Origin: Bacillota bacterium
GTDB lineage: Bacteria > Bacillota > Desulfotomaculia > Desulfotomaculales > Desulforudaceae
Direction: 5' to 3'
NCBI GenBank assembly: GCA_040757205.1
Contig: JBFLXL010000007.1
Coordinates: forward strand, 44,143 to 108,142
Length of the DNA stretch: 64,000 nt
Both the position numbers and the translations under genes were made by a program. Below the pieces are notes generated by a model. The model ran no database searches and was not told where the DNA came from. It worked only from the letters and a program-made list of their open reading frames with translations. Of this stretch, positions 1 to 64,000 are shown one piece after another (positions within the stretch are counted from its first letter, which is position 1; every line of letters begins with the position of its first letter).

Positions 1-116
1 GTCACAAACCCCACCAGGATGTGTGCCGGAGTCACCTTGTAGTTGGTCAGGTCCATCAGCAGTTGGCCCACCACGCAGATGAGGCCGCCTACTATGAAGG
101 CCGTCAGGAAAATCAC
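1..116 (-). CDS. spoVAE: Stage V sporulation protein AE, N-terminal part (runs off window)
   Basis: GTG at 116 preceded by AAGGAAGGGG. Translation VIFLTAFIVGGLICVVGQLLMDLTNYKVTPAHILVGF matches the SpoVAE N-terminus. Follows spoVAC-spoVAD. Confidence 0.7.
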   Translation of the reverse strand, partial: MIFLTAFIVGGLICVVGQLLMDLTNYKVTPAHILVGFV

Positions 117-134
117 CGGGCCGCCGCCCCTTCC

Positions 135-1151
135 TTACCGTCTCTCAATTACTACCCCGTGGCCGATTCCCGGAATGGTTTCTCCCTGTTTGGGGGAGTC
201 GGCGTTCAGCAGCGCACCGGTGCCCACGCCCAAGAAGCGCTGGAGTTTCCCGGCCTGAAGCTGCTGCAGCAGATAACCCCCGGTGACCACCGCCGAACAG
301 GCGCAACCGCTGCCCCCGGCGTGGGTATCCTGCGTGTCGTGGTCGTAGATCAGTATTCCGCAATCGGTATACCGGCCCTCCACCCGGTAGCCGTGGTCCC
401 CGATCAGCCCCTGGGCCAGTTCCCGGCCGTAGATCCCCAGGTCCCCGGTGACCACCAGGTCGTAGAACTCCGGCGGCCGCCCGGTGTCCTGAAAGTGCCG
501 GACGATGGTATCGGCCGCGGCGGGGGCCATTGCCGCCCCAAAGTTGGTGGGATCACTCTGACCCAGGTCAATCACCTTTCCGACGGTGGCGTGGGTGATG
601 ACCGGACCGGCCCCTTGGGACGCCAGGACCATGGCGCCCGCGCCGGTGACCGTCCAGCTCTGCGCCAGGGAGCGCTGCACCCCCTGTTCGGTCGGAAACC
701 GGAACTGCTTTTCGGCGGTGCAGCAGTGCGAAGACGCGGCCACCAGCACTTTCTCCGCGAAGCCGCCGTCGATGAGCACGGCGCCGATAATCAGCCCTTC
801 GTAAAAGGTGGAGCAGGCGCCGAAAAGCCCCAGGTGGGGGATGCCCAGGCTGCGGGCCGCAAAAGAAGAGGCCAGGATCTGGTTCTCCAGATCTCCGGCC
901 AGGAAGAAGTCAATTCCCTGCGGACCAAGGCCCGCTTTTTTCAGGGCGGTCTTCGCCGCGTCCTCGAGCATCCGGCGCTCGGCGTGCTCCCAGGACTTCT
1001 CCCCGTGATAGGGATCGTCAATGGCCAGGTCAAAGGTTTTCCCGAGCGGCCCCCGGGCCTCCTTGCCACCCACGACGGTACCGCTGGCCACGATCACCGG
1101 GGGGTTCTGGAAAACGAGCGTTTGCAGGCCTTTCTTCTTGGCGGCAGGCAT
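135..1151 (-). CDS. spoVAD: Stage V sporulation protein AD
   Basis: 338 aa ORF with a thiolase-like SpoVAD sequence (VASGTVVGGKE...GDLENQ...), between spoVAC and spoVAE. Confidence 0.9.
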   Translation of the reverse strand: MPAAKKKGLQTLVFQNPPVIVASGTVVGGKEARGPLGKTFDLAIDDPYHGEKSWEHAERRMLEDAAKTALKKAGLGPQGIDFFLAGDLENQILASSFAARSLGIPHLGLFGACSTFYEGLIIGAVLIDGGFAEKVLVAASSHCCTAEKQFRFPTEQGVQRSLAQSWTVTGAGAMVLASQGAGPVITHATVGKVIDLGQSDPTNFGAAMAPAAADTIVRHFQDTGRPPEFYDLVVTGDLGIYGRELAQGLIGDHGYRVEGRYTDCGILIYDHDTQDTHAGGSGCACSAVVTGGYLLQQLQAGKLQRFLGVGTGALLNADSPKQGETIPGIGHGVVIERR

Positions 1152-1163
1152 GCGTATCCTCCG

Positions 1164-1625
1164 TCATCTGAACCAGAAATAGAAGAGCCCGGTGAGCCAG
1201 GCCGTCACAATTCCGAATACCAGGACCGGACCGGCGATGGTGAAAAGCCGCGCACCCACCCCGAGGACCAGCCCTTCGTTTCGCGCTTCCATGGCCGGCG
1301 CCACCATCGCGTTCGCAAAACCGGTGATCGGCACGATCACTCCCGCACCGGCGTATTTCGCGATATCGTCGAACACCCCCAACCCGGTCAGGAAGGCGGC
1401 GATAAAGATCAGCACCACCGCCGTCATGGTTCCGGACTCCAGCACGGGCAGCCCCGCCGCCAAAAACGCGCTCAATAAGCCCTGACCGACGGCGCAGACG
1501 AGCCCCCCGACCACGAACGCCCAGATTGCGTTCACCAGGACATTGGGTTTGGGGTTGATCCGGTCGGTGAAGTTCCGGTAGTGCTTGCGTTGGATCCCGG
1601 CCGGTTTGGTGAAGTCAACGTTCAA
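1164..1625 (-). CDS. spoVAC: Stage V sporulation protein AC
   Basis: 153 aa membrane protein with a typical SpoVAC sequence (NAIWAFVVGGLVCAVGQ...). Operon context. Confidence 0.9.
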   Translation of the reverse strand: MNVDFTKPAGIQRKHYRNFTDRINPKPNVLVNAIWAFVVGGLVCAVGQGLLSAFLAAGLPVLESGTMTAVVLIFIAAFLTGLGVFDDIAKYAGAGVIVPITGFANAMVAPAMEARNEGLVLGVGARLFTIAGPVLVFGIVTAWLTGLFYFWFR

Positions 1626-1671
1626 AACCCTGACACCCCGCCTGTCTAAAGCTTACCGGTCGTTACCGGGA

Positions 1672-1866
1672 CTATTCCACGTAGGCGATCTTCAGGTCGG
1701 CCTTGTACTCGACCACCCGGCCGTCCTGCACATCCGCGGTCATGTTCACCACCTCGACCCCGGTGATGTTACCGATCTTTTGGGCGGCTTCCCCTACCGC
1801 GCTGAGTACCGCGTCATCCCAGCTCTTCTTGGACTGGGCCACCAACTCCGCCACTTTCACCTGCAT
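1672..1866 (-). CDS. Dodecin family protein
   Basis: 64 aa with the dodecin-like pattern VAELVAQSKKSWDDAV..A..A...I..V.V......V.DG.VVEYKADLKIAY. Confidence 0.65.
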   Translation of the reverse strand: MQVKVAELVAQSKKSWDDAVLSAVGEAAQKIGNITGVEVVNMTADVQDGRVVEYKADLKIAYVE

Positions 1867-1954
1867 GTTCTTTGTTCCTCCTCGTGCGATAGATGCGGTG
1901 AACCCTAAAACCAGATTTATTATGCCGGTGCCCCGCCGGGATTATTCCCGCGGT

Positions 1955-2734
1955 TCAAAGCTCGGCTCCGGCCATGTTTTTCAGTTTCTTCAGGGCTTCC
2001 CTTTCCAAGCGGGACACCTGCACCTGGGAAAGCCCCAGGCTGCGCGCCACTTCCGCCTGAGTTTTGTCCTCGAAAAAGCGCCAAACCACGATCCGCCGGT
2101 CCCGTTCCGGCAGGCCGTCCAGGAGTTCATGCAGCGCGATCCGCTCGACCCAGGCGCCTTCGTTCCCTTCCTTGTTCTGAACCTGATCCATAACGTGGAT
2201 CGGATCTCCCTCGTCCTGGTGCAGAATTTCGTACAACGAGGTTGGGGACTGGGCCGCCTCCAGCGCGCCCACCAGTTCCTCGCGGGGGATGCCCAGTTCC
2301 TCGGCCAGCTCGCCGATAGTGGGGTCGCGGTCCAGCCGCGCTTGAAGCTGTTCACGCGCCGACTGCGCTTTCCAGGCCAGCTCCTTCAAAGAACGGCTGA
2401 CGCGCAGCGGGGTGTCGTCCCGCAAAAATCGCCGGATCTCCCCGATGATCATGGGGACGGCGTAGGTGGAAAACCTCACTTTGAAGCGCAGGTCGAACTT
2501 GTCAATCGCCTTCATGAGACCGATGCAGCCGATCTGGAACAGGTCGTCGGGATCGTAGCCCCGCCCCTCGAAGCGCCTGATAACGTTGCAGACCAGCTTC
2601 AGGTTGGCGTTGATCAGTGTTTCCCGGGCCAACACGTCGCCTTGCTGGGACAGTCGCAACAGGCGGCGGGTCTCCCGGTCCTTAAGCAGGGGGTGGTTGG
2701 GAATATTGAGGTCAATTCGCGTGCGCATGGCCAC
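1955..2734 (-). CDS. sigF: Sporulation sigma factor SigF
   Basis: 259 aa sigma-70 family protein with regions 2-4, immediately downstream of spoIIAA-spoIIAB. Confidence 0.92.
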   Translation of the reverse strand: MAMRTRIDLNIPNHPLLKDRETRRLLRLSQQGDVLARETLINANLKLVCNVIRRFEGRGYDPDDLFQIGCIGLMKAIDKFDLRFKVRFSTYAVPMIIGEIRRFLRDDTPLRVSRSLKELAWKAQSAREQLQARLDRDPTIGELAEELGIPREELVGALEAAQSPTSLYEILHQDEGDPIHVMDQVQNKEGNEGAWVERIALHELLDGLPERDRRIVVWRFFEDKTQAEVARSLGLSQVQVSRLEREALKKLKNMAGAEL

Positions 2735-3158
2735 CGGGCAATCCGGCCCGCTTGGTCATCAGCACCTTGGTGCCGCGGCCGGGCACCGTCTGCACGTCAA
2801 GAGTATCCATAAACGACCGGATGAAGGAAAAACCCAGCCCAAGGCGCTCCACCCCGCTCGTGTAACCGGGGCGCAGGGCTTCCGCCAGGTTCCCGATCCC
2901 TTTGCCGCCGTCTTCAACGGCGATCTCCAGCTCATTCCCCCGGACTACGGCGGTCACTTTGACCAACTGGTCCGGCGCCCCTTGATAACCATGGATGATG
3001 GCGTTGGAAACCGCTTCGGACACCGCACCCTTGATGTCGTCCAGTTCACTGACTGTATAGTTGAGCTGCGCGGCAAAGGCAGCCACCGTCACCCGGGCCA
3101 GCCCCACGTTCACCGGTAGGCTGTAGAACTCCAAACGCAAGAAATTGTGATAATCCAA
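2712..3158 (-). CDS. spoIIAB: Anti-sigma F factor (serine kinase)
   Basis: 148 aa HATPase_c-type protein (ARVTVAAFAAQL ... GLGF), between spoIIAA and sigF. Confidence 0.9.
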   Translation of the reverse strand: MDYHNFLRLEFYSLPVNVGLARVTVAAFAAQLNYTVSELDDIKGAVSEAVSNAIIHGYQGAPDQLVKVTAVVRGNELEIAVEDGGKGIGNLAEALRPGYTSGVERLGLGFSFIRSFMDTLDVQTVPGRGTKVLMTKRAGLPGGHAHAN

Positions 3159-3193
3159 GCCGACCGTCCTCCTCTACCCCATTACCCCATTAC

Positions 3194-3550
3194 CTACCCC
3201 ATCTGGGCCAGGGCTTCCTCCTCGGTGGCATACTCCCGCCCGATCCGCAAAAGACCTGACAGTTCCAGCACCCGCCGGACTCCCGGAGGTGCAGAAACAA
3301 AAACCATTTCCCCGCTTCCGCCGGAAATCCTCTTGTACCGGCCGAGAATCACCCCCAAACACGAACTGTCCACGAATGAGACCGCCTCAAGGTTAAAAAC
3401 CAGGTTGGCCGTGGCCGTTTCGTCCAGCGCCCGGTCCAACCTGGTCCGGAGTTCGTCGGCGACCTGGAGGTCCAGTTCACCCGAGAGACGGGCGATCAGG
3501 GCATTCCCGCGGTGGTCAACGGTAAGCAATAAGGACTCCTCCCCGCCCAC
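3194..3550 (-). CDS. spoIIAA: Anti-sigma F factor antagonist (STAS domain)
   Basis: STAS pattern LSGELDL...FVDSSCLGVILG. The track ORF extends to 3637, but a GTG at 3550 gives the usual ~118 aa. Start uncertain. Confidence 0.8.
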   Translation of the reverse strand: MGGEESLLLTVDHRGNALIARLSGELDLQVADELRTRLDRALDETATANLVFNLEAVSFVDSSCLGVILGRYKRISGGSGEMVFVSAPPGVRRVLELSGLLRIGREYATEEEALAQMG

Positions 3551-3633
3551 GTGCTGCCGGACTCCTTCGCCGGGCTGAACCGGATTTCCTGCTAAAAGTT
3601 TCCAGCTGGGGCGGAAAATCTCCCGGGCCGAAC

Positions 3634-4788
3634 TCAACCGCAGATCCTCTCGGTCATCCGCATGAACTGCTGCGCGAACGAAGCCTCGGGCACGTCCTTC
3701 GCCGGCACTAGGCCCACCCGGAGCACTTCCCTGCCGTTTTGCAACACCACGTAAGCGCCCAGAGCTTCGCCCTGTCTCAAGGGGGCCGTCAGGCGCGCGG
3801 GCAGCTCCACGCGAAAGTCAACGCCCTCTTTTTCTCCCCGGGACACCACCGCACAAACTTCGTGCGGCACGATCAGGTCGACGGCGGTGTGAACCCCTTT
3901 GTCCACGGGCAGCGTCTTGATCAATTCGCCTTCCCGGGCCAGGACCACCGCCTCAAACCTGGCGAAGCCCCAGTTGTAAAGCTTGACGGACTCTCGAAAA
4001 TGGCCTTTTGTTTCCGGCACCGCAAGCACCACGGCAATCAAACGGAGGTTGTCCTTTTTGGCGCTGGACGCCATGCAGTACTTGGCTTCGTTGGTCCAAC
4101 CGGTCTTGCCGGCCTCGGCCCCCGGATACCACCACAGGAGCTTGTTGGTATTCCAAAGCTTGAATTCTCCCCCACGCAGGTCGTATTCCTTGATGGCCGA
4201 TACTTCACGGAACACCGGGTGTTTCATTGCCTCCCGGAGGATCACCGCCTGATCGTGGGCGGAGGAGTAATGCCCCTCGGCCGGCAAGCCCGTCGGATTG
4301 ACGTAATGCGTGTGTTTTGCCCCCAGTTCCGCCGCCCGTTCGTTCATCATCTGCACAAACGCCTCTTCGCTCCCGGCGATGTGCTCCGCGATGGCGACAC
4401 TGGCGTCGTTGGCCGAACCGGTGGCCACGCTGATGAGCAGTTCACGGAAACTCATTTCCTCCTGCGGCGCCAGGTAGATCTGAGCACCGCCCATTCCCGC
4501 CGCATGTTCGCTGGTGACAATAATGTCGTCGAGTTTAGCCTTGCCGCTGTCCAGGGCCTCGACGGCCAGCAGCATGGTCATAATTTTGGTCACGCTGGCG
4601 ATGGGCAGTTCCTTGTTGGGTTCTTTTTCATACAGTATTCGGCCGGACACCGGCTCCAGCAGGACCGCCGATTCGGCCTCCGTTTCCGGGCCTTGCCCGG
4701 AGGCCTTTACCGCTGCGGCGGCAGAACCGGCAAACACGAGCAACACGGTCAGGGTGACGATGACACTCAGCACAAAGCGTTGACGCAC
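3634..4788 (-). CDS. dacF: D-alanyl-D-alanine carboxypeptidase (sporulation PBP, DacF-like)
   Basis: Signal peptide; SVTK (SxxK), SAN (SxN) and KTG motifs all present. Upstream of spoIIAA, as in Bacillus. Confidence 0.85.
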   Translation of the reverse strand: MRQRFVLSVIVTLTVLLVFAGSAAAAVKASGQGPETEAESAVLLEPVSGRILYEKEPNKELPIASVTKIMTMLLAVEALDSGKAKLDDIIVTSEHAAGMGGAQIYLAPQEEMSFRELLISVATGSANDASVAIAEHIAGSEEAFVQMMNERAAELGAKHTHYVNPTGLPAEGHYSSAHDQAVILREAMKHPVFREVSAIKEYDLRGGEFKLWNTNKLLWWYPGAEAGKTGWTNEAKYCMASSAKKDNLRLIAVVLAVPETKGHFRESVKLYNWGFARFEAVVLAREGELIKTLPVDKGVHTAVDLIVPHEVCAVVSRGEKEGVDFRVELPARLTAPLRQGEALGAYVVLQNGREVLRVGLVPAKDVPEASFAQQFMRMTERICG

Positions 4789-4944
4789 GGTACGCCCTCC
4801 CTTGTTCTTGTTGCCCCTTAGTATGTTTAGTTACCGGCATCGTATACCGGCCTGAAAACCAGCCTGGAAGTACCTGTAAGCCGCCCGCGCCGGCGGCGGT
4901 TTGCTTGACATTTTCGTCCCTGCTGCTTATAATCAAGATTGCGC

Positions 4945-5020
4945 GGGGGAGTAGTTCAAATGGCAGAACAGCGGTCTCCAAAACCGAAGGTTGTGGGTTC
5001 GATTCCTGCCTCCCCCGCCA
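4945..5020 (+). tRNA. trnW: tRNA-Trp (anticodon CCA)
   Basis: Acceptor stem GGGGGAG/CTCCCCC, anticodon loop CTCCAAA, T-arm GTGGG-TTCGATT-CCTGC, encoded CCA end. Confidence 0.9.
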
Positions 5021-5130
5021 TTATTTTTAGGATTTCAGCCCTAGGGATTTTTCATAATGAGAGCCGTAAACAGATGTCCAGCCCCGGGACCTGCTGGAAC
5101 ACGTCGCCGACAAAGAGGAAGGTGTTATCG

Positions 5131-5598
5131 ATGTCCAATGGTAACGAATTAACTGCCATGCTGCGCGGTATAATCAAAGAGGAAATGCAGTCCGTCCGGC
5201 AGGAGGTCCGGTCCATTGTACAGGAAGAATTAAAGCCTGTCCGTCAGGACCTGCAGGAGTTAAGAACAGACCTGCAGGAGTTAAGAACAGGCCAGCAGGA
5301 GTTAAGAACAGACCTGCAGGAGTTAAGAACAGACCTGCAGGAGTTAAGAACAGGCCAGCAGGAGTTAAGAACAGGCCAGCAGGAGTTAAGAACAGACCTG
5401 CAGGAGTTAAGAACAGGCCAGCAGGAGTTAAGAACAGGCCAGCAGGAGTTAAGAACAGGCCAGCAGGAGTTAAGAACAGACGTTAATAAAATCCAGAAGG
5501 ACGTTGCTATCATCAAGAAAGAACTAAGTGCAGTTTGGGACGACATTAAACGCCTGGACAATCGCCTTTCCACTCAGGAGGAAAGGGCCATCCGTTAA
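5131..5598 (+). CDS. Coiled-coil protein with 11 perfect heptad repeats (DLQELRT/GQQELRT)
   Basis: ATG at 5131 with GAGGAAGG RBS. The track ORF start at 4939 would overlap tRNA-Trp. Followed by a rho-independent terminator. Confidence 0.75.
   Translation: MSNGNELTAMLRGIIKEEMQSVRQEVRSIVQEELKPVRQDLQELRTDLQELRTGQQELRTDLQELRTDLQELRTGQQELRTGQQELRTDLQELRTGQQELRTGQQELRTGQQELRTDVNKIQKDVAIIKKELSAVWDDIKRLDNRLSTQEERAIR
5248..5478 (+). repeat. Tandem repeat, 21 nt x 11, two unit types
   Basis: Units are gacctgcaggagttaagaaca (D) and ggccagcaggagttaagaaca (G), in order D D G D D G G D G G G. Units differ only at 2 nt. Confidence 0.95.
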
Positions 5599-5602
5599 AG
5601 CA

Positions 5603-5633
5603 CCCGGCCAAAACGCCGGGTTTTTCGTTTTTT
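5603..5633 (+). terminator. Rho-independent terminator
   Basis: CCCGGC-caaaac-GCCGGG followed by TTTTTCGTTTTTT. Confidence 0.8.
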
Positions 5634-5870
5634 GATGGGCCGTGTTTGCCCACCCGCTCGGCCGTATGCCGGTGTTCCCTTGGCTCCGGCATGCTCTCCA
5701 AAAGGCAGGTGTCCACGATCTCTTTGGAAGAAACCCATAACCGGTCATTTGTCGGGCATTTAACCTGCGTCCTCGAGGAGTTGGGAGTTGGTCTCCAATT
5801 AATTAATCATCGCCTGCATCTGAGATCTTGTAAGGGTTTGTCCCCACTTGTCGGCAAAGGGGCGGTTTGG

Positions 5871-6158
5871 TTGTCCCATCCAGATGAGGAAACCCAGCAA
5901 TGCCCCCGGTGCGGTTCGGAACATGTGGCCCGCACGGGCTACACGCTGGCGATTGCCATTGTCATGCTGCTCTGGTTCGGAATCTACATTATGATCTTCG
6001 TCAACCCGCTGGCCGGAATGGCGACGATTGCGCTCGCGGTGGTGCTTATCCTGCGGGTGGCCGACCCCGACAAAAAAAAGACCCGTTGCCGGCGCTGCGG
6101 TCACGCTTGGTTCAATGCCAAACCCCGAACCGGTGACAACGATAATCCCGGTCCCTAA
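5871..6158 (+). CDS. Small membrane protein with split zinc ribbon (CPRC...2 TM...CRRC)
   Basis: In-frame TTG at 5871 with AAGGGG 8 nt upstream. The track ORF starts at 5646. Two hydrophobic helices lie between two CxxC pairs. Start uncertain. Confidence 0.45.
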   Translation: MSHPDEETQQCPRCGSEHVARTGYTLAIAIVMLLWFGIYIMIFVNPLAGMATIALAVVLILRVADPDKKKTRCRRCGHAWFNAKPRTGDNDNPGP

Positions 6159-6244
6159 AAACTGCCGCACTACAACCGCCAGAAGGCCTTTGCCGCCCTA
6201 TCGGACTGGGATCGCGGGCAACGAAGGGCATCACGAAAACGAAA

Positions 6245-6290
6245 GCAGGAGGGCTTCGGTCCTCCTGCCGCGTTTCTGCCCCGTTTTGTT
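6245..6290. terminator. Bidirectional terminator between convergent genes
   Basis: GCAGGAGG-gcttcggt-CCTCCTGC with T-rich tracts on both strands. Confidence 0.6.
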
Positions 6291-6326
6291 ATTCCGGGGG
6301 CCTGGGCCCCCTGCTTGTTTGACCCC

Positions 6327-8348
6327 CTACTTGTTTTCGGCGGCTTGCCTTTCCTGCTTGATCACCTTTTCCGCGAGGTGGGCGGGCATTTCCTCGTAGG
6401 AACCGAACTGCATGGTGAAAGACGCCCGGCCCTGGGTCATGGCCTTCAGGTCGATGGCGTAACGCGCCAGTTCGCCCAACGGGACGGTGGCTCGAATCCT
6501 GGTCCGCTTCCCTTCCGGCTCCATCCCCAGGATGCGGCCGCGCTTTCCGTTAAGGTCACTGATGATGTCCCCCATGAACCCCTCGGGCGCCGTCACCTCC
6601 ACCTCCATAATCGGTTCCAGGAGCACCGGCTGGGCCTGCAGCACACCCTTCTTGAAAGCCATCGAAGCCGCGATCTTGAACGCCATTTCCGAGGAGTCCA
6701 CCGGGTGGTAGGAGCCGTCATACAGCACCGCCTTGATCCCGGTGGTCGGGTAACCGGCCACCACGCCCTCCTGCATTGCTTCCCGGATGCCTTTTTCCAC
6801 CGCCGGGAAGAACCCGTTGGGCACGGAACCGCCAAACACCTCTTCGTCGAAGACAAAATCGGTGCCGTCGGTCAGGGGTTCCAGGCGGACCCAAACGTGC
6901 CCGTACTGCCCGCGGCCGCCCGTCTGTTTCTTGTATTTCCCTTCGACCCTGGTTTCGTTGCGGATGGTCTCCCGGTAAGGAATCCGCAGCGGGTCGAGCA
7001 CCACGTCCAGCCCGTACTTCCGTCTGAACCGGTCGACGATGATGTCCAGTTGGGCTTCGCCCATCCCGGTGATGACGGTCTGCTTCGTTTCCGCGTTTTT
7101 CTTGATCCGGACCGTCGGTTCCTCTTCGACGATCCGGGCCAGCGCCGTGGAGAGTTTATCCTCGTCACCCTTGCTCTTCGGGCTGATGGCCAGGGACAAC
7201 ATCGGGGAGGGGAAGTCGATCCCTTCCAGGACCAGCGGGTTATCCTTGGTGGTCAGGGTGTCGCCCGTACCCGTTTCCTGAAGCTTCACCAGCACGCAGA
7301 TATCGCCGGCCGGCACCGCCTCCGCGCCCTGTTGGTTCTTGCCCCGCACATACAATACCTGTCCGATTTTTTCGGTCTTCTCCTTGTTAGCGTTGAATAC
7401 GCTGCTGTCGCTCTTCAGTTCTCCCGAATACACCCGGACAAAGTTCATCCGCCCGACGTAGGGATCGGTCAGCGTCTTGAAGACCAGTGCGGCCAGTTGC
7501 TTGCCGGTTTCCAGCGCGGGAGGCGCGAAGTACCGGGCCGCCGCGGCTGTGATCAAGTCCACCCCGATGTTCCTGACCGCCGACCCGGTGAATACCGGCA
7601 CCAGCTTGCCGGCTCTGAACGCCTCGGCTAATCCCAGATTCACTTCTTCGGGGGTGAGCGCTTCACCGTCCAGGTACTTGGTGATATAGTCGTCGTTCGC
7701 CTCAGCGGCGGCCTCGATCAACTGCTCCCGGTACTCCTCCACCACGGGTTCCAAGTTTTCGGGCACCGGAGTTTCCTCGGGCTTTCCGTTGGCGTATTTA
7801 AAGGCCTTGCCGTCCACAATGTCGACCACGCCCTCGAAGGTTTCGGCGTTGCCGATGGGGAGCTGGAACGGCACGAAACGGGCCTCGAATTTCTCCTTCA
7901 GTTCGTCCAAGACCTTAAAGAAGTTGGCGTTTTCCCGGTCCAGCTTGTTGATGAACACCATGCGGGGCAGTCCCCGTTCAGCGGCGATATCCCAGGTGAT
8001 CTCGGTCATCACCTCAACGCCGTCCACGGCGCTGACCACGACCAGCGCCCCGTCGACCACCCGCAGCGCGGCCTTCACGTCACCGACAAAGTCCAAAAAC
8101 CCGGGTGTGTCCAGTACGTTGAGCTTAAACCCGCTATACTCCACGGGGATGATGCTGGTGTGGACGGTCATCCCCCGCTTGATTTCCTCCGGGTGATAAT
8201 CCCCTACCGTGGTACCGTCCTCCACGCGCCCGATACGGGTGGTGACGCCGGTATTAAAGAGCATCGCCTCCACCAAGGAAGTCTTTCCCGCTCCGCCGTG
8301 GGCAATCAGGCCCACGTTTCGAATCCTTCCGGCCTCGTAATTCTTCAC
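6327..8348 (-). CDS. Elongation factor G paralog (EF-G2-like translational GTPase)
   Basis: G1 AHGGAGKT, G3 DTPG, G4 NKLD, EF-G domains II-V. GTG at 8348 with AGAGGGGG RBS. Not in the str operon context. Confidence 0.85.
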   Translation of the reverse strand: MKNYEAGRIRNVGLIAHGGAGKTSLVEAMLFNTGVTTRIGRVEDGTTVGDYHPEEIKRGMTVHTSIIPVEYSGFKLNVLDTPGFLDFVGDVKAALRVVDGALVVVSAVDGVEVMTEITWDIAAERGLPRMVFINKLDRENANFFKVLDELKEKFEARFVPFQLPIGNAETFEGVVDIVDGKAFKYANGKPEETPVPENLEPVVEEYREQLIEAAAEANDDYITKYLDGEALTPEEVNLGLAEAFRAGKLVPVFTGSAVRNIGVDLITAAAARYFAPPALETGKQLAALVFKTLTDPYVGRMNFVRVYSGELKSDSSVFNANKEKTEKIGQVLYVRGKNQQGAEAVPAGDICVLVKLQETGTGDTLTTKDNPLVLEGIDFPSPMLSLAISPKSKGDEDKLSTALARIVEEEPTVRIKKNAETKQTVITGMGEAQLDIIVDRFRRKYGLDVVLDPLRIPYRETIRNETRVEGKYKKQTGGRGQYGHVWVRLEPLTDGTDFVFDEEVFGGSVPNGFFPAVEKGIREAMQEGVVAGYPTTGIKAVLYDGSYHPVDSSEMAFKIAASMAFKKGVLQAQPVLLEPIMEVEVTAPEGFMGDIISDLNGKRGRILGMEPEGKRTRIRATVPLGELARYAIDLKAMTQGRASFTMQFGSYEEMPAHLAEKVIKQERQAAENK

Positions 8349-8547
8349 GCGACAGCCCCCTCTTGTCAATATTATGATTTCCTGGAAGAAATGCTTCTAT
8401 TCTCACTCTATCAAAGACCGCAAAGCGGTATTTAGTTCTACCGCCATCCTGTGAATTCCTTGTGGCGCGTCCAACTTTTCCAGGCTTCACATAGGCTCGG
8501 CCCACCCCACATAAACATTAACCGGCACAATCAAGGGGCGTAGAGCG

Positions 8548-10122
8548 ATGTCCGAAAAGCAGTCGGTGGCCCAAGGGACGCTGGTCCTCACCGCTTCCAG
8601 CCTTTTCAACCGCATACTCGGGTTCATCTACCAGATCTTGATGGTCCGCCTGCTGAAGGCTGAAGGCATCGGGCTTTTCAGCATGATCTATCCGGTATAC
8701 GTTCTTTTTCTAGTGGTGGCCAGCGCGGGGATACCGGTGGCCATCGCCAAGCTGGTCGCCGAGGAATCCGCCCGCGGCAACCTCGCCCACGCCTACCGAA
8801 TTCTCCAAATCTCCCTGGGCTACGTCTTCGGTTCCGCGCTGATTCTTTCGATCATTCTGTTCCTCTTCGGTACGCCGCTCTTAACGATGGTGTTCGACAA
8901 TCCGGACGTCCACCTGGCTTTCAAGGTACTCACCCCCGGGATACTAATCGTTGCGGTGTGTTCAGCCTTCCGGGGCTTTTTCCAGGGTTTGCAGCAGATG
9001 TCACCTACGGCGGTCACCCAGGCGGTGGAGCAGTCGGTGCGCGTGGTCTCGGGCGTGGTCCTGGCCTACCTGCTCATGCCCCAGGGCATCGCCTGGGCCA
9101 CGGCCGGCGCCTCCGCCGGGGTGGTCCTGGGGGAGTTGTCCGGCTTTTTGCTTATGCTCCTGATCTTCCTCACCCGGCGGCCGGCGGTGGCCGGCGGCAC
9201 CCGGACGGCGGCGTCCTTTGAACACCTGGTGGTCACCTCCCGCCGGATCTTGAGCGTTGCCGGACCAGTCACCGTTTCCCGGGTGTTCTCCACCGCCCTT
9301 TTGTCGATCGACGCGGTGATGATTCCCAAACGCCTGGCCGCAGCCGGCCTCTCGACCGCCGAGGCCACCGCCGTCTACGGCAAGCTGGCCGGAATGGCCC
9401 AGACCCTCCTGTTCACACCCGGAATCCTCACGATCTCGCTGGCCACCGCCCTCCTGCCCGCTATCTCCAACGCGCACGCCCGGGGAGATTCGACCCTGCT
9501 GCTCAGCCGGGTCGGTTCGGCCCTCCGTCTCACCCTGCTGATCGGCATCCCGAGCGCCGTACTCTTTCTGACCTTGCCCCGGCACATCTGCGGCCTGCTG
9601 TTCGGATATCCCGAAGCGGGAGTGATCCTGCAGTTCCTGGCGATCGGCGGACCGTTCCTGTACATCATCCAGACCACCACCGGCATCCTGCAGGGGTTGG
9701 GCAAGGCAATGCAGCCGCTGGTCAACCTCCTGGTCGCCTCGGTGCTCAAAATCGCCGGAGTCTACTACCTGACGGCGATGCCGGGCCTGGCGGTGAACGG
9801 CGCCGCCCTGGCTCTGGCCGCCCACTTGGCGGTCATGGCGTTGTTGAACCTTCGCGACATCCACCGGCTTACCGGCTACCGTCCGGACTACCTGAACAGT
9901 TTGGGGAAAACCGCGCTCGGCGCTCTGGCGATGGTCGCGGTGATCCAATGGGTCGGCCCCGCGCCGGATAGTGTCTTCGGTACTATGCTGGCCATATCGG
10001 GCGGGCTGGCGGCATACACGGCGGTGGTGATTCTAACCGGTGCGCTGGCGCGCGAGGAGCGCACCAGGCTGGGCGGCCTCATGCGCGACCTCTTGAGACG
10101 CGGGCCCGGCCGGTGGAACTAG
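8548..10122 (+). CDS. spoVB: Stage V sporulation protein B / MOP-family flippase
   Basis: 524 aa polytopic protein. N-terminus GTLVLTASSLFNRILGFIYQILMVRLL is typical of SpoVB/MurJ-like proteins. Confidence 0.75.
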   Translation: MSEKQSVAQGTLVLTASSLFNRILGFIYQILMVRLLKAEGIGLFSMIYPVYVLFLVVASAGIPVAIAKLVAEESARGNLAHAYRILQISLGYVFGSALILSIILFLFGTPLLTMVFDNPDVHLAFKVLTPGILIVAVCSAFRGFFQGLQQMSPTAVTQAVEQSVRVVSGVVLAYLLMPQGIAWATAGASAGVVLGELSGFLLMLLIFLTRRPAVAGGTRTAASFEHLVVTSRRILSVAGPVTVSRVFSTALLSIDAVMIPKRLAAAGLSTAEATAVYGKLAGMAQTLLFTPGILTISLATALLPAISNAHARGDSTLLLSRVGSALRLTLLIGIPSAVLFLTLPRHICGLLFGYPEAGVILQFLAIGGPFLYIIQTTTGILQGLGKAMQPLVNLLVASVLKIAGVYYLTAMPGLAVNGAALALAAHLAVMALLNLRDIHRLTGYRPDYLNSLGKTALGALAMVAVIQWVGPAPDSVFGTMLAISGGLAAYTAVVILTGALAREERTRLGGLMRDLLRRGPGRWN

Positions 10123-10896
10123 CTAACTGCCATTCCAGTCAACCGGCCACTTTTTGAGGGCGTCCAGGGCCTCGTAGTCGGTGAGGTCGATCTTTACCGG
10201 GGTGATGGAAATGTACTGGTCCTTCACGGCCCCTATGTCGGTGTCAGGATCGTAACCGTCCGGACTGAACGGTTTCCCGGCCATCCAATAGTAGTACCGT
10301 CCCCGGGGGTCAACCCGCCGGTCGATGGCGTCGGCGTAGCGCAGGTTCCCCAGGCGGGTCAGCTTGACGCCGGCCGGCTTTCCGGCGGGCACGTTGATGT
10401 TCAGCAGGGTGTTGGCCGTGAACATCTCCCGGTGTTGAAACAAAAACGGCAAAAGGCGGCGGGCGAAGGCGGCGGCCTCTTCAAACTCCGCTTCCCGGTG
10501 ACTGGCCAGGGAAATGGCCAGGGACGGCACCCCGTTGATCAGTCCCTCCATGGCCGCCGAAACAGTGCCGGAATAAAGTACGTCCGTACCCAGGTTCGGA
10601 CCGGGGTTGATACCGGAAATCACCAGGTCGGGGGTCTCAGGCAGGAGTGACTCCAGGGCCAGTTTGACGCAGTCGGCCGGTGTACCGTCGACAATCCAAC
10701 CGCAGCAGTTGCCGTCGACATGACAGGCCTCCCGCACCCGGATCGGCCGGTGCACGGTAATGGAATGGCCGGTGGCGCTCCGCTCACGGTCCGGAGCGAT
10801 GATGTACACGGTTTCGGCAAGGTCTGACAGTGCGTTGCGCAACGCCTCCAGACCGGGCGCGAAGATCCCGTCGTCGTTGGTCAGCAGTATCCGCAT
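10123..10896 (-). CDS. surE: 5'/3'-nucleotidase SurE
   Basis: MRILLTNDDGIFAPGL N-terminus and full-length SurE pattern. Confidence 0.9.
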   Translation of the reverse strand: MRILLTNDDGIFAPGLEALRNALSDLAETVYIIAPDRERSATGHSITVHRPIRVREACHVDGNCCGWIVDGTPADCVKLALESLLPETPDLVISGINPGPNLGTDVLYSGTVSAAMEGLINGVPSLAISLASHREAEFEEAAAFARRLLPFLFQHREMFTANTLLNINVPAGKPAGVKLTRLGNLRYADAIDRRVDPRGRYYYWMAGKPFSPDGYDPDTDIGAVKDQYISITPVKIDLTDYEALDALKKWPVDWNGS

Positions 10897-10910
10897 ACCC
10901 ACTCTCCCGT

Positions 10911-11090
10911 CTAAGTCTTATAGATCGCAACGACCATCTTTCCGTCCTCGTCCTTCGAGAGGCCGAAAACCAGATCACGGTCCTTCAGCGATTTATTCAG
11001 GAAGTCCACCACGCGGTACATCTGGTCGTACGGCTCAAAAGCCCGGGCACTGATCAACTCCAGTTTTCCCGCGGACCCGCCTTCCTTCAC
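10911..11090 (-). CDS. YpmA-like small protein (DUF4264)
   Basis: 59 aa, below the track cutoff. GTG with GGAGGAG RBS. The pattern ...YRVVDFLNKSLKDRDLVFGLSKDEDGKMVVAIYKT resembles B. subtilis YpmA. Confidence 0.6.
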   Translation of the reverse strand: MKEGGSAGKLELISARAFEPYDQMYRVVDFLNKSLKDRDLVFGLSKDEDGKMVVAIYKT

Positions 11091-11214
11091 GGCGCATTCT
11101 CCTCCGCTCTAGGAGAGTGTTACAAAACCAGAAATCGTTCTAAACGCTTGGAGGACGCGAAAAACAAGCATGGCTTGATACGGCGAAGCTGGACGTTCCA
11201 GAAGTGAGATGTGG

Positions 11215-11303
11215 GAAGTGCGAGGTGAGAATTCTGATAGAATTCGTTTTGCGAATTCTATCAAGCATCCCGCTTCTAACTTCTCACTTCACACCTCTTT
11301 TTT
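11215..11303 (+). terminator. Nested inverted repeat ending in T6 (orphan terminator-like structure)
   Basis: Outer arms GAAGTGCGAGGTGAGAA / TTCTCACTTCACACCTC pair at 14 of 17 positions. Inner perfect 12-bp hairpin TGATAGAATTCG-ttttg-CGAATTCTATCA. Then TTTTTT. Confidence 0.4.
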
Positions 11304-11332
11304 GCCAGGCGCGAGTTTTTTGCAGCGGTCTC

Positions 11333-11893
11333 CTAGCATCCTTTGATCAGGGTCAGCGCTTCCATCCGCGTTTTGGCGTTGCGCTCAAAAATACCCCGCA
11401 CCGCGGACGTCACCGTCTGGGCACCGGGTTTGTTCACCCCGCGCATGGTCATGCACATGTGTTCGGCCTCGATCACCACCAGGACCCCGTGGGGCTCAAG
11501 CCTTCTCATTATAGCATCGGCGACCTGCGCGGTCAAACGTTCCTGCAACTGCGGCCGGCGCGCGTAGCCGTCCACCACCCGGGCCAGTTTCGACAAACCC
11601 GTGATCAGACCCCGGCGGGGTATGTAAGCCACGTGGGCCTTGCCCACCACCGGCAGGAGGTGGTGTTCACAGACTGAGAACAGCGGGATGTCCTTTACCA
11701 GGACCAATTCCTCGTGGTTTTCGGTGAAGAAACGCTCCAGGACTTCCTCCGGTTCGGTGGAAAGCCCCGAAAACACCTCGGCGTACATTCGGGCCACCCG
11801 GCGCGGGGTGTCCCGGAGCCCCTCCCGCTTCGGGTCCTCCCCGACAGCTTCGATAATCATGGCCACGGCCTGTTCGATCTTCTCCAAATTCAC
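11333..11893 (-). CDS. folE: GTP cyclohydrolase I
   Basis: 186 aa with the CEHHLLP and HMCMTMRG motifs. Last gene of the que operon. Confidence 0.9.
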
Positions 11894-11923
11894 CGGCGCG
11901 CCTCCTTAAAAACGCTTACTTAC

Positions 11924-12664
11924 TCAAAGGACTTCCAGCGTACGGTGCACCTGGGGAATGACCCGCACTTCCGGAAGCCGGTCCAAACACCGCTCCTGCA
12001 TCTCCAGCAGGCGCTCCGGCGGGGCCGGGCGTACGCCGGCGAAAGGGGTCACCGGCTGCAGCACCAGCATGACCGGCCGGGCACCTGCCGACAGCAGTCC
12101 GCAAACCGCGTCCAACTCGGCGTCCGTGGTCTCGGAGCCCACCACCGCCTTTACGAAAACGTGCGCGGGGCCGATCGCCTCCAGAAACCGCCGGTGTTCC
12201 GCCAGCGGAAAGGGAAAGCCGGTCACGCTCGGCAGTTTGACGTCCATGGCCACGATGTCCACCAGCCGGGTCAGCCGCTCCATGGCTTCCGGCAAGGTAC
12301 CGTTCGTTTCCAGGTAACACCGGCCCCCATGTTCGCAAAACCGTGCCAGGAAGGCCTCCAGAAAGCCGGCGTGCAGCAGCGGCTCCCCCCCGGTCAGTGC
12401 CAGGGCGTGGTAGCGGGGACCAACCGCCCGGCTGGTCCAGCCGAGCAGCGTTTCCACCGTGACCGGGTTTTGATGCCAGGTAAAGACCTTCCGGCCCGGG
12501 CTGTTTTCCACCCGGCACCGGCGCCCGGCCGGAGCCGGCGTGTCGCAGTACGTACATTCAAGGTTGCAGCCGGCAAAGCGCACAAACATGTGCCGGCAGC
12601 CCACGTAAGGGCCCTCACCCTGAACCGAGGTAAAAACCTCCGTTATGGGAGCCGCCATGCTCAT
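11924..12664 (-). CDS. queE: 7-carboxy-7-deazaguanine synthase (radical SAM)
   Basis: SVQGEGPYVG and CNLECTYCDT motifs. ATG at 12664 overlaps the upstream stop as ATGA. Confidence 0.88.
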   Translation of the reverse strand: MSMAAPITEVFTSVQGEGPYVGCRHMFVRFAGCNLECTYCDTPAPAGRRCRVENSPGRKVFTWHQNPVTVETLLGWTSRAVGPRYHALALTGGEPLLHAGFLEAFLARFCEHGGRCYLETNGTLPEAMERLTRLVDIVAMDVKLPSVTGFPFPLAEHRRFLEAIGPAHVFVKAVVGSETTDAELDAVCGLLSAGARPVMLVLQPVTPFAGVRPAPPERLLEMQERCLDRLPEVRVIPQVHRTLEVL

Positions 12665-13224
12665 GGAACGCCACGCACCTTGCACCGCGCCAAAATACAA
12701 CTCCTCATCTCATCGGCGTAACCGTAACTGGTCCGCTGGGCAAGCGACCAGATCGAATCCTCGTCCAGTCCGAGTTCGCCCAACCCCACGGCGGGCACCG
12801 GCACCCCCGTGGTGTCGACGTTGAGCCCGGCGTGAATCATGGTGCTCACCGGCGTCAGGGTGGCGATGGAAACGGAGAGTTTCCGGTTTCCGGCCCAGAG
12901 GTCGTCACCCAGCCGGCGCAACGACACACCGGTCATCTCGCCCACCAAGTCCTTGACAATCACCATCAGCAGCCGCTGGCGGCAGACCGTTTTCTCCAGG
13001 TCCAGGTCGAAATGCTCCACGATAAAGTGCAGCATGTCCGGACTGTAGATCGGCGCCCGGTCAAGACGGTCCCGGATGTCCACCAGGGCGTCGAGGTCAA
13101 CCCGGCACGGGCCGCGGAAAGTGACAATGCTGTCTCCTTGCAGGTTGAATCCGCGCAACGCCCAGAGTGACGACAACTGGCTGCCGTCATATTCCAGTAC
13201 CTGCTTGTGTACTAAGAACTGCAT
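12661..13224 (-). CDS. Uncharacterised conserved protein (resembles DUF366) embedded in the que operon
   Basis: 187 aa ORF. Its ATG directly abuts the queC stop (TAAATG) and its stop overlaps the queE start (ATGA). Confidence 0.6.
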   Translation of the reverse strand: MQFLVHKQVLEYDGSQLSSLWALRGFNLQGDSIVTFRGPCRVDLDALVDIRDRLDRAPIYSPDMLHFIVEHFDLDLEKTVCRQRLLMVIVKDLVGEMTGVSLRRLGDDLWAGNRKLSVSIATLTPVSTMIHAGLNVDTTGVPVPAVGLGELGLDEDSIWSLAQRTSYGYADEMRSCILARCKVRGVP

Positions 13225-13896
13225 TTACACCCTCACCTCGCCGGCGCTCCTCTTGGCCCGTTCCAGGCGCCGGCAGCTTTCACACGCGCCGCAGGCTTGG
13301 GCCCCGCCGCGGTAGCAGCTCCAGACATAAGACCAAGGCAACCCCAGGCGCTGTCCCAGAGCGACGATCTCCACCTTGTCGAGCTGCTGGGTATAGCTGG
13401 TGACCCGGATTCCGGACAGCGTGGAGTAAGCCAGGGAGTGGTTGACGGCGTCCAGAAACTGCGGGGAATTGTCCGGAAAGTTCCGGGCCTCCTCACGGTT
13501 GAACCCGGCGATAATCCGTTCACAGCCCAAGGCTTCGGCGTAGCACGCCGCCACGTTCACCAGCAGGCCGTTACGGTTGGGGACCCAAACCTGCCGGGCT
13601 GTCTCGGCGGACCGCACCGGGTCGTCCAGCTCCACCTCGTCGGGTTCCGGAAGTCCTGCTCGCCCCGTAAGCGCCGAGCAGTCGATGTCCCTGAGAAACG
13701 GAAGTTCAACCACTTGGTGCCGAATCCCGTAGTGCGCCGACAGGGCCGCGGCGGCCGCGATTTCCCGCCCGGCCGCCAGTTGGCCGTAATCGGCCGTCAG
13801 GCAGAGGGCGATTTCCAGGCTGCGCACGCCGAAGGCCAGACATACGGCCGAGTCCACGCCTCCGGACAGCAAGACGATCCCCTTCATCCAGTTCAT
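13225..13896 (-). CDS. queC: 7-cyano-7-deazaguanine synthase
   Basis: SGGVDS PP-loop and C-terminal CGACESC zinc motif. ATGA overlap with queD. Confidence 0.9.
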   Translation of the reverse strand: MNWMKGIVLLSGGVDSAVCLAFGVRSLEIALCLTADYGQLAAGREIAAAAALSAHYGIRHQVVELPFLRDIDCSALTGRAGLPEPDEVELDDPVRSAETARQVWVPNRNGLLVNVAACYAEALGCERIIAGFNREEARNFPDNSPQFLDAVNHSLAYSTLSGIRVTSYTQQLDKVEIVALGQRLGLPWSYVWSCYRGGAQACGACESCRRLERAKRSAGEVRV

Positions 13897-14288
13897 CCCT
13901 CCCGGTAGGTGGCGGCCGCCTTGGCCGACTCCCAGACCGTGACCGCGGTCAGGACCCCGGCCGGCCCGATACCGGCCAAACGAGCCTTCAACTCGGTGAA
14001 TATGTAACGGGCGATGTTCTCGGCCGTCGGGTTCTTCTCTGGCCGGTCGGGGCCGAATGCCGCCAATTCATTGAGGTAGCAATGGTCCAGGGCTCCCACC
14101 ACCTGCCGCAGTTCGTTCTTGAGCAGCGTGAAATCCACCAGCATCCCGGCGGCGTTCAGTTCCGGGCCGGCCACCACGGCCTCCACTTCCCAGGTGTGGC
14201 CGTGCAGCCGCCGGCACCGGTCCGGATACTCGTGCAGGCGGTGGGCGGCGGCAAAGGACGAACGGACGCGCAGTTCAAACATCCGCAT
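13893..14288 (-). CDS. queD: 6-carboxy-5,6,7,8-tetrahydropterin synthase
   Basis: FAAAHRL...HGHTW motifs. The start may be the second ATG at 14282, 8 nt after GGGAGG. Confidence 0.88.
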   Translation of the reverse strand: MRMFELRVRSSFAAAHRLHEYPDRCRRLHGHTWEVEAVVAGPELNAAGMLVDFTLLKNELRQVVGALDHCYLNELAAFGPDRPEKNPTAENIARYIFTELKARLAGIGPAGVLTAVTVWESAKAAATYREG

Positions 14289-14380
14289 TCCTCCCGTGAA
14301 GACTAGTATGGCAAGTGGCGCAAACCGTTATTTTAGGTTCGCCCCTTTTCACGGATACTCCTTCCAGGGAAAAAGCCGCC

Positions 14381-14406
14381 CAACAAAGAAACGCCCCGGA
14401 GGGCGT
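14381..14406 (-). terminator. Rho-independent terminator after the TPR gene
   Basis: The minus strand reads ACGCCC-tccg-GGGCGT followed by TTCTTTGTT. Confidence 0.6.
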
Positions 14407-14471
14407 CAGGCCAGGTACACCAAACACGGTTTTCCCGCAAGGGATTTCCTCATTGCCTTTAAGGAGGATTG

Positions 14472-15605
14472 CTAACCGGTAAGCCCGAGGGCCCGGTTGT
14501 AGTAATCGACCGCCTCGTCTGCGGCGCCCGCGGCGGCGAGCACGTCGGCCTTCAGACCCCAGTAAAGACGATTCTCGGGAGCGCCCTGCAACAACGAATC
14601 GCAAATGACGGCGGCCTCTTCATGGCGGCCGAGCCGGACCAGGCACTGGGCCTTGTTTGCCAAAAAGGTCTCCCGCTCCTTTTCGTCCAAGGCGAGAGCA
14701 CGCTCGTAATGATTCAGCGCCTCCGCATACTGCTGCTGCCGCTCCAGGCAAAGCCCGTAATTGTTGTGCAAGGCCGCATCGTGCGGTGCGCCCTCAAGCG
14801 CGGTACGGTAGGAGGAGGAGGCGGCGTCAAACCGGCCCACCTTCAGGTAGCAGGCCGCCAGGTTGTTCAAAACAACGGTATCTTGAGGGGTTACGGCTTG
14901 GGCCAACTCGAAGCAAAGAACGGCCTCGTCGTAGCGCTTCAGGTGGAACAACGTGTATCCCTTGTTAATCAACAGCTCCAAAGAGGAGTGGTTTTTGCGC
15001 TGCGCCCTCTCGTAGCAACTCAAGGCTTCCGCATAGCGTTTCAAGCGGTTTAAAGCCAACCCGCAATTCACCAGGATCTCGGGTGTCGCTTTTTGGGCCA
15101 GGGCCTGTTGAAACAAAGGCAACGCCTCCTGGTTCCGGCCCAACTGGAGCAGGCAAAGACCCTTGTTGTTCAGCACCGTGGCGTCGATCCGCCCCCCACT
15201 GAGCGCCCGGGAGTAAAAATCAACCGCCTTGTCGAAGTCACCGGTCTGAAAATACCAGTTTCCCAGCGCCCCGAGAGCCACCAAACGATCCCCGATCACG
15301 GCCCCGTCGTCCTCCCGGCAGGCGCGTTCCAGCCACTGGATGAAGTTCTCGTCAATCAGCAGGTTGGCCCGTCGGCAGTGCCAAGCCGCCTTTTCCAACT
15401 GTCCGGACTTCAAGCAGTAGCGGGCGGCGTCCAGGTGCAATTCCCCTCGGTCCGGCTGGGCCTCCAGTGCCCGCTCAAGCAGGTGCGCCGCCGTCCGCTC
15501 CGCGCCCAAGCGCCTTAGCGCCCGGCTGGACTGGTGCCAGACGTTGGCACGCCGGATGCTTTTCTTGGCCCGCGTCCACGGATTCCTTATCAATACCCAA
15601 CGCAT
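14472..15605 (-). CDS. Tetratricopeptide repeat protein
   Basis: 377 aa made of repeated ~34-aa A..Y..AL motifs. Confidence 0.75.
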   Translation of the reverse strand: MRWVLIRNPWTRAKKSIRRANVWHQSSRALRRLGAERTAAHLLERALEAQPDRGELHLDAARYCLKSGQLEKAAWHCRRANLLIDENFIQWLERACREDDGAVIGDRLVALGALGNWYFQTGDFDKAVDFYSRALSGGRIDATVLNNKGLCLLQLGRNQEALPLFQQALAQKATPEILVNCGLALNRLKRYAEALSCYERAQRKNHSSLELLINKGYTLFHLKRYDEAVLCFELAQAVTPQDTVVLNNLAACYLKVGRFDAASSSYRTALEGAPHDAALHNNYGLCLERQQQYAEALNHYERALALDEKERETFLANKAQCLVRLGRHEEAAVICDSLLQGAPENRLYWGLKADVLAAAGAADEAVDYYNRALGLTG

Positions 15606-15727
15606 TCCGCAAAGCCCCTTCCCCCGTTTTGCACAATACTTTTCGCCACTCGTCTTTCCTTATCCTCCCATTGATGGCATATTTATTGCAACAAAGACCG
15701 GGGGAAAGCTTTGTATTTCGACAACGG

Positions 15728-16402
15728 TCATCCGGCCGGCCAATCCCGCATTATCCGCCTGCCGGCGCTTGTCCCCAAACGGTCGGCTCCGGCTTCCAGG
15801 AACGCCAGCGCCGTCTTCAGGTCCCGGATTCCTCCGGCGGCCTTGACGCCGAAATGCGGACCGACAGACTTTCTCAGGAAACCGATATCGTCCAGTTGGG
15901 CTCCGGTGGGCCCATAGCCGGTGCCGTTTTTGACGTAGTCCGCACCCGAACCCGTGGCCACCCAACAGGCCAGCAGCTTCTGGTCCTCGTTTAAAAACCC
16001 GGTCTCCGCGATGAGTTTGACCACGATTTCCCGGTCCAAATCCCGCGCGCCCTCGATGACCCTATCGGCTTCGGACATCAGGTATTTGGAGTCACCCTCC
16101 TTTAAGGCGCCGATGTTCAGCACGACGTCGATCTCCCGGGCACCGTCGGCGGCCGCCAGGCGGGCTTCGGTCACCTTGGTTTCAATGGCGTTTGCGCCCA
16201 GCGGAAACCCGATCACGGTGCACACCTTGATCCCGGACCCGTCCAACTCCCGGGCGGCCAGGGACACAAAGCAAGGATTCACGCACACCGCTCCGAAACC
16301 GAACTCGCGCGCTTCGCGGCACAAGCTGCGCACGTCGTCCTGAACGGCGTCGGCCCTCAGCAGGGTGTGGTCGATGGCCCGGCAAAATTTTTCTCTGTCG
16401 AT
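15728..16402 (-). CDS. deoC: Deoxyribose-phosphate aldolase
   Basis: VCVNP, GFPLGAN and KTSTG-like (VKNGTGY) motifs. The conserved N-terminal IDHTLL lies upstream of the first ATG/GTG/TTG, so an ATC start is proposed. Confidence 0.8.
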   Translation of the reverse strand: MDREKFCRAIDHTLLRADAVQDDVRSLCREAREFGFGAVCVNPCFVSLAARELDGSGIKVCTVIGFPLGANAIETKVTEARLAAADGAREIDVVLNIGALKEGDSKYLMSEADRVIEGARDLDREIVVKLIAETGFLNEDQKLLACWVATGSGADYVKNGTGYGPTGAQLDDIGFLRKSVGPHFGVKAAGGIRDLKTALAFLEAGADRLGTSAGRRIMRDWPAG

Positions 16403-16428
16403 TTCGATCTCCTCCTAAAATTTGCGGC

Positions 16429-17349
16429 TTATCTTTCCTGGGCCAGCAGCACCAAGCGCTCAACGAGGTCGGCGAACGACATTCCCGCCGCCCGCGCGGC
16501 ATCGGGGAACAGACTGACGTCGGTCAAACCCGGTATGGTGTTGATCTCCAGGATATACGCCTCGTCACCCGGCACGATCAGGTCCACCCGGGCAAATCCC
16601 CGGCAACCGAGGGCCAGGTAAGCTCTCAACGCCAGGTCCGACACCCGTTCCTGGACCTCCCGGGGCACGCGCGGCGGGATCAGGTGCTCACTCAAGCCCG
16701 GGGTGTATTTGGACTCATAGTCGTATTTTCCCGTTGCCGAAACAATTTCAATCAAGGGCAGCACCCACGGGTCACGGTTGCCGAGCACCGCCGCGGTGAG
16801 TTCCGGCCCGGCGATGAACTTCTCGAGCAGAACACGCGGCCCCCCATAGGCGGCGGCGTCCGCGATGCGTACGCCGACGTCCTCTTCCCGGTCGACGATG
16901 TACACCCCGAGCGAGGAGCCCTGTGCGAGCGGCTTGACCACCACGGGCAGGCCCAGTCCGGCGACCGCCGCCCGGACGCCTTCGGCGTCTCCCGCCTCCA
17001 CTTTCCGGAATTCCGGCACCGGCAGCCCGGCGTGGGCCAGCATCTTCTTGGTCGCGATTTTGTCCATCGCCAGGGCGCTGGCCAGGACCCCCGAACCGGT
17101 GTAAGGAATGCCCAACAACTCCAGGAGCCCCTGGACGGCTCCGTCCTCACCCAGCGGACCGTGCAGGGCGATAAAGGCCAACTCAATCCCGGTCTCCCTT
17201 ATCGTTTGGGCCACGTCCCGGTCCACGTCGATCGGTACCACTTCGTATCCCCTGGACTCCAGGGCGGCGCAAACCGCCCGGCCGCTTCTCAGCGAGACCT
17301 CCCGCTCCGCCGACAAGCCGCCCATCAACACCCCAATCCTACGCACCAA
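16429..17349 (-). CDS. ddl: D-alanine--D-alanine ligase
   Basis: IGVLMGGLSAEREVS N-terminus and ATP-grasp pattern, 306 aa. Confidence 0.92.
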   Translation of the reverse strand: MVRRIGVLMGGLSAEREVSLRSGRAVCAALESRGYEVVPIDVDRDVAQTIRETGIELAFIALHGPLGEDGAVQGLLELLGIPYTGSGVLASALAMDKIATKKMLAHAGLPVPEFRKVEAGDAEGVRAAVAGLGLPVVVKPLAQGSSLGVYIVDREEDVGVRIADAAAYGGPRVLLEKFIAGPELTAAVLGNRDPWVLPLIEIVSATGKYDYESKYTPGLSEHLIPPRVPREVQERVSDLALRAYLALGCRGFARVDLIVPGDEAYILEINTIPGLTDVSLFPDAARAAGMSFADLVERLVLLAQER

Positions 17350-17413
17350 GCAGGGATCACCTCACAAGAATTTACTGCCGGCTGCCTGGACTCAAAAAAA
17401 CTTCGCCAAGAGT

Positions 17414-19162
17414 CTATTCTGGTTCCGGCGCTGAATTCCTTTGCCGCCAACCGCCGCCGATTCCGATCTCGCGCCGCAGCGCGCGTGCCTCGGTGCCGGC
17501 GTTGTCCGCGGCGTCAACGTACAGGTAATGCCGCCCGGAGCAAAGGGGCTCGCGCACCAGGCACCGCAACATCAGCCTAAATCCGTCCCAGCCCGAATCA
17601 AGTTCGAAGAACCGGGCCAAGTCCGACACCGGATAGTTGTTGATCCAAAAACGCACGGTGACCGGGTTGATCTCTTTCTCCGGCAACGGTCGGTCCAGGG
17701 CGATCCCCGGCACGATCTGCACCCGGAGTTCCCCCGCTTCCAGCATCCGCCGTAACCGCTCTTCTTCATTCAGATTCGCGGGACCCGCCAGCTCCACCAC
17801 CGGCTGCAACGCCCGGCGGAAGCGCTCTCTCGGAGCCTCCAGGTCGTCGGCGCCCCGCATCAGCTCCTCGAGGAAACCCCAGAGCGCCGGATCCGGGTAG
17901 ACGCTTTGGGCGAGCCCCCAAAACCCCCGGGCCGCCCCGTGCCGCGCCAACTCCCTGACCAGGCAGGCCCGTACGTCCACGAGCCCCCACAGCAGGCGCA
18001 AGTTCGCCCCGTCTTCACACCTGGTCAACCGCCGCGTCAGTTCGGGGCTCACGTACTCGCCCACGCGGCGGAAGATCTCAAACAGGACCGTACCGGAGCG
18101 CCCGAACTCCCGGATTTCGACCGCCGGGGTTGAACCCCCCGGTCGGCATTCGGAGCGCCGGGCGAGTTCACTGATTTCGGCAAAACTCTTGCAGAAGAGT
18201 TCATCGACGATCTTGGCCACGCATAACTCCAGGTAGTCCGGCTGCCCGGTCTCCGCCGGATCGAGACTTCGCCGCACGGTCTCCGCCAGCCAGGGATTCC
18301 GGTGCAAAAGCAACTCGACGAACACCAATTGGCCCCGGATCAGGCTGTTGAAGTCTTTTTTCCACGCGTCCACGTTTTCCGGCCAAATTCTGGCCGTCAC
18401 TCCCTGGTAGCGCTCCGAGGCGGCCGTAAGGAGGTTGCGGCGCTTTCCATCAGCGGAATAGGTGTGGAAGAGTTCCACCCGGTTGTGCCGCCTTAAGGGT
18501 TCGGCGCCGACCAGCAAAAGGAAATCGTGGGCGAATTCGATCAGCGCGTGGTCGATCAGGCGGTACCGGTGCAGGATCTCCGGTAAGAACCAGGCACCCA
18601 GCGCCCGGTGCGCGTTGGAGTACCCCGAGAAAACGGCGTGTCCGTCCGGCGCGGCACCGGTCTCTGAAACGAGCCTCCCCTGCCGGTCAATGGGGGCGTA
18701 GTGGGCGTACCAATCCGCCAACTGGTGCGAAAGCCAGCCACAGGCGACCGCGAAGTCCCGCTCCGGGTAGGTGATCTCCCGGTGGCCGAGCGCCGCCTCC
18801 CGCCACTCATCGATCAGTTGGTAGCCGAAAACAGGACTGCCCCCAGCGTGATCGGGGTAGTAATTGTGCGCATAATCGTAGATGGATTTCCCACCGGATT
18901 TGAGATGGTCCAGCGAAATCACGTCGGTGCTGTTACCGGCGAACATGTAGGTCTCCCGGTGAGCAGAAAGCCGCGCCAGGATTTCGCCGTTGATCTTCTT
19001 GTTGCCCCGTTTCCGCTCGGCGTGGGCCCGCTCGAGCGCCCACTTGTTCAGCAGCGGGTGCGTCGCCGGTCCCCAGCCCAACAGCGGCAGCAACGGGATC
19101 AGCAAGACCCGGGTCAGAAAAGCCCTTATTCGCGACCAAGAGACCGTCAAAGCCAAAGTCAC
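17414..19162 (-). CDS. Membrane-anchored hypothetical protein, N-terminal zinc-dependent phospholipase C-like domain
   Basis: N-terminal TM helix, then GWGPATHPLL...YPDH...HQLADWYAH, reminiscent of the Zn_dep_PLPC fold. The remainder is unassigned. Confidence 0.5.
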   Translation of the reverse strand: MTLALTVSWSRIRAFLTRVLLIPLLPLLGWGPATHPLLNKWALERAHAERKRGNKKINGEILARLSAHRETYMFAGNSTDVISLDHLKSGGKSIYDYAHNYYPDHAGGSPVFGYQLIDEWREAALGHREITYPERDFAVACGWLSHQLADWYAHYAPIDRQGRLVSETGAAPDGHAVFSGYSNAHRALGAWFLPEILHRYRLIDHALIEFAHDFLLLVGAEPLRRHNRVELFHTYSADGKRRNLLTAASERYQGVTARIWPENVDAWKKDFNSLIRGQLVFVELLLHRNPWLAETVRRSLDPAETGQPDYLELCVAKIVDELFCKSFAEISELARRSECRPGGSTPAVEIREFGRSGTVLFEIFRRVGEYVSPELTRRLTRCEDGANLRLLWGLVDVRACLVRELARHGAARGFWGLAQSVYPDPALWGFLEELMRGADDLEAPRERFRRALQPVVELAGPANLNEEERLRRMLEAGELRVQIVPGIALDRPLPEKEINPVTVRFWINNYPVSDLARFFELDSGWDGFRLMLRCLVREPLCSGRHYLYVDAADNAGTEARALRREIGIGGGWRQRNSAPEPE

Positions 19163-19293
19163 TCCCCCCGCCCGCGATGCATTGCCATGCTATGCAGCCC
19201 GCATGGCGGGCGCCACCCGCCGTTCAAGCGGGCCTTCCTGCCATATACTGCAATTTGCGTCCGTTCCCGGGGCCGTGGTATGTTTAACGCAGA

Positions 19294-20817
19294 TTGGCGA
19301 GGGTGAAGGGACAGGTATTGACCTTGCGCGGGTACATAGCCCGGATTTCCGGCAAACTCACCGGTCGCGGGTGGCGCCTGACCGCCGTCGAACTGTTCGC
19401 CGTTGTTGTTGGGGCGGTCCTCTTCGTGACCGTTTTCGGCCCGGCGGTGTACGATGTGCAGGGCGTCTCCTTTCGGGGCGAGCTGCGTCCGGCCCTGAAC
19501 GGACGGACGGTGCTGGAGATTCCGCCGGTGGGCAGCCTGACCGCCGACACGCACTCCACCCCGGTCGAGATCCATATCACCGTCCAGGGTGTGCGGCCGG
19601 ACATTCTCGGCCGGCAACTGTATCCCCAGGTGGATTCAAACCTGATCAATAACTTTGAGGCCAAATCCCAGCAGTCGCTGACGGCTTTCGCCGCCCGGCA
19701 GGCCGCCGCAGGGGCCCTGGGGGCGGTTGTCGTCTTTTGGGCCCTCGCCCGCCCCCCATGGACCCGCCTCATCCGGGCCGGAGTCTCCGGCACCCTGCTC
19801 ATCGCGCTCATCCTGGGCTTGACCCTGCACACCTATGACCGGTCGGTCTTCCGGGAACCGGAGTATCACGGATTGATCGCCGCCGCGCCGCGGGTCATGC
19901 ACACCGCCGACCAATTGCTCGACAAACTGCAGGACTTCCAGGACAAAACCGACCTCTTGGTAAACAACATCCAGATCCTGGCCGGACAGGTGGACCGCCT
20001 GTTCCTCCTGGAAACCACCAGCGAGGAAAGCACCCGGCGGGTGCTGGTGATCGCCGACATCCACAACAACCCGGTCGGTCTCGACTTCACCCAGGCCCTG
20101 GTGCACCACTTCCAGGTGGACATGGTCCTCGATGCCGGAGACCTGACCGATTTCGGCTCGCCGCTCGAGGCGCAGGCGGCGGCCAAACCGGCCGGCTTGG
20201 GCGTGCCTTACGTCTTCGCCCCAGGCAACCACGATTCGACCGGGGTCATAGATTTCGTGCGGGGCCTGCCCAACGGGCGGGTGCTGAACGGCAAGGTCGA
20301 GGACGTCCAGGGCCTCAAGATATTGGGCTCTCCCGACCCCTGGGCGTACGGCGACGCGGTGACGGCCGCGGACGCCGACGAGGAGCGCCTGCTTTTGCAG
20401 GAACAGATCGACCAGTTGCGCGACGAACTCGACCGGGCGGAGACGAAGCCGGACATCCTGCTCGTGCACCACCCGGACGTGGCCCGGGCTTTCGCCGGCG
20501 AGATACCGATCCTGATCAGCGGCCATACCCACCGGACCATCTTCGAGAACCTGGAAGGCTCCTGGCACGTCAATCCGGGCAGCACCGGCGCCGCCGGCCT
20601 GCGCGGGCTGCAGTCCGCCTCGGAGATTCCCTACGCGGCCGTAATCATCCACTTCGACGGCACCGACCGCACTCCGGTAGTGGCCGACTTCATCACCCAC
20701 CACTCCCTGTCGGGCCGCTTTACGGTGGAACGGCGGCTGATGGGCCCACCCGACACCGAAAACGGCACCGCCATCCAAGGGCTGCCGGCCCGCCCGGCCG
20801 CCCATACCGGCCCGTAA
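19294..20817 (+). CDS. Membrane-associated metallophosphoesterase
   Basis: TM helices, then the calcineurin-like motifs DIHNN, GDLTD, GNHD and SGHTH. Confidence 0.75.
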   Translation: MARVKGQVLTLRGYIARISGKLTGRGWRLTAVELFAVVVGAVLFVTVFGPAVYDVQGVSFRGELRPALNGRTVLEIPPVGSLTADTHSTPVEIHITVQGVRPDILGRQLYPQVDSNLINNFEAKSQQSLTAFAARQAAAGALGAVVVFWALARPPWTRLIRAGVSGTLLIALILGLTLHTYDRSVFREPEYHGLIAAAPRVMHTADQLLDKLQDFQDKTDLLVNNIQILAGQVDRLFLLETTSEESTRRVLVIADIHNNPVGLDFTQALVHHFQVDMVLDAGDLTDFGSPLEAQAAAKPAGLGVPYVFAPGNHDSTGVIDFVRGLPNGRVLNGKVEDVQGLKILGSPDPWAYGDAVTAADADEERLLLQEQIDQLRDELDRAETKPDILLVHHPDVARAFAGEIPILISGHTHRTIFENLEGSWHVNPGSTGAAGLRGLQSASEIPYAAVIIHFDGTDRTPVVADFITHHSLSGRFTVERRLMGPPDTENGTAIQGLPARPAAHTGP

Positions 20818-20932
20818 GGCTTCTGGCAGCTGCTTCCTGGGCCGCCCGGCGGCCCGTTCCCCGTATAGCCCGTCCGGTCCCCGGAAACGATAAGGAAGAA
20901 AAACTTGTCATTTTTCGAGGAGGGACCAGACC

Positions 20933-21187
20933 ATGGTCAACATCACTGTCTACTCCAACCAGGTGGCAGGCGCGACGTGAAGGAGCCTTCAAGCTTTGGC
21001 CGGGAAAGTCAAAGACAAGTATGGGGACTCCATTCAGGTGGACGTAGTCCGGCCGCAGGACCGGATGGACGGCGGCAACCGGGAGGCGCCGGCGGCCCCG
21101 AACATCGCGGTGGACGGCCAACTATTGGGAAAACGCGTTTCGCTCGCTGAACTCGACCGGACGGTTTCCGAAAGGCTCAAGGCCTAG
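20933..21187 (+). CDS. Thioredoxin_3/MTH895-like small redox protein with in-frame TGA (candidate selenocysteine) at 20978-20980
   Basis: ATG with GAGGAGGG RBS. MVNITVYSNQVAGAT-TGA-RSLQALAGKVKDKYGDSIQVDVV...NIAVDGQLLGKRVSLAELDRTVSERL is one continuous frame. The TGA sits at the CxxC position of the fold. Confidence 0.45.
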
Positions 21188-21189
21188 CC

Positions 21190-21891
21190 CTAAACCGGCC
21201 GCGGGCCACGGACCGGCAGGCCGCCTTTCGGCGCGGCTTGAGGCGCGTACGCGCAGAGATCGGCCAGCGGGCACTCCGGACAGCGCGGGCTGGTTTTCAG
21301 GCAGAGGTGGTGTCCGTGCGCCACCAGCAGCGCGTGATACTCGTTGAAAAGCGCCGGGTCGCGCGGGAGATGGGCCTCAAACAAGCGCTGCAATTCATCA
21401 TAGGATTCGCGGCCGTGGGCCCGCCCCAGGCGCTGCAGAATCCGGTGCGTGTAGTGGTCAATTACGAACACCGGCCGGCCCGCGGCGTAGAGCAGGATCG
21501 AGTCGGCGGTTTCCCTCCCGATCCCCCGCACCGCCAGCAGCCGCCGCCGCAAGGATCCGGGCTCCTGTTGGAGAAACCGCATGGTGTCCCCGCCGGACTC
21601 CTCGTTGATCATCAGGCAGACATCTTTCAACCGCTGGGCCTTCTGGTTGTAATAACGGGTGGGCCGGATCAAAAGACCAAGCTCCACATGCGGAAGGGCC
21701 AGAATCATCCTTACCGACAGGGCGTTTCCGGCCCTTAAGTTGGCAATCGCCTTTTCTACGTTCTTCCAGGACACCTGCTGGGTCAGGATGGCGCCCACAA
21801 TCACCTCAAAGGCCGAGTCCGCCGGCCACCAGCGCCGCGGCCCGAAGTGCGCGTACAGCCGTTCGTAGACTTCCCGCAGAAACTCCCGCAA
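21190..21891 (-). CDS. Endonuclease III-related HhH-GPD DNA glycosylase with 4Fe-4S cluster loop
   Basis: HhH region (GIGRETADSILLY) and C-terminal C..6..C..C..5..C. Confidence 0.75.
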   Translation of the reverse strand: MREFLREVYERLYAHFGPRRWWPADSAFEVIVGAILTQQVSWKNVEKAIANLRAGNALSVRMILALPHVELGLLIRPTRYYNQKAQRLKDVCLMINEESGGDTMRFLQQEPGSLRRRLLAVRGIGRETADSILLYAAGRPVFVIDHYTHRILQRLGRAHGRESYDELQRLFEAHLPRDPALFNEYHALLVAHGHHLCLKTSPRCPECPLADLCAYAPQAAPKGGLPVRGPRPV

Positions 21892-21933
21892 GCTCCCCCT
21901 CCGGTCCGGGGTCAGGTCTCCCCGCTACTATAA

Positions 21934-22017
21934 CACAAAAAACAAGGGTGCGATGAACTTCAGGCTTTGGAGAACTAAATTCATAGTCTTTACTTGCCTT
22001 CGGGTTATCGCACCCTT
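21934..22017 (-). terminator. Long-loop hairpin followed by a T-tract
   Basis: 11-bp arms AAGGGTGCGAT/ATCGCACCCTT (21944-21954, 22007-22017). GTTTTTTGTG follows on the minus strand. Confidence 0.45.
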
Positions 22018-22062
22018 ATGACCTGATTGTGCCCGTTACGTATTCCAAATATACGTGCGCCG

Positions 22063-22455
22063 CTAGTTAATTTTGTAGCCGCTCTGATAGCCCTGCGGGA
22101 GACAAATCAGCGAAACGGGATGGGGAATGGGCGTCCGGACCCCTGCGACCTGCAGTCCCATATCTTCCAGGGTCTTGATCAAGAGCATCTGGTCCCGGAG
22201 TCTTCGGGCAAGACAATCCAACTCAAAAAAAATGAAATACGATACGCCGCCTTCCTCAATCCGGGCCAAGGCCGCCTGAAGGCCCGGACGATCCAAAGTC
22301 CAACCTGACAGGCCCTCATCGGTGAAGACCTCCACTTCCGTGCAGCCTACTCTCAACGCGTAGTCTTTACATTCGATGATCTGGGAGTCCAAAGAAAATG
22401 CATCCGTTGAGGGTTTGGTCCGACGGGCATACACAATGGCCGTCATACCTCGCAC
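22063..22455 (-). pseudogene. Serine recombinase (resolvase) catalytic-domain fragment, probably decayed
   Basis: 130 aa covering only the N-terminal resolvase domain. The catalytic YxRVS region reads YARRTKPST. No DNA-binding or large C-terminal domain. Confidence 0.55.
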
Positions 22456-22763
22456 TCCTTTTCAACTCGTTCCGGTTGTCCCCAAATTAACAGTCCTTTG
22501 GGGTAAATGCAATGCCAAATCTTTGGTTTTTCCGCTAACTTATTGCTGCAATGCCGGCGACAGCCGCCGCCAAAGCTGGAGTTTTGCTAATAATATACGG
22601 AAGGAGCTTGGGCACCGGACCGGATTGAGCCCCGAATCTTTGCAGTTAACTTTTTCTATTCTGCTCTGCGTTTTCGTTTCCCAATCGGTTTAACGAACCC
22701 ACCGGCGGAGTGCCCGCAATTCCGCGGCGGTCCGGCACGGCCGGTGCGCAGCCGGGGCCCGCC

Positions 22764-22792
22764 TTGACAAACCGCCTCCCGGCATCTAAACT
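22764..22792 (+). promoter_or_regulatory. Sigma-A type promoter for tRNA-Leu
   Basis: TTGACA, 17 nt spacer, TAAACT; ends 18 nt upstream of the tRNA 5' end. Confidence 0.6.
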
Positions 22793-22810
22793 GTTACTAG
22801 CATACAAAAC

Positions 22811-22895
22811 GTCGGAGTGGCGGAATGGCAGACGCGCACGTTTGAGGGGCGTGTGGGGTACTCCCGTGGGGGTTCAAGTCCCCCCTCCGACACCA
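22811..22895 (+). tRNA. trnL: tRNA-Leu (anticodon GAG)
   Basis: Acceptor GTCGGAG/CTCCGAC, anticodon loop TTGAGGG, long variable arm, T-arm GGGGG-TTCAAGT-CCCCC, encoded CCA. Confidence 0.9.
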
Positions 22896-22912
22896 ATCCC
22901 ATGCACTGAATG

Positions 22913-22940
22913 GTCAGGGTGAGAGGCCGCCCTGACTTTT
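22913..22940 (+). terminator. Rho-independent terminator after tRNA-Leu
   Basis: GTCAGGG-10 nt loop-CCCTGAC then TTTT. Confidence 0.65.
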
Positions 22941-23160
22941 GGCTTTCCGGGGTCCTGCGGCAAATGGCCGGGAAAAGGTTCGGACCGGTTCTCGGCGTTC
23001 GCCCGAACATGGTCAAGTTGCTTTTTCGGCGGCTAAAGGAACACGTGTCCGGATGTAGAACATTTCTTTTGGAAAGCAAACCGGTTCACTGAAATCGGGC
23101 GGCAGTCAGCGAATCAGAGTTACAAGGCCCTACCGGAATCAGGTTAAGGAGTCCTCGGAA

Positions 23161-23316
23161 ATGGGCATTCATGACCGGGATTGGTACAAAGAGAACGGCA
23201 AAGAACGCCGCAGAAAGGAACTTGCCGCCAGGAAAAGAGCACAGGACCGCGTCAGAGTCCTCCTGTACGCCGGGGTTGTGGTTCTGGTGGCGCTTCTATG
23301 GTACTTCGGCCGGTAG
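23161..23316 (+). CDS. Small membrane protein (51 aa)
   Basis: Below the track cutoff. ATG with AAGGAG RBS. MGIHDRDWYKENGKERRRKELAARKRAQDRVRVLLYAGVVVLVALLWYFGR is a basic region plus one TM helix. Confidence 0.4.
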   Translation: MGIHDRDWYKENGKERRRKELAARKRAQDRVRVLLYAGVVVLVALLWYFGR

Positions 23317-23355
23317 GCTCTCCGCCAAAGCCCCGCCGGAGCTCGGGAGCCCCAT

Positions 23356-23823
23356 ATGGAAAGGAGGGAGACAGTGAAGACGGACTACGCCATCATTCTG
23401 CAGGAGTTGGCTCCTTGCGGTCTGGACTGCGCGCGCTGCTTCGGCTATGCCGGGGGCGAGATCAAGGCGTTGGCGGCCGCCCTCCTGGATCGCCTGGGCA
23501 ACTTTGAGCCGGTGGCGTCCCGGCTGTGCGGAGTTGTCTCCGCCCTTCAGGATTATGCCCGGTTCCAGGAATTACTGAACATGATGGCCGCTGCCTCGTG
23601 TCCCGGCTGCCGGGCCGGGGGCGGCCGTTTTCCTCCCTGCGCCGCCAAGACCTGTTTTCGGGAGCAGGGCGTGGATTTTTGTTATCAATGTGCCGAGTAC
23701 CCTTGTGAACGCAATCAATTCGATCCGGATTTGCTGCGGCGCTGGCGGTGGATGAACGACCGCATGGCTAAGATCGGCGTCGAGGCCTACTACCACGAGC
23801 AGAAGAAGAAACCGCGCTACTGA
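23356..23823 (+). CDS. DUF3795-like cysteine-rich protein
   Basis: CGLDCARC ... CPGC ... CYQCAEYPC pattern, 155 aa. Confidence 0.65.
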   Translation: MERRETVKTDYAIILQELAPCGLDCARCFGYAGGEIKALAAALLDRLGNFEPVASRLCGVVSALQDYARFQELLNMMAAASCPGCRAGGGRFPPCAAKTCFREQGVDFCYQCAEYPCERNQFDPDLLRRWRWMNDRMAKIGVEAYYHEQKKKPRY

Positions 23824-23874
23824 TGGGGTAAACGGTGGGGTGCCATACCAGGCGGAGGGACTGGGCAAAAAGAG

Positions 23875-24315
23875 GTGACTTGCCGCATGCAGCAAAAAGA
23901 GGGCCTGTTGGAAGCTGCCGGGAGGTGGTATGGAGGTCCGGCGGTCAAGGAGTTCCTGGCCCGCTCCCTTCCCCGGGATGGCATGTTCTGCTGGTACGAG
24001 GCCGCCCGGATTCAGCAACTGGACGGGTCGTTTCTGGCCAAATACTACGTCTGCAGCCACGCCAAGCTCTTGGTGCTTTCCGTATCGGCCGTGCAGATCG
24101 AACTGCGCGCCTATTCCCTGGCGGCCCTGCAGAAGGTGACCGCCAGGATTCCCTTCGCCCCCGGACACCGTGCGGTGTGGCCGCGGACCGAGTTCAACTG
24201 CCGCTTCCTGGTCGGCTCCGAGTCGGAGTTGGTGCCGGTGGACTTCCCGGAGCGCGACGTCGAACTCCCGGGCTACTTTTCAATCATCGAAGTTCTTTTC
24301 GCCCGCGGAGGCTAA
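23875..24315 (+). CDS. Hypothetical protein
   Basis: 146 aa ORF filling an otherwise empty interval. No recognisable motifs. Confidence 0.35.
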   Translation: MTCRMQQKEGLLEAAGRWYGGPAVKEFLARSLPRDGMFCWYEAARIQQLDGSFLAKYYVCSHAKLLVLSVSAVQIELRAYSLAALQKVTARIPFAPGHRAVWPRTEFNCRFLVGSESELVPVDFPERDVELPGYFSIIEVLFARGG

Positions 24316-24326
24316 AACCCCCCGCC

Positions 24327-24887
24327 TCAATCGTTGACCGCGTATTGCCGGCGTCCCTCGCGGTACAGGTCACCGCCATATATGTCGTTGATCACGATCG
24401 CCGGGAAGTCCACGACGACCAGCTCGTGCACGGCCTCCGGCCCCAGTTCCGGATAGGCGACCACCCGTGCCGCCCGCACGCATCTGGAAAGCAGGGCACC
24501 GGCGCCGCCCACCGCCCCAAAGTAAACCGCGCGGTACTCCTTTAAGGCGGCGATCACCTCCGGCGAACGGAAGCCTTTGCCGATCATGCCTTTCAGGCCC
24601 TGGGCCAGTAAAGCGGGCGTGTAGGAATCCACGCGCCCGGACGTGGTGGGACCGCAGGCGCCGATCACCCGGCCCGGACGGGCCGGCGACGGTCCAACGT
24701 AGTACACCACCTGGCCGTACAAATCCACGGGCAACGGAGCACCCTGTTCAATCAGCGCCACCAGCTTTATATGGGCCGCGTCCCGCGCCGTCAACAACGT
24801 GCCGTTTAAGAGCACCCGGTCACCGGCCCGCAACTCGGCCACCAGTTCATCGGTCAACGGGAGAATGATGCGTCTGGGATCGGACAC
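24327..24887 (-). CDS. Class I fumarate hydratase / Fe-S hydro-lyase, beta subunit
   Basis: 186 aa with the beta-subunit pattern (GTLLTARDAAH ... GPTTS ... KG). Confidence 0.88.
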   Translation of the reverse strand: MSDPRRIILPLTDELVAELRAGDRVLLNGTLLTARDAAHIKLVALIEQGAPLPVDLYGQVVYYVGPSPARPGRVIGACGPTTSGRVDSYTPALLAQGLKGMIGKGFRSPEVIAALKEYRAVYFGAVGGAGALLSRCVRAARVVAYPELGPEAVHELVVVDFPAIVINDIYGGDLYREGRRQYAVND

Positions 24888-24929
24888 TCCAAAGGCCTCC
24901 TCACCGGGACGGCCGTCCCGGAACCGGCA

Positions 24930-25772
24930 CTAGAGTACGGCCGTCTTGTGCCGTACCACGTGACAGTTCAGGTTCACCGCCACCGGCAGCATGGCGATGT
25001 GGGTGGGATAGGTCAGAATATGGACGGCCAGGACTGTGACGCGGCCCCCCAGCCCCATCGGGCCGATGCCCAACCCGTTTAGCAAAACACGCAGGCTTTC
25101 CTCCAGCCCGGCCAGTTCAGCAACGGGGTTTTTGGTCCCCACCGGGCGCAGCAGCGCCTCCTTGGCCAGCAAAGCCGCCTTCTCCAGGGTTCCCCCGAGA
25201 CCCACACCCACCACCAGCGGGGGACACGGATTGGGCCCGGCCGACGACACCGTCTCCAGGATGAACCGCTTGACCCCGTCCAGCCCTTCGGCCGGTTTGA
25301 GCATTTTCAGGGCGCTCATGTTTTCACTGCCTGCGCCCTTGGGCATCACCGAGATCTTCAGGCGGTCGCCGGAAACCACCCGCCAGTGGATGACCGGCGG
25401 GGTATTGTCGCCCGTGTTGACCCGGTTCAGCGGGTCGGCCACCACCGACTTGCGCAGGTAACCCTGCTCATAGCCCTCTCTCACACCGCGGACCACGGCT
25501 TCCTCCAGGCTGCCGTCCACAAGCCGCACGTCCTGGCCGACCTCCACAAAGACCACGGCGATACCGGTGTCCTGACAGAGCGGTATTTCTTCACGGACCG
25601 CGATTTGGGCGTTCTCGAGGAGCTGTCCCAAGACGTCCTTTCCGGTTGGCGAAATTTCTTCCCGGCGGGCCATTTCCAGGGCGGCGACCACGTCCGGTTC
25701 GAGCACGCAGTTTGCTTCCCGGCAGAGGCGGGAGGTCACTTCAACGACCGTTTTGCAGTCCAGGGTGCGCAC
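24930..25772 (-). CDS. Class I fumarate hydratase / Fe-S hydro-lyase, alpha subunit
   Basis: 280 aa with the alpha-subunit pattern (PLCQDTG ... GVGLGG). Confidence 0.88.
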   Translation of the reverse strand: MRTLDCKTVVEVTSRLCREANCVLEPDVVAALEMARREEISPTGKDVLGQLLENAQIAVREEIPLCQDTGIAVVFVEVGQDVRLVDGSLEEAVVRGVREGYEQGYLRKSVVADPLNRVNTGDNTPPVIHWRVVSGDRLKISVMPKGAGSENMSALKMLKPAEGLDGVKRFILETVSSAGPNPCPPLVVGVGLGGTLEKAALLAKEALLRPVGTKNPVAELAGLEESLRVLLNGLGIGPMGLGGRVTVLAVHILTYPTHIAMLPVAVNLNCHVVRHKTAVL

Positions 25773-26051
25773 TAGTACTTCCTTCTTTACCCGGGTATTT
25801 ATAACGCGGGTTTATTATAACCCGGGGGACCGGCCGCTGGCCAGCCCCCACTGCTTAAACCTTACACTCACCTGCTTACCCTGCAACAACCGGTGCCGTT
25901 CGGTGGTTGGTCCTTCCGCCGCCGATAGTACCGGCGGTGGAGGAACTGTCCGCCCGCCGTAATTGTTAAGATACGAGACCATCTTCATCCCGTGGGGGGG
26001 GGGAATGTATCGCCAGCCCCTGCGGTGTTTTTTCCAAATCGCCACAAAATT

Positions 26052-26096
26052 TGCAAATTTGCATAGTTTGACAACCCTCGGCTAATACACTAATAA
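26052..26096 (+). promoter_or_regulatory. Strong promoter with adjacent perfect palindrome
   Basis: TGCAAATTTGCA (26052-26063), then TTGACA (26068-26073), 17 nt spacer, TAATAA (26091-26096). Confidence 0.5.
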
Positions 26097-26098
26097 AG

Positions 26099-27202
26099 GT
26101 GTTGCCTTATGGTGGAAGCCCCGCACGTCGCCGCGGTCTTGCGCTCCTTCACGGTGAGCCCGAGTCTCTGGCTACAGCATCTGGCCCTGGGACACCCGAA
26201 CTGCAGTCCCGAACTGCTGCTCAGGACGGGCTCAGGGCCGGATTTTCAGCTCCGGGGCGCCGCCCGGCGACCATCAGCATCGGGGAACGGCGGCAACTCG
26301 TATACCATCCGCCGCAGTGGGCGGTGCTGCTGGCTGAAGTGCCGGGGATCCTCTTCCTGGATGAGCTTACCAATGTTCAGCGGCCCGACGTGCTCGCCGC
26401 AGCCTACAAACTCATCCAGGACCGGGCCGCCGGTTTTGTCGGGTTTGGCTCCGGCGTGCACGTGGTCGCCGCCGACAACCGGCCGGAGGACAGTGTCCTG
26501 GCCAACCCGCTGCCCGCCCCCCTCTTAAACCGCGTGTACCAGATCACGGTCGAACCGCCCCGGATCGAGCAGTGGATGCGCTGGATGAACATCAACCATC
26601 CCGGCGGTCACAAGCACGTGTTCGCCTATCTCCAGCGTTTCCCGCAGGACTTCTGCCGGGCTCCTGCGGAGGGCGAAACGCTGGAGAGCTACCCGACACC
26701 GCGAAGCTACACCAGCCTGGCCCGCGACCTGCCGGCGGCCGTTGAGGCCGGCCTGGACCGCCCGGCGCTGCGGGCTTTGTGCACCGCCGCCCTCGGCCGC
26801 GAAGTCGGGCAGAAGTTCTTTGCCTTCCTGGAGTACAACGTCCCCGCCTACGAAACCTTTGTCCAAGACCCCACCCTCTTTGCCGCCCTTGATGTCGACC
26901 AGCGCTACATCGGCGTAGTGGTCGTGGGCCAGGGGCTGGTCGCCGCGGTCTCGGCCGTGTCCGGCGGCACGGCCGGGAGCGATATCATGGAGGCCCGTGC
27001 GCTGCTCCGGCCCCACGCAACCGGTTGCGTCCCCCTCCTGGACGTGATGGCCGGACAGAGCCGCGAGTACCTGACCCTGCTCTGGTATTTGATTTCCAGC
27101 CACCTGAGTCATCCGTGGAACGATGCTCTTTTCCTGGAGATGTGTGCCCAATCCGAGCCGGTCATGCAGGCCTACGCCGCGATCGGCGAGTTACTGGGAT
27201 AG
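26099..27202 (+). CDS. MoxR-like AAA_5 ATPase homolog lacking a Walker A lysine (possibly decayed)
   Basis: Walker B ILFLDEL, plus VVAADNRPED and PTPRSY motifs. The P-loop position reads GEPESLAT, and no frame encodes GxxGxGK[ST]. The best RBS/ATG (26109) is in another frame. Confidence 0.55.
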   Translation: MLPYGGSPARRRGLALLHGEPESLATASGPGTPELQSRTAAQDGLRAGFSAPGRRPATISIGERRQLVYHPPQWAVLLAEVPGILFLDELTNVQRPDVLAAAYKLIQDRAAGFVGFGSGVHVVAADNRPEDSVLANPLPAPLLNRVYQITVEPPRIEQWMRWMNINHPGGHKHVFAYLQRFPQDFCRAPAEGETLESYPTPRSYTSLARDLPAAVEAGLDRPALRALCTAALGREVGQKFFAFLEYNVPAYETFVQDPTLFAALDVDQRYIGVVVVGQGLVAAVSAVSGGTAGSDIMEARALLRPHATGCVPLLDVMAGQSREYLTLLWYLISSHLSHPWNDALFLEMCAQSEPVMQAYAAIGELLG

Positions 27203-27213
27203 CGGTGGGCCCG

Positions 27214-28079
27214 ATGCTTGATACGCAGGCCATCCGCGTGGAACTGGAGGATTTGAAGGCGCTGCTTTTCCTGAGGACGCCCTACCTGGCCCTCTTGTTG
27301 AGCAAAATGCGCATTTCCGTCAGTGAAGGCGTGCGCACCGTGCTGGCCACGCCCAGCGGGGAGACCATTGTTAATCCGGAGTTTTGGGGCAAACTGCGCA
27401 ACCGTGAGACCAAGACCTTTGTCCTGGTGCACGAGGCCCTGCACCTCGCTTTCCGCCATCCGTGGACGGCTCAGGGGCGTGACCGGGCGCTGTTCAACGT
27501 GGCGGCGGACCGGACATGGTGGTCAACGAAATGCTCTTCCGGCACGGCTATCACGAGGCCGCCGACAACCCGGTGACCGCTCCCGTGGTCCGGGAAATGC
27601 TGTGGGCCCGGAACGTGCCCATCAGCGTCGAGGAACTGCGCCGCGCCTCCAGCGATGAGGTTTACTGCCTCCTGGTGGACTGTTCCGGTTCAATCACCCA
27701 AAGGGCGCTGGCCCAGTTCGTGGCAGAGGTCTGGGCCCTTTCCCGGCTCTTCCGGTGCGAATTGCGGGTGTTGCCCTGGGATGCCGCAGTCTATCCGGAA
27801 ATCAAGATGCATACTCCGGGGCAGGTGCAAGCGCGGGTTCACTCGGGGCTTCGGGGCGGGGGCGGCACCGTGCTGGCCCCGGCCCTGGGCCATCTGCAGC
27901 GGCGGATGCGGACCCAGGACGTGGTGGTGATTATCTCGGACGGCCATATCGGCGACCTTAAAAACGCCGAAACCCAAAAGCTCTACCAGACGGTGTCCAG
28001 AAAGGCCGCCGGCCTGATCTTTTTGACCAGCGACCGCCGGCCGCATCTCCCGCACACCCGGATCATCCACTTCCACTAA
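27214..28079 (+). pseudogene. Putative metallopeptidase (HExxH) + VWA-like protein (DUF2201-type), frameshifted near 27505-27516
   Basis: Frame 1 reads LVHEALHLAFRH...NVAADR and stops at 27576. The next frame continues MVVNEMLF... through VDCSGS (MIDAS-like) to 28079. Confidence 0.65.
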
Positions 28080-28088
28080 CCGGAACGG

Positions 28089-28856
28089 TCATTGCCTGGT
28101 TCGGCAGGCGGAGTAGTTGCTGAGGGTGACCCCCTCGGACGCCAGCCAATCGCGGGTTTCCGGGGCGCACAGAACAGCCAGTTCTTTCTGCCGTTCACCG
28201 ACGTAGGAGCTCCTGGTCTGCAAGGCGGCGTCTGCAAAACCGGGATGGGTCATGAGTTCCACCAGCCGGTGACCGTTTTCCCGGGCCTGCAGAATCATTT
28301 GGCATAGGTTTTCACGGGAGGCCGCCCGGCCGATCCACTCACCGCAAAAATGGTCGGGGGTGGCCACGCCCCGCTCCCGGATCCGGTCACGCATGACCGG
28401 GTCCAGGTGGCGCACCGGGAGGCCGTAGCGGCCGGCGACGGTGATCAGAGCCTCCAGCACCACCGGGTGGCGCTGAATATGGTGGTGGGTGTCCAGGTGG
28501 GTGACCGTCACCCCTCCGGACAGTACCTTTTCGATTTGCGCTTCAAACTCCCTTTCAATCTCCAGAGGGTTGATCTCCAGTTCAGCATACCGGCTCGGGC
28601 GGTGGAAAAACCCGTGCTCGTCAACCAGTGAGAGAATCCGGCCCGGAGGCAGAAGCGGCCGTCCCGCCGAGATGCACAGGTGCACTCCGGTCCGGGGGAT
28701 CAGGCCGCTCCGCAGGTACTGGATCGCGGCCGCGGTGCCGTCCTGGTTGACCATCAGGCTGGTACTGCTCACGATCCCGCGCCGCATGCAAAGCAGTATC
28801 GCCTGGTTCACACCGGCGGTGACCCCCAGATCGTCAGCGTTGATAATCAGGTTCAT
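28089..28856 (-). CDS. YdjC/ChbG family carbohydrate deacetylase
   Basis: NADDLG N-terminus and the conserved HLDTHHH motif. Confidence 0.85.
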   Translation of the reverse strand: MNLIINADDLGVTAGVNQAILLCMRRGIVSSTSLMVNQDGTAAAIQYLRSGLIPRTGVHLCISAGRPLLPPGRILSLVDEHGFFHRPSRYAELEINPLEIEREFEAQIEKVLSGGVTVTHLDTHHHIQRHPVVLEALITVAGRYGLPVRHLDPVMRDRIRERGVATPDHFCGEWIGRAASRENLCQMILQARENGHRLVELMTHPGFADAALQTRSSYVGERQKELAVLCAPETRDWLASEGVTLSNYSACRTRQ

Positions 28857-28919
28857 GGCCTCACGCTCCCTAACCCGGTCTAGCCTGATTATATCATCAA
28901 CCGCAAAAGTCTACCCGCA

Positions 28920-28960
28920 CCAGGGCGGCACCCGGGGAGAAACCCCGGGTGCCGCCCTGG
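28920..28960. repeat. Perfect 18-bp GC-rich hairpin
   Basis: CCAGGGCGGCACCCGGGG-agaaa-CCCCGGGTGCCGCCCTGG. No T-tract on either side. Confidence 0.85.
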
Positions 28961-29095
28961 AACCCTGATCAAGTTTGAAGCTTTGTCCTTCCATCTTTCG
29001 ACGGGCGCATCCCATACTTGGTTGCCGACATCAGATCAAAGGCCCCCTGCTGACCTCCGTGAACAAGTACCTGCTTTAGCAAACTGACCGGCCGG

Positions 29096-29124
29096 TTGAC
29101 GAGTCCCGGATTAACGGATAGAAT
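29096..29124 (+). promoter_or_regulatory. Sigma-A type promoter upstream of the Na/Pi transporter
   Basis: TTGACG, 17 nt spacer, TAGAAT; leaves a ~160-nt leader. Confidence 0.55.
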
Positions 29125-29285
29125 GCTTAGAACAGCCGACTTGTGTCGAATCGGCGATTGCCGGTCAGCCACCTTCAGTTGACTGGGTCTTGAGGGGGCA
29201 TCCCCGCTTTCATTAGCTTCTCGGTTCTTCTCGGGGTTTCCTGCTTGTGCTATTCTTCACATCAGGGAAGGGAGGGTGTTCCTCA

Positions 29286-30962
29286 GTGTGGGTCACGGTG
29301 ATTTTCGGCCTGTTGGGCGGCATGGGGCTTTTGCTTTACGGCATGTTCGTGCTGCGTGAGGGCCTGCAGAAGATCGCCGGCCACAGACTGCGCAATATCC
29401 TGAGCTCCCTGACCCAAAACCGTTTCGTCGGCCTCTCCGTCGGGGCGGCCGTGACCATCCTCTTTCAGAGCAGCACCGCCACCACCGTTCTCCTGGTGGG
29501 TCTGGCCAGCGCCGGGGTGATGTCGCTCAAACAGACTCTCCCGGTAATCCTGGGCGCCGATATCGGTACGACGGTGACCGCCCAGCTGATCGCCCTCAAG
29601 GTGACCGAGATCTCCCTCCCGATAGTAGGCATTGGGGCCACCATTATCTTCTTCACCAAGCGTGACCGTTACCGCAGAATCGGTCAGGTGTTCCTGGGCT
29701 TCGGCCTTCTTTTCCTCGGCTTGAAGATCATGGGCGACGCGATGTACCCCCTGCGCGACGAGCCCGTCTTCGTCAGCCTGCTGGCCACCATGAGCGCGTA
29801 CCCTCTCCTGGCCGTCCTCGCCGCCGCGCTCTTCACTTTCCTGATCCACAGCAGTGCCGCCGCAGTCGGGATCATCATGCTGATGGCCATGCAGGATTTG
29901 GTCACCCTGAACGCCGCCGTCTATCTCCTGTTCGGGGCCAACGTCGGCACCTCTTTCACCGCGGTGCTGTCAAGCCTCGGATCGTCAAGGGAAGCCCAGC
30001 GGGTGGCCATCGCCCACCTCCTGTTCAAAGTGGTGGGTGTACTCCTGTTTCTGCCATTCGTGAACCAGTTCGCCCACCTGATGGTGCTCATCACGGGTTC
30101 CATCGCCGGTCAAGTGGCCAACGTGCACACCTTCTTCAACCTGACGATCGCGTTCCTGTTCCTGCCCTTCACCGGGCAGTTCGCCGCCTTCTTGAACCGG
30201 ATCCGCTCGGACGAGGAGACCTGCCCCCTGGACATGCGGCCCAAGTACCTGGACGAGGAACTCATCACCTCCAGCCCGTCCTTGGCCCTGGGGCTGGCCA
30301 CCCGGGAAATCGTCCGGGTGTTCGACCTGGTGCACAACATGACCGTGAACGCCAACCAGGTGTTCGAGAAGAACGACCGGGACCTCCTGGAAACCATCCT
30401 TTACGCCGAGGAGAAGGTCGACAACCTATCCCGGGCGACCAAGAGCTACCTGGCCAACGTGTTGCGCCAGCCCCTTTCCCGGCAGGAGTTCAGCCGGGCT
30501 ATGGGCTTGATCCACATCATCACCGACCTTGAACACATCGGCGACATCATCGAGAAAAGCATCGCCCACCTGGCCGAGTGTAAGATACACGGGGGCTGTG
30601 ACTTTTCGGAGTCGGGTTGGGAAGAACTGACGATCATGCACCAGCGGGTATGCAACCTGATGGAGAAAACCGCGACCGCGCTGGTCACCGGCAATGCCCA
30701 CCTGGCCCGGCTGGCGGTGCAGCTGCAGCCGAAGATCGTATCCATGGAGCGGAGCCTGCGGCAGTTTCACATCCACCGTCTCCGCATCGGGGTGCAAAAA
30801 TCCGAGGCCACCAGTTCCATACATCTGGACCTGATCAACGCCTACCTGCGCATCAGTGAGCACGTACGGAATATCGCGCTGGCCATCGCGGAGGAAGTAC
30901 TGGGGGAAACGGCGGCGGAGGAGGGCTTGGCGGCCGCATCCGAGCAGGTCATGGATTCCTAG
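29286..30962 (+). CDS. Na/Pi cotransporter family protein with PhoU-like C-terminal domain
   Basis: Duplicated Na_Pi_cotrans motifs (QSSTATT / HSSAAAV). GTG at 29286 follows GGGAAGGGAGGGTG; the track start at 29247 would translate that RBS. Confidence 0.85.
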   Translation: MWVTVIFGLLGGMGLLLYGMFVLREGLQKIAGHRLRNILSSLTQNRFVGLSVGAAVTILFQSSTATTVLLVGLASAGVMSLKQTLPVILGADIGTTVTAQLIALKVTEISLPIVGIGATIIFFTKRDRYRRIGQVFLGFGLLFLGLKIMGDAMYPLRDEPVFVSLLATMSAYPLLAVLAAALFTFLIHSSAAAVGIIMLMAMQDLVTLNAAVYLLFGANVGTSFTAVLSSLGSSREAQRVAIAHLLFKVVGVLLFLPFVNQFAHLMVLITGSIAGQVANVHTFFNLTIAFLFLPFTGQFAAFLNRIRSDEETCPLDMRPKYLDEELITSSPSLALGLATREIVRVFDLVHNMTVNANQVFEKNDRDLLETILYAEEKVDNLSRATKSYLANVLRQPLSRQEFSRAMGLIHIITDLEHIGDIIEKSIAHLAECKIHGGCDFSESGWEELTIMHQRVCNLMEKTATALVTGNAHLARLAVQLQPKIVSMERSLRQFHIHRLRIGVQKSEATSSIHLDLINAYLRISEHVRNIALAIAEEVLGETAAEEGLAAASEQVMDS

Positions 30963-32032
30963 ATCAGGCCGATCCGGCGCATGCTCCGGCACACGCGGTG
31001 CATCAACCGGGCGTCCGTCCCGGCGCTCGTGAACAGCATTTCCGAAACAGGCTCCAGCCCCTGGCGCCGCACCTTCGGGTCCGAGAGGTACAGCGCCAAA
31101 AGGCCTTTCACCACCGTACGGTGGAAAACGGGCGGTTTAAGCTTTGACACCCGCTCCATGCTCTCGGCCAGAAAGTGATGCAGGCGTCGGCCGCACAGTT
31201 CGGGATCGCGGTAGTAAGCGCAAAAGTTCAGCTCCCCGCCCTGCCGGTCCTCCTCCTGGTCGATAAAGTAGTCCAGCAGGATATGCAGGCCCGAGACATA
31301 TGGAAAGTAGGCCTGCACCAGCGCGTCCACCTCCCGCCGCTCCAGTTCCGGCCGCGTCGCGGACGCCAGCAGGCCGAAAATGCCCAGCGTGGAGCCCGTG
31401 GCGGCCGCGAATTCCCACCAGTCGATGCCCGAATAGCGGGCGCGGTGCCGGTTGAACCAGGAAATCAGCAGGGGCTCCCGCGCCCAGGGTTCGGTGTGCT
31501 TGTATACCTGCAGGTCACAGTACAATCCGGCCAGCCTCAGCACGTCTTCCCGGACCAACCGGTAGGCGGGCAGGTTGGCCGTCACCCCGCGGCAGACATC
31601 CACCAGGGAACGCAGGTAACCGCCGTCACCGCCGAAGGGATAGCGTTCGTAGAAGTCGGGGATGCTGCGCTGGTCGTCGACGGCACATAGGAAGGCTTCG
31701 TGGAGCATACGGAAGGCGTGCCGGTCCTGACAGCCGGCCCGGTCGCAGAGGTTGTCCAGATAGTCGCTGATGGTTTGCAGGGCGACAATCAGCCGGACCA
31801 GGTCCCGCCGGTATCCGCCGGCCGCAAGGGCAAACACGCTGCCCCCCTGCGCGTGAAAACGCTTCAGGCGGATGCTGCAGGCGGCCTGCCGGGCCAGTTC
31901 CGTTTGCGGGCACCCTCCGATCCTGGCCTGCCACTGCGCCAGTTCACGGTCCACGTCGGGAAGCACCATCGTCACGAAACGGCTGATGATGGCCATTTGT
32001 GCCGAGAATCTCCTGGCTGGCGACACACCCAC
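30959..32032 (-). CDS. ytpB: Tetraprenyl-beta-curcumene synthase (YtpB/DUF2600 family)
   Basis: LQTISDYLDNLCDR, YCDLQVYKH and GLHILLDYFIDQEED blocks match my recollection of B. subtilis YtpB. Confidence 0.75.
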   Translation of the reverse strand: MGVSPARRFSAQMAIISRFVTMVLPDVDRELAQWQARIGGCPQTELARQAACSIRLKRFHAQGGSVFALAAGGYRRDLVRLIVALQTISDYLDNLCDRAGCQDRHAFRMLHEAFLCAVDDQRSIPDFYERYPFGGDGGYLRSLVDVCRGVTANLPAYRLVREDVLRLAGLYCDLQVYKHTEPWAREPLLISWFNRHRARYSGIDWWEFAAATGSTLGIFGLLASATRPELERREVDALVQAYFPYVSGLHILLDYFIDQEEDRQGGELNFCAYYRDPELCGRRLHHFLAESMERVSKLKPPVFHRTVVKGLLALYLSDPKVRRQGLEPVSEMLFTSAGTDARLMHRVCRSMRRIGLI

Positions 32033-32166
32033 TCCTCCCCGGCCGAAGCTTCATCACCCTAGTTTTCCGAGCCCAATCCGGGAATATGCCCGTCTAAAAC
32101 CTACAATTCAATTCGTGCCCAACGGACACCTGCCGGGACTGATCAAGGACTCTAAACCCGAAGGGT

Positions 32167-32565
32167 TTACTCTGCGCGGGAGCCAGCGAAAACTCCCGGA
32201 TACTGCTCCGCCATCTCCAGGAAATACTTGACCCGCCGCAGGTTTTCCGCGTTGATGAAGTGCTCGATCCCTTCCACCATCTTTTCACTGGCGTCCTGCA
32301 AACCAATTACCTCCAAGAGCCTGGTCAACAGGAGATGCCTTTCCAGGAGAAAACGCCCCACTAAAAGCCCCTCGTCCGTAAGCACCACACCCCGGTATTT
32401 CTCGTATACCACCAGGTTTTTCCGGGCCAGCTTGCCCAGCATCCGGGACACCGAAGGCGGCTTCACCCCCAGGCAGCCGGCGATATCCGTCACGCAGGCG
32501 TACCCGCGGCGGGTCTGCAGCCGGTAGATGGTTTCCACGTAGTCCTCCATCGTATAGGTCAGCAA
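32167..32565 (-). CDS. DtxR/MntR family metal-dependent transcriptional regulator
   Basis: MEDYVETIY...TDIAG.LGVKPPSVSRML HTH. Immediately downstream of feoB. Confidence 0.85.
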   Translation of the reverse strand: MLTYTMEDYVETIYRLQTRRGYACVTDIAGCLGVKPPSVSRMLGKLARKNLVVYEKYRGVVLTDEGLLVGRFLLERHLLLTRLLEVIGLQDASEKMVEGIEHFINAENLRRVKYFLEMAEQYPGVFAGSRAE

Positions 32566-32654
32566 AGCCGTCCACCCCTAAAATAGAAGTCAGAAGCCGG
32601 AACAAACCAACCGAAAAACCGCAGGGCCGGCAGCAGTCCGGCCCGGAACAGCGC

Positions 32655-34733
32655 CTAGCCAAGGCCCAGGAAAATCCCCACGCGGTGGGCGGTAAAGGTG
32701 AGCAGTATCCCCCAGGACAGCGGCAGCAGCATCGCCCAGGCGGTCCACCGGACGCTTTTGGTCTCCCGGTAAATCGTCACCCCCGTATAGACACAGGGTA
32801 TGCAAAGCATGTAGAACAGCAGGAAATTGAAAGCCGTCAGGGTGGTCCAGTTGGCGGCCAACACCCCTTCCAGCAGGGCCGACCCCGACAGATTGGCGGC
32901 CAACCCGTTCATGATGGCCAGCGTTCCGATCACAATTTCCTTGGCCGGGACCGCGAACAGGATGGCGGTCAAGATGCCTCCGTCCAGGCCCAGGAAGCGG
33001 CCGGCCGGTTCCAAGACGGCGCCCAAGCGCCCGGCCAGGGTGTGCTCAAAGCCTGCTCCGGCCGGGTAATTGCCCATGAACCAGATCAGGACCGTAACCG
33101 GCGCGGCTATGGAAGCAGCCCGCACCAGCACGTGAAGCACCCGTTCACGAACGGTGCGCATTATGACCCGGCCGAACTGCGGCTTCCGGTACGGCGGAAG
33201 CTCCATCGCGAAGGTCGGGGAAGGTCCTTTTAATACGCTGCGGCTCAGCAAAAACGTACTCGCCATTACCGTGCCCATGCTGATCACGAACAGGGCGCTC
33301 ACCACCAGGATGCCGGGGGCCCCGAAAAACAGCAAAGCCAGGGGCAGCATGATTCCAATGCGCCCGTTGCAGGGGATCAGGCTGTTGGTGATTACGGCTA
33401 TCAAGCGGTGATTCCCCTCCAGGATGCGGCTGGACATCACCCCCGGGATGTTGCAGCCGTAGCCCATCATGCAGGTCAGGCAGTGTTTGCCTTGTGAACC
33501 CACGGCCTGCATCGGCCGGTCCATGTTGAACGCAATGCGGGGGATGAACCCGCTGTCCTCGAGCAGGGCGAACAAAACGAAAAATATGGCCATCGTGGGC
33601 AGCATCACCGACACCACCGCGCCAACGCCGACAATCACCCCCTCCACGAGCGGCCCGGCGATCCAATAAGGAGCGTTCACCGTGATCATAAACACGGCTG
33701 CCGCACCGGCCAACCACACGAAGAACGCTTCCAGCACCGCACCCATCGGTTCGGCCCCAAACATGGTGATACTGAGGATCACGCCCAGAGCCGCCAGCAT
33801 CACCGGGAAGGAGAACCACCGGTGGGTCACGATTTCGTCAACGCGCTGCGTCAAATCCGGTCGTTCGCGTCCGTCCCTCCGGATGACCTCCAGGGTGGCC
33901 CGGTGGACAAACTCATACCGTTCCCGGGCCAGGTCGGTGCTCAGGTCCCCCTGATACGCAGCCCTGATCAAGTCCGTTTCGCGCCGCAATTCTTCCCGCC
34001 GCACCGGATCCAGCCCGTCAAGCGCATCGGTGTTCCCCTTCAGCAATTGTCCGGCCAGCCAGCGCCGCGGCGGACCATCCCCGGCCTCATCGGGCAAGCC
34101 GCAGGCGGCGAGCGCCCTCTCGGTCCGCTGGAACGCTTCTTCAACCGCCGGTCCGTAGAAATCCCGTTTGGGCGGTAAGTGGTCACCACGGGCCAGATCG
34201 ACCACCCGGAGCAGCAGTTCATCCAAGCCCCTGCGCCGCGCCGCGGCGATGGCCACGACCGGCACTCCCAGAAGCCGGGAAAGCCCGGCGGTGTCGATTT
34301 TCAGCCCGCCTTGTTCGGCGGCGTCGATCATGTTGACGGCCACCAGCACCCGGTCGTGAATCTCCAGGCACTGCAGCACGAAGTACAGCGTCCGTTCCAG
34401 GTTGGTAGCGTCCACCACGGCGATCACCGCGTCGGCTTCACCGCTCAACAGGCACTCCCGGGCGATGACTTCATCCGGCGAGGTCGACAGGAGGCTGTAG
34501 GTGCCCGGCAAATCGACCAGCCGGACACACTCGTTCCGGTGTCTCCGGTAACCCTCGGCCCGGGCCACCGTTTTGCCGGGCCAATTGCCCACGTACTGCC
34601 GCAAGCCGGTTAGTTCGTTGAACAGCGTGCTTTTGCCGATATTGGGGTTTCCGGCCAGGGCGATGGTCAGCGAACAGTGCCGCCGTCCGGCGGCGGGCGC
34701 TCCGTCCCTGACCTGAGAATCGCGCACGCTCAC
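32655..34733 (-). CDS. feoB: Ferrous iron transporter FeoB
   Basis: GNPNIGKST G-domain plus polytopic membrane domain. GTG at 34733 overlaps the feoA stop (GTGA). The longer track ORF overlaps feoA. Confidence 0.9.
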   Translation of the reverse strand: MSVRDSQVRDGAPAAGRRHCSLTIALAGNPNIGKSTLFNELTGLRQYVGNWPGKTVARAEGYRRHRNECVRLVDLPGTYSLLSTSPDEVIARECLLSGEADAVIAVVDATNLERTLYFVLQCLEIHDRVLVAVNMIDAAEQGGLKIDTAGLSRLLGVPVVAIAAARRRGLDELLLRVVDLARGDHLPPKRDFYGPAVEEAFQRTERALAACGLPDEAGDGPPRRWLAGQLLKGNTDALDGLDPVRREELRRETDLIRAAYQGDLSTDLARERYEFVHRATLEVIRRDGRERPDLTQRVDEIVTHRWFSFPVMLAALGVILSITMFGAEPMGAVLEAFFVWLAGAAAVFMITVNAPYWIAGPLVEGVIVGVGAVVSVMLPTMAIFFVLFALLEDSGFIPRIAFNMDRPMQAVGSQGKHCLTCMMGYGCNIPGVMSSRILEGNHRLIAVITNSLIPCNGRIGIMLPLALLFFGAPGILVVSALFVISMGTVMASTFLLSRSVLKGPSPTFAMELPPYRKPQFGRVIMRTVRERVLHVLVRAASIAAPVTVLIWFMGNYPAGAGFEHTLAGRLGAVLEPAGRFLGLDGGILTAILFAVPAKEIVIGTLAIMNGLAANLSGSALLEGVLAANWTTLTAFNFLLFYMLCIPCVYTGVTIYRETKSVRWTAWAMLLPLSWGILLTFTAHRVGIFLGLG

Positions 34734-34972
34734 TGCACCTCTTCCACCAGGATCTGGTCGGCTTCCGAACTCCTCAGGGCGATGCAAAAACCCCGTACCC
34801 TGCACGCCACCGGACCGGACATGGGTGCCCGCCGCAGGACTTCGACCGGGGTGTCCGGAACCAGTCCCAGATCCAGCAGCCGTTGACACCAGGGCCCACC
34901 CAAAACCTGTTTGATTATCCCTTTCCGTCTGACACCCAACCGGCTGAGCGTGATCCGCCGTGCATCACTCAC
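34730..34972 (-). CDS. feoA: FeoA family protein
   Basis: 80 aa SH3-like FeoA pattern, upstream of and overlapping feoB. Confidence 0.85.
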   Translation of the reverse strand: MSDARRITLSRLGVRRKGIIKQVLGGPWCQRLLDLGLVPDTPVEVLRRAPMSGPVACRVRGFCIALRSSEADQILVEEVQ

Positions 34973-35185
34973 TTTTTGACTGCCGCCTCCTCCGATTTGC
35001 CGCTTAGCCCAAGGTAAACATCTTATCCCGAACCAAACGCCTCCTAATAGCTATGTTATGGTTTTGAGCCCAAAAGGTAGCTTGTCAGCGCCGGGACGGC
35101 GTGAATGATGCTTTAGTACGTGGATGACGAGGGTTTGAAGCGGACCGGGGGAGAGTGCGCGTTTTCCGCTCCCTCTCCCCCAGTG

Positions 35186-35290
35186 CCTACTCCCAGAGTT
35201 TCTCGATTCCGCCGCCGACCGTTGCTGAAAATAGTGCAGGCTGACGCTTCCCCCGGCGCCTATTCCCAGAGTTTCTCGATCCTGATGCCG
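35186..35290. repeat. Direct repeat duplicating the spoIID 3' end (period 73 nt)
   Basis: 35259-35290 (the last 9 codons + stop) is repeated at 35186-35217 with 5 mismatches. The downstream copy still reads GIEKLWE-stop on the minus strand. Confidence 0.85.
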
Positions 35291-36225
35291 TTGAAGTAGT
35301 ATTGGACAATGTCTCTGGCCGGTGTGCCCCGGTTGGCCATCTCAAACGCCCCCCACTGGCTCATGCCGACCCCGTGCCCGTAGCCGGAACCCCGGAAGGT
35401 GACCTGGTCGCCCGCCACCTGAATCGACTGGATGCGCATCGATTTGAGCTGGGTACTCCCAATGGCGGTCCGGAAATCGGCTCCCGGCACCTCCGCGCGG
35501 CCGACCCGGAGGCGGGTTACCCGGTTTGAAGGCCCCCGCTTGACCACCTCAACCCGGTCGACGGTCCCCGGGTCCTGCCCGAGGGTGCGGACCGCCTGGG
35601 CTACCTGGGCTTTGGAGAACGTTGCCGTCCAGTTGGCGTCGTCGGGCGGCGCCTGGTCGGAATCAGGCGAATCGATGGACTGGATGTAGGGCGGCTCGCG
35701 CCCTTTCCAATTCAAACCCTCCCGGGCCGTGGCCGTTTCCCCGCCCGCGTGGGCGTGAAACCAGGCGTTGATAAACCGGTTGCGGTGGATGGCCACCTCG
35801 CCCCGGGTTTCCGTCACCGCCCTGCGGATCCGGTCGTTCACTTCGGCGGCGTTCCAGGCCTGGGCCTCCTCGATGTCGGTGGAGATGTGCGCGCCCTCAT
35901 ACCTTGAGTCTTTTTCGGCGATGAACTTCAGCGCGAAGGTCCGGGCCAGGATGGCCTGCGCGGCCAGGGCTTCCTCCGGCCAGTCGTTGCGCATCTCTCC
36001 GGCCAGCACTCCGGCGACGTAGTCCTCAAAGTTCATATCCCGGAGTTGCTTGGCTTCGACATCGTAAACCCGGAGCACCGGCACCTGGCGTTCCCCCCGG
36101 GCGATCTCGGGCGGGATTCGCGGCGTCCGCATCTGGGTCCAGGCAAAAATCGCGCCTCCGATCACCAGCGCCAGGATCACCGCCCCGATCGGCCAGAGCT
36201 TTTTGTACTTGTCCACCATCGGCAT
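35260..36225 (-). CDS. spoIID: Stage II sporulation protein D
   Basis: SpoIID/LytB domain (AQAILARTF ... HAGG ... GYGHGVGMSQWGA). ATG at 36225 follows GGGGGGTGG. A terminator sits inside the longer track ORF. Confidence 0.85.
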   Translation of the reverse strand: MPMVDKYKKLWPIGAVILALVIGGAIFAWTQMRTPRIPPEIARGERQVPVLRVYDVEAKQLRDMNFEDYVAGVLAGEMRNDWPEEALAAQAILARTFALKFIAEKDSRYEGAHISTDIEEAQAWNAAEVNDRIRRAVTETRGEVAIHRNRFINAWFHAHAGGETATAREGLNWKGREPPYIQSIDSPDSDQAPPDDANWTATFSKAQVAQAVRTLGQDPGTVDRVEVVKRGPSNRVTRLRVGRAEVPGADFRTAIGSTQLKSMRIQSIQVAGDQVTFRGSGYGHGVGMSQWGAFEMANRGTPARDIVQYYFNGIRIEKLWE

Positions 36226-36462
36226 TCTTTCCACCCCCCTTTTAACCCTTATTGTTTGAGAAAAGACGGGGTAGTAATTAGGCAAATAATGGCGGGTGGA
36301 CGAAAAAGAAAAGAACCGGTTACCCCGGTTCTGGCTACAATTCCCCCAGGCTTTTGAGAAAGCGCCCCGGCCCCGACTTTATAGTGGCCGTCAGTCGTCG
36401 GCCGTCAGTAGTCCCCGACTACTGACCACCGACCACTGACCACCGACCACCATTTTTGGAGG

Positions 36463-38700
36463 CTAGCACTTGGCGAACCCGCAGTGCGGGCACACGTAGC
36501 AGCCCTCGGCCCGGTTCATCCGGAGCCCGCAGATCTCGCAGCGGTCCGGTTCGAGGTCGGCGTCCGGATCGGCGGGCCGCTTCGCGGGCGCCTCACCCCC
36601 GTTGCAACGGCGGGCCAAGTCCGCCTGGATCTCGACCAGTTTACGGGCGATAGCCGAGGCGCAGGACTTGCCCGGAGAAAGCTGCCGGCCGCGTCCGCGG
36701 GCCAACTGGTAGGACGGGCAAGCGTGCGTGCTCTGGAGCTGCCCGATGATCTCCTCCAACCCTATTCCGGCCCTGATCGCCAGGCTGATCAGGCGCGAAG
36801 TGGCTTCCGTGTAGATCAGGCAGCCCCCGTCCGAACCGGTGGTGATGAACGTCTCCAGGATCTCGCCGGTCGCGGGGTGGTAGTTCACGGTCAGGTAGAT
36901 CTTGCCGCATCCGGAGTCCAGCCGGTGCGTGACCCCCTGGGCGTTCTCCGGCCGGGGCATGATCTCGCCTCGGGCCAACTCGCCCGGCACGGGTTCCCGC
37001 TTCTTCCGCCCCACCGTCACCACGCCCTGCTTGCAGCCGTCCCGGAAAACGGTGATGCCCTTGAGCCCCAGTTCATAGGCCTGCCGGTAGCAGGTTTCGA
37101 TGTCGTAAATGGTGGCCGAATTCGGCAAATTAATTGTTTTCGAAACTGCATTGCACACGTATTTCTGCACTTCGGCCTGCATCAGGATGTGGTCGCGCGG
37201 GCTGATTTCCTGCGCCCCTTTGAAGATCCGGGCCAGTTCGGCGGGCACCCCCTCCACGCCCTGGCAGCCGCCGCGGCGGGCCACCTCGGACATCACCTCG
37301 CGGGCCACCCCGTACCGCTCACAGGCCGCCAGGAACAACGGCGAGAATACCTCGAACGAACCGGCCACGTCGGTGTCCTTCGTGTAGGCCACCGCAAAAA
37401 TGGGCTCGATGCCGTAGCCCTCGCAACCGGCGATCGTGGTCACGCTCCCGGTGGGCGCCACGGTAATGCAGGCCGCGTTGCGCCGCTTCTCGCGGGGGTG
37501 GAACACGCTCCGTTTCCACTCCGGGAAACAGCCCCGCTCGTCGGCCAGGTCGCGGGAGTAGGCGAGCGCCGCGTCCTGCACCGCCTTGAACACGGTGCTC
37601 GCGAAGCGGCGGCCGTCTTCCGAATCGTAGGCCAGGCCCGTCTTGATCAGGAGGTCGTGCAGGCCGGTGTACCCCAGGCCCACCTTGCGGGTGGCCCGGG
37701 TGGCTTCGGCGATGAACTCCAGCGGGTACTCGGCCGTGTCGATGAGGTTGTCCAGGAAACGGATCCCCAGCCGCACCGTGTCGCGCAAAAGTTCCCAGTC
37801 CACCACGTACCCGTCCGGGCCGGCTTTCAGCATCCGGGCGAGATTCACGCTGCCCAGCAGGCAAGACTCCCCGGGAGAAAGCGGCTGTTCGCCACACGGG
37901 TTGGTGGCGTTGATTTCCTTTGCCGGAACCGGGTTGTCCCGCTGCAGGCGGTCCAGGTAGATAATCCCGGGGTCCCCGCAGGCGTGCGCGGACTCGGTGA
38001 TCAGGTCCCAGAGTTCCCGGGCCCGTACCGTCTGGTGCACCTCCCCGTTGAACACCAGCGGCCACTCCTCGTCCCGCTCCAGGGCCTCCATAAACGCGCC
38101 GGTCACTCCCACCGAGAGGTTGAAGTGGGTGATGTCCCCGCCGCGTTTGCTGTTGATGAAGTGCATGATCTCGGGGTGGTCGATGTTCAAAATGCCCATG
38201 GAGGCGCCCCGGCGGACGCCGCCCTGCATCACCATGCCGGAGGAGGCGTCGTAGAGGCGGATCAATTCCACCACGCCCGAAGCCTGTCCCTTGGTGGACC
38301 GCACCATCGCCCCCCGCGGGCGGATGGCGCTGAAGTTGTAGCCCACTCCGCCGCCGGACTTGAATACCATCGCCGTGTCCTTGAGGGTCTGGTACATGGA
38401 CTCCAGGGAATCGTCGACGGCCAGCACGAAGCAGGCCCCCGGCTGCCAGGGGCGGTCGGTTTTCCCGATGTTCGCCCAAATGGGCGTTGAGGGGACAAAA
38501 AGCAGGCCGCCGATGGAAGCGGCGAACTTCTCTTCCCAGGCGGCCCGGTCTTCCGGCTTCTCGGCCAGGGCGGTGGTCCGCGCCAGACGGCAAACCGCTT
38601 GTTCAAAGGTCTCGGTCACCCGGCCCTGCTCGTCTTTTGCCGCGTAGCGGGCTGCAAATACTTTCTGGCCACTGTCACTGAGTTGGGCGATTTCCACCAT
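36463..38700 (-). CDS. nrdJ: Adenosylcobalamin-dependent (class II) ribonucleotide reductase
   Basis: 745 aa with NPCGEQPL, GLGYTGL and TVAPTGS motifs, and a C-terminal CxxC...CxxC zinc ribbon. Confidence 0.9.
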   Translation of the reverse strand: MVEIAQLSDSGQKVFAARYAAKDEQGRVTETFEQAVCRLARTTALAEKPEDRAAWEEKFAASIGGLLFVPSTPIWANIGKTDRPWQPGACFVLAVDDSLESMYQTLKDTAMVFKSGGGVGYNFSAIRPRGAMVRSTKGQASGVVELIRLYDASSGMVMQGGVRRGASMGILNIDHPEIMHFINSKRGGDITHFNLSVGVTGAFMEALERDEEWPLVFNGEVHQTVRARELWDLITESAHACGDPGIIYLDRLQRDNPVPAKEINATNPCGEQPLSPGESCLLGSVNLARMLKAGPDGYVVDWELLRDTVRLGIRFLDNLIDTAEYPLEFIAEATRATRKVGLGYTGLHDLLIKTGLAYDSEDGRRFASTVFKAVQDAALAYSRDLADERGCFPEWKRSVFHPREKRRNAACITVAPTGSVTTIAGCEGYGIEPIFAVAYTKDTDVAGSFEVFSPLFLAACERYGVAREVMSEVARRGGCQGVEGVPAELARIFKGAQEISPRDHILMQAEVQKYVCNAVSKTINLPNSATIYDIETCYRQAYELGLKGITVFRDGCKQGVVTVGRKKREPVPGELARGEIMPRPENAQGVTHRLDSGCGKIYLTVNYHPATGEILETFITTGSDGGCLIYTEATSRLISLAIRAGIGLEEIIGQLQSTHACPSYQLARGRGRQLSPGKSCASAIARKLVEIQADLARRCNGGEAPAKRPADPDADLEPDRCEICGLRMNRAEGCYVCPHCGFAKC

Positions 38701-38755
38701 ACCAGCGCACGCCTCCTGTTTCTCTATAATGGCCGGGTCTGATTCTCACTCCTTA

Positions 38756-38785
38756 ATTATTCTCTTTTGAGCCCGCCGTTGTCAA
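38756..38785 (-). promoter_or_regulatory. Candidate promoter of nrdJ
   Basis: The minus strand reads TTGACA, 18 nt spacer, AATAAT, ~55 nt upstream of the ATG. Confidence 0.45.
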
Positions 38786-38957
38786 TTCTTTGCAGGACGC
38801 CTCCGGAGCGGTGTTTGAATCTGGTCATCAGAATTTAGCGAAATACAAAACCAAAGACGGTGGTCTCATTTCAAATTCAATGTTACAATTTCTTCAACAA
38901 TGCCGGATCCCCATCAACAGTGTGAAACATACTTATTATGAGGAGGTAGTCGGGCAA

Positions 38958-39956
38958 ATGACCTTGCGAATCGGTATCAGTGGGTTCGGGCGCATCGGGC
39001 GTTGCATCTTCCGGATCGCCCGCCGGCACCCCGGCGTCCAGGTGGTGGCCGTCAACGACCTGGGGGATATCAAGACTCTGGCTCACCTGCTCAAATTCGA
39101 CTCGGCGCACGGCAACCTGAAAGCCAAGCTCCGGGTCGACGGCGACCGGATCTGGGTGGACGACGAGGAAACGGTGGTTTTCGGCAAGTCCGCGCCCGAG
39201 GAGCTGCCCTGGGGAGCGTACGGCGTAGACGTGGTAATCGAGTCCACCGGAAGGTTCCGCAGCATCCAGGAGGCCGGCCGGCACCTGGCCGGCGGGGCGT
39301 CCCGGGTCGTGGTCACCGCCCCGCTCAAAGGTCCGGGACGGACCATCGTGATGGGGGTGAACGAGCAGGATTACGATCCGGCCACGGACACGGTGGTGTC
39401 CGGCGCTTCCTGCACCACCAATTGCCTGGCCCCGATCGCCAAGGTGCTGGGGTCGCACTTCAGGGTCCGTTCATCCATGGTTTCAACCGTCCACGCCTAC
39501 ACCAACGATCAACGGCTGCTGGACTCGGCGCATTCGGACCTGCGGCGGGCCCGGGCGGCCGCCCTTTCCATCGTGCCCACCACCACCGGCGCCGCCAAGG
39601 CCGTCGGCCTGGTCCTACCCGAGTATAAGGGGCACTTTGAGGGACTGTCTTTCCGGGTGCCCGTTCCGGTGGTCTCGGTGCTGGACGCCGTTTTCCAGGT
39701 GGAAACCCCGGTCAACGCCGAAGAGGTCAACGCCGTTTTGCGCGATGCCGCCAAGACACCGCCCCTGCAGGGGATCCTGGATTTCATCGAGGACCCGGTG
39801 GTTTCCTGCGACATCATCAGAAACACCCACTCCTCCGTTGTGGACGGGCTGTTGACGGCGGCAGTCGATCAGTTGGTCAAAGTGGTGTCCTGGTATGACA
39901 ACGAATGGGGTTACGCCTGCCGGATGTTGGACCTGGCGGCCCACATCGCGAGGTAG
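38958..39956 (+). CDS. gap: Glyceraldehyde-3-phosphate dehydrogenase, type I
   Basis: MTLRIGISGFGRIGR with AGGAGG RBS, and the SCTTNC active site. The track ORF start at 38790 is an upstream extension. Confidence 0.92.
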   Translation: MTLRIGISGFGRIGRCIFRIARRHPGVQVVAVNDLGDIKTLAHLLKFDSAHGNLKAKLRVDGDRIWVDDEETVVFGKSAPEELPWGAYGVDVVIESTGRFRSIQEAGRHLAGGASRVVVTAPLKGPGRTIVMGVNEQDYDPATDTVVSGASCTTNCLAPIAKVLGSHFRVRSSMVSTVHAYTNDQRLLDSAHSDLRRARAAALSIVPTTTGAAKAVGLVLPEYKGHFEGLSFRVPVPVVSVLDAVFQVETPVNAEEVNAVLRDAAKTPPLQGILDFIEDPVVSCDIIRNTHSSVVDGLLTAAVDQLVKVVSWYDNEWGYACRMLDLAAHIAR

Positions 39957-39997
39957 CCGCAATGAGCCGGGGACGGGCATCGAGCACCGTCCCCGCT

Positions 39998-40264
39998 TCA
40001 GTCATAAACGCTCAAGCCACGCTCGTGGTCAAGCCGCTCCAGAAAGCCCTCGAAATCCTCGGTATCCAGGCGACGGCCTCCGTCTTTGCCTTCCATCATC
40101 TGAGACAACACGTCGAACAGGACCTCGCTGTCCGCCTCCCCGGCGTCGGCAACGAACTCCGTATTCCTGTACTTGTTGGCCGCCCAACCCGAAATCTCCT
40201 CGTAAGACAGGTACCCGTTCAGGTAGAGCTTGATCATTCCCCGTACCAGGTCACTGCCGATCAA
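39998..40264 (-). CDS. Hypothetical acidic protein
   Basis: 88 aa ORF, no recognised family. Confidence 0.4.
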   Translation of the reverse strand: MIGSDLVRGMIKLYLNGYLSYEEISGWAANKYRNTEFVADAGEADSEVLFDVLSQMMEGKDGGRRLDTEDFEGFLERLDHERGLSVYD

Positions 40265-40702
40265 AATGCTCCTCTCCTTTTCTGTCTGTTTACCGATATA
40301 TTATGTATCGAACCGGCGGTCAAAACTCCGGCCATTGTTTGCCATCAGATAAGCCGAAAGCCAAAGACTCCGGCCGGCATCCAAACCTGCCGTCCCAATA
40401 CTCCCCCCAACAGGCCTTGATTTCTTTCCCGCTTGAGCAACGCTGAATCGTCGTGAGCGAATCCCTCGGCAATTCCCAGTCATCGAGCAATCAGGGCCCG
40501 ATACTTCCGGGCCGGCTTGGTAGTTACTTGATTCTCTAGGCTAGAACCAAAAACGGTCCGGCAACGTCTTGAACTGTAAAGGCAGCCTTGAGAAGGAACG
40601 CCGGCACCCGAAAACCTCGACCGGACGCGCAATTGTCGCCGCCGCGTCAAAAACAGGATTTTGCGCGTCCCACCACGAAACAATCTCCGGGTGAATAGGC
40701 GA

Positions 40703-41281
40703 ATGGCGTTTGAACTGCTGAAACGAAGACTGATGGCGCGCGACATCCAGACCCTCGAGGAACTGTTCAACCAGTTCCGCGAGACGGTTTACAAGTCGGC
40801 TTACTTCGTTACGCACGATCACATGCTGGCAGAGGACGTGGTCCAAAATACTTTTCTGAAAGCTTATGATAAAATTGAGCAGTTGAAGGACCCTTCCCGG
40901 GTCGAATCGTGGCTGATCCGAATCGCCGTAAACCAGGCCCGCGACGAGTTAAGGCGCCGGCGCCGGCAGGCGTGGTCTTCTGAGGAGGACGTCCATCTGC
41001 CCGCCCCCCGGGAAGAGTTGCCGGAATTCCAAGTGGTGGCCCGGGAGGAACACGCGGTGATCAGCGCCGCGATCGGCGGCTTGGCCGCCGAGTACCAAGA
41101 CGTGATCCTGCTCAAGTACCAGTTTGAAATGACCACCAAGAGGATTGCCGAAACCCTGAATATTCCGGAGGGCACGGTGAAGACCCGGCTCCGGAAAGCC
41201 CGCGCGGTGCTGGAGAGCGTGCTCCGGGAATCCGGATTCGCCGAACCGGAACCGGAAGGAGGTGAACCAGGTGTCCAGTAA
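40703..41281 (+). CDS. ECF-type RNA polymerase sigma factor
   Basis: Region 2 (AEDVVQNTFLKAY...WLIRIAVNQARD) and region 4 (TKRIAETLNIPEGTVKTRL). Confidence 0.85.
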   Translation: MAFELLKRRLMARDIQTLEELFNQFRETVYKSAYFVTHDHMLAEDVVQNTFLKAYDKIEQLKDPSRVESWLIRIAVNQARDELRRRRRQAWSSEEDVHLPAPREELPEFQVVAREEHAVISAAIGGLAAEYQDVILLKYQFEMTTKRIAETLNIPEGTVKTRLRKARAVLESVLRESGFAEPEPEGGEPGVQ

Positions 41282-42212
41282 ATGGAGTGAAGACAGTTGG
41301 GACGAATTGATGCGCAAGGCGGTCCAACACCGTATGGCCTCGGCCCCCGAGTCCCGGCCTGACGCGCAGTGGCAGCGCCTTCGCCGGCATCTGGACGCCA
41401 AGCCCCGCCGTGCAGGTTGGGTGAACCTGGGTCCCTGGTCCTTCTCCAGGCTGGGCCTGGCCGCCTATTGCCTGATGCTGGCCATCCTGGTGGCACCTCT
41501 GGCCTTTTCCGAGCAACTGACGGGTATTGCCGGCCGGTTGTTCACCCCGGTTGCTTTGACGCAAAAAGCCCCTCCGGCCGAAAAGGCCGAGGTGGCGAAA
41601 GACACTGCCGAGGAAAGGTTGGCTTCGACCGCGCCGGACGAAAAGGGGGGGGCTCTACTCTTCAGCACCGGCGGCGGCGAACCGGCCGATCCCGCGCCCG
41701 GAGCGCCGCAACTGGAAGCAGACCCGATGAAGGCGGCTCTTCCGGAGACGCCCGCGGGAAGTGAGCCGGTCGAAACCCAGGACGCGCCGCCCGAATCGGA
41801 GCTCCGGACCGTCGATGGAGAGCCTGCCGTCCGGCGCGGCCTCACCATCGACGAGGTAAAAGCGGCGGCGCCCTACCCGGTGAGGTTCCCCCGGTTGCTG
41901 CCGGAACGGTTCCGGCTGGCCGATATCACCTATGAGGCACACAGCGTGGAGACCGGCAAGGTGATCCTGTACTACGATCACCCGGAAGGCAAGTATCTGC
42001 GTGTCGAGCAGCAGCAAAACGGTCATGCCTTTGATGAACCGCCCATACTGGACGGCGTTTCCGAGCGGGTGACCGTAAACGGGTTCCCCGGCAAGATCGT
42101 CGTCCGTGGGGAAGAATGGTGCGTCATCCAGTGGATTGAGGGCGAAGTTGTATTCAGGATGTGGGGGCAGCTTTCACCAAACCAGATGAAAGAAATCGCG
42201 GAAGCGCTCTGA
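41271..42212 (+). CDS. Anti-sigma factor, single TM, C-terminal DUF4367-like domain
   Basis: Overlaps the sigma gene stop. GTG after GGAGGTGA. One TM helix, an Ala/Pro/Glu-rich linker and a conserved C-terminal domain. Confidence 0.7.
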   Translation: MSSKWSEDSWDELMRKAVQHRMASAPESRPDAQWQRLRRHLDAKPRRAGWVNLGPWSFSRLGLAAYCLMLAILVAPLAFSEQLTGIAGRLFTPVALTQKAPPAEKAEVAKDTAEERLASTAPDEKGGALLFSTGGGEPADPAPGAPQLEADPMKAALPETPAGSEPVETQDAPPESELRTVDGEPAVRRGLTIDEVKAAAPYPVRFPRLLPERFRLADITYEAHSVETGKVILYYDHPEGKYLRVEQQQNGHAFDEPPILDGVSERVTVNGFPGKIVVRGEEWCVIQWIEGEVVFRMWGQLSPNQMKEIAEAL

Positions 42213-42305
42213 GCCCGGGCCGGGAGCACGCCGGCCGGAAAGCGGACGGTAAGGCCGATTAAGAGAGGCTTAACGGACAAACAAGCACGCCTTGATGCGG
42301 CGAAG

Positions 42306-42375
42306 CCGGGGTACCTGCGCGGGGCACCCGCGTGGGGCACCCACGCCGTGGGTCGGATCGGCGCGGAGCGTACCG
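42306..42375. repeat. GC-rich hairpin repeat, copy A (intergenic)
   Basis: The plus strand reads GGGGTACCTGCGCGGGGCACCCGCGTGGGGCACCCACGCCGTGGGTCGGATCGG. Confidence 0.85.
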
Positions 42376-42446
42376 GCTGGTTCGTGAGCACTGAAACAGG
42401 CTCAGCCTGACAAAGCCGGGCGTGACTTTTTTAAAGCATCTTCTTT

Positions 42447-42671
42447 TTAGGAACTGAGCAGTTCCTCGCACGCTTGAATGATTCCCTTCAGTTCCCGGGC
42501 CAGCCGCTTGTCGGGGCACTGTTTGAGCGTGAGATTGTAGGCCAGGCGCAACTGGAACATGAGCCTGACCCTTTGCATGGGGCTGATCTCCTGCTCTTCC
42601 AGGCGCAGTGTCTCCATGAGGTTCCTGGAGTTGTATATCAGTACTTTGAATTCCTCAGCGCTGCTAGGCAT
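42447..42671 (-). CDS. Hypothetical small helical protein
   Basis: 74 aa ORF, no recognised family. Confidence 0.35.
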   Translation of the reverse strand: MPSSAEEFKVLIYNSRNLMETLRLEEQEISPMQRVRLMFQLRLAYNLTLKQCPDKRLARELKGIIQACEELLSS

Positions 42672-42894
42672 TGTCTACCTCGGCCACTACCCTGAAAATC
42701 CCCTCTCCTTCTGGGAGAGGGTCAGGGTGAGGGTATTTTCATCCTTCTGCTGGTGCCGCTAGAGCGGCATGGGTGTCTGTTTTATTGTTGCCGGCCGGAC
42801 TCGTCCACGACGGGGTTTAACTTAACAGACAACCTTAGCGCCTCTGGAGTTCCACAAAAACGCTGCCACTTGTTGGCTGAAAGACCTTAGCCCG

Positions 42895-43341
42895 CTACAT
42901 CCGGGCCTTTCCGGCACGCAGCATTCTGGTCAGGGCGGCTTCCAGGCGCCGGTCGTCGGCGGGCGTGCGCCGGCGCGGCCCCCTGGTGCGCCCGCCCCCC
43001 CGCCGGAAGCGGGATTTCAGCGCCCGCTCCTCCAGCAGAAAGGCCATCGCCTCGGGGCGGTACACCCGCCCGTCCGGAGACACGGCCTCCGCCTTGCGGC
43101 CCAAAACCAACGCCGCGAGGCCCCAGTCCTGGGTCACCACCACGTCGCCCGCCCGCGTCGCGTTCACCACTGCAATGTCGGCCTCCTCAGGCGCGTCCCC
43201 CACCACGATGTGCCGGTCCGATTCGATCCGGTGGTTGAAACCGGCCACGGTCCAGACCGGCACGCCGAAAACACGGCCCAGCCGCCGGCACACCTCCAGC
43301 GCCCCGCGCGGACAGGCGTCCGCGTCAATAATCAGTTTCAT
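42895..43341 (-). CDS. YaiI/YqxD family protein (DUF188)
   Basis: MKLIIDADACP N-terminus and VTQDWGLA motif. Confidence 0.8.
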   Translation of the reverse strand: MKLIIDADACPRGALEVCRRLGRVFGVPVWTVAGFNHRIESDRHIVVGDAPEEADIAVVNATRAGDVVVTQDWGLAALVLGRKAEAVSPDGRVYRPEAMAFLLEERALKSRFRRGGGRTRGPRRRTPADDRRLEAALTRMLRAGKARM

Positions 43342-43480
43342 AGGCCTCAGGCTCCCCCCGGAATCCACTAAAATGAACACCCCGCTCCGTTCTTGATACG
43401 GCGCCGACGCCGCAATCTCCTCCCGGGAACAAGGGGTGTTCTTGTCGGGTTCTGGGGGTGTCCGCCCCCATGTTGTCAGA

Positions 43481-43509
43481 AAGACCGGCCTTTGGGGAGG
43501 CCGGTCTTT
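43481..43509. terminator. Hairpin terminator
   Basis: AAAGACCGGCCT-loop-AGGCCGGTCTTT; T-rich on the minus strand after the DUF1540 gene. Confidence 0.6.
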
Positions 43510-43514
43510 CCGCG

Positions 43515-43667
43515 TTACCTTTTCCGCTTGAAGGTTTCACATTTGGTCTCGTCCGAGGACTTCGCGTTGCTTGCGTGGTTCCGGTCCACCTGGATCATCG
43601 GGGCGTCGCACTTCACGTTCTGGTTGTATTCGCACTCGGTGACCGTGCATTTGATTTCGTTAGGCAC
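43515..43667 (-). CDS. DUF1540 domain protein (50 aa)
   Basis: Below the track cutoff. GTG after AAAGGGGGTG. VPNEIKCTVTECEYNQNVKCDAPMIQVD...TKCETF carries the DUF1540 cysteine pattern. Confidence 0.7.
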   Translation of the reverse strand: MPNEIKCTVTECEYNQNVKCDAPMIQVDRNHASNAKSSDETKCETFKRKR

Positions 43668-43733
43668 TGGAATGTCACCCCCTTTACTTGAACTCCGGTT
43701 TAGTGTTCTTCAGGGGTGGACCGATTATGCATA

Positions 43734-46700
43734 TTATTGGATAATCAGGGTGGAGCCGGTCATTAACAAAAAAAGGTGGCGTTCCTTGACCCGCTGCCCC
43801 AGAATCGCCTCCACGGCCCGGGCGTACAGCGCCATCTGCCCGCGGTAGCGTTCCACGAGCGCGGCCTCGCCGCCCGGCTCCACCCGGCCGGTCTTGTAGT
43901 CCACCAGCACCAGGCCGTCCGGTTCGGCGAACAGGCAGTCGATGATCCCCTGGACCATCACCCGCTCCTCCGGCCAGCCCTCCAGCTCCGGATAGACCTC
44001 TTCCGCCGGCACGGCCAGGCAGAACGGCCACTCCCGGCGCACCCACAGCGCCCCGGAGAACCGCCGCCCCAGCCCGCCCGCGAAAAGCCCGGCGAGCTTT
44101 CCGGCGTCGACCGCCCGGGCCTCGGCCTCCGTCAGCAGCTCCCGCGCCGCCAGCCGAACCACCTGCGCGCGGATGCCGTCCGCGCTCAAGTCCCCGCCCA
44201 GGTCCAGGTGCTGCAGCACCAGGTGCATCGCCCGCCCGAACGCCGCCGGCGAGAGCCCCCGCGCCGCCTCCAGAAATGCGGGGCGGGCGGGCGGCGCGCG
44301 GTGCGGGAAGGCGGCCGGCACGGCCTCCTCCCCGGCCTCGGCTGCCGCGAACCGGCGCTTGACCTCGGTGGCCGCCACCTTGGCGCTGCACAGCGCCAGG
44401 GCCGGCGCGGGGTAGCTCCAGGAAAGCGCCGCCCGCACCGCCTCGTCCAGGCCGCCGTCCACGGCGGGCACCGCCACCGGCTCGATCCGGCGCACGCTTT
44501 CCAGCACCGCCGCCCGACCCGACCCACTGACGTGGGTGCTCCGCGCGGGTACCCCGGCTGACCCGGCCCGGCCCGACCCGACTTGATCTGACCCGGCCCG
44601 GCCCGACCCGCTGGCGTGGGTGCCTGGCGTGGCTGCCCCGAGCGCGTACCCCCGGGTACCCCCGGGTTCCCCGGGGTCCGCCCCCGCCGCCGCCTCTTCC
44701 AGGCTCTCCGGCCCGTGCAGGTGCACCTCCCACCGGGACTGGTCCCCCGGCACCTCCACCGCCGGCCGGCACCCGGACGCCAGGCGGCGCAGCGGTTCAC
44801 CGTCCGGATGCACCGTCAGGACCGGCATCACCCAGTCCAGCCAACTGGCGGCCTCGGCCAGCACCGGCGCGGGCAGGGCCGCCCCGCCGCCCCCGGCCGC
44901 GTGGCTCCAGCGGCGCACCGCCTGCTCCAGCCGGGCCGCCGAGCCGGTCAGGATCAGCCGCTCCCGGGCCCTGGTCATCGCCACGTACAGGATGCGCATC
45001 TCCTCGGCCAGTTGTTCCCGGCGCAGACGCTCGCGCACCACGCGCCACGCCGCGGTCGGATGACTGACCCGGGCCGCCGGGTCAACGAAGTACGGCCCCG
45101 GCCCGAGGTCCTTGTGCAGCAGCATCTCCCCGTTCAAGTCGGGCATGTAGAACCGCCGGCCCAGCCCGGCCAGGATCACCACCGGAAACTCCAGTCCCTT
45201 AGCCTGGTGGATGCTCATAATCCGGACCACGTTCTCGCTCTCGGCCAGGGCCGGGGCCGGCCCCAGGTCCCGGTCCCCTTCCCGGAGCAGTTCGATGAAG
45301 CGCAGGAAGCGGAACAGCCCCCGGAAGGAGGTCGCTTCGTACTGGCGGGCCCGGTCGTACAGCGCCCGCAGGTTGGCCTGCCGCCCGGCCCCGCCCGGCA
45401 GCCCCCCGGCGTAGTCGTAGTAGCCCGTGGTGCGGTACACGTCCCAGATCAGGTCGGCCGGCGACCCGCGCCGCGCCTGGGAGCGCCATTTCTCCAGGCG
45501 TGCCAGAAAGGCGGTCAGGACCTCGCCCAGGGGGCCCGGCGCGACGGCCGCCGCCCTCACCGCCTGCAGGAAATCGCCCTGTTGGTCTGCGAGCCGGATG
45601 CGGGCCAACTCCGCCGCCCCGAGCCCCACCAGGGGCGAGCGCAGCACTGCGGCCAGCGGGATGTCCTGGTGCGGGTTGTCGATCACTTTCAAGAGGGAGA
45701 GCACGGTCTCCACTTCCACGGCCTCGAAGTAGCCCGTGCCGACCTTCGCGTAGGCCGGGATGTTCAAGCGCCGGAACTCCTCGAGATAGATGTCGGCTTT
45801 GCCGGTCACGGCGCGCATCAGCACCACGATCTCCCGGTAGGGCACCCCGTGCTCATCCCCGCCGCCACCCGCCGCTAGGCGCCGGATGATCCCGGCCGTC
45901 AGCCGCGCTTCGCGCTGCACGGTGCTCAGGTCCTCGTCGTCCGGGTGCTCCTCCGGGGCGCCGCCTTCGTAACCCCCGGCGCCGCCTTCGTAACCCCCGG
46001 CAACGTTCTCCGCCTCCGCCTCGTTCTCCGCCCCCGCCGCGCCGGCGGCCTCCCAACCCACTGAAGTGGGTACCCCGACTGACGCGGGTGCCCCGACCAG
46101 GTGCACCTCCACCGGCGGGCCGACCCACCCACGTGGGTGCCCCGACTCACCTGGGTGCCCCGACTCACCTGGGTGCCCCGACTCGATCTCGGCCGACCCA
46201 CTAACGTGGGTGTCCCGATTGACGAGGGTGTCCCGGTCGCCCGGGACCAGCTCGGCCGCCGCATCGTAGGCCAACTCCCCGACCGCCGGGGTCATGATCC
46301 GCCGGAACACCGCGTTCACGGCGTGCAGGATCGACGCGCGGCTCCGGAAGTTGGCGCTTAAGTCGATCCGCCGGTTGCCCGACCCGACCGACTGGCGTGG
46401 GTGCCCCGCGTGGGTGCCCCGGTCCGGCGCCGCGTCGAACGTCCGGTACTTCTCCAGAAAGAGCGCCGGTTCGGCCAGCCGAAACCGGTAGATGCTCTGC
46501 TTCACGTCCCCGACCATAAAGAGGTTCGGCGCCGCGTCGTCCTGCCGTGACACCAGGCGCAGAATCAGCTCCTGGACGGCGTTGATGTCCTGGTACTCGT
46601 CCACCAGCACCTCGGCGTAGTACTCCCGGAGCCCCGCCGCCACCGGCGACGGCATGGGTGCCTCCGGGGTCGAGCCCGGGTCGAGCAGGATCTGCTGAGC

Positions 46701-47813
46701 GTAATGCTCCAGGTCGGCGAAGTCCACGAGGTTTCGCGCCAGCTTGGCGGTGCGGTACGCCTCCCCGAAGTCGGCCGTGAGCTCGGCCAGCCGGCACATC
46801 GCCGGACCGAGCGCCGCCATCTCCTCCTGGAGTTCCCCGGGTTCGCGTTCGAAGAACGCCTCTTTGAGGCCGTCGACCCGCCCCTTGGCTTTCTTGCGGC
46901 CGCCGGTGCAAAGCCCCTTCAACACTTCGTCCACGGGGCCGCGGGCCGCGGGCAGCCTGGGCGTGAACGCAAACCCCAAAAAGGCGGCGCGCAAACTCTC
47001 CCAGTCCCCGCCCACCAGGGCCGTTAAGCCTTCCACCCCTTCGATCTCCGCAGCCAGGACGTCAGCGTAGGCCGCCGGTCCGCCCGGCGCCTCGGCCGCC
47101 TCCAGGGCGGTCTTTAATTCAAACGCCGCCGCCTCGAGGGCGGAGGCCACCAGCTCCCGCAGGCCCCGCGCCAGCGGCTCGTCCCCGTCCAGGCCGGCCG
47201 GCGCCGTCCCGAAGGCGGCTGCCCGCTCGAGCCAGGCCCGGGGCCAGGGGTTCGAACGCGCGAAGCGGTGCAGGCCCAGCACCAAATTTTGTAAATGCAG
47301 GTCGTCCCGCTCGCCCCCGTACGCCTCCACCAGAAACTCCAGGTCGGGGTCGTCGGCGATCCCCTGGTACTGCGCCTCGAAGAACTCATCCAAGGTTTCC
47401 TGCCGCATGATCGCGGCCTCGGTCTCGTCGGCCACCCGGAACTCCGGGTCGAGGTCGATCAGGTGGCAGTACCGGCGCAGCAGCTCGGCGCAGAACGAGT
47501 GGACGGTGGTGATGTCCGCTTGGGGCAAGAGCCGCAACTGGTGCTCCAGGAGCGCCGTCCCCGGGTTTCTCTCCAGTTCCCGCTCCAACGCCTCGGCCAC
47601 CCGCTTGCGCATCTGGGCGGCGGCGGCGTTCGTGAAGGTGACCACCAGCAGCCGGTCGACGTCCACCGGCGCGTCCGGATCCGAGATGCGCCGGATCACC
47701 CGCTCCACCAGCACCGCCGTCTTCCCCGAGCCGGCACCCGCCGCCACCAGGAGGTTGACCTGGCGGCAATCGATGGCCTCCCTTTGCGACTTCGTCCAGT
47801 TCCGCTCACTCAT
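43734..47813 (-). CDS. addA: ATP-dependent helicase/nuclease subunit A
   Basis: AGAGSGKT, UvrD helicase motifs and a C-terminal RecB-type nuclease (GIIDCLF...DYKT). ATG at 47813 overlaps the addB stop (ATGAGTGA). About 100 aa longer than typical because of repeat insertions. Confidence 0.9.
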   Translation of the reverse strand: MSERNWTKSQREAIDCRQVNLLVAAGAGSGKTAVLVERVIRRISDPDAPVDVDRLLVVTFTNAAAAQMRKRVAEALERELERNPGTALLEHQLRLLPQADITTVHSFCAELLRRYCHLIDLDPEFRVADETEAAIMRQETLDEFFEAQYQGIADDPDLEFLVEAYGGERDDLHLQNLVLGLHRFARSNPWPRAWLERAAAFGTAPAGLDGDEPLARGLRELVASALEAAAFELKTALEAAEAPGGPAAYADVLAAEIEGVEGLTALVGGDWESLRAAFLGFAFTPRLPAARGPVDEVLKGLCTGGRKKAKGRVDGLKEAFFEREPGELQEEMAALGPAMCRLAELTADFGEAYRTAKLARNLVDFADLEHYAQQILLDPGSTPEAPMPSPVAAGLREYYAEVLVDEYQDINAVQELILRLVSRQDDAAPNLFMVGDVKQSIYRFRLAEPALFLEKYRTFDAAPDRGTHAGHPRQSVGSGNRRIDLSANFRSRASILHAVNAVFRRIMTPAVGELAYDAAAELVPGDRDTLVNRDTHVSGSAEIESGHPGESGHPGESGHPRGWVGPPVEVHLVGAPASVGVPTSVGWEAAGAAGAENEAEAENVAGGYEGGAGGYEGGAPEEHPDDEDLSTVQREARLTAGIIRRLAAGGGGDEHGVPYREIVVLMRAVTGKADIYLEEFRRLNIPAYAKVGTGYFEAVEVETVLSLLKVIDNPHQDIPLAAVLRSPLVGLGAAELARIRLADQQGDFLQAVRAAAVAPGPLGEVLTAFLARLEKWRSQARRGSPADLIWDVYRTTGYYDYAGGLPGGAGRQANLRALYDRARQYEATSFRGLFRFLRFIELLREGDRDLGPAPALAESENVVRIMSIHQAKGLEFPVVILAGLGRRFYMPDLNGEMLLHKDLGPGPYFVDPAARVSHPTAAWRVVRERLRREQLAEEMRILYVAMTRARERLILTGSAARLEQAVRRWSHAAGGGGAALPAPVLAEAASWLDWVMPVLTVHPDGEPLRRLASGCRPAVEVPGDQSRWEVHLHGPESLEEAAAGADPGEPGGTRGYALGAATPGTHASGSGRAGSDQVGSGRAGSAGVPARSTHVSGSGRAAVLESVRRIEPVAVPAVDGGLDEAVRAALSWSYPAPALALCSAKVAATEVKRRFAAAEAGEEAVPAAFPHRAPPARPAFLEAARGLSPAAFGRAMHLVLQHLDLGGDLSADGIRAQVVRLAARELLTEAEARAVDAGKLAGLFAGGLGRRFSGALWVRREWPFCLAVPAEEVYPELEGWPEERVMVQGIIDCLFAEPDGLVLVDYKTGRVEPGGEAALVERYRGQMALYARAVEAILGQRVKERHLFLLMTGSTLIIQ
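44513..44679. repeat. GC-rich hairpin repeat cluster, copy B (in addA)
   Basis: CCCGACCCGACCCACTGACGTGGGTGCTCCGCGCGGGTACCCC ... GACCCGCTGGCGTGGGTGCC ... GGGTACCCCCGGGTACCCCCGGG. Encodes GGTRGYALGAATPGTHASGSGRAGSDQVGSGRAGSAGVPARSTHVSGSG. Confidence 0.85.
45958..46236. repeat. GC-rich repeat cluster, copy C (in addA)
   Basis: A 21-nt unit x2 (GGYEGGA x2), CCCACTGAAGTGGGTACCCC, and GGGTGCCCCGACTCACCT x3 (ESGHPG x3), then CCCACTAACGTGGGTGTCCC. Confidence 0.85.
46378..46422. repeat. GC-rich hairpin repeat, copy D (in addA)
   Basis: CCCGACCCGACCGACTGGCGTGGGTGCCCCGCGTGGGTGCCCCGG. Encodes DRGTHAGHPRQSVGSG. Confidence 0.85.
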
Positions 47814-50800
47814 CCGCCGCTTCCCCCTCCCCGGCCGGTCCCAGCAGGCGCCACATCTCGGCGGGCGGCAAGCGGCGCAGCAGCCGGTAGCGGTTCGACG
47901 CCAGCAAGGGGTCGAACGCGCAGAGCGGCTTGAAGGCGCAGTACCGGCAGGCACCAACCCCGCCCTTGCGGTACGGGGCGATGCCCACCGCGCCGCCCTG
48001 GATCTGGGCCGCCGTTTCCACGATCATCCGGCGTACGTGCTCCAAGAGCCGTTCGAACTGCGCCGCGCTCACCACCGCCGCCTTCTTCTTCGCCGTGCCG
48101 TCTTTGTTCAACCCGGCGGGCACGATCAGCGACTCGCCCGCGACGGCGCCATCCATCAGGCGCAGGAGCGCCGGGTCGCCCAGCACCAGCCCCTGCATCC
48201 GGAAGGCCTTCAGGAGCTGCGCCGCGGCGTCCGCCGCCGACAGCGGCTTCCCGCCCCTCAGGAGCGGGTTTTGCACCCGGAAGTAGAACGCCCCCGCCGG
48301 CAGGCACTCCCGGCCGACCAGCACCGGCGCCCCCCCGAGACAGGCGTCCAGGTACACCAGGAGCTGCAGGTTCAAGCCGTGGTACACGTCGTCGAGCGCC
48401 AGGCTCCGGGGCCCGGCCTTGTAGTCGATCACCCGCAGGTAGGCGGCCTCTTGCGTGTGCGCCACGTCCACCCGGTCGACCCGCCCGGCCAACTCTACCC
48501 GGCCGCCGTCGGGGAGCGGGTAGGACGGCCCCGGCACCGCCTGGCCCGGCCCGAACGGCACTTCCACCGCCACCGGCCGGAAGGCGCTCCGGCGGGCGTG
48601 GGCGGCCATCACCCCGGCCGTGCGCTGCACCACGCGCTTGAGCTTGCCGGTCAAAAACCGGTGCCGGGACGTGCTTAGAAGGATCTCGCTCTGCAGACGG
48701 GGCGCCAGCTCCTCCACCACTTCGGACGCCAGCCGCTCACACTCCGCGCTCTCCAGCGCGTGCCACTCCACGCCGCTTTCCCGCAGCCGGCCGTCGAACG
48801 TGCGCAAGGCCTCGTGGAAGAACTGCCCGATGTCCGGCGCCTCCAGCCGGCAGACCTCTCGTTCCTTGAGGCGGAGCGCGTAGCGGGCAAAGTGGGCGAA
48901 CGGGCAGCCCCGGAATTTCTCCAGCCGGGACACGCTCACCACCAGTTGATCCGACCCGACCCGACCCGATTCGACCCCACCCGACCAGACCTGACCCAGC
49001 CCGACCCCGCCCGAACCGATGCCGCCCGACCCAACCTGATCCGAACCGACCTGACCCAACTCGACTCCACCCGAACCGATGCCGCCCGACTCGACCTGAC
49101 CCGACCCGACCTGACCGGACCCACTGGCGTGGGTGTCCTGCGTGGGTGCCCCGCTTGGGCGCTCCGCACGAGGACCCTGAGCAGGTGCCCCGCCGTAGAG
49201 CGCCTGGGCCAAGTCGGGGTCCAGCGGCGGTTCCCGGTTCTCGAAGAAAAGGCCGGCGAGCGCGGGCGCACACCGCTCCCGGCGGCCGTCGCCGTTGTCT
49301 GCGAACCAATTGAACACCGACCACCACACCGGGTCCACCGGCACGCCCGCTTTCCAGTCCCGGAGGCGGGTGACCAGAAAGCCCAGGGTGCGGCCGGGCG
49401 CCGTGACGTAGGGAAGGTCTGCCCCGGGTGCGCTCCCATCGGGTTCCAGGGCCAGCGTTTCTTCCCCGAGCCCGGGGAAAAGCTCCCGGAGCCGGGGAAT
49501 GACACTGGACGGGGCCATGGCCCTCCCCTCCTCGTCGGCCAGGGGGTAGCTCACCCAGAGGTACTCGCTCGCGCGGGTCAAAGCGATGTACACCAGGTAT
49601 TGCTCCTCGTAGACCTTGCGGCGGGCGTCGGGCGCCACCTCGAGGCCGGCGGCGAGCAGCGCCTCCCGCTCCCGGTCGGTGAAAAGGCCGGTATCGCGGT
49701 GGCGGCCGGGCAGGACGCCCTCGGACACCCCGAGCACGAACGCCGCCCGGACGTCCGGGTTGCGGGAGCGCTCCAGCGAGCCCACCAGCACCTGGTCGAG
49801 CGCCGGCGGGATCAGGGCGAGTTGCAGCCCGTCCATCCCGGAGTCGAGCACCCGCCCGAACTCCTCGGCGGTCAGCGCCTCGTCGCCGAGCGCCTCCACC
49901 ACCTGGTCGAAAAGCGCCACCACCCCGGCCCAGAGCTGCCGGTGCTCGCGGGCGGCCTCCAGCCGCCCCTCGGCCTCGGCTTCGCGGCTCCACGCCTCGA
50001 TGCGCCGCGGGACGCTCAGGGCGGTCAGGAGGTCGTACAGGGCGGCGGTGAAGTCGCGGGCGGTGGCGGCGAAAAGCACGCGGCGCTGGAAATCTAACAG
50101 GTGGCGCGCGGCCTGGCGCCGGACCCGGTTCACCTTCCGCCGCAAGTACCGGTTCGGGGCACCCACGCCAGTGGGTCGGGTCGGGATGTCCCCGCCGAGG
50201 GCGTGCGGGCGTTCGTAGTGCCAGTCGGCTTCGTCCGCCCACTTCGCCCCCCCCCGGATGCCGTGGGCCAGGACGTAGTTCTCCAGAAGGTCGACGTCGG
50301 CGCGGGAGACCGGCACCAGGTCGGTCTTCAGGTACCGGAACACCGGGTCGTAGGCCCAGTTCCCGGTCACCGTCTCCAGGGCCGAGCGGATGAGCTCCAC
50401 CAGCGGGTGGTGGCGCACCGGGCGCTTTCGGTCGATGAAGCACGGGATGCCGTAGTCGGCGAACACCGTGGCCACGAGTTCGTGGTAATCGGCCAGGTTG
50501 CGGACGACCAGGGAGAAGTCCCGCCAGTGCCAGCCCCGCTCCCGGCACAGGCGCAGGATCTCCCGGGCCGCTCCTTCGACCTCGGCCCGGCGGCTCGCGG
50601 CCGCGACCAGGCGCAGATTCGAAAGGGGGACAGGCACAGTCCCCTCGAACGGCGCACCGGCAAACTTCTGGGTGGGGCGGCGAAAGAACTCCCGCTCCAG
50701 GTGGACGAGGGCGGGGTTCGCCCGGAAGCGAGCCGGGGGGGAGGCTGCCAGTTCCACCGGCTGGGCGAGCTTCACCCCGTTTTTGCGGGCCAGCTCGGCG

Positions 50801-51645
50801 AGGCGCGCCCGGGTGCCCCGGGTCACCTGAAAGAGGTCCCGGTCCTCGCGCCGCCGGGAGCGGGGGTCCAGGCAGAGCGCCACGTTCACCCGGGCGGCCG
50901 TTTTGAGGAGTGCCGCCAGTACCGCGTATTCCTGCGGCGTAAACCCGGCGAACCCGTCCACCCACACCTCGGCGCCGCGCAGCGTCGGGCTCTCCCCGAG
51001 CCGGGCGGCGAGCAGGGTCAGGTAGTCGTCCGGGTCGACATACTTGCCGGCGAGTTCGCGCTCGAAATCGGCGTAGAGGAGGCGCAAGTCCTCGAGCTTC
51101 GCCTGCAGGGAGTAGGTCTCGACGGTGCCGGGCAGCATGCAGCCGGTCCGCTCCAGGGCCTCGGGGGTGACCAGGCAGGTCTTGAGTTCGGAGAGCGCGC
51201 CCGCCAGGGTGCCGGAGAAGCCGTACCGCCCGGCGGCCCGGCCGAAGAGGCGCAGCTCGCCGCGGCGGCGCGCCAGGATGCGGGCGAGCAGCATGCGCTT
51301 GCCCACGTCACCGATGTGCGGGCGGGCCGCCCCGCCCACCTCGGCGAACACCCGCCAGGCCAGGCGCCGGAAACTCAAGACCTGGGCCCGGAACATCCCG
51401 GACAGGCCCGGGGTGAGGGTGAGCGCGTACTCGGTCTGGAAGGTGGCCTGCTCGGGCACCAGAAGCACAAGCGGCGGCCCGTCGGGGGACCCACTGACCC
51501 GACCCGGCCCACTGATGTGGGTGTCCCGCGTGGGTGCCCCGCGCGGGTACCCCTGGGTGCCCCGCCGCAGTTCCTCGCGGATCTCGTCCAGGCAAAGGCG
51601 GGTCTTGCCGCTACCGGCCCGCCCCAGAATAAACCGCAACGTCAA
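47806..51645 (-). CDS. addB: ATP-dependent helicase/nuclease subunit B
   Basis: GRAGSGKT N-terminus, C-terminal nuclease with Fe-S cysteines (CPFAHF ... CRYCAFKPLC). About 100 aa longer than typical because of repeat insertions. Confidence 0.9.
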   Translation of the reverse strand: MTLRFILGRAGSGKTRLCLDEIREELRRGTQGYPRGAPTRDTHISGPGRVSGSPDGPPLVLLVPEQATFQTEYALTLTPGLSGMFRAQVLSFRRLAWRVFAEVGGAARPHIGDVGKRMLLARILARRRGELRLFGRAAGRYGFSGTLAGALSELKTCLVTPEALERTGCMLPGTVETYSLQAKLEDLRLLYADFERELAGKYVDPDDYLTLLAARLGESPTLRGAEVWVDGFAGFTPQEYAVLAALLKTAARVNVALCLDPRSRRREDRDLFQVTRGTRARLAELARKNGVKLAQPVELAASPPARFRANPALVHLEREFFRRPTQKFAGAPFEGTVPVPLSNLRLVAAASRRAEVEGAAREILRLCRERGWHWRDFSLVVRNLADYHELVATVFADYGIPCFIDRKRPVRHHPLVELIRSALETVTGNWAYDPVFRYLKTDLVPVSRADVDLLENYVLAHGIRGGAKWADEADWHYERPHALGGDIPTRPTGVGAPNRYLRRKVNRVRRQAARHLLDFQRRVLFAATARDFTAALYDLLTALSVPRRIEAWSREAEAEGRLEAAREHRQLWAGVVALFDQVVEALGDEALTAEEFGRVLDSGMDGLQLALIPPALDQVLVGSLERSRNPDVRAAFVLGVSEGVLPGRHRDTGLFTDREREALLAAGLEVAPDARRKVYEEQYLVYIALTRASEYLWVSYPLADEEGRAMAPSSVIPRLRELFPGLGEETLALEPDGSAPGADLPYVTAPGRTLGFLVTRLRDWKAGVPVDPVWWSVFNWFADNGDGRRERCAPALAGLFFENREPPLDPDLAQALYGGAPAQGPRAERPSGAPTQDTHASGSGQVGSGQVESGGIGSGGVELGQVGSDQVGSGGIGSGGVGLGQVWSGGVESGRVGSDQLVVSVSRLEKFRGCPFAHFARYALRLKEREVCRLEAPDIGQFFHEALRTFDGRLRESGVEWHALESAECERLASEVVEELAPRLQSEILLSTSRHRFLTGKLKRVVQRTAGVMAAHARRSAFRPVAVEVPFGPGQAVPGPSYPLPDGGRVELAGRVDRVDVAHTQEAAYLRVIDYKAGPRSLALDDVYHGLNLQLLVYLDACLGGAPVLVGRECLPAGAFYFRVQNPLLRGGKPLSAADAAAQLLKAFRMQGLVLGDPALLRLMDGAVAGESLIVPAGLNKDGTAKKKAAVVSAAQFERLLEHVRRMIVETAAQIQGGAVGIAPYRKGGVGACRYCAFKPLCAFDPLLASNRYRLLRRLPPAEMWRLLGPAGEGEAADE
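48951..49153. repeat. GC-rich repeat cluster, copy E (in addB), with expanded CGACC array
   Basis: A long (C)CGACC(C/T)GA array with an internal 60-nt periodicity, ending CCCACTGGCGTGGGTGTCCTGCGTGGGTGCCCCGC. Encodes PTQDTHASGSGQVGSGQVESGGIGSGGVELGQVGSDQVGSGGIGSGGVGLGQVWSGGVESGRVGSDQ. Confidence 0.9.
50146..50193. repeat. GC-rich hairpin repeat, copy F (in addB, opposite orientation)
   Basis: The plus strand reads TACCGGTTCGGGGCACCCACGCCAGTGGGTCGGGTCGGGATGTCCCC. Read by the gene as DIPTRPTGVGAPNRY. Confidence 0.9.
51484..51566. repeat. GC-rich hairpin repeat, copy G (in addB, just after Walker A)
   Basis: GGGGGACCCACTGACCCGACCCGGCCCACTGATGTGGGTGTCCCGCGTGGGTGCCCCGCGCGGGTACCCCTGGGTGCCCCGCC. 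Encodes GTQGYPRGAPTRDTHISGPGRVSGSPD. Confidence 0.9.
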
Positions 51646-51709
51646 GACCCCTCACCCCCTCTCCCGGTATCCGCTCTTCTCGCAACCTTCGTACGTTGTC
51701 CCCCTTGCG

Positions 51710-54061
51710 CTACTCCGGCGGCCGCGCCCGCCAACTGCTCGCCCGGATCGAGCTGCCCCGGTCGTGCACCGTGCTCGTTCCCGCCTCCATCCGCAGCACG
51801 AACACGGCGTCCGCGGTGCCCGAGAGCGGCTGATTGTGGGTGGTGACGATCAGTTGGCGGCCGAACGAGTCCGAAAAGCCTTTGAGCAGACGGGCCACCC
51901 GGGATAAAAACCGGTGACTGACCTGCTGCGCCGGCTCGTCCAGGACCAGCGGCCCGGGCACCATTGGACGGGCCACCTCCAAAAAGGCCACCCGCAAAGC
52001 GAGCGACACCACGTCTGCCACCCCGCCACCGTGCACATTAAGGTCCGCCGACCCACTTCGGTGGGTGCCCCAACCGTCCCCCGGGGTACCCGGGGGTGCC
52101 CCCTGAAGCGGGTCAGTCGGGGTACCCGGAGGTGCCCACGTGGGGCCCCCACGCCAGTCGGGGTAGCCGCGCGGGGCACCCACGCCAGTGGGTCGGGTCG
52201 AGTCCGGGGCACCCTCGCGGGACACCCTCGCCGGTGAGTCGGGTCGGGTCGGGTCTTTGGCCCAGCCGGAACTCACCAGAAAGTCGGCCGCCGCCGGCTC
52301 CCGCTCGTCCCGCAGCGTAATTTTGAACGCCATCGGGACGTCGAACACAAAACTCAGCGCCCGGGCGACCACTTCCTCGGCCCGCGCCAGGGCCTCGTCG
52401 CGGGCGCGCCCGGCCGCCAGGTTCAGCAACGCCGCTACTGCTTCCTGATCCACACCCCCGCCGCCGGTCGCAACGTTTCTCCTGGCCGCCTCGAAAAGCG
52501 CCGCCCCGGACATCCGTTCCAGCGCCCGAGCCCGCAGCCCGCCCGGCAGACCCAGCAGGAAGGGTCCCTCGCGTTCCTGGGCCACGTTCAGGCAAATGGT
52601 GTATTCCTGGTCCAGCGTCAGCAGCGCGCCGCACCAGGGCGGATCATCGCCGTCGGCAAACGGCCCGCCCAGCGGCGCCGCGTCGTCGCCACCCGACCCG
52701 CTAACGCAGGTACCCCGGTCTTGTGGGTTTGGGTGGTACGGTTGTCCCATTGAGTCGCCGCCCGACCCGACCCGACCCACTGGCGTGGGTACTCCGCGTG
52801 GGTGCCCCGCGCGGGTACCCCGGTCCGGGCATGTCCCCAGCCGGTGTTCCCGGACCAGTCGCCGCCCGTCGCTGCAGACTGCGGTCACCCGGCAAAACCG
52901 AGCACCGGCCCGCACGTACCCGTCCTGGGCCGGCTCCCGGCACAGCAGCCAGCGCAGCGCCCGGACGATGGCGCTCTTGCCTTGGCCGGTCTCGCCCAGG
53001 ACCACGTTCAGCCCCGGGGCGAGTTCAAGCTCGGTGTACACGTGCGACTGAAAATTCTCCAGCACCAGGTGCGTGAGGTGCGCCCCCCGCTCCCGCCGCT
53101 CCGCCCCGGCCTGCGCCAAGCACCGGGCGGCCTCCGCCGCCGCCCCGGGCGCGAATTCGCCGGCGCGCGCCACGTCCCGGAGCACTTCGGCCGGCTCAAG
53201 GTAAGTGCAGCTTTCCGGGCGCTCAAGCCGCCCGAAGGCGGCCTCCGCCCCTTCACGCCCCGCCGCCGCCGCGGCCAGCCCGGCGTCCAGCACTTCGTGG
53301 CCGGGCCGGGCCGTCTGCAGCGGGATCTTGGTGTGCACCGGGCGGGGACCGGAAAAGTCCAAAAGCAGCACCTGCGGCGTGCGCCGGACGTCGCCCGGCT
53401 GGACGGAGAGCCTGACCAGCGAACCCGGGTTGATGAACCAGCGGCCTTCCCATTCCACGTCCGGATAGCCGAAGTGGGCGTGGCTTCCCAGCGTGTAGTC
53501 GGCCTCGGTGTGGGGGGCGATCGTGCGCACCAGGGTGTGCGGCGTCCCCGGGAAGAAGGGTTTGTCCAGAAGCATCCCGTGGACCAGGTGGACGGCGTAG
53601 TCACAGTCTGATTTGGTCACGCAGTAGTCGCCCTGCTGGTCCACCCGGTCCATGTTGAAGTGAAAAGGGGTGCCCGTCAGTTGAACGCGCACCCCCCGCG
53701 ACTCCAGGTGGACCCTCTCCCCCCGGCGCAGCACGTGCAGCGTCCCTACCGAGTCCAAGAGCCCGAGCATGGTGTGCTCGAGGGTGTCCGGGTTGCAGGC
53801 GAAGATGTCGTGGTTCCCCTGGACCACGTAGATGGGTACGCCCATCCCGATGAAGATCCGGATGAAGTCGCCGACCACCGCGAGTTCCGGCGACGGCTGG
53901 TCGAAGAAGTCCCCGCCGTGCAACAGCGCGTCGACCTCCAGGGCGCGCACGAGCCCAGCGACCTCCAGGAGTTTTGCGCGGACCGTGGCCGGAAAGTCGT
54001 CGCGGCGGTGAGGCGGGTTGTCACCGCGGATGTGGGTGTCCGTAAGGTATAGCAAGCGCAT
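51710..54061 (-). CDS. Fused SbcD/Mre11-like metallophosphoesterase and SbcC/Rad50-like ABC ATPase without long coiled coil
   Basis: N-terminal DTH...GGDFFD...GNHD...GSHAH. Then ENFQSH...LGETGQGKSA (Walker A), HGGGV (signature-like), LVLDEP (Walker B) and TTHN. Immediately upstream of addB. Confidence 0.7.
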   Translation of the reverse strand: MRLLYLTDTHIRGDNPPHRRDDFPATVRAKLLEVAGLVRALEVDALLHGGDFFDQPSPELAVVGDFIRIFIGMGVPIYVVQGNHDIFACNPDTLEHTMLGLLDSVGTLHVLRRGERVHLESRGVRVQLTGTPFHFNMDRVDQQGDYCVTKSDCDYAVHLVHGMLLDKPFFPGTPHTLVRTIAPHTEADYTLGSHAHFGYPDVEWEGRWFINPGSLVRLSVQPGDVRRTPQVLLLDFSGPRPVHTKIPLQTARPGHEVLDAGLAAAAAGREGAEAAFGRLERPESCTYLEPAEVLRDVARAGEFAPGAAAEAARCLAQAGAERRERGAHLTHLVLENFQSHVYTELELAPGLNVVLGETGQGKSAIVRALRWLLCREPAQDGYVRAGARFCRVTAVCSDGRRLVREHRLGTCPDRGTRAGHPRGVPTPVGRVGSGGDSMGQPYHPNPQDRGTCVSGSGGDDAAPLGGPFADGDDPPWCGALLTLDQEYTICLNVAQEREGPFLLGLPGGLRARALERMSGAALFEAARRNVATGGGGVDQEAVAALLNLAAGRARDEALARAEEVVARALSFVFDVPMAFKITLRDEREPAAADFLVSSGWAKDPTRPDSPARVSREGAPDSTRPTGVGAPRGYPDWRGGPTWAPPGTPTDPLQGAPPGTPGDGWGTHRSGSADLNVHGGGVADVVSLALRVAFLEVARPMVPGPLVLDEPAQQVSHRFLSRVARLLKGFSDSFGRQLIVTTHNQPLSGTADAVFVLRMEAGTSTVHDRGSSIRASSWRARPPE
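52048..52255. repeat. GC-rich repeat cluster, copy H (in the sbcDC-like gene)
   Basis: A compound of both orientations: CCGACCCACTTCGGTGGGTGCCCC ... GGGGTACCCGGGGGTGCCCC ... GGGGCACCCACGCCAGTGGGTCGGGTCG ... GGGTCGGGTCGGGTC. Encodes DPTRPDSPARVSREGAPDSTRPTGVGAPRGYPDWRGGPTWAPPGTPTDPLQGAPPGTPGDGWGTHRSGS. Confidence 0.9.
52691..52838. repeat. GC-rich repeat cluster, copy I (in the sbcDC-like gene)
   Basis: CCCGACCCGCTAACGCAGGTACCCCGG ... CCCGACCCGACCCGACCCACTGGCGTGGGTACTCCGCGTGGGTGCCCCGCGCGGGTACCCCGG. Encodes DRGTRAGHPRGVPTPVGRVGSGG...DRGTCVSGSGG. Confidence 0.9.
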
Positions 54062-54164
54062 GGTCAGATCACGTCACAAGCATTTTGAATTCCATGTTCT
54101 ATGCGCTACGACCAAATCCTGCCCCTCCAACCCCGTCCACCGTCCACCGTCCGCACCCGGGCGC

Positions 54165-55223
54165 TCACAGGTGGCTGACGACCAGGTCGCCGACCGCGTC
54201 GGTGCCGTAGCCCATTCGGCCGGCCGCCAGGCTCTTCAGGTGCTCGGCGCACACCTTCTGCACCGCCCGCTCGACGCGTGCGGCCGCCCTGGCCTCACCG
54301 AGTTGCTCCAGCATCATCGCCCCCGCGCACACCGCGGCGAGCGGGTTGATCACGTTCTGCCCGCTGTACTTGGGCGCCGACCCACCGATCGGCTCGAACA
54401 TCGACACTCCCTCGGGGTTTAAGTTCCCCCCGGCGGCGATCCCCATGCCGCCCTGGATCATCGCCCCCAGGTCGGTGATGATGTCCCCGAACATGTTGTC
54501 GGTGACGATCACGTCGAACCATTCCGGGTTTTTCACCATCCACATGCAGATCGCGTCCACGTGGGCGTAGTCGCGCTCGATGTCCGGGTACTCCGCGCCC
54601 ACCTCGTGGAACACCCGCTCCCACAGGTCGAACGCAAACGTCAGCACGTTGGTCTTGCCGCATAAGGTCACCTTGCGCCGCCCGCCCCGCTTGCGGCAAT
54701 ACTCGAACGCGAACCGGACACAGCGCTCCACCCCTTTCCGGGTGTTGATCGAGGTCTGGACGGCCACCTCGTCCGGGGTGCCCCGCTTCAAAAAGCCGCC
54801 GCTCCCGGCGTATAAGCCCTCGGTGTTCTCCCGCACCACCACGAAGTCGATGTCCGCCGGCCCTTTCCCGGCGATGGGCGTCTCCACCCCGGGGTAGAGC
54901 TTCACCGGCCGCAGGTTGACGTACTGGTCAAGTTCAAACCGCAGGCGGAGCAGAATGCCCTTCTCCAGAATGCCGGGCCGCACCTCGGGGTGCCCGATCG
55001 CCCCCAGGTAGACGGCGTCGTAGCGTTTGAGCTGCTCGACCGCGTCCGCGGGCAGCACCTCGCCGGTGCGCAGGTAGTACTCGCCCCCCCAGTCCAGCAC
55101 CTTGGTGTCGAGCGCGAAGCCCTCCTGGCCGGCCACCGCCCCCAACACCTTCAACCCCTCGCGCACCTGCTCGGGGCCGGTGCCGTCCCCGGGAATCACC
55201 GCGATCTTGTACGTCTTTTGCAT
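54165..55223 (-). CDS. Tartrate/D-malate dehydrogenase-like member of the isocitrate/isopropylmalate dehydrogenase family
   Basis: [46 protein letters not shown]. The track ORF start at 55385 is an extension through intergenic repeats. Confidence 0.8.
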
Positions 55224-55265
55224 CTTTTTTGTTCGCCCCTCCTCGAGTTGCCCTCGCTCGTATTC

Positions 55266-55437
55266 CTGGCATCCTTCGCTATTCTTCATCTCCCACCATG
55301 GGGTGCGCCCTCGAACGCCAGGCTCCCTCAGGCAGGTTGGCACCCTATTGCTATTCTTCATCGGCTGACCACGCGGTCGATCCACACCTCGTTGTTCAGC
55401 AGGTTGGCACCCTACTGCTATTCTTCATCCCCGACCA
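55266..55437. repeat. Degenerate tandem repeat (~67-72 nt x 3) that includes the pdp 3' end
   Basis: GCTATTCTTCATC occurs at 55278, 55350 and 55417. Copies 2 and 3 share ~42 nt (TCAG(G)CAGGTTGGCACCCTAYTGCTATTCTTCATC...GACCA). Confidence 0.8.
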
Positions 55438-56734
55438 CGGCGTGCACCAGCGGCCCCGGGGCGGTCCGCTCCGCCGCCAGGACGTAGGCCTCCCGGACCA
55501 GGGCGGCCGCCTCAGCCTCGGCCCCGCCCCGCCCCGCGCCGTGCAGGGTAGCCAGCGCCTCGCCCGCCTCCACCCGCGACCCCACCTTGCGGTGCAAGAC
55601 TACCCCGACCGCCGGGTCCACGCGCTCGTCCTTTTTCGTGCGCCCGGCTCCCAAGGCGAGCGCCGCCCGCCCCACCGCCCGGGCGTCGATTCCCGCCACC
55701 CAGCCGCCGCGCTCGGCCCGCACCTCCTGCCGCTTATGCGCCGCCGGCAAAAGATCCGGGTCGTCCACCACCGCCGGGTCGCCCCCTTGCGCGCGCACCC
55801 AGGCCCGCATCTTCTCCTGCGCCGCCCCGGACGCCAGCGCCGCCCGCACCAGCGCCCCTGCTTCTCCCAGGCTCCCCGCCCGGCCGCCCAGGAATACCAT
55901 GTGCCGCGCCAGCTCCAGGCAAAGCTCCACCAAATCAGCGGGCGAGGGCCGAGAGCCCGCCAGCACCGCCAGCGCCTCGCGCACCTCCAGGGCGTTCCCC
56001 ACCGCCCACCCCAGCGGCTCGTCCATCGCCGTCACCAGGGCCACCGTGCGCCGGCCGTGCCGCCGGCCGATCCGGACCATGGCCCGCGCCAGCTCGAGCG
56101 CCTCCTCCGTCCGCTGCATAAACGCCCCGGCGCCGGCCTTCACGTCCAGCACCACCGCGTCCGCGCCCGCCGCGATCTTCTTGGACATCACGCTGCCGGC
56201 GATGAGCGGGATGCTGTCCACCGTGCCCGTCACGTCCCGCAGGGCGTACAACATCCGGTCGGCCGGCGCCCACTCCCCGGTCTGCGCGCCCACCGCGAGC
56301 CCGATCTCCCGCACCTGCTCCGCCACCTCGGCCAGACCGAGATCCGTCCGAAAACCCGGGATCGACTCCAGCTTGTCGACCGTGCCCCCGGTGTGCCCGA
56401 GGCCCCGCCCCGACATCTTGGCCACCGGCACGCCGCAGGCCGCCACCAGGGGCGCCAGGACCAGGGTGGTCTTGTCCCCCACCCCGCCGGTGCTGTGTTT
56501 GTCCACCTTGATGCCGGGAATCGCCGTCAGGTCGACCGTTTCCCCGGACGCCACGATGGCACCTGTCAGGGCGGCCATCTCCCGGAAGCTCATTCCCTTG
56601 AAGTACACCGCCATCAAAAAGGCCGCCATCTGGTAGTCGGGGACGGTGCCGTCCACGAACCCGCCGATCAAAAACCCGGTCTCGTCTTCCGAAAGCTCGC
56701 CCCCCGCACGCTTTTTCAGAATCAGGTCCACCAT
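55418..56734 (-). CDS. pdp: Pyrimidine-nucleoside phosphorylase
   Basis: MVDLILKKRAGGELS..., VDKHSTGGVGD and SGRGLGHTGGT motifs. The ATG at 56734 lies 2 nt downstream of the deoB stop. Confidence 0.9.
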   Translation of the reverse strand: MVDLILKKRAGGELSEDETGFLIGGFVDGTVPDYQMAAFLMAVYFKGMSFREMAALTGAIVASGETVDLTAIPGIKVDKHSTGGVGDKTTLVLAPLVAACGVPVAKMSGRGLGHTGGTVDKLESIPGFRTDLGLAEVAEQVREIGLAVGAQTGEWAPADRMLYALRDVTGTVDSIPLIAGSVMSKKIAAGADAVVLDVKAGAGAFMQRTEEALELARAMVRIGRRHGRRTVALVTAMDEPLGWAVGNALEVREALAVLAGSRPSPADLVELCLELARHMVFLGGRAGSLGEAGALVRAALASGAAQEKMRAWVRAQGGDPAVVDDPDLLPAAHKRQEVRAERGGWVAGIDARAVGRAALALGAGRTKKDERVDPAVGVVLHRKVGSRVEAGEALATLHGAGRGGAEAEAAALVREAYVLAAERTAPGPLVHAVVGDEE

Positions 56735-56736
56735 CC

Positions 56737-57933
56737 TCAACGCTCCCCGCCTCCTTCCAAAACGAGCCGCCCGTAGAAACTTTCCCCCACCGGCCACCCG
56801 AAACCGAACACTTGCGCCACCGTCGCCGCCACGTCGGCCAGCGAGGCCCGCGTTCCCAGGTCCACCCCGCCCGCCAGGCCGGAGGCCGAGAGCACCAGAA
56901 GCGGCACGTACTCGCGCGTGTGGTCGGTGCCGGGCGTGGTCGGGTCGCACCCGTGGTCGGCGGTCAGCACCAAAAGGTCCCCCGGCGCAAGCGCCCCCAC
57001 CAAATCCGGCACCCGCCGGTCAAACGCCGCCAGCGCCGCCGCGTAACCGTGCGCGTCGTTCCGGTGGCCGTAGAGCATGTCAAACTCGATCAGGTTCGTG
57101 AACACCAGCCCCGACGAAAACTCCCGCAGCACCACGAGCGTCCGGTCCACCCCCTGCTCGTTGTCCCTGGTCGGAAAACTCGCGGTCAGCCCCCGCTCGG
57201 CGAAGATGTTCCCGATCTTCCCCACGCCCACCACCGCGTGGCCCCGCGCCTTTAAGGCGTCCAGGACGGTTTCCCCGCCCGGCGCCAGCGAAAAGTCTTT
57301 GCGGCGCGCCGTGCGCACGAAATGGCCCTCCGCCCCCGCGAACGGCCGGGCGATCACCCGCCCGACCGCGTGCTTGCCGGTCAGAAGCGCGCGCGCCACC
57401 CGGCAGATGCGGTAAAGCTCCTCCGGCGGGATGACCTCCTCGTGGGCGGCCACCTGGAACACGCTGTCCGCCGAGGTGTACACGATCGGCGCGCCGGTGC
57501 GCACGTGCTCGGCGCCCAGCTCCGCAATGATCGCTGTGCCCGAGGCCGGCCGGTTCCCCAGGGTCGGCCGCCCGATCGCCGCCTCGAAGGCCGCGATCAC
57601 GTCCGCCGGAAAGCCCTCCGGGTACACCGGGAACGGCCGGTCCAGCACCAGCCCGGCGAGCTCCCAGTGCCCGGTGGTGGTGTCCTTTCCGGCCGAGAGC
57701 GTGGCCATTTTGCCGTAGGCCGCCCGCGGGCGCGGGGCCGGCGGCACGCCCGCCACCGGGACGATGTTCCCCAGGCCCAGCGCCTCCAGGTGCGGCAGCG
57801 AAAGCCCGCCCACCGCCCGGGCGGTGTGCGCCAGGGTGTTCGTGCCCGCGTCGCCGTACGCGGCGGCGTCCGGCAGCGCCCCCACCCCGACGCTGTCCAG
57901 TACGATCAAGATGACCCGCTTCACAGGGACCAA
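56737..57933 (-). CDS. deoB: Phosphopentomutase
   Basis: [25 protein letters not shown] and TADHGCDP motifs. TTG at 57933 (MVPVKRV...) fits homolog N-termini better than the track start at 57996. Confidence 0.88.
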
Positions 57934-58023
57934 CGGCGCTCTCTCCTCTAGTTCAGCCACTGCCGGATTGCCGACCGGCAGCAGATCCCGCTTCACGGGG
58001 GTTAAAATGAGCGCTTCCCCCTC

Positions 58024-58935
58024 TTAAGCCCGGGGATGGGTGCGGTCGTAAACGGCGCGCAGGCCCCGGGAAGTCAGGTGCGTGTATACTTGCGTGGTGA
58101 CGATGTCGGCGTGGCCCAGCATCTCCTGGACCGCCCGGAGGTCGGCCCCGTTCTCCAAAAGGTGCGTGGCGAAGGAATGCCGCAGGGTATGCGGCGTGAT
58201 CTCTTTCTGGATCCCCGCCTCGCGCGCGTAACGCTTCATGAGCTTCCACACCGTCTGGCGGGTCAGGGGCCGGCCCCGCCGGTTCACGAACAAAAACCTG
58301 GTCCGCCGCCCTTTCAGGAGCACGGGGCGCGAGCGCGACAGGTACTCGTCCACCAGGCGGACCGCCTCGCCCCCCACCGGCACGACGCGCTCCCGGCCGC
58401 CCTTCCCCAGGCAACGCACCAAGCCGCCGCGCAGGTCGAGGTCGCCGGTCTTCAAGTTCACCGCCTCGGATACCCGCAGCCCGCTCGCGTACAGGACCTC
58501 CATCAGGGCCCGGTCCCGCAAGCCCAAGGGATTGGCCGTATCCGGGGCCGTCAGGAGCCGGTCCACTTCGTCCACCCGCAGCACGCGGGGCAGCCGCTGG
58601 GCCCGCTTCGGGGAACCGGTGTACTCCGCCGGATTGGCGGCCAAGACTCCCTCGGCGGCCAAAAACTTCAAGAATGCCCGCACCGCCGACAGCCGCCGGG
58701 CCACCGTGGCCGGGCGCCGCCCCTCGCGCTTTTGCTCCAGGAGATAGGCGGTGATGTGGCGCGTTTGCACCGCGCTCAGGTCGCGCACGCCCTGGGCGGC
58801 CAGGAAGGCGCCGAACTGTCGCAGGTCCCCCCGGTAAGCGGCCAGCGTATTCTCGGACAAGCCCCGCTCCACGTTCAGGTGATTCAGGAAAAGCGCCAAC
58901 TGCTCGTCCACGTTTTTTGCCACCCATAATGTCAC
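58024..58935 (-). CDS. xerD: Site-specific tyrosine recombinase XerD-like
   Basis: 303 aa with an N-terminal SAM-like domain. Catalytic residues fall in ...LRHSFATHLL...GHADIVTTQVYTH. Confidence 0.88.
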   Translation of the reverse strand: MTLWVAKNVDEQLALFLNHLNVERGLSENTLAAYRGDLRQFGAFLAAQGVRDLSAVQTRHITAYLLEQKREGRRPATVARRLSAVRAFLKFLAAEGVLAANPAEYTGSPKRAQRLPRVLRVDEVDRLLTAPDTANPLGLRDRALMEVLYASGLRVSEAVNLKTGDLDLRGGLVRCLGKGGRERVVPVGGEAVRLVDEYLSRSRPVLLKGRRTRFLFVNRRGRPLTRQTVWKLMKRYAREAGIQKEITPHTLRHSFATHLLENGADLRAVQEMLGHADIVTTQVYTHLTSRGLRAVYDRTHPRA

Positions 58936-58969
58936 ATTACTATTTTTTTCGCCACCAGCAAAAAAAATC

Positions 58970-59197
58970 CTACCGGGGATTCTCCCGGTAGTATTCCTTG
59001 AGCCACTCGATCATTTGGTCCAGGTAGCCCGCGTCCCCGCCCGGTGCCGCCGTCACCGGGTCCGCGGGCGGCGCGGCCCCGGTTTTAAACACCCCGTAGA
59101 TCTGGATCACCAGCAGGATGAAGATGAGCACCAAGAGGCAAAGCCGCAAGGCGAACAGCAGTTTTCGCTTGACCCGGGAAATGACCACGATGAACAA
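58970..59197 (-). CDS. Small membrane protein
   Basis: 75 aa with one strong TM helix, between spoIIM and xerD. Confidence 0.45.
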   Translation of the reverse strand: MFIVVISRVKRKLLFALRLCLLVLIFILLVIQIYGVFKTGAAPPADPVTAAPGGDAGYLDQMIEWLKEYYRENPR

Positions 59198-59215
59198 ATG
59201 CGCACTCCCTCCCCT

Positions 59216-59833
59216 CTAGCCCGGCAGGGACATCAAAAGCCCCACGAGCCGCGGCGTGACGTAGGCCTCCACGAACGCCGCGCTCACCAGCACCCCCGCC
59301 GCGCCCAATTGCATCGCCGCGTACCGCAAAAAGTTCGACCACACCCCGACCTCCGGATTAAACCCGCGCCGGACAAGCAAAAGCGCGAACGACACCGCCG
59401 CCGCCGCCGCGAAAAAGACCGCGGGCACCAGAAGCAGGTTTTGGGGCACGATCGCCGCCAGCACCAAGAGCACCCCGGAGCCGCCCATCTCCCCGGTCAC
59501 GAACCACATGGCAAACCCGAGCGCGAACCCGCGGACGGCCACGAGGGCCAGCATCACCGGGATGCCGATCACGGTGATTCCGGCCAGGAAAATTAGGGCG
59601 CTGAACAAGAGGTTGTTGTAGGCGACCTCGAGGAAAGTCTCCCGGGCGTTGAAGTCGGCGTGGTAGGCGTTTAGAAAGAGGTGGTCCAAGTACTCTTGCA
59701 GCTCCCCGGCCGTTTCGCGCTCCAGCCCGTTGGCCGCCCAGCCCCCGGCGAAAAGACCGCCGAAAAAGCAAAAACCCACCACCAGGTAGACCACCCAGTA
59801 GCCCTGGAGCGCCGCCAGCCGGAACCGCCACAT
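59216..59833 (-). CDS. spoIIM: Stage II sporulation protein M
   Basis: 205 aa polytopic protein starting MWRFRLAALQGYW. The track ORF start at 60052 is an extension. Confidence 0.8.
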   Translation of the reverse strand: MWRFRLAALQGYWVVYLVVGFCFFGGLFAGGWAANGLERETAGELQEYLDHLFLNAYHADFNARETFLEVAYNNLLFSALIFLAGITVIGIPVMLALVAVRGFALGFAMWFVTGEMGGSGVLLVLAAIVPQNLLLVPAVFFAAAAAVSFALLLVRRGFNPEVGVWSNFLRYAAMQLGAAGVLVSAAFVEAYVTPRLVGLLMSLPG

Positions 59834-59900
59834 GACCCTGGCCACATACACCTGCTCCTTCCCCGCCCAAACCTGTCCCGCTAGACAGTTTATGGGCCGG

Positions 59901-60010
59901 AGAAGGCGTTTATGACCGGCGTGGACGTTGAAGACAGTGGCTGAACGTGCAGCTGCCCGAAGGGCTGGGCCAAAGAAGGCGTTTATGACCGGCGTGGACG
60001 TTGAAGGCAG
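59901..60010. repeat. 37-nt direct repeat x2 (period 73 nt) duplicating the 3' end of the DUF3866-like gene
   Basis: AGAAGGCGTTTATGACCGGCGTGGACGTTGAAG[A/G]CAG at 59901-59937 and 59974-60010. The second copy contains the last codons and TAA stop of the 59983-61086 gene. Confidence 0.9.
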
Positions 60011-61086
60011 CGTGAGCGGACGTCCACCGCCAGCCGGGCCGCCGCGCCGCAAGCCAGGAAAAACTCGGGTGTGGCGTGCCGGTCCCGCCCCATGGTGGTT
60101 ACGTTCAGCCCGTGGCGCTCAAGCCCGGAGAGCGCCGCGCTCCCGTCGGCGATCACCACCTGGTGGCGCGCGCTCACCCCGGCCGCCGACAGCTGCGCCT
60201 CCAGAGCGGCCAGGGCGTGAGCGTCATCCAGGCGCGGCAGGGCCACCAGGGCCGGCGCCAGCGCCACCTTCCCTAAGGCGGTCAGGGTGTGGTGGCTCAC
60301 CCCCCGGTGGCGCTCCCGGGGGTCGGCGAAACTGATCCGCGGGATGGCGATCGGCACCCCGCCCAGCACTCCCGCCGCGTTGACAAGCTCCCCCTGCTCG
60401 ATCCCCGTAAACCCGAAGGCCTGCGCCGTCCCCACGATCCCCGGCCCCATCGCCGCCAGGATGATGTCCGCCCCCGCCGCCTCCCGCGCGGCCAGCATCC
60501 CGCTGTAGACGTTGACCGCCTCGAAGTCGCCCCCGAAGGCGTGCCCGCAGGTCACGGTCGCGTGCACCAGCCCCGCCTCTTTGAGCCGGCCCGCCAGCCG
60601 GCTGAATGCCAGCGGCAGCGCCCCCCCGTCGGTCATCAGGTACACCACTTTGAGCTCCGGCGCCAGCTCCCCCACCGCCGCCGCGAACGGCCCGAGCATG
60701 CTGTGCAGGGAGCCCGCCACCACCGGGAGCCCGTCCAGCCCCGCGGAATCCCGCAGCCGCTCCGCGTGCGGGCTCGCGTCCTCCTCCACCGCCAGCACCG
60801 GCACCTGGTACGGCGTGTACCTGAGCTTCATGATGTGGCCCGCCTTCGGTCCGTCGTGCTCCAGCCGCGCCAGGTTCACCATCACGAAGTGCACGCCCCC
60901 GGTCCCGAGTTCCAGTGCCACCGCCCCGGTGTTCAGGACCACGCGGTCCCCCACCGCCACCGAACCGGTGACATGGTCGTAGTTGACCGCTCGCTCCACC
61001 CGGCCCTCGACCTCCACCAGCACCTCGGACACCCCCGGGCGCTCTTCCACCACTCCCACGACCCGCCCCGGCCGCATTCTGATCAA
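59983..61086 (-). CDS. DUF3866-like conserved protein
   Basis: The conserved-looking part begins near LIRMRPGRVVGVVEERPG. TTG at 61086 or ATG at 61077. The upstream part of the track ORF is low-complexity. Confidence 0.55.
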   Translation of the reverse strand: MIRMRPGRVVGVVEERPGVSEVLVEVEGRVERAVNYDHVTGSVAVGDRVVLNTGAVALELGTGGVHFVMVNLARLEHDGPKAGHIMKLRYTPYQVPVLAVEEDASPHAERLRDSAGLDGLPVVAGSLHSMLGPFAAAVGELAPELKVVYLMTDGGALPLAFSRLAGRLKEAGLVHATVTCGHAFGGDFEAVNVYSGMLAAREAAGADIILAAMGPGIVGTAQAFGFTGIEQGELVNAAGVLGGVPIAIPRISFADPRERHRGVSHHTLTALGKVALAPALVALPRLDDAHALAALEAQLSAAGVSARHQVVIADGSAALSGLERHGLNVTTMGRDRHATPEFFLACGAAARLAVDVRSRCLQRPRRS

Positions 61087-61424
61087 CGGCGCATCCCCCC
61101 GGAGAAAGCTTGTCTTATACAGTATATTCCTGGATGCCGGAAACGCAAAGTATGCGGGGGGACGGAACCGACCGGGATTTTCAGGGAACCCCTCCGAAAA
61201 AAGTGTTAGGGGCCTAGCCCCTTTTTGCCTCCGGTGGCGGCGAGGAATCGATCGTCGTGAGCGACTCCCTCGGCTTTGGCCGTGGAAGCCGTGGAAAGGG
61301 GTTGTTTCCCGCAACCGGTGGCGGGTGGGGCGGGGGCGGGTGGGGCATGGCGGGTTTGCATGGTGAAATGTTCCGGCAAATGGGTTATAATTTCTGGTAA
61401 TCAAGTAATGAGGAGGTATCTGGC

Positions 61425-61700
61425 ATGGGATCACCGGAAGAAGTGCTGTTCGAGAGCGAGGAACACAAAACCCTTTCTGAGATCGCCGCTTTTTTGCGGG
61501 CGGCGGCCGACGGCCTGGAGCAGGGGGTCTTGGTCCTGACCCAGGACGAGCGCCGGGTGGAGGTCCGCCCGCCGGGGGAAGCGATGCTCGAGATCGAGTA
61601 CGAGGTCGAGGACGACGAGCACGAACTGGAAATTGAGATCAAGTGGCGGGCACAGGCCGCGCCGGGCGCAGAGGACGAGGAACCTGATCAGGACGACTAG
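61425..61700 (+). CDS. Amphi-Trp domain protein (small acidic)
   Basis: Pattern FESEEHKTLSEIAAFLRAAADGLEQGVLVL...LEIEYEVEDDEHELEIEIKW. AGGAGG RBS. Confidence 0.6.
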   Translation: MGSPEEVLFESEEHKTLSEIAAFLRAAADGLEQGVLVLTQDERRVEVRPPGEAMLEIEYEVEDDEHELEIEIKWRAQAAPGAEDEEPDQDD

Positions 61701-63512
61701 TCATCGTGAAAACGGGCCCGGCGAGCCCGGCTTGCCTTTCCTCAGGGCCTCCCGGCCCGCGGCGGTCAAGGCCACCACCGGGTATTCCCGGCCTTCAATA
61801 GTGAGGTGGCCGTCCGCCAGCAGACGGTCGATCAGCTCCAGGACCGCTTGGCCGCTTCTGCTCCCCAGGGCCCGGTAGTAAATCAGGTGGTTATACCCGT
61901 AGGCCGACAGGCCGGGAGGGTTGGCCCCCCGCAGAATGTCGGCCAGTTTCTTTTTGCCGACGCCCCGAGGCAGCGCGCGCACACAGGCCAATACGAGCAG
62001 TGGCTCCCGGGAAAGCTCCGGCTCACCCGCGGCCGCCGCCAGGCAGTTGTCACAGCAGCGCGGCGCGCTCCCCCCGGATTCTTCGCCGAAATACGCCAGC
62101 AGCATCGTCCTGCGGCAGCGGGTGGTATTGGCCCAGTTCACCACGGTCGCCAGCTTGTCCTTGCGGTGAGACGACCGGTTTTCCACCTCCTGCAGCGCGG
62201 CCTCCACCGCCCCGGGAGGCGGGCGCTTCCCCGGCTCCACATAGAGGCTGTCCTCGTCGCGGTCAGCCAGCCTGATCGCCTGCAGCCGTTCCAGCATACC
62301 GACCACCAGCCGTTGCTTCGTCTCACTCAAGCCCGCCCGCTCCAACTCGGCTGTTGGTACGACGGACCGTCCCCCGTCGACAAACCGGCCACAGGTCCGC
62401 CAGAACAGATTCAGGTCGTCCCGGGTGACCGTACTTTGATCAATGAACCATTCCTGCAGGCTTTTATCCTTCAAGGAGAACAGCAGCCGGCACTCGGCCG
62501 GCAGGCCGTCGCGTCCGGCCCGGCCGATCTCCTGGTAGTAGGCCTCCAGTGATCCCGGCAGACTGTAGTGGATGACAAAGCGGATATTGGCCTTGTCGAT
62601 ACCCATGCCGAAGGCGTTGGTGGCGGCCACCACCCTGACTTCTTCCTTGATGAAGGCCTCCTGTACGGCGCTGCGCCTCTCGGAGGACAGACCGGCGTGG
62701 TAACATTCGGCCGAAATTTCCAAAGCGTCGCGCACCCAGGCCGCCACCGCTTCGCTCTCCCTGCGGGTGGCGGCGTAGATAATGCCGCTGCCCGGCTGCC
62801 GCCGCAAAAACTCCCGCAGTGACCCCTGTTTCTCCCGTTCACCGTCCACCCTTTCCGCGGAAATATACAGGTTGGGCCGGTCACTCCCCGCCGCCACCAC
62901 CATGGCCCCCGGAATCCCAAGTTGCGCGCGGATATCCCGTTGCACCTCCGGCGTGGCCGTGGCGGTAAGCGCCAAAATTCGGGGGCGGCGCGGCAATTGT
63001 TCGTAGAAATTCCGGATCCAGAGATAGTCCGGCCGGAAGTCGTGACCCCACTGGGAAATACAGTGGGCCTCGTCCACCACCAGGAGATCGAGCGGGATTT
63101 CCTTGGTTAACTCCAGAAAACTTCTGTTTCGGAGCCGCTCCGGGGCAATATAGACCAGCTTGAACGCACCGTTCAGAAGGCCGCGCATTCTCTGCCGGTA
63201 CTCATTGGGGTTGATCTGGCTGTTAAGCAAGGTGGCCTGGCCGAAGTCCTTCGCACGCAGGTTGTCCAACTGGTCTTTCATCAAGGCGATCAGGGGGGAA
63301 ATCACCAAAGTGAGGCCGGGAAGCAGCAAGGACGGGAGCTGGTAGCAGAGGGACTTCCCGCTGCCGGTCGGCATGACGGCCAGGACATCCTCTCCGGCCA
63401 GGCTCGCTTCGATGACCTCCTTCTGGCCGGGACGGAACTGATTGAAGCCGAACCGCCGGGATAAGGTTTCGTGCAGAAGGGGATTCGTGGCCATACTGAC
63501 ATGATACACCAA
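61701..63512 (-). CDS. recQ: ATP-dependent DNA helicase RecQ
   Basis: FRPGQKE, TGSGKSLCYQ, DEAHCISQWGHDFR, RQC zinc cysteines and an HRDC-like tail. The start may be ATG at 63494. Confidence 0.9.
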   Translation of the reverse strand: MVYHVSMATNPLLHETLSRRFGFNQFRPGQKEVIEASLAGEDVLAVMPTGSGKSLCYQLPSLLLPGLTLVISPLIALMKDQLDNLRAKDFGQATLLNSQINPNEYRQRMRGLLNGAFKLVYIAPERLRNRSFLELTKEIPLDLLVVDEAHCISQWGHDFRPDYLWIRNFYEQLPRRPRILALTATATPEVQRDIRAQLGIPGAMVVAAGSDRPNLYISAERVDGEREKQGSLREFLRRQPGSGIIYAATRRESEAVAAWVRDALEISAECYHAGLSSERRSAVQEAFIKEEVRVVAATNAFGMGIDKANIRFVIHYSLPGSLEAYYQEIGRAGRDGLPAECRLLFSLKDKSLQEWFIDQSTVTRDDLNLFWRTCGRFVDGGRSVVPTAELERAGLSETKQRLVVGMLERLQAIRLADRDEDSLYVEPGKRPPPGAVEAALQEVENRSSHRKDKLATVVNWANTTRCRRTMLLAYFGEESGGSAPRCCDNCLAAAAGEPELSREPLLVLACVRALPRGVGKKKLADILRGANPPGLSAYGYNHLIYYRALGSRSGQAVLELIDRLLADGHLTIEGREYPVVALTAAGREALRKGKPGSPGPFSR

Positions 63513-63639
63513 TTACCTGGAATGTCCTGCTGTTTTCGGACGGTGCTCAATAGTTTCAATTCCTCTTGCCATCGCAGACCAGGGGAGCAACTCATCTAAG
63601 GGGAGATAACTGGAAATAAAAAATGAGCAGTTGACGACA

Positions 63640-64000
63640 AGGTGGTCCAATTTTCGGTGAGCGCACTGGTTCAATTTTCGTTGACTCGTGTTTGACACTT
63701 CAATTTTAGAAAGTCCCGCATATCAAGGCTTTGCGGGCATGAGTACGAGGCGTACCACCACACTTCCCCTGGGGGGTGATCATAGCTCCATTACCTGAGA
63801 TGGCACCCGAAGGCCCACGGCCTTGAAACCCCAGTAGGCATCTCCTTGGATCTGGGTGCGGACGATGAAGTCCTTGCCGTTGATCGTCAGGCGTACGGCC
63901 TTGATGCTCTCAAGGTCCCGCCGCACCTTGCTGCAGGAGAGATCCGGCCGGGCGACCTGCAGGAGCTGGCGGAGCCGGCACTCCAGGTAGAAGGCGAGAA
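63640..64000 (-). mobile_element. End of an IS element (IS4/IS1634-like) with transposase C-terminus
   Basis: The partial ORF 63780-64000 reads ...LAFYLECRLRQLL...LESIKAVRLTINGKDFIVRTQIQGDAYWGFKAVGLRV. Subterminal repeats GGTCCAATTTTCGGTGA / GGTTCAATTTTCGTTGA / CTTCAATTTTAG lie at 63642-63710. Confidence 0.6.

Follow-up and report, generated by a model that had tools for sequence, protein, structure and literature searches.

In-frame palindromic repeats of a probable REP- or RPE-like family in the addA-addB-sbcDC region of an uncultured Firmicute

The addA, addB and fused sbcD-sbcC-like genes of a 64-kb stretch of DNA from an uncultured Desulfotomaculia-like Firmicute (the window) carry GC-rich repeats, in frame, at eight of nine sites, the ninth being intergenic. 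We consider it likely (probability roughly 0.7) that what occupies the sites is a single lineage-specific family of DNA repeats that are short, modular and palindromic, have more than 75% G+C and behave like REPs or RPEs. It is a new family of a known kind: in-frame palindromic repeats of the REP/RPE type, and their bias toward DNA-repair genes, have already been described in other bacteria.

A profile made from 14 copies (nhmmer) recovered 16 modules in the window, all within 42303-52824, and gave no match better than E=4.6 in the remaining 53 kb. The motif CCCAC-N4-GTGGG occurs 10 times in the window against 0.23 expected, always in 44523-52789, and GGGYRCCC 33 times against 17.9 expected. 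Repeat grouping of the window placed the copies in direct families D2, D4 and D9 and inverted families I1-I20. By these measures the nine sites proposed in an earlier, sequence-only reading are real and lie within a few bases of where that reading had put them, and the rest of the window is free of copies, as it had said. The clustering that it described is also real, with the 16 modules in 10.5 kb (approximate chance of nine sites in one such span of 64 kb, 5e-6), and copies are clustered in the related MAG UBA911 too. Pfam bears out the three gene identities, including the fusion of Metallophos with SMC_N/AAA_23. For comparison, L001 is 99% identical to the window at the amino acid level, and L002 is a syntenic relative at 82-84% amino acid identity and dS ~0.45. 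The features are as follows.

42303..42375, minus strand: copy A, the sole intergenic copy, downstream of a DUF4367 anti-sigma-like gene (nhmmer E=3.4e-12)
43734..47813, minus strand: addA (Pfam UvrD-helicase, UvrD_C, PDDEXK_1)
44513..44679, plus strand: copy B, in AddA (nhmmer matches 44513-44561 and 44591-44657)
46046..46239, plus strand: copy C, in AddA (repeat families D4, D5; nhmmer; TRF)
46377..46428, plus strand: copy D, in AddA (nhmmer; ortholog alignment)
47806..51645, minus strand: addB (Pfam ADDB_N, PDDEXK_1)
48953..49192, plus strand: copy E, in AddB (240-nt insertion relative to the empty site; 3U44_B alignment; TRF)
50144..50194, minus strand: copy F, in AddB, a single hairpin unit in opposite orientation, peptide PTRPTGVGAP (nhmmer)
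50623..50649, unstranded: second palindromic family, in AddB (in-frame insertion; DNA fold z=-2.9)
51489..51560, plus strand: copy G, in AddB, a 72-nt insertion (24 aa), site empty in L002 (DNA fold z=-3.3)
51710..54061, minus strand: fused sbcD-sbcC-like gene (Pfam Metallophos, SMC_N, AAA_23, AAA_21)
52043..52264, unstranded: copy H cluster, in SbcDC (repeat families D9, I1-I10; nhmmer; TRF)
52684..52838, plus strand: copy I cluster, in SbcDC, absent in L002 (best copy nhmmer E=3.3e-15)

Read on one strand, a full unit of ~45-70 nt has three parts: a (CCCGA)n tail; the hairpin ACCCAC-N4-GTGGGT, whose stem is 6 bp and whose loop is 4 nt; and two or three self-complementary GGGYRCCC units with a 13-nt period. 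In the alignment the core has conserved flanks, CCG 5' and RCCCCG 3' of it. Across 26 distinct copies 96% of the hairpin stem cells are paired, four cells are compensatory (AU-to-GC), and some copies fold more stably than shuffled sequences (z=-3.3 and -2.2), which indicates that the hairpin is kept. Neighbouring GGGYRCCC units can also pair, as an 8-bp stem with a 5-nt loop. TRF detected tandem periods of 5, 13, 18, 46 and 60 nt, the longest perfect pentamer tracts being 3.6 units; neither 5 nor 13 nt is divisible by 3, and slippage by one such unit would therefore shift the frame. The host region has 70-72% GC against ~62% elsewhere in the window, and the profile search found zero copies in equally GC-rich genes at 55-58 kb.

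Copy A comprises three GGGGCACCC units with a 13-nt period (TRF) and a degenerate hairpin; it is present in L001, and the equivalent place in L002 has no profile match. AddA, at ~1359 aa compared with 1234 aa in L002, holds three copies. Copy B, a 153-nt insertion relative to the empty site of L002, links two hairpin units via a (GACCC)n tract (TRF periods 5, 13 and 10) and encodes GGTRGYALGAATPGTHASGSGRAGSDQVGSGRAGSAGVPARSTHVSGSGR. Copy C contains three hairpin units together with an 18-nt tandem array (GGGTGCCCCGACTCACCT); L002 already contains one of the hairpins, and L001 is one 18-nt unit shorter. Its extent had been drawn too widely: the hairpin part stands, but 45952-46026 is a separate tandem duplication (21-nt unit, peptide GGYEGGA) outside the hairpin family. 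Copy D is a 36-nt insertion encoding THAGHPRQSVGS, with a version 18 nt shorter in L001.

AddB is 1279 aa long; its L002 counterpart has 1165 aa, and ~1155 aa is the length of most homologues. Copy E, whose site had been correctly recognised but whose end reaches 49192 when measured on the empty site, contains ~34 degenerate CCGAC pentamers, showing a 60-nt higher-order period, along with a hairpin unit and 13-nt units. Its 81-aa peptide lies between the helicase-like and nuclease domains; the copy is 75 nt shorter in L001, of other length or structure in P0002 and P0003, and absent from P0004 and beyond. The site of copy F in L002 holds a diverged hairpin, CCCGTGCC-TAAC-GGCACGGG. Copy G occupies the loop leading from helix alpha-1 (after Walker A) to the next beta-strand (LVLLVPEQ). 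The in-frame palindrome at 50623-50649, which had been overlooked earlier, reads TTCGA-GGGGAC-N7-GTCCCC-TCGAA and encodes FEGTVPVPL; it is unrelated to the main family, missing from L002 and duplicated (+30 nt) in L001. SbcDC has 783 aa compared with 695 aa in L002. In copy H a 46-nt dimer at 52157-52254 (minus strand by profile) is accompanied by a unit of opposite orientation at 52043-52131; L002 has one diverged unit only, with the compensated stem ACCCGC..GCGGGT, and L001 has 15 additional nt. Copy I consists of a full unit at 52762-52824, the top-scoring copy of all, and a degenerate one at 52684-52722. Repeats account for 9-11% of the length of the three DSB-repair proteins, an unusually high load.

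Presence/absence polymorphism, which had been put forward for testing at each site, is evident: almost all positions are empty in L002 and many lengths differ in L001. AddB homologues beyond L002 likewise have no inserts. The copies are insertions later than the split from a relative at dS ~0.45. The window and L001 differ by seven coding indels (12, 15, 18, 18, 21, 30 and 75 nt), all multiples of 3, and no frameshifted allele was found in four assemblies, where all frames are open. Inserts lie at matching sites in four independent assemblies (the window, JGI L001, NCBI UBA911 and Logan P0002). Values of dN/dS are 0.234 for addA, 0.228 for addB and 0.225 for the sbcDC-like gene, neighbouring genes ranging from 0.07 to 0.34. 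The host genes are thus under purifying selection, and with all Pfam domains intact as well they have retained their function.

All six combinations of orientation and phase are in use (B1 10, B2 5, B0 5, A0 2, A2 2, A1 1), which marks the repeat as a DNA element and not a protein motif. Both orientations are indeed read, as RPTGVGAP-type peptides in copy F and part of H and as THxSGSG, GHPRQWVGSG or APTSVG types in the others. The 29-nt core is free of stops in six frames, as had been pointed out, but this is not special: 57% of composition-matched shuffles share the property, as do 41% of shuffles of the 63-nt consensus, and 10 of 15 actual copies have stops in unused frames. The property is a by-product of GC content.

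Aligned with B. subtilis AddB (PDB 3U44_B), copy G adds 24 aa between Bsu residues 28 and 29 and copy E 81 aa between residues 786 and 788; together with the orthologues, this agrees with the placement given for both copies. An AF2 model of AddB residues 1-560 (mean pLDDT 82.7) has four segments with pLDDT<50, three of which are inserts: 37-52 (copy G), 481-494 (copy F) and 333-342 (second family). The RecD2 and DprA inserts of UBA911 fall between Pfam domains. The inserts sit in positions that code for loops or linkers, as low-pLDDT coil away from motifs. The view of the copies as pure in-frame insertions in linkers of intact genes is upheld by the empty sites in L002, the use of six frames, dN/dS of 0.23 and the low-pLDDT coil, and the analogy to Rickettsia palindromic elements is apt in that the insertions are recent, made at the DNA level in loops or linkers, and leave the genes intact.

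In UBA911 further members of the family lie in recD2, dprA, topA, carB, pyrK and pyrF as well as in one spacer; they invariably form tight local clusters, and most copies are intragenic. An unbiased genome-wide pattern scan gave four loci, three of them DNA-recombination loci (addAB, recD2 and dprA-topA). The link to recombination genes that had been proposed is borne out to this extent but is not specific, given the copies in carB, in pyrK and pyrF and in spacers. The three PyrK inserts are absent or vestigial in relatives at 83-87% identity. Composite units with a common module order, ~81% identical, occur on four UBA911 contigs and in the spacer, which indicates dispersal and not purely local growth. 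Overall, units of 40-58 nt with 80-97% identity occur in either orientation, whether in spacers or in unlinked genes on separate contigs. Similarity is no higher within loci (81.1%) than between them (81.2%; permutation p=0.52), which lends no support to the suggestion that the element could spread by gene conversion. The same 25-nt core also appears in REP-like intergenic families of other phyla; look-alike families of Acidobacteria and Deltaproteobacteria are intergenic, between convergent genes, and the metagenome locus L042 has an inverted pair with the hairpin core. This core, CCG-ACCCAC-N4-GTGGGT-RCCCCG, is present in Firmicutes, Acidobacteria, Deltaproteobacteria, Desantisbacteria and several metagenome families, sometimes accompanied by a GGGGAC-N-GTCCCC palindrome.

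To explain these observations we propose a non-coding, non-autonomous DNA element that would insert in or beside genes, as intragenic REPs and RPEs do. New copies would be made in trans by a hairpin-dependent mechanism that leaves no target-site duplication, like REP/RAYT or IS200/IS605-type single-strand transposition, and arrays would then lengthen or shorten via replication slippage between the 5-, 13- and 18-nt units. Selection would retain only those insertions and slippage products that keep the frame and are stop-free, and the inserts would be translated as disordered loops rich in Gly, Ser, Thr, Pro, His and Arg that the proteins tolerate. Transposition is what we infer, no transposase, duplications or termini having been seen. 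At least eight filled/empty pairs (window versus L002) have ragged boundaries with neither target-site duplications nor defined termini, and two recent PyrK insertions also lack target-site duplications. A tblastn search with an approximate IS200 TnpA query gave no match in the window or in 54 loci (~0.4 Mb); RAYTs are divergent. In our view the family generally tends to pile up in few operons, and its concentration in addA-addB-sbcDC is an instance of this. The bias toward enzymes that handle ssDNA, ends and hairpins is real and unexplained, DNA-processing genes being over-represented; we saw no evidence of a dedicated recombination function. Two observations also count against the proposed explanation: free transposition would not obviously crowd 16 modules into 10.5 kb while leaving the other 53 kb empty, and intergenic DNA, expected to be the most tolerant, has only one of nine sites.

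Growth in place, with no mobile element, would be another way to obtain such repeats: low-complexity slippage from GC-rich seeds, with likeness between sites due to convergence or ectopic gene conversion. This would suit the failure to find target-site duplications, termini or a transposase, the tandem periods of 5, 13, 18, 46 and 60 nt, the length differences by whole units, the tight clustering and the high GC of the host region (70-72% against ~62%). We think it rather improbable because composite units of 40-58 nt in one module order, 80-97% identical, recur in both orientations on different contigs, and because the within-locus similarity gives no hint of local conversion, genes at 55-58 kb that are just as GC-rich lack copies and the 25-nt core is found in intergenic REP-like families of other phyla. 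The bias itself could be functional or selfish, either because palindromic DNA survives or spreads better with altered hairpin, ssDNA and end enzymes (SbcCD, AddAB, RecD2, DprA, TopA) or because hypervariable inserts tune recombination or mutation rates, the latter being the mutator/contingency idea of Di Nocera et al. (PMC3733652). The eight of nine window sites in addA, addB and sbcDC, the three of four UBA911 scan loci, the same bias described in other phyla with unrelated REP families (PMC3733652), the hypervariability of inserts between strains and the frameshifting potential of 5- and 13-nt units would all fit. Even so, this is unlikely: carB, pyrK (three sites) and pyrF are colonised equally, all seven strain indels are in frame with no frameshifted allele in four assemblies, perfect pentamer tracts reach only 3.6 units, dN/dS of 0.23 shows that the genes have kept their function, and the inserts are predicted to lie in disordered loops remote from motifs.

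A bolder idea, to which we attach little probability, is that the hairpin core defines an unrecognised cross-phylum REP-like superfamily, mainly intragenic in this Firmicute lineage, that prefers genes acting on its own intermediates, the insertions being a selfish attenuation or re-tuning of host anti-palindrome surveillance. The products concerned are the hairpin-cleaving SbcCD, the end- and ssDNA-degrading AddAB and RecD2, the ssDNA-coating DprA, and TopA, which controls the supercoiling behind cruciform extrusion. If true, this idea would explain the long-noted bias of intragenic REPs toward DNA-repair genes. Ancient protein-level linkers or motifs, selected for their amino acid sequence, deserve hardly any credence although peptides are alike at several sites (THxSGSG, GHPRQWVGSG): the segments are missing from orthologues at 83% identity and beyond, an intergenic copy exists, conservation is at the nucleotide level and one DNA is read in six frames, so that empty-site orthologues and six-frame use refute this reading. 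GC-rich repeats are hard to assemble and the L001 contig ends within sbcDC, as an assembly artefact or decaying pseudogenes might have it; but with insert sites shared by four independent assemblies, intact ORFs, complete domains and dN/dS of 0.23, the probability of this is negligible.

The closest known systems are the intragenic REPs of the GTAG and CGTC superfamilies (Di Nocera, De Gregorio & Rocco 2013, BMC Genomics 14:522, PMC3733652). In-frame REPs and RPEs encode 20-82 aa, many of them in recBCD, uvrABCD, polA and dnaE2, and the DNA-repair-gene bias of intragenic REPs and Rickettsia RPEs is known and unexplained (PMC3733652). Like the repeats described here, these REPs are short GC-rich palindromes inserted in frame as singles, dimers or clusters, several per gene, with G-T pairs and compensatory stem variants; the hosts are often replication or repair genes, among them recBCD, functionally equivalent to AddAB, and UvrD-type helicases, and the CGTC type has no known transposase. 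ACCCAC-N4-GTGGGT has the dimensions of a REP (a palindrome of 20-40 bp, a stem of 5-13 bp and a short loop). By description, however, REPs have an unpaired GTAG (or GTGG)/CGTC tag at the foot of the stem, whereas here the tag is absent, GTGG lies inside the stem and CGTC does not occur. The composite window unit, with its pentamer tail, hairpin and 8-nt palindromes of 13-nt period, is also unlike GTAG and CGTC REPs. The host here is a Firmicute, and a term search did not find 'Firmicutes' in the main text of PMC3733652. REPs are predominantly extragenic, downstream of genes, whereas eight of nine window sites and most UBA911 copies are intragenic.

Rickettsia palindromic elements (RPE-1 to RPE-8), reportedly described by Ogata et al. 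in 2000, resemble the present family as in-frame palindromic insertions in tolerated surface loops of many unrelated, functional host genes; the positions used here also appear, from the model, to be tolerated by the fold. Homology to RPEs is very unlikely, Rickettsia being AT-rich and the present repeats more than 75% GC. Moreover, RPE-1 is a 100-150 bp unit without the internal tandem modules of the window unit, and RPEs are dispersed genome-wide, whereas the window family is packed in few operons. REPINs and RAYT transposases, said to have been described by Bertels and Rainey in 2011, offer a further parallel in hairpin repeats that sometimes form inverted pairs (as in L042) and make no target-site duplication; REPINs are extragenic, single units or head-to-tail arrays predominate in the window, and a RAYT was not found in the sampled DNA. 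The terminal inverted repeats and target-site duplications of MITEs were not found at the filled/empty pairs or the two PyrK insertions. Short G-tract units such as (GGGTC)n, varying in number between strains, recall contingency loci and GGGNATC repeats, quadruplex-forming sequences reported to be under-represented within coding sequence (Rehm et al. 2015, PMC4692102). Unlike simple-sequence loci, all variation observed here is in frame and the units form part of a larger palindromic element. The repeats do not match a phase-variable contingency locus, in which a long perfect tract of a short unit turns the frame on and off by its copy number: here there are perfect pentamer tracts of at most 3.6 units, seven of seven indels multiples of 3 and frames open in four assemblies.

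These results extend in-frame palindromic repeats to an uncultured Desulfotomaculia-like Firmicute and add a new element architecture. They independently reproduce the repair-gene bias of intragenic REPs with an unrelated family and with AddAB instead of RecBCD, and the bias is therefore harder to dismiss as coincidence. The region also provides a compact test case, with natural filled and empty alleles in one operon. On the practical side, protein lengths are inflated by such inserts, which also break assemblies and can mislead gene callers: the L001 addB was called from an internal start.

The palindromic repeats of the addA/addB/sbcDC region lie in frame and make up a new REP/RPE-like family, which has remodelled loops of AddA, AddB and the fused SbcD-SbcC-like protein (SbcDC) recently and is still actively doing so. 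Nine repeat sites are labelled A to I: A is intergenic, B, C and D lie in addA, E, F and G in addB, and H and I in sbcDC. The host genes are:

43734-47813, minus strand: AddA, long ORF; Pfam UvrD-helicase, UvrD_C and PDDEXK_1
47806-51645, minus strand: AddB, long ORF; Pfam ADDB_N and PDDEXK_1
51710-54061, minus strand: fused SbcD-SbcC-like protein, long ORF; Pfam Metallophos and SMC_N/AAA_23/AAA_21

Motif counts over the window gave 10 occurrences of CCCAC-N4-GTGGG versus 0.23 expected, every copy inside 44523-52789, and 33 of GGGYRCCC versus 17.9. Repeat finding placed seven copies of 58 nt in direct-repeat group D2 (identity 62-100%) and joined the sites through inverted-repeat groups I1-I20, at most 97% complementary across 31 nt, while TRF returned periods of 5, 13, 18, 46 and 60 nt. 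On the plus strand, the more frequent orientation gives the consensus unit (CCCGA)n - ACCCAC-TGGC-GTGGGT - GCCCCGC-GTGGGTGCCCCGC-GCGGGTACCCC. An nhmmer profile made from 14 aligned copies was scanned against the window and yielded 16 matches, the entire set inside 42303-52824; the best match in the other 53 kb reached only E=4.6. The approximate probability of nine sites falling by chance within a single 10.5-kb span is ~5e-6. Motif excess, repeat groups and profile thus establish that the GC-rich hairpin family recognized in the sequence-only reading is real, and its clustering, with no copies in the other ~50 kb, stands as well. At copy C, placed by that reading at 45958-46236, the hairpin family is present, but the part at 45952-46026 is unrelated to it: a 21-nt unit (GGCGCCGCCTTCGTAACCCCC) duplicated exactly in tandem (peptide GGYEGGA twice), single-copy in L001, a contig from a strain of the same species. 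The same segment also holds a GAG/GCG-rich stretch (peptide EAEAEN). G+C content is 70-78% at 44000-54000 and 55000-58000 versus ~60-65% across most of the window, and GC3 is 0.90-0.93 for the genes in both intervals; the phosphopentomutase and pyrimidine-nucleoside phosphorylase genes at 55-58 kb are equally GC-rich and carry no repeats.

The hairpin repeat is a DNA element and not a protein motif, since its core is read in all six orientation-by-phase classes in the coding sequences of the window, of L002 (the syntenic contig of a relative) and of the related MAG UBA911. The classes are B1 (10 copies, THxSGSG), B2 (5, GHPRQWVGSG), B0 (5, APTSVG), A0 (2, RPTGVGAP), A2 (2) and A1 (1). Insertion in both orientations is therefore borne out, with the coding strand carrying the G-rich version more often (20 versus 5). 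The core had also been described as free of stops in all six frames; this holds for the consensus but is nothing unusual, as 57% of 29-mer shuffles and 41% of 63-mer shuffles are likewise stop-free and 10 of 15 real copies have stops in unused frames. The hairpin is maintained: across 26 distinct copies 96% of stem cells are paired, versus 29-47% with the partner slid, and one stem pair shows four compensatory AU-to-GC changes, the copies with which probably form a subfamily. When folded as ssDNA, some copies beat their shuffles (z=-3.3 and -2.2) and others do not, because shuffled GC-rich sequence folds well too.

Comparison with relatives shows that the window copies are recent insertions. 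AddB has 1279 aa in the window versus ~1155 aa in a typical homologue, and 1205, 1233, 1230 and 1165 aa in close relatives. Other long homologues (P0020, P0064, P0101 and others) were rejected as carriers; their extensions are N-terminal or in loops and unrelated to the hairpin element. In the AddB alignment A1, the window and homologues P0001, P0002 and P0003 carry copy G, which follows the Walker A helix, and copy E, which precedes the nuclease domain, at differing lengths; P0004 (83% identity) and all remoter homologues have neither. L002, which carries P0004, is fully syntenic with the window (sbcDC-addB-addA-DUF1540-DUF188), its proteins measuring 695 versus 783 aa for SbcDC, 1165 versus 1279 aa for AddB and 1234 versus about 1359 aa for AddA. 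In an operon-wide nucleotide alignment, L002 is cleanly empty at five sites (B, D, E, G, I) and partly occupied at three (C, F, H), with a single diverged hairpin at F and another at H. Neither this alignment nor a pair of very recent PyrK insertions in UBA911 showed target-site duplications. Turnover is still under way: between the window and L001 (99% aa identity) the three host genes differ by seven indels of 12, 15, 18, 18, 21, 30 and 75 nt, all seven multiples of three and nearly all whole repeat units. In L001 the frame is intact at copy G; the gene call merely began at an internal start.

The host genes are functional. Between the window and L002, dN/dS is 0.234 for AddA, 0.228 for AddB and 0.225 for SbcDC, exceeding the values for GAPDH, RNR, a sigma factor and an isocitrate-type dehydrogenase (0.07-0.10) and resembling those of the repeat-free neighbours, nucleoside phosphorylase and phosphopentomutase (0.26-0.29). 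On alignment to B. subtilis AddB (PDB 3U44_B), copy G corresponds to a 24-aa gap at residues 28/29 and copy E to an 81-aa gap at residues 786/788, in agreement with A1 and with the placement originally proposed for both. In an AlphaFold2 model of AddB 1-560 (42-sequence alignment, mean pLDDT 82.7), pLDDT falls below 50 in only four segments, 37-52, 333-342, 407-412 and 481-494, three of which are inserts: copy G (37-52, between helix 14-30 and strand 59-62), an insert of a second palindrome family (333-342) and copy F (481-494).

For the wider distribution, a genome collection was scanned with the pattern CCGACCCACNNNNGTGGGTRYYCCG, which has six matches in the window and none in shuffles, and 38 loci were recovered. 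In UBA911, whose AddB is 92% identical, eight matches fall on seven sites spread over four loci: two sites in addB plus addA; the RecD2 helicase, where the match separates the HHH domain from the helicase domain; DprA, in the stretch joining its two domains, together with the dprA-topA spacer; and the inter-half linker of CarB. The profile search adds SbcDC, TopA, PyrK (three sites) and PyrF (one); the 10 kb flanking the add and pyr loci (RecQ, XerC-like, GAPDH, RNR, pyrB, pyrC, carA, folD and others) gave no profile match. Relatives at 83-87% identity lack two of the three PyrK inserts and hold just a short or partial segment at the third site. From the UBA911 scan and the profile distribution, the family extends beyond recombination genes, it piles up in few operons, and DNA-processing loci are over-represented among its hosts (three of four UBA911 loci in an unbiased scan; roughly p ~5e-4, assuming that 5% of loci qualify). 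The proposed clustering in the recombination machinery survives as this excess, but CarB, PyrK, PyrF and a spacer are hosts too. A metagenome scan gave 14 loci, to which the window's species contributed none. When a 5.8-billion-protein collection was queried with a synthetic six-frame peptide, 1297 word candidates arose and none reached E<=10, an outcome probably due to HMMER's correction for biased composition. No Rfam family matched the window or any of eight repeat-bearing loci. The carB-pyrK spacer of UBA911 (L032 2585-2690) holds two copies of a further short repeat, GAGCCAGTCCCCGGCCGAGCCC, and the spacer insertion of L001 contains the similar GGAGCCAGTCCCC. In a relative (L055 8155-13476), a Cas6 / WYL-domain regulator / Cas3 cluster comes after the pyr operon and has no repeat-family copies.

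Gene conversion had been offered as a route of spread. A test for local homogenisation among the copies was negative, giving no support for gene conversion or recent local copying behind the clustering. No transposase was found by tblastn in the window and 54 loci with an IS200 TnpA query, and two pattern scans of viral contigs gave no match, so that nothing points to a phage vector. Readings as an intein, intron, CRISPR, attC or DGR were rejected: the units are too small, no Pfam or Rfam family matches, and there is no spacer structure. The REP/RPE-like reading has precedent in the REP catalogue of Di Nocera et al. 2013 (PMC3733652), which covers >80 species, describes in-frame intragenic REPs encoding 20-82 aa (Rickettsia RPE-4 and RPE-6 included) and speculates on mutator phenotypes; on that record, both the kind of element and the host bias are already known. 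Relative to the REPs of that catalogue, the window family has no unpaired GTAG or CGTC tag, is composite and has a Firmicute host.

The second palindrome family, GGGGAC-N1-7-GTCCCC, often with a T-run after it, lies in frame in AddB (50623-50649, peptide FEGTVPVPL); this insert is missing in L002 and duplicated in L001. In L001 the family also makes up an insertion of ~250 nt between sbcDC and addB, which the window lacks. Its positions outside the window are L001 1690-1940 and 2994-3012, and L028 5252-5270 and 6305-6340. The 25-nt hairpin core of the window's main family, CCGACCCAC-N4-GTGGGTRCCCCG, is shared by otherwise unlike repeat families across phyla, where convergent genes flank most copies, and may define an undescribed REP superfamily. 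In some of these families the core stands next to the GGGGAC-N-GTCCCC palindrome. Neither these core-bearing repeats nor the second family has an Rfam family, and pattern scans found none in viral contigs.

Occurrences of the 25-nt core
Acidobacteria, Candidatus Sulfotelmatobacter MAG: 17 loci, ~150-nt intergenic element
Deltaproteobacterial MAG: 9 loci, core fused to GGGACAGTCCCC
Several metagenome families: include an inverted REPIN-like pair
Desantisbacteria: AT-rich context
Ig-like domain repeat, AT-rich: reads TRPTEVGAP
Example positions (L003-L054): L006 5960-6110; L009 1900-2100; L048 880-990; L042 2200-2320; L025 44-82; L030 490-522 and 1249-1281

Other repeats were seen in the window. 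At 5208-5521, a 21-nt unit repeated ~15 times in tandem encodes the heptad repeat QELRT(D/G)(L/Q) in a small ORF adjoining a tRNA gene (4945-5017); the product is probably a coiled-coil protein, unrelated to the hairpin family. A large near-perfect inverted repeat occupies 11200-11298; its 47-nt arms are 72% complementary and stand 5 nt apart, and GAATTC-containing sequence lies at its centre. Two separate direct-repeat pairs of 42-45 nt, each with 73-nt spacing, lie at 35176-35290 (83% identity) and 59893-60010 (93%).
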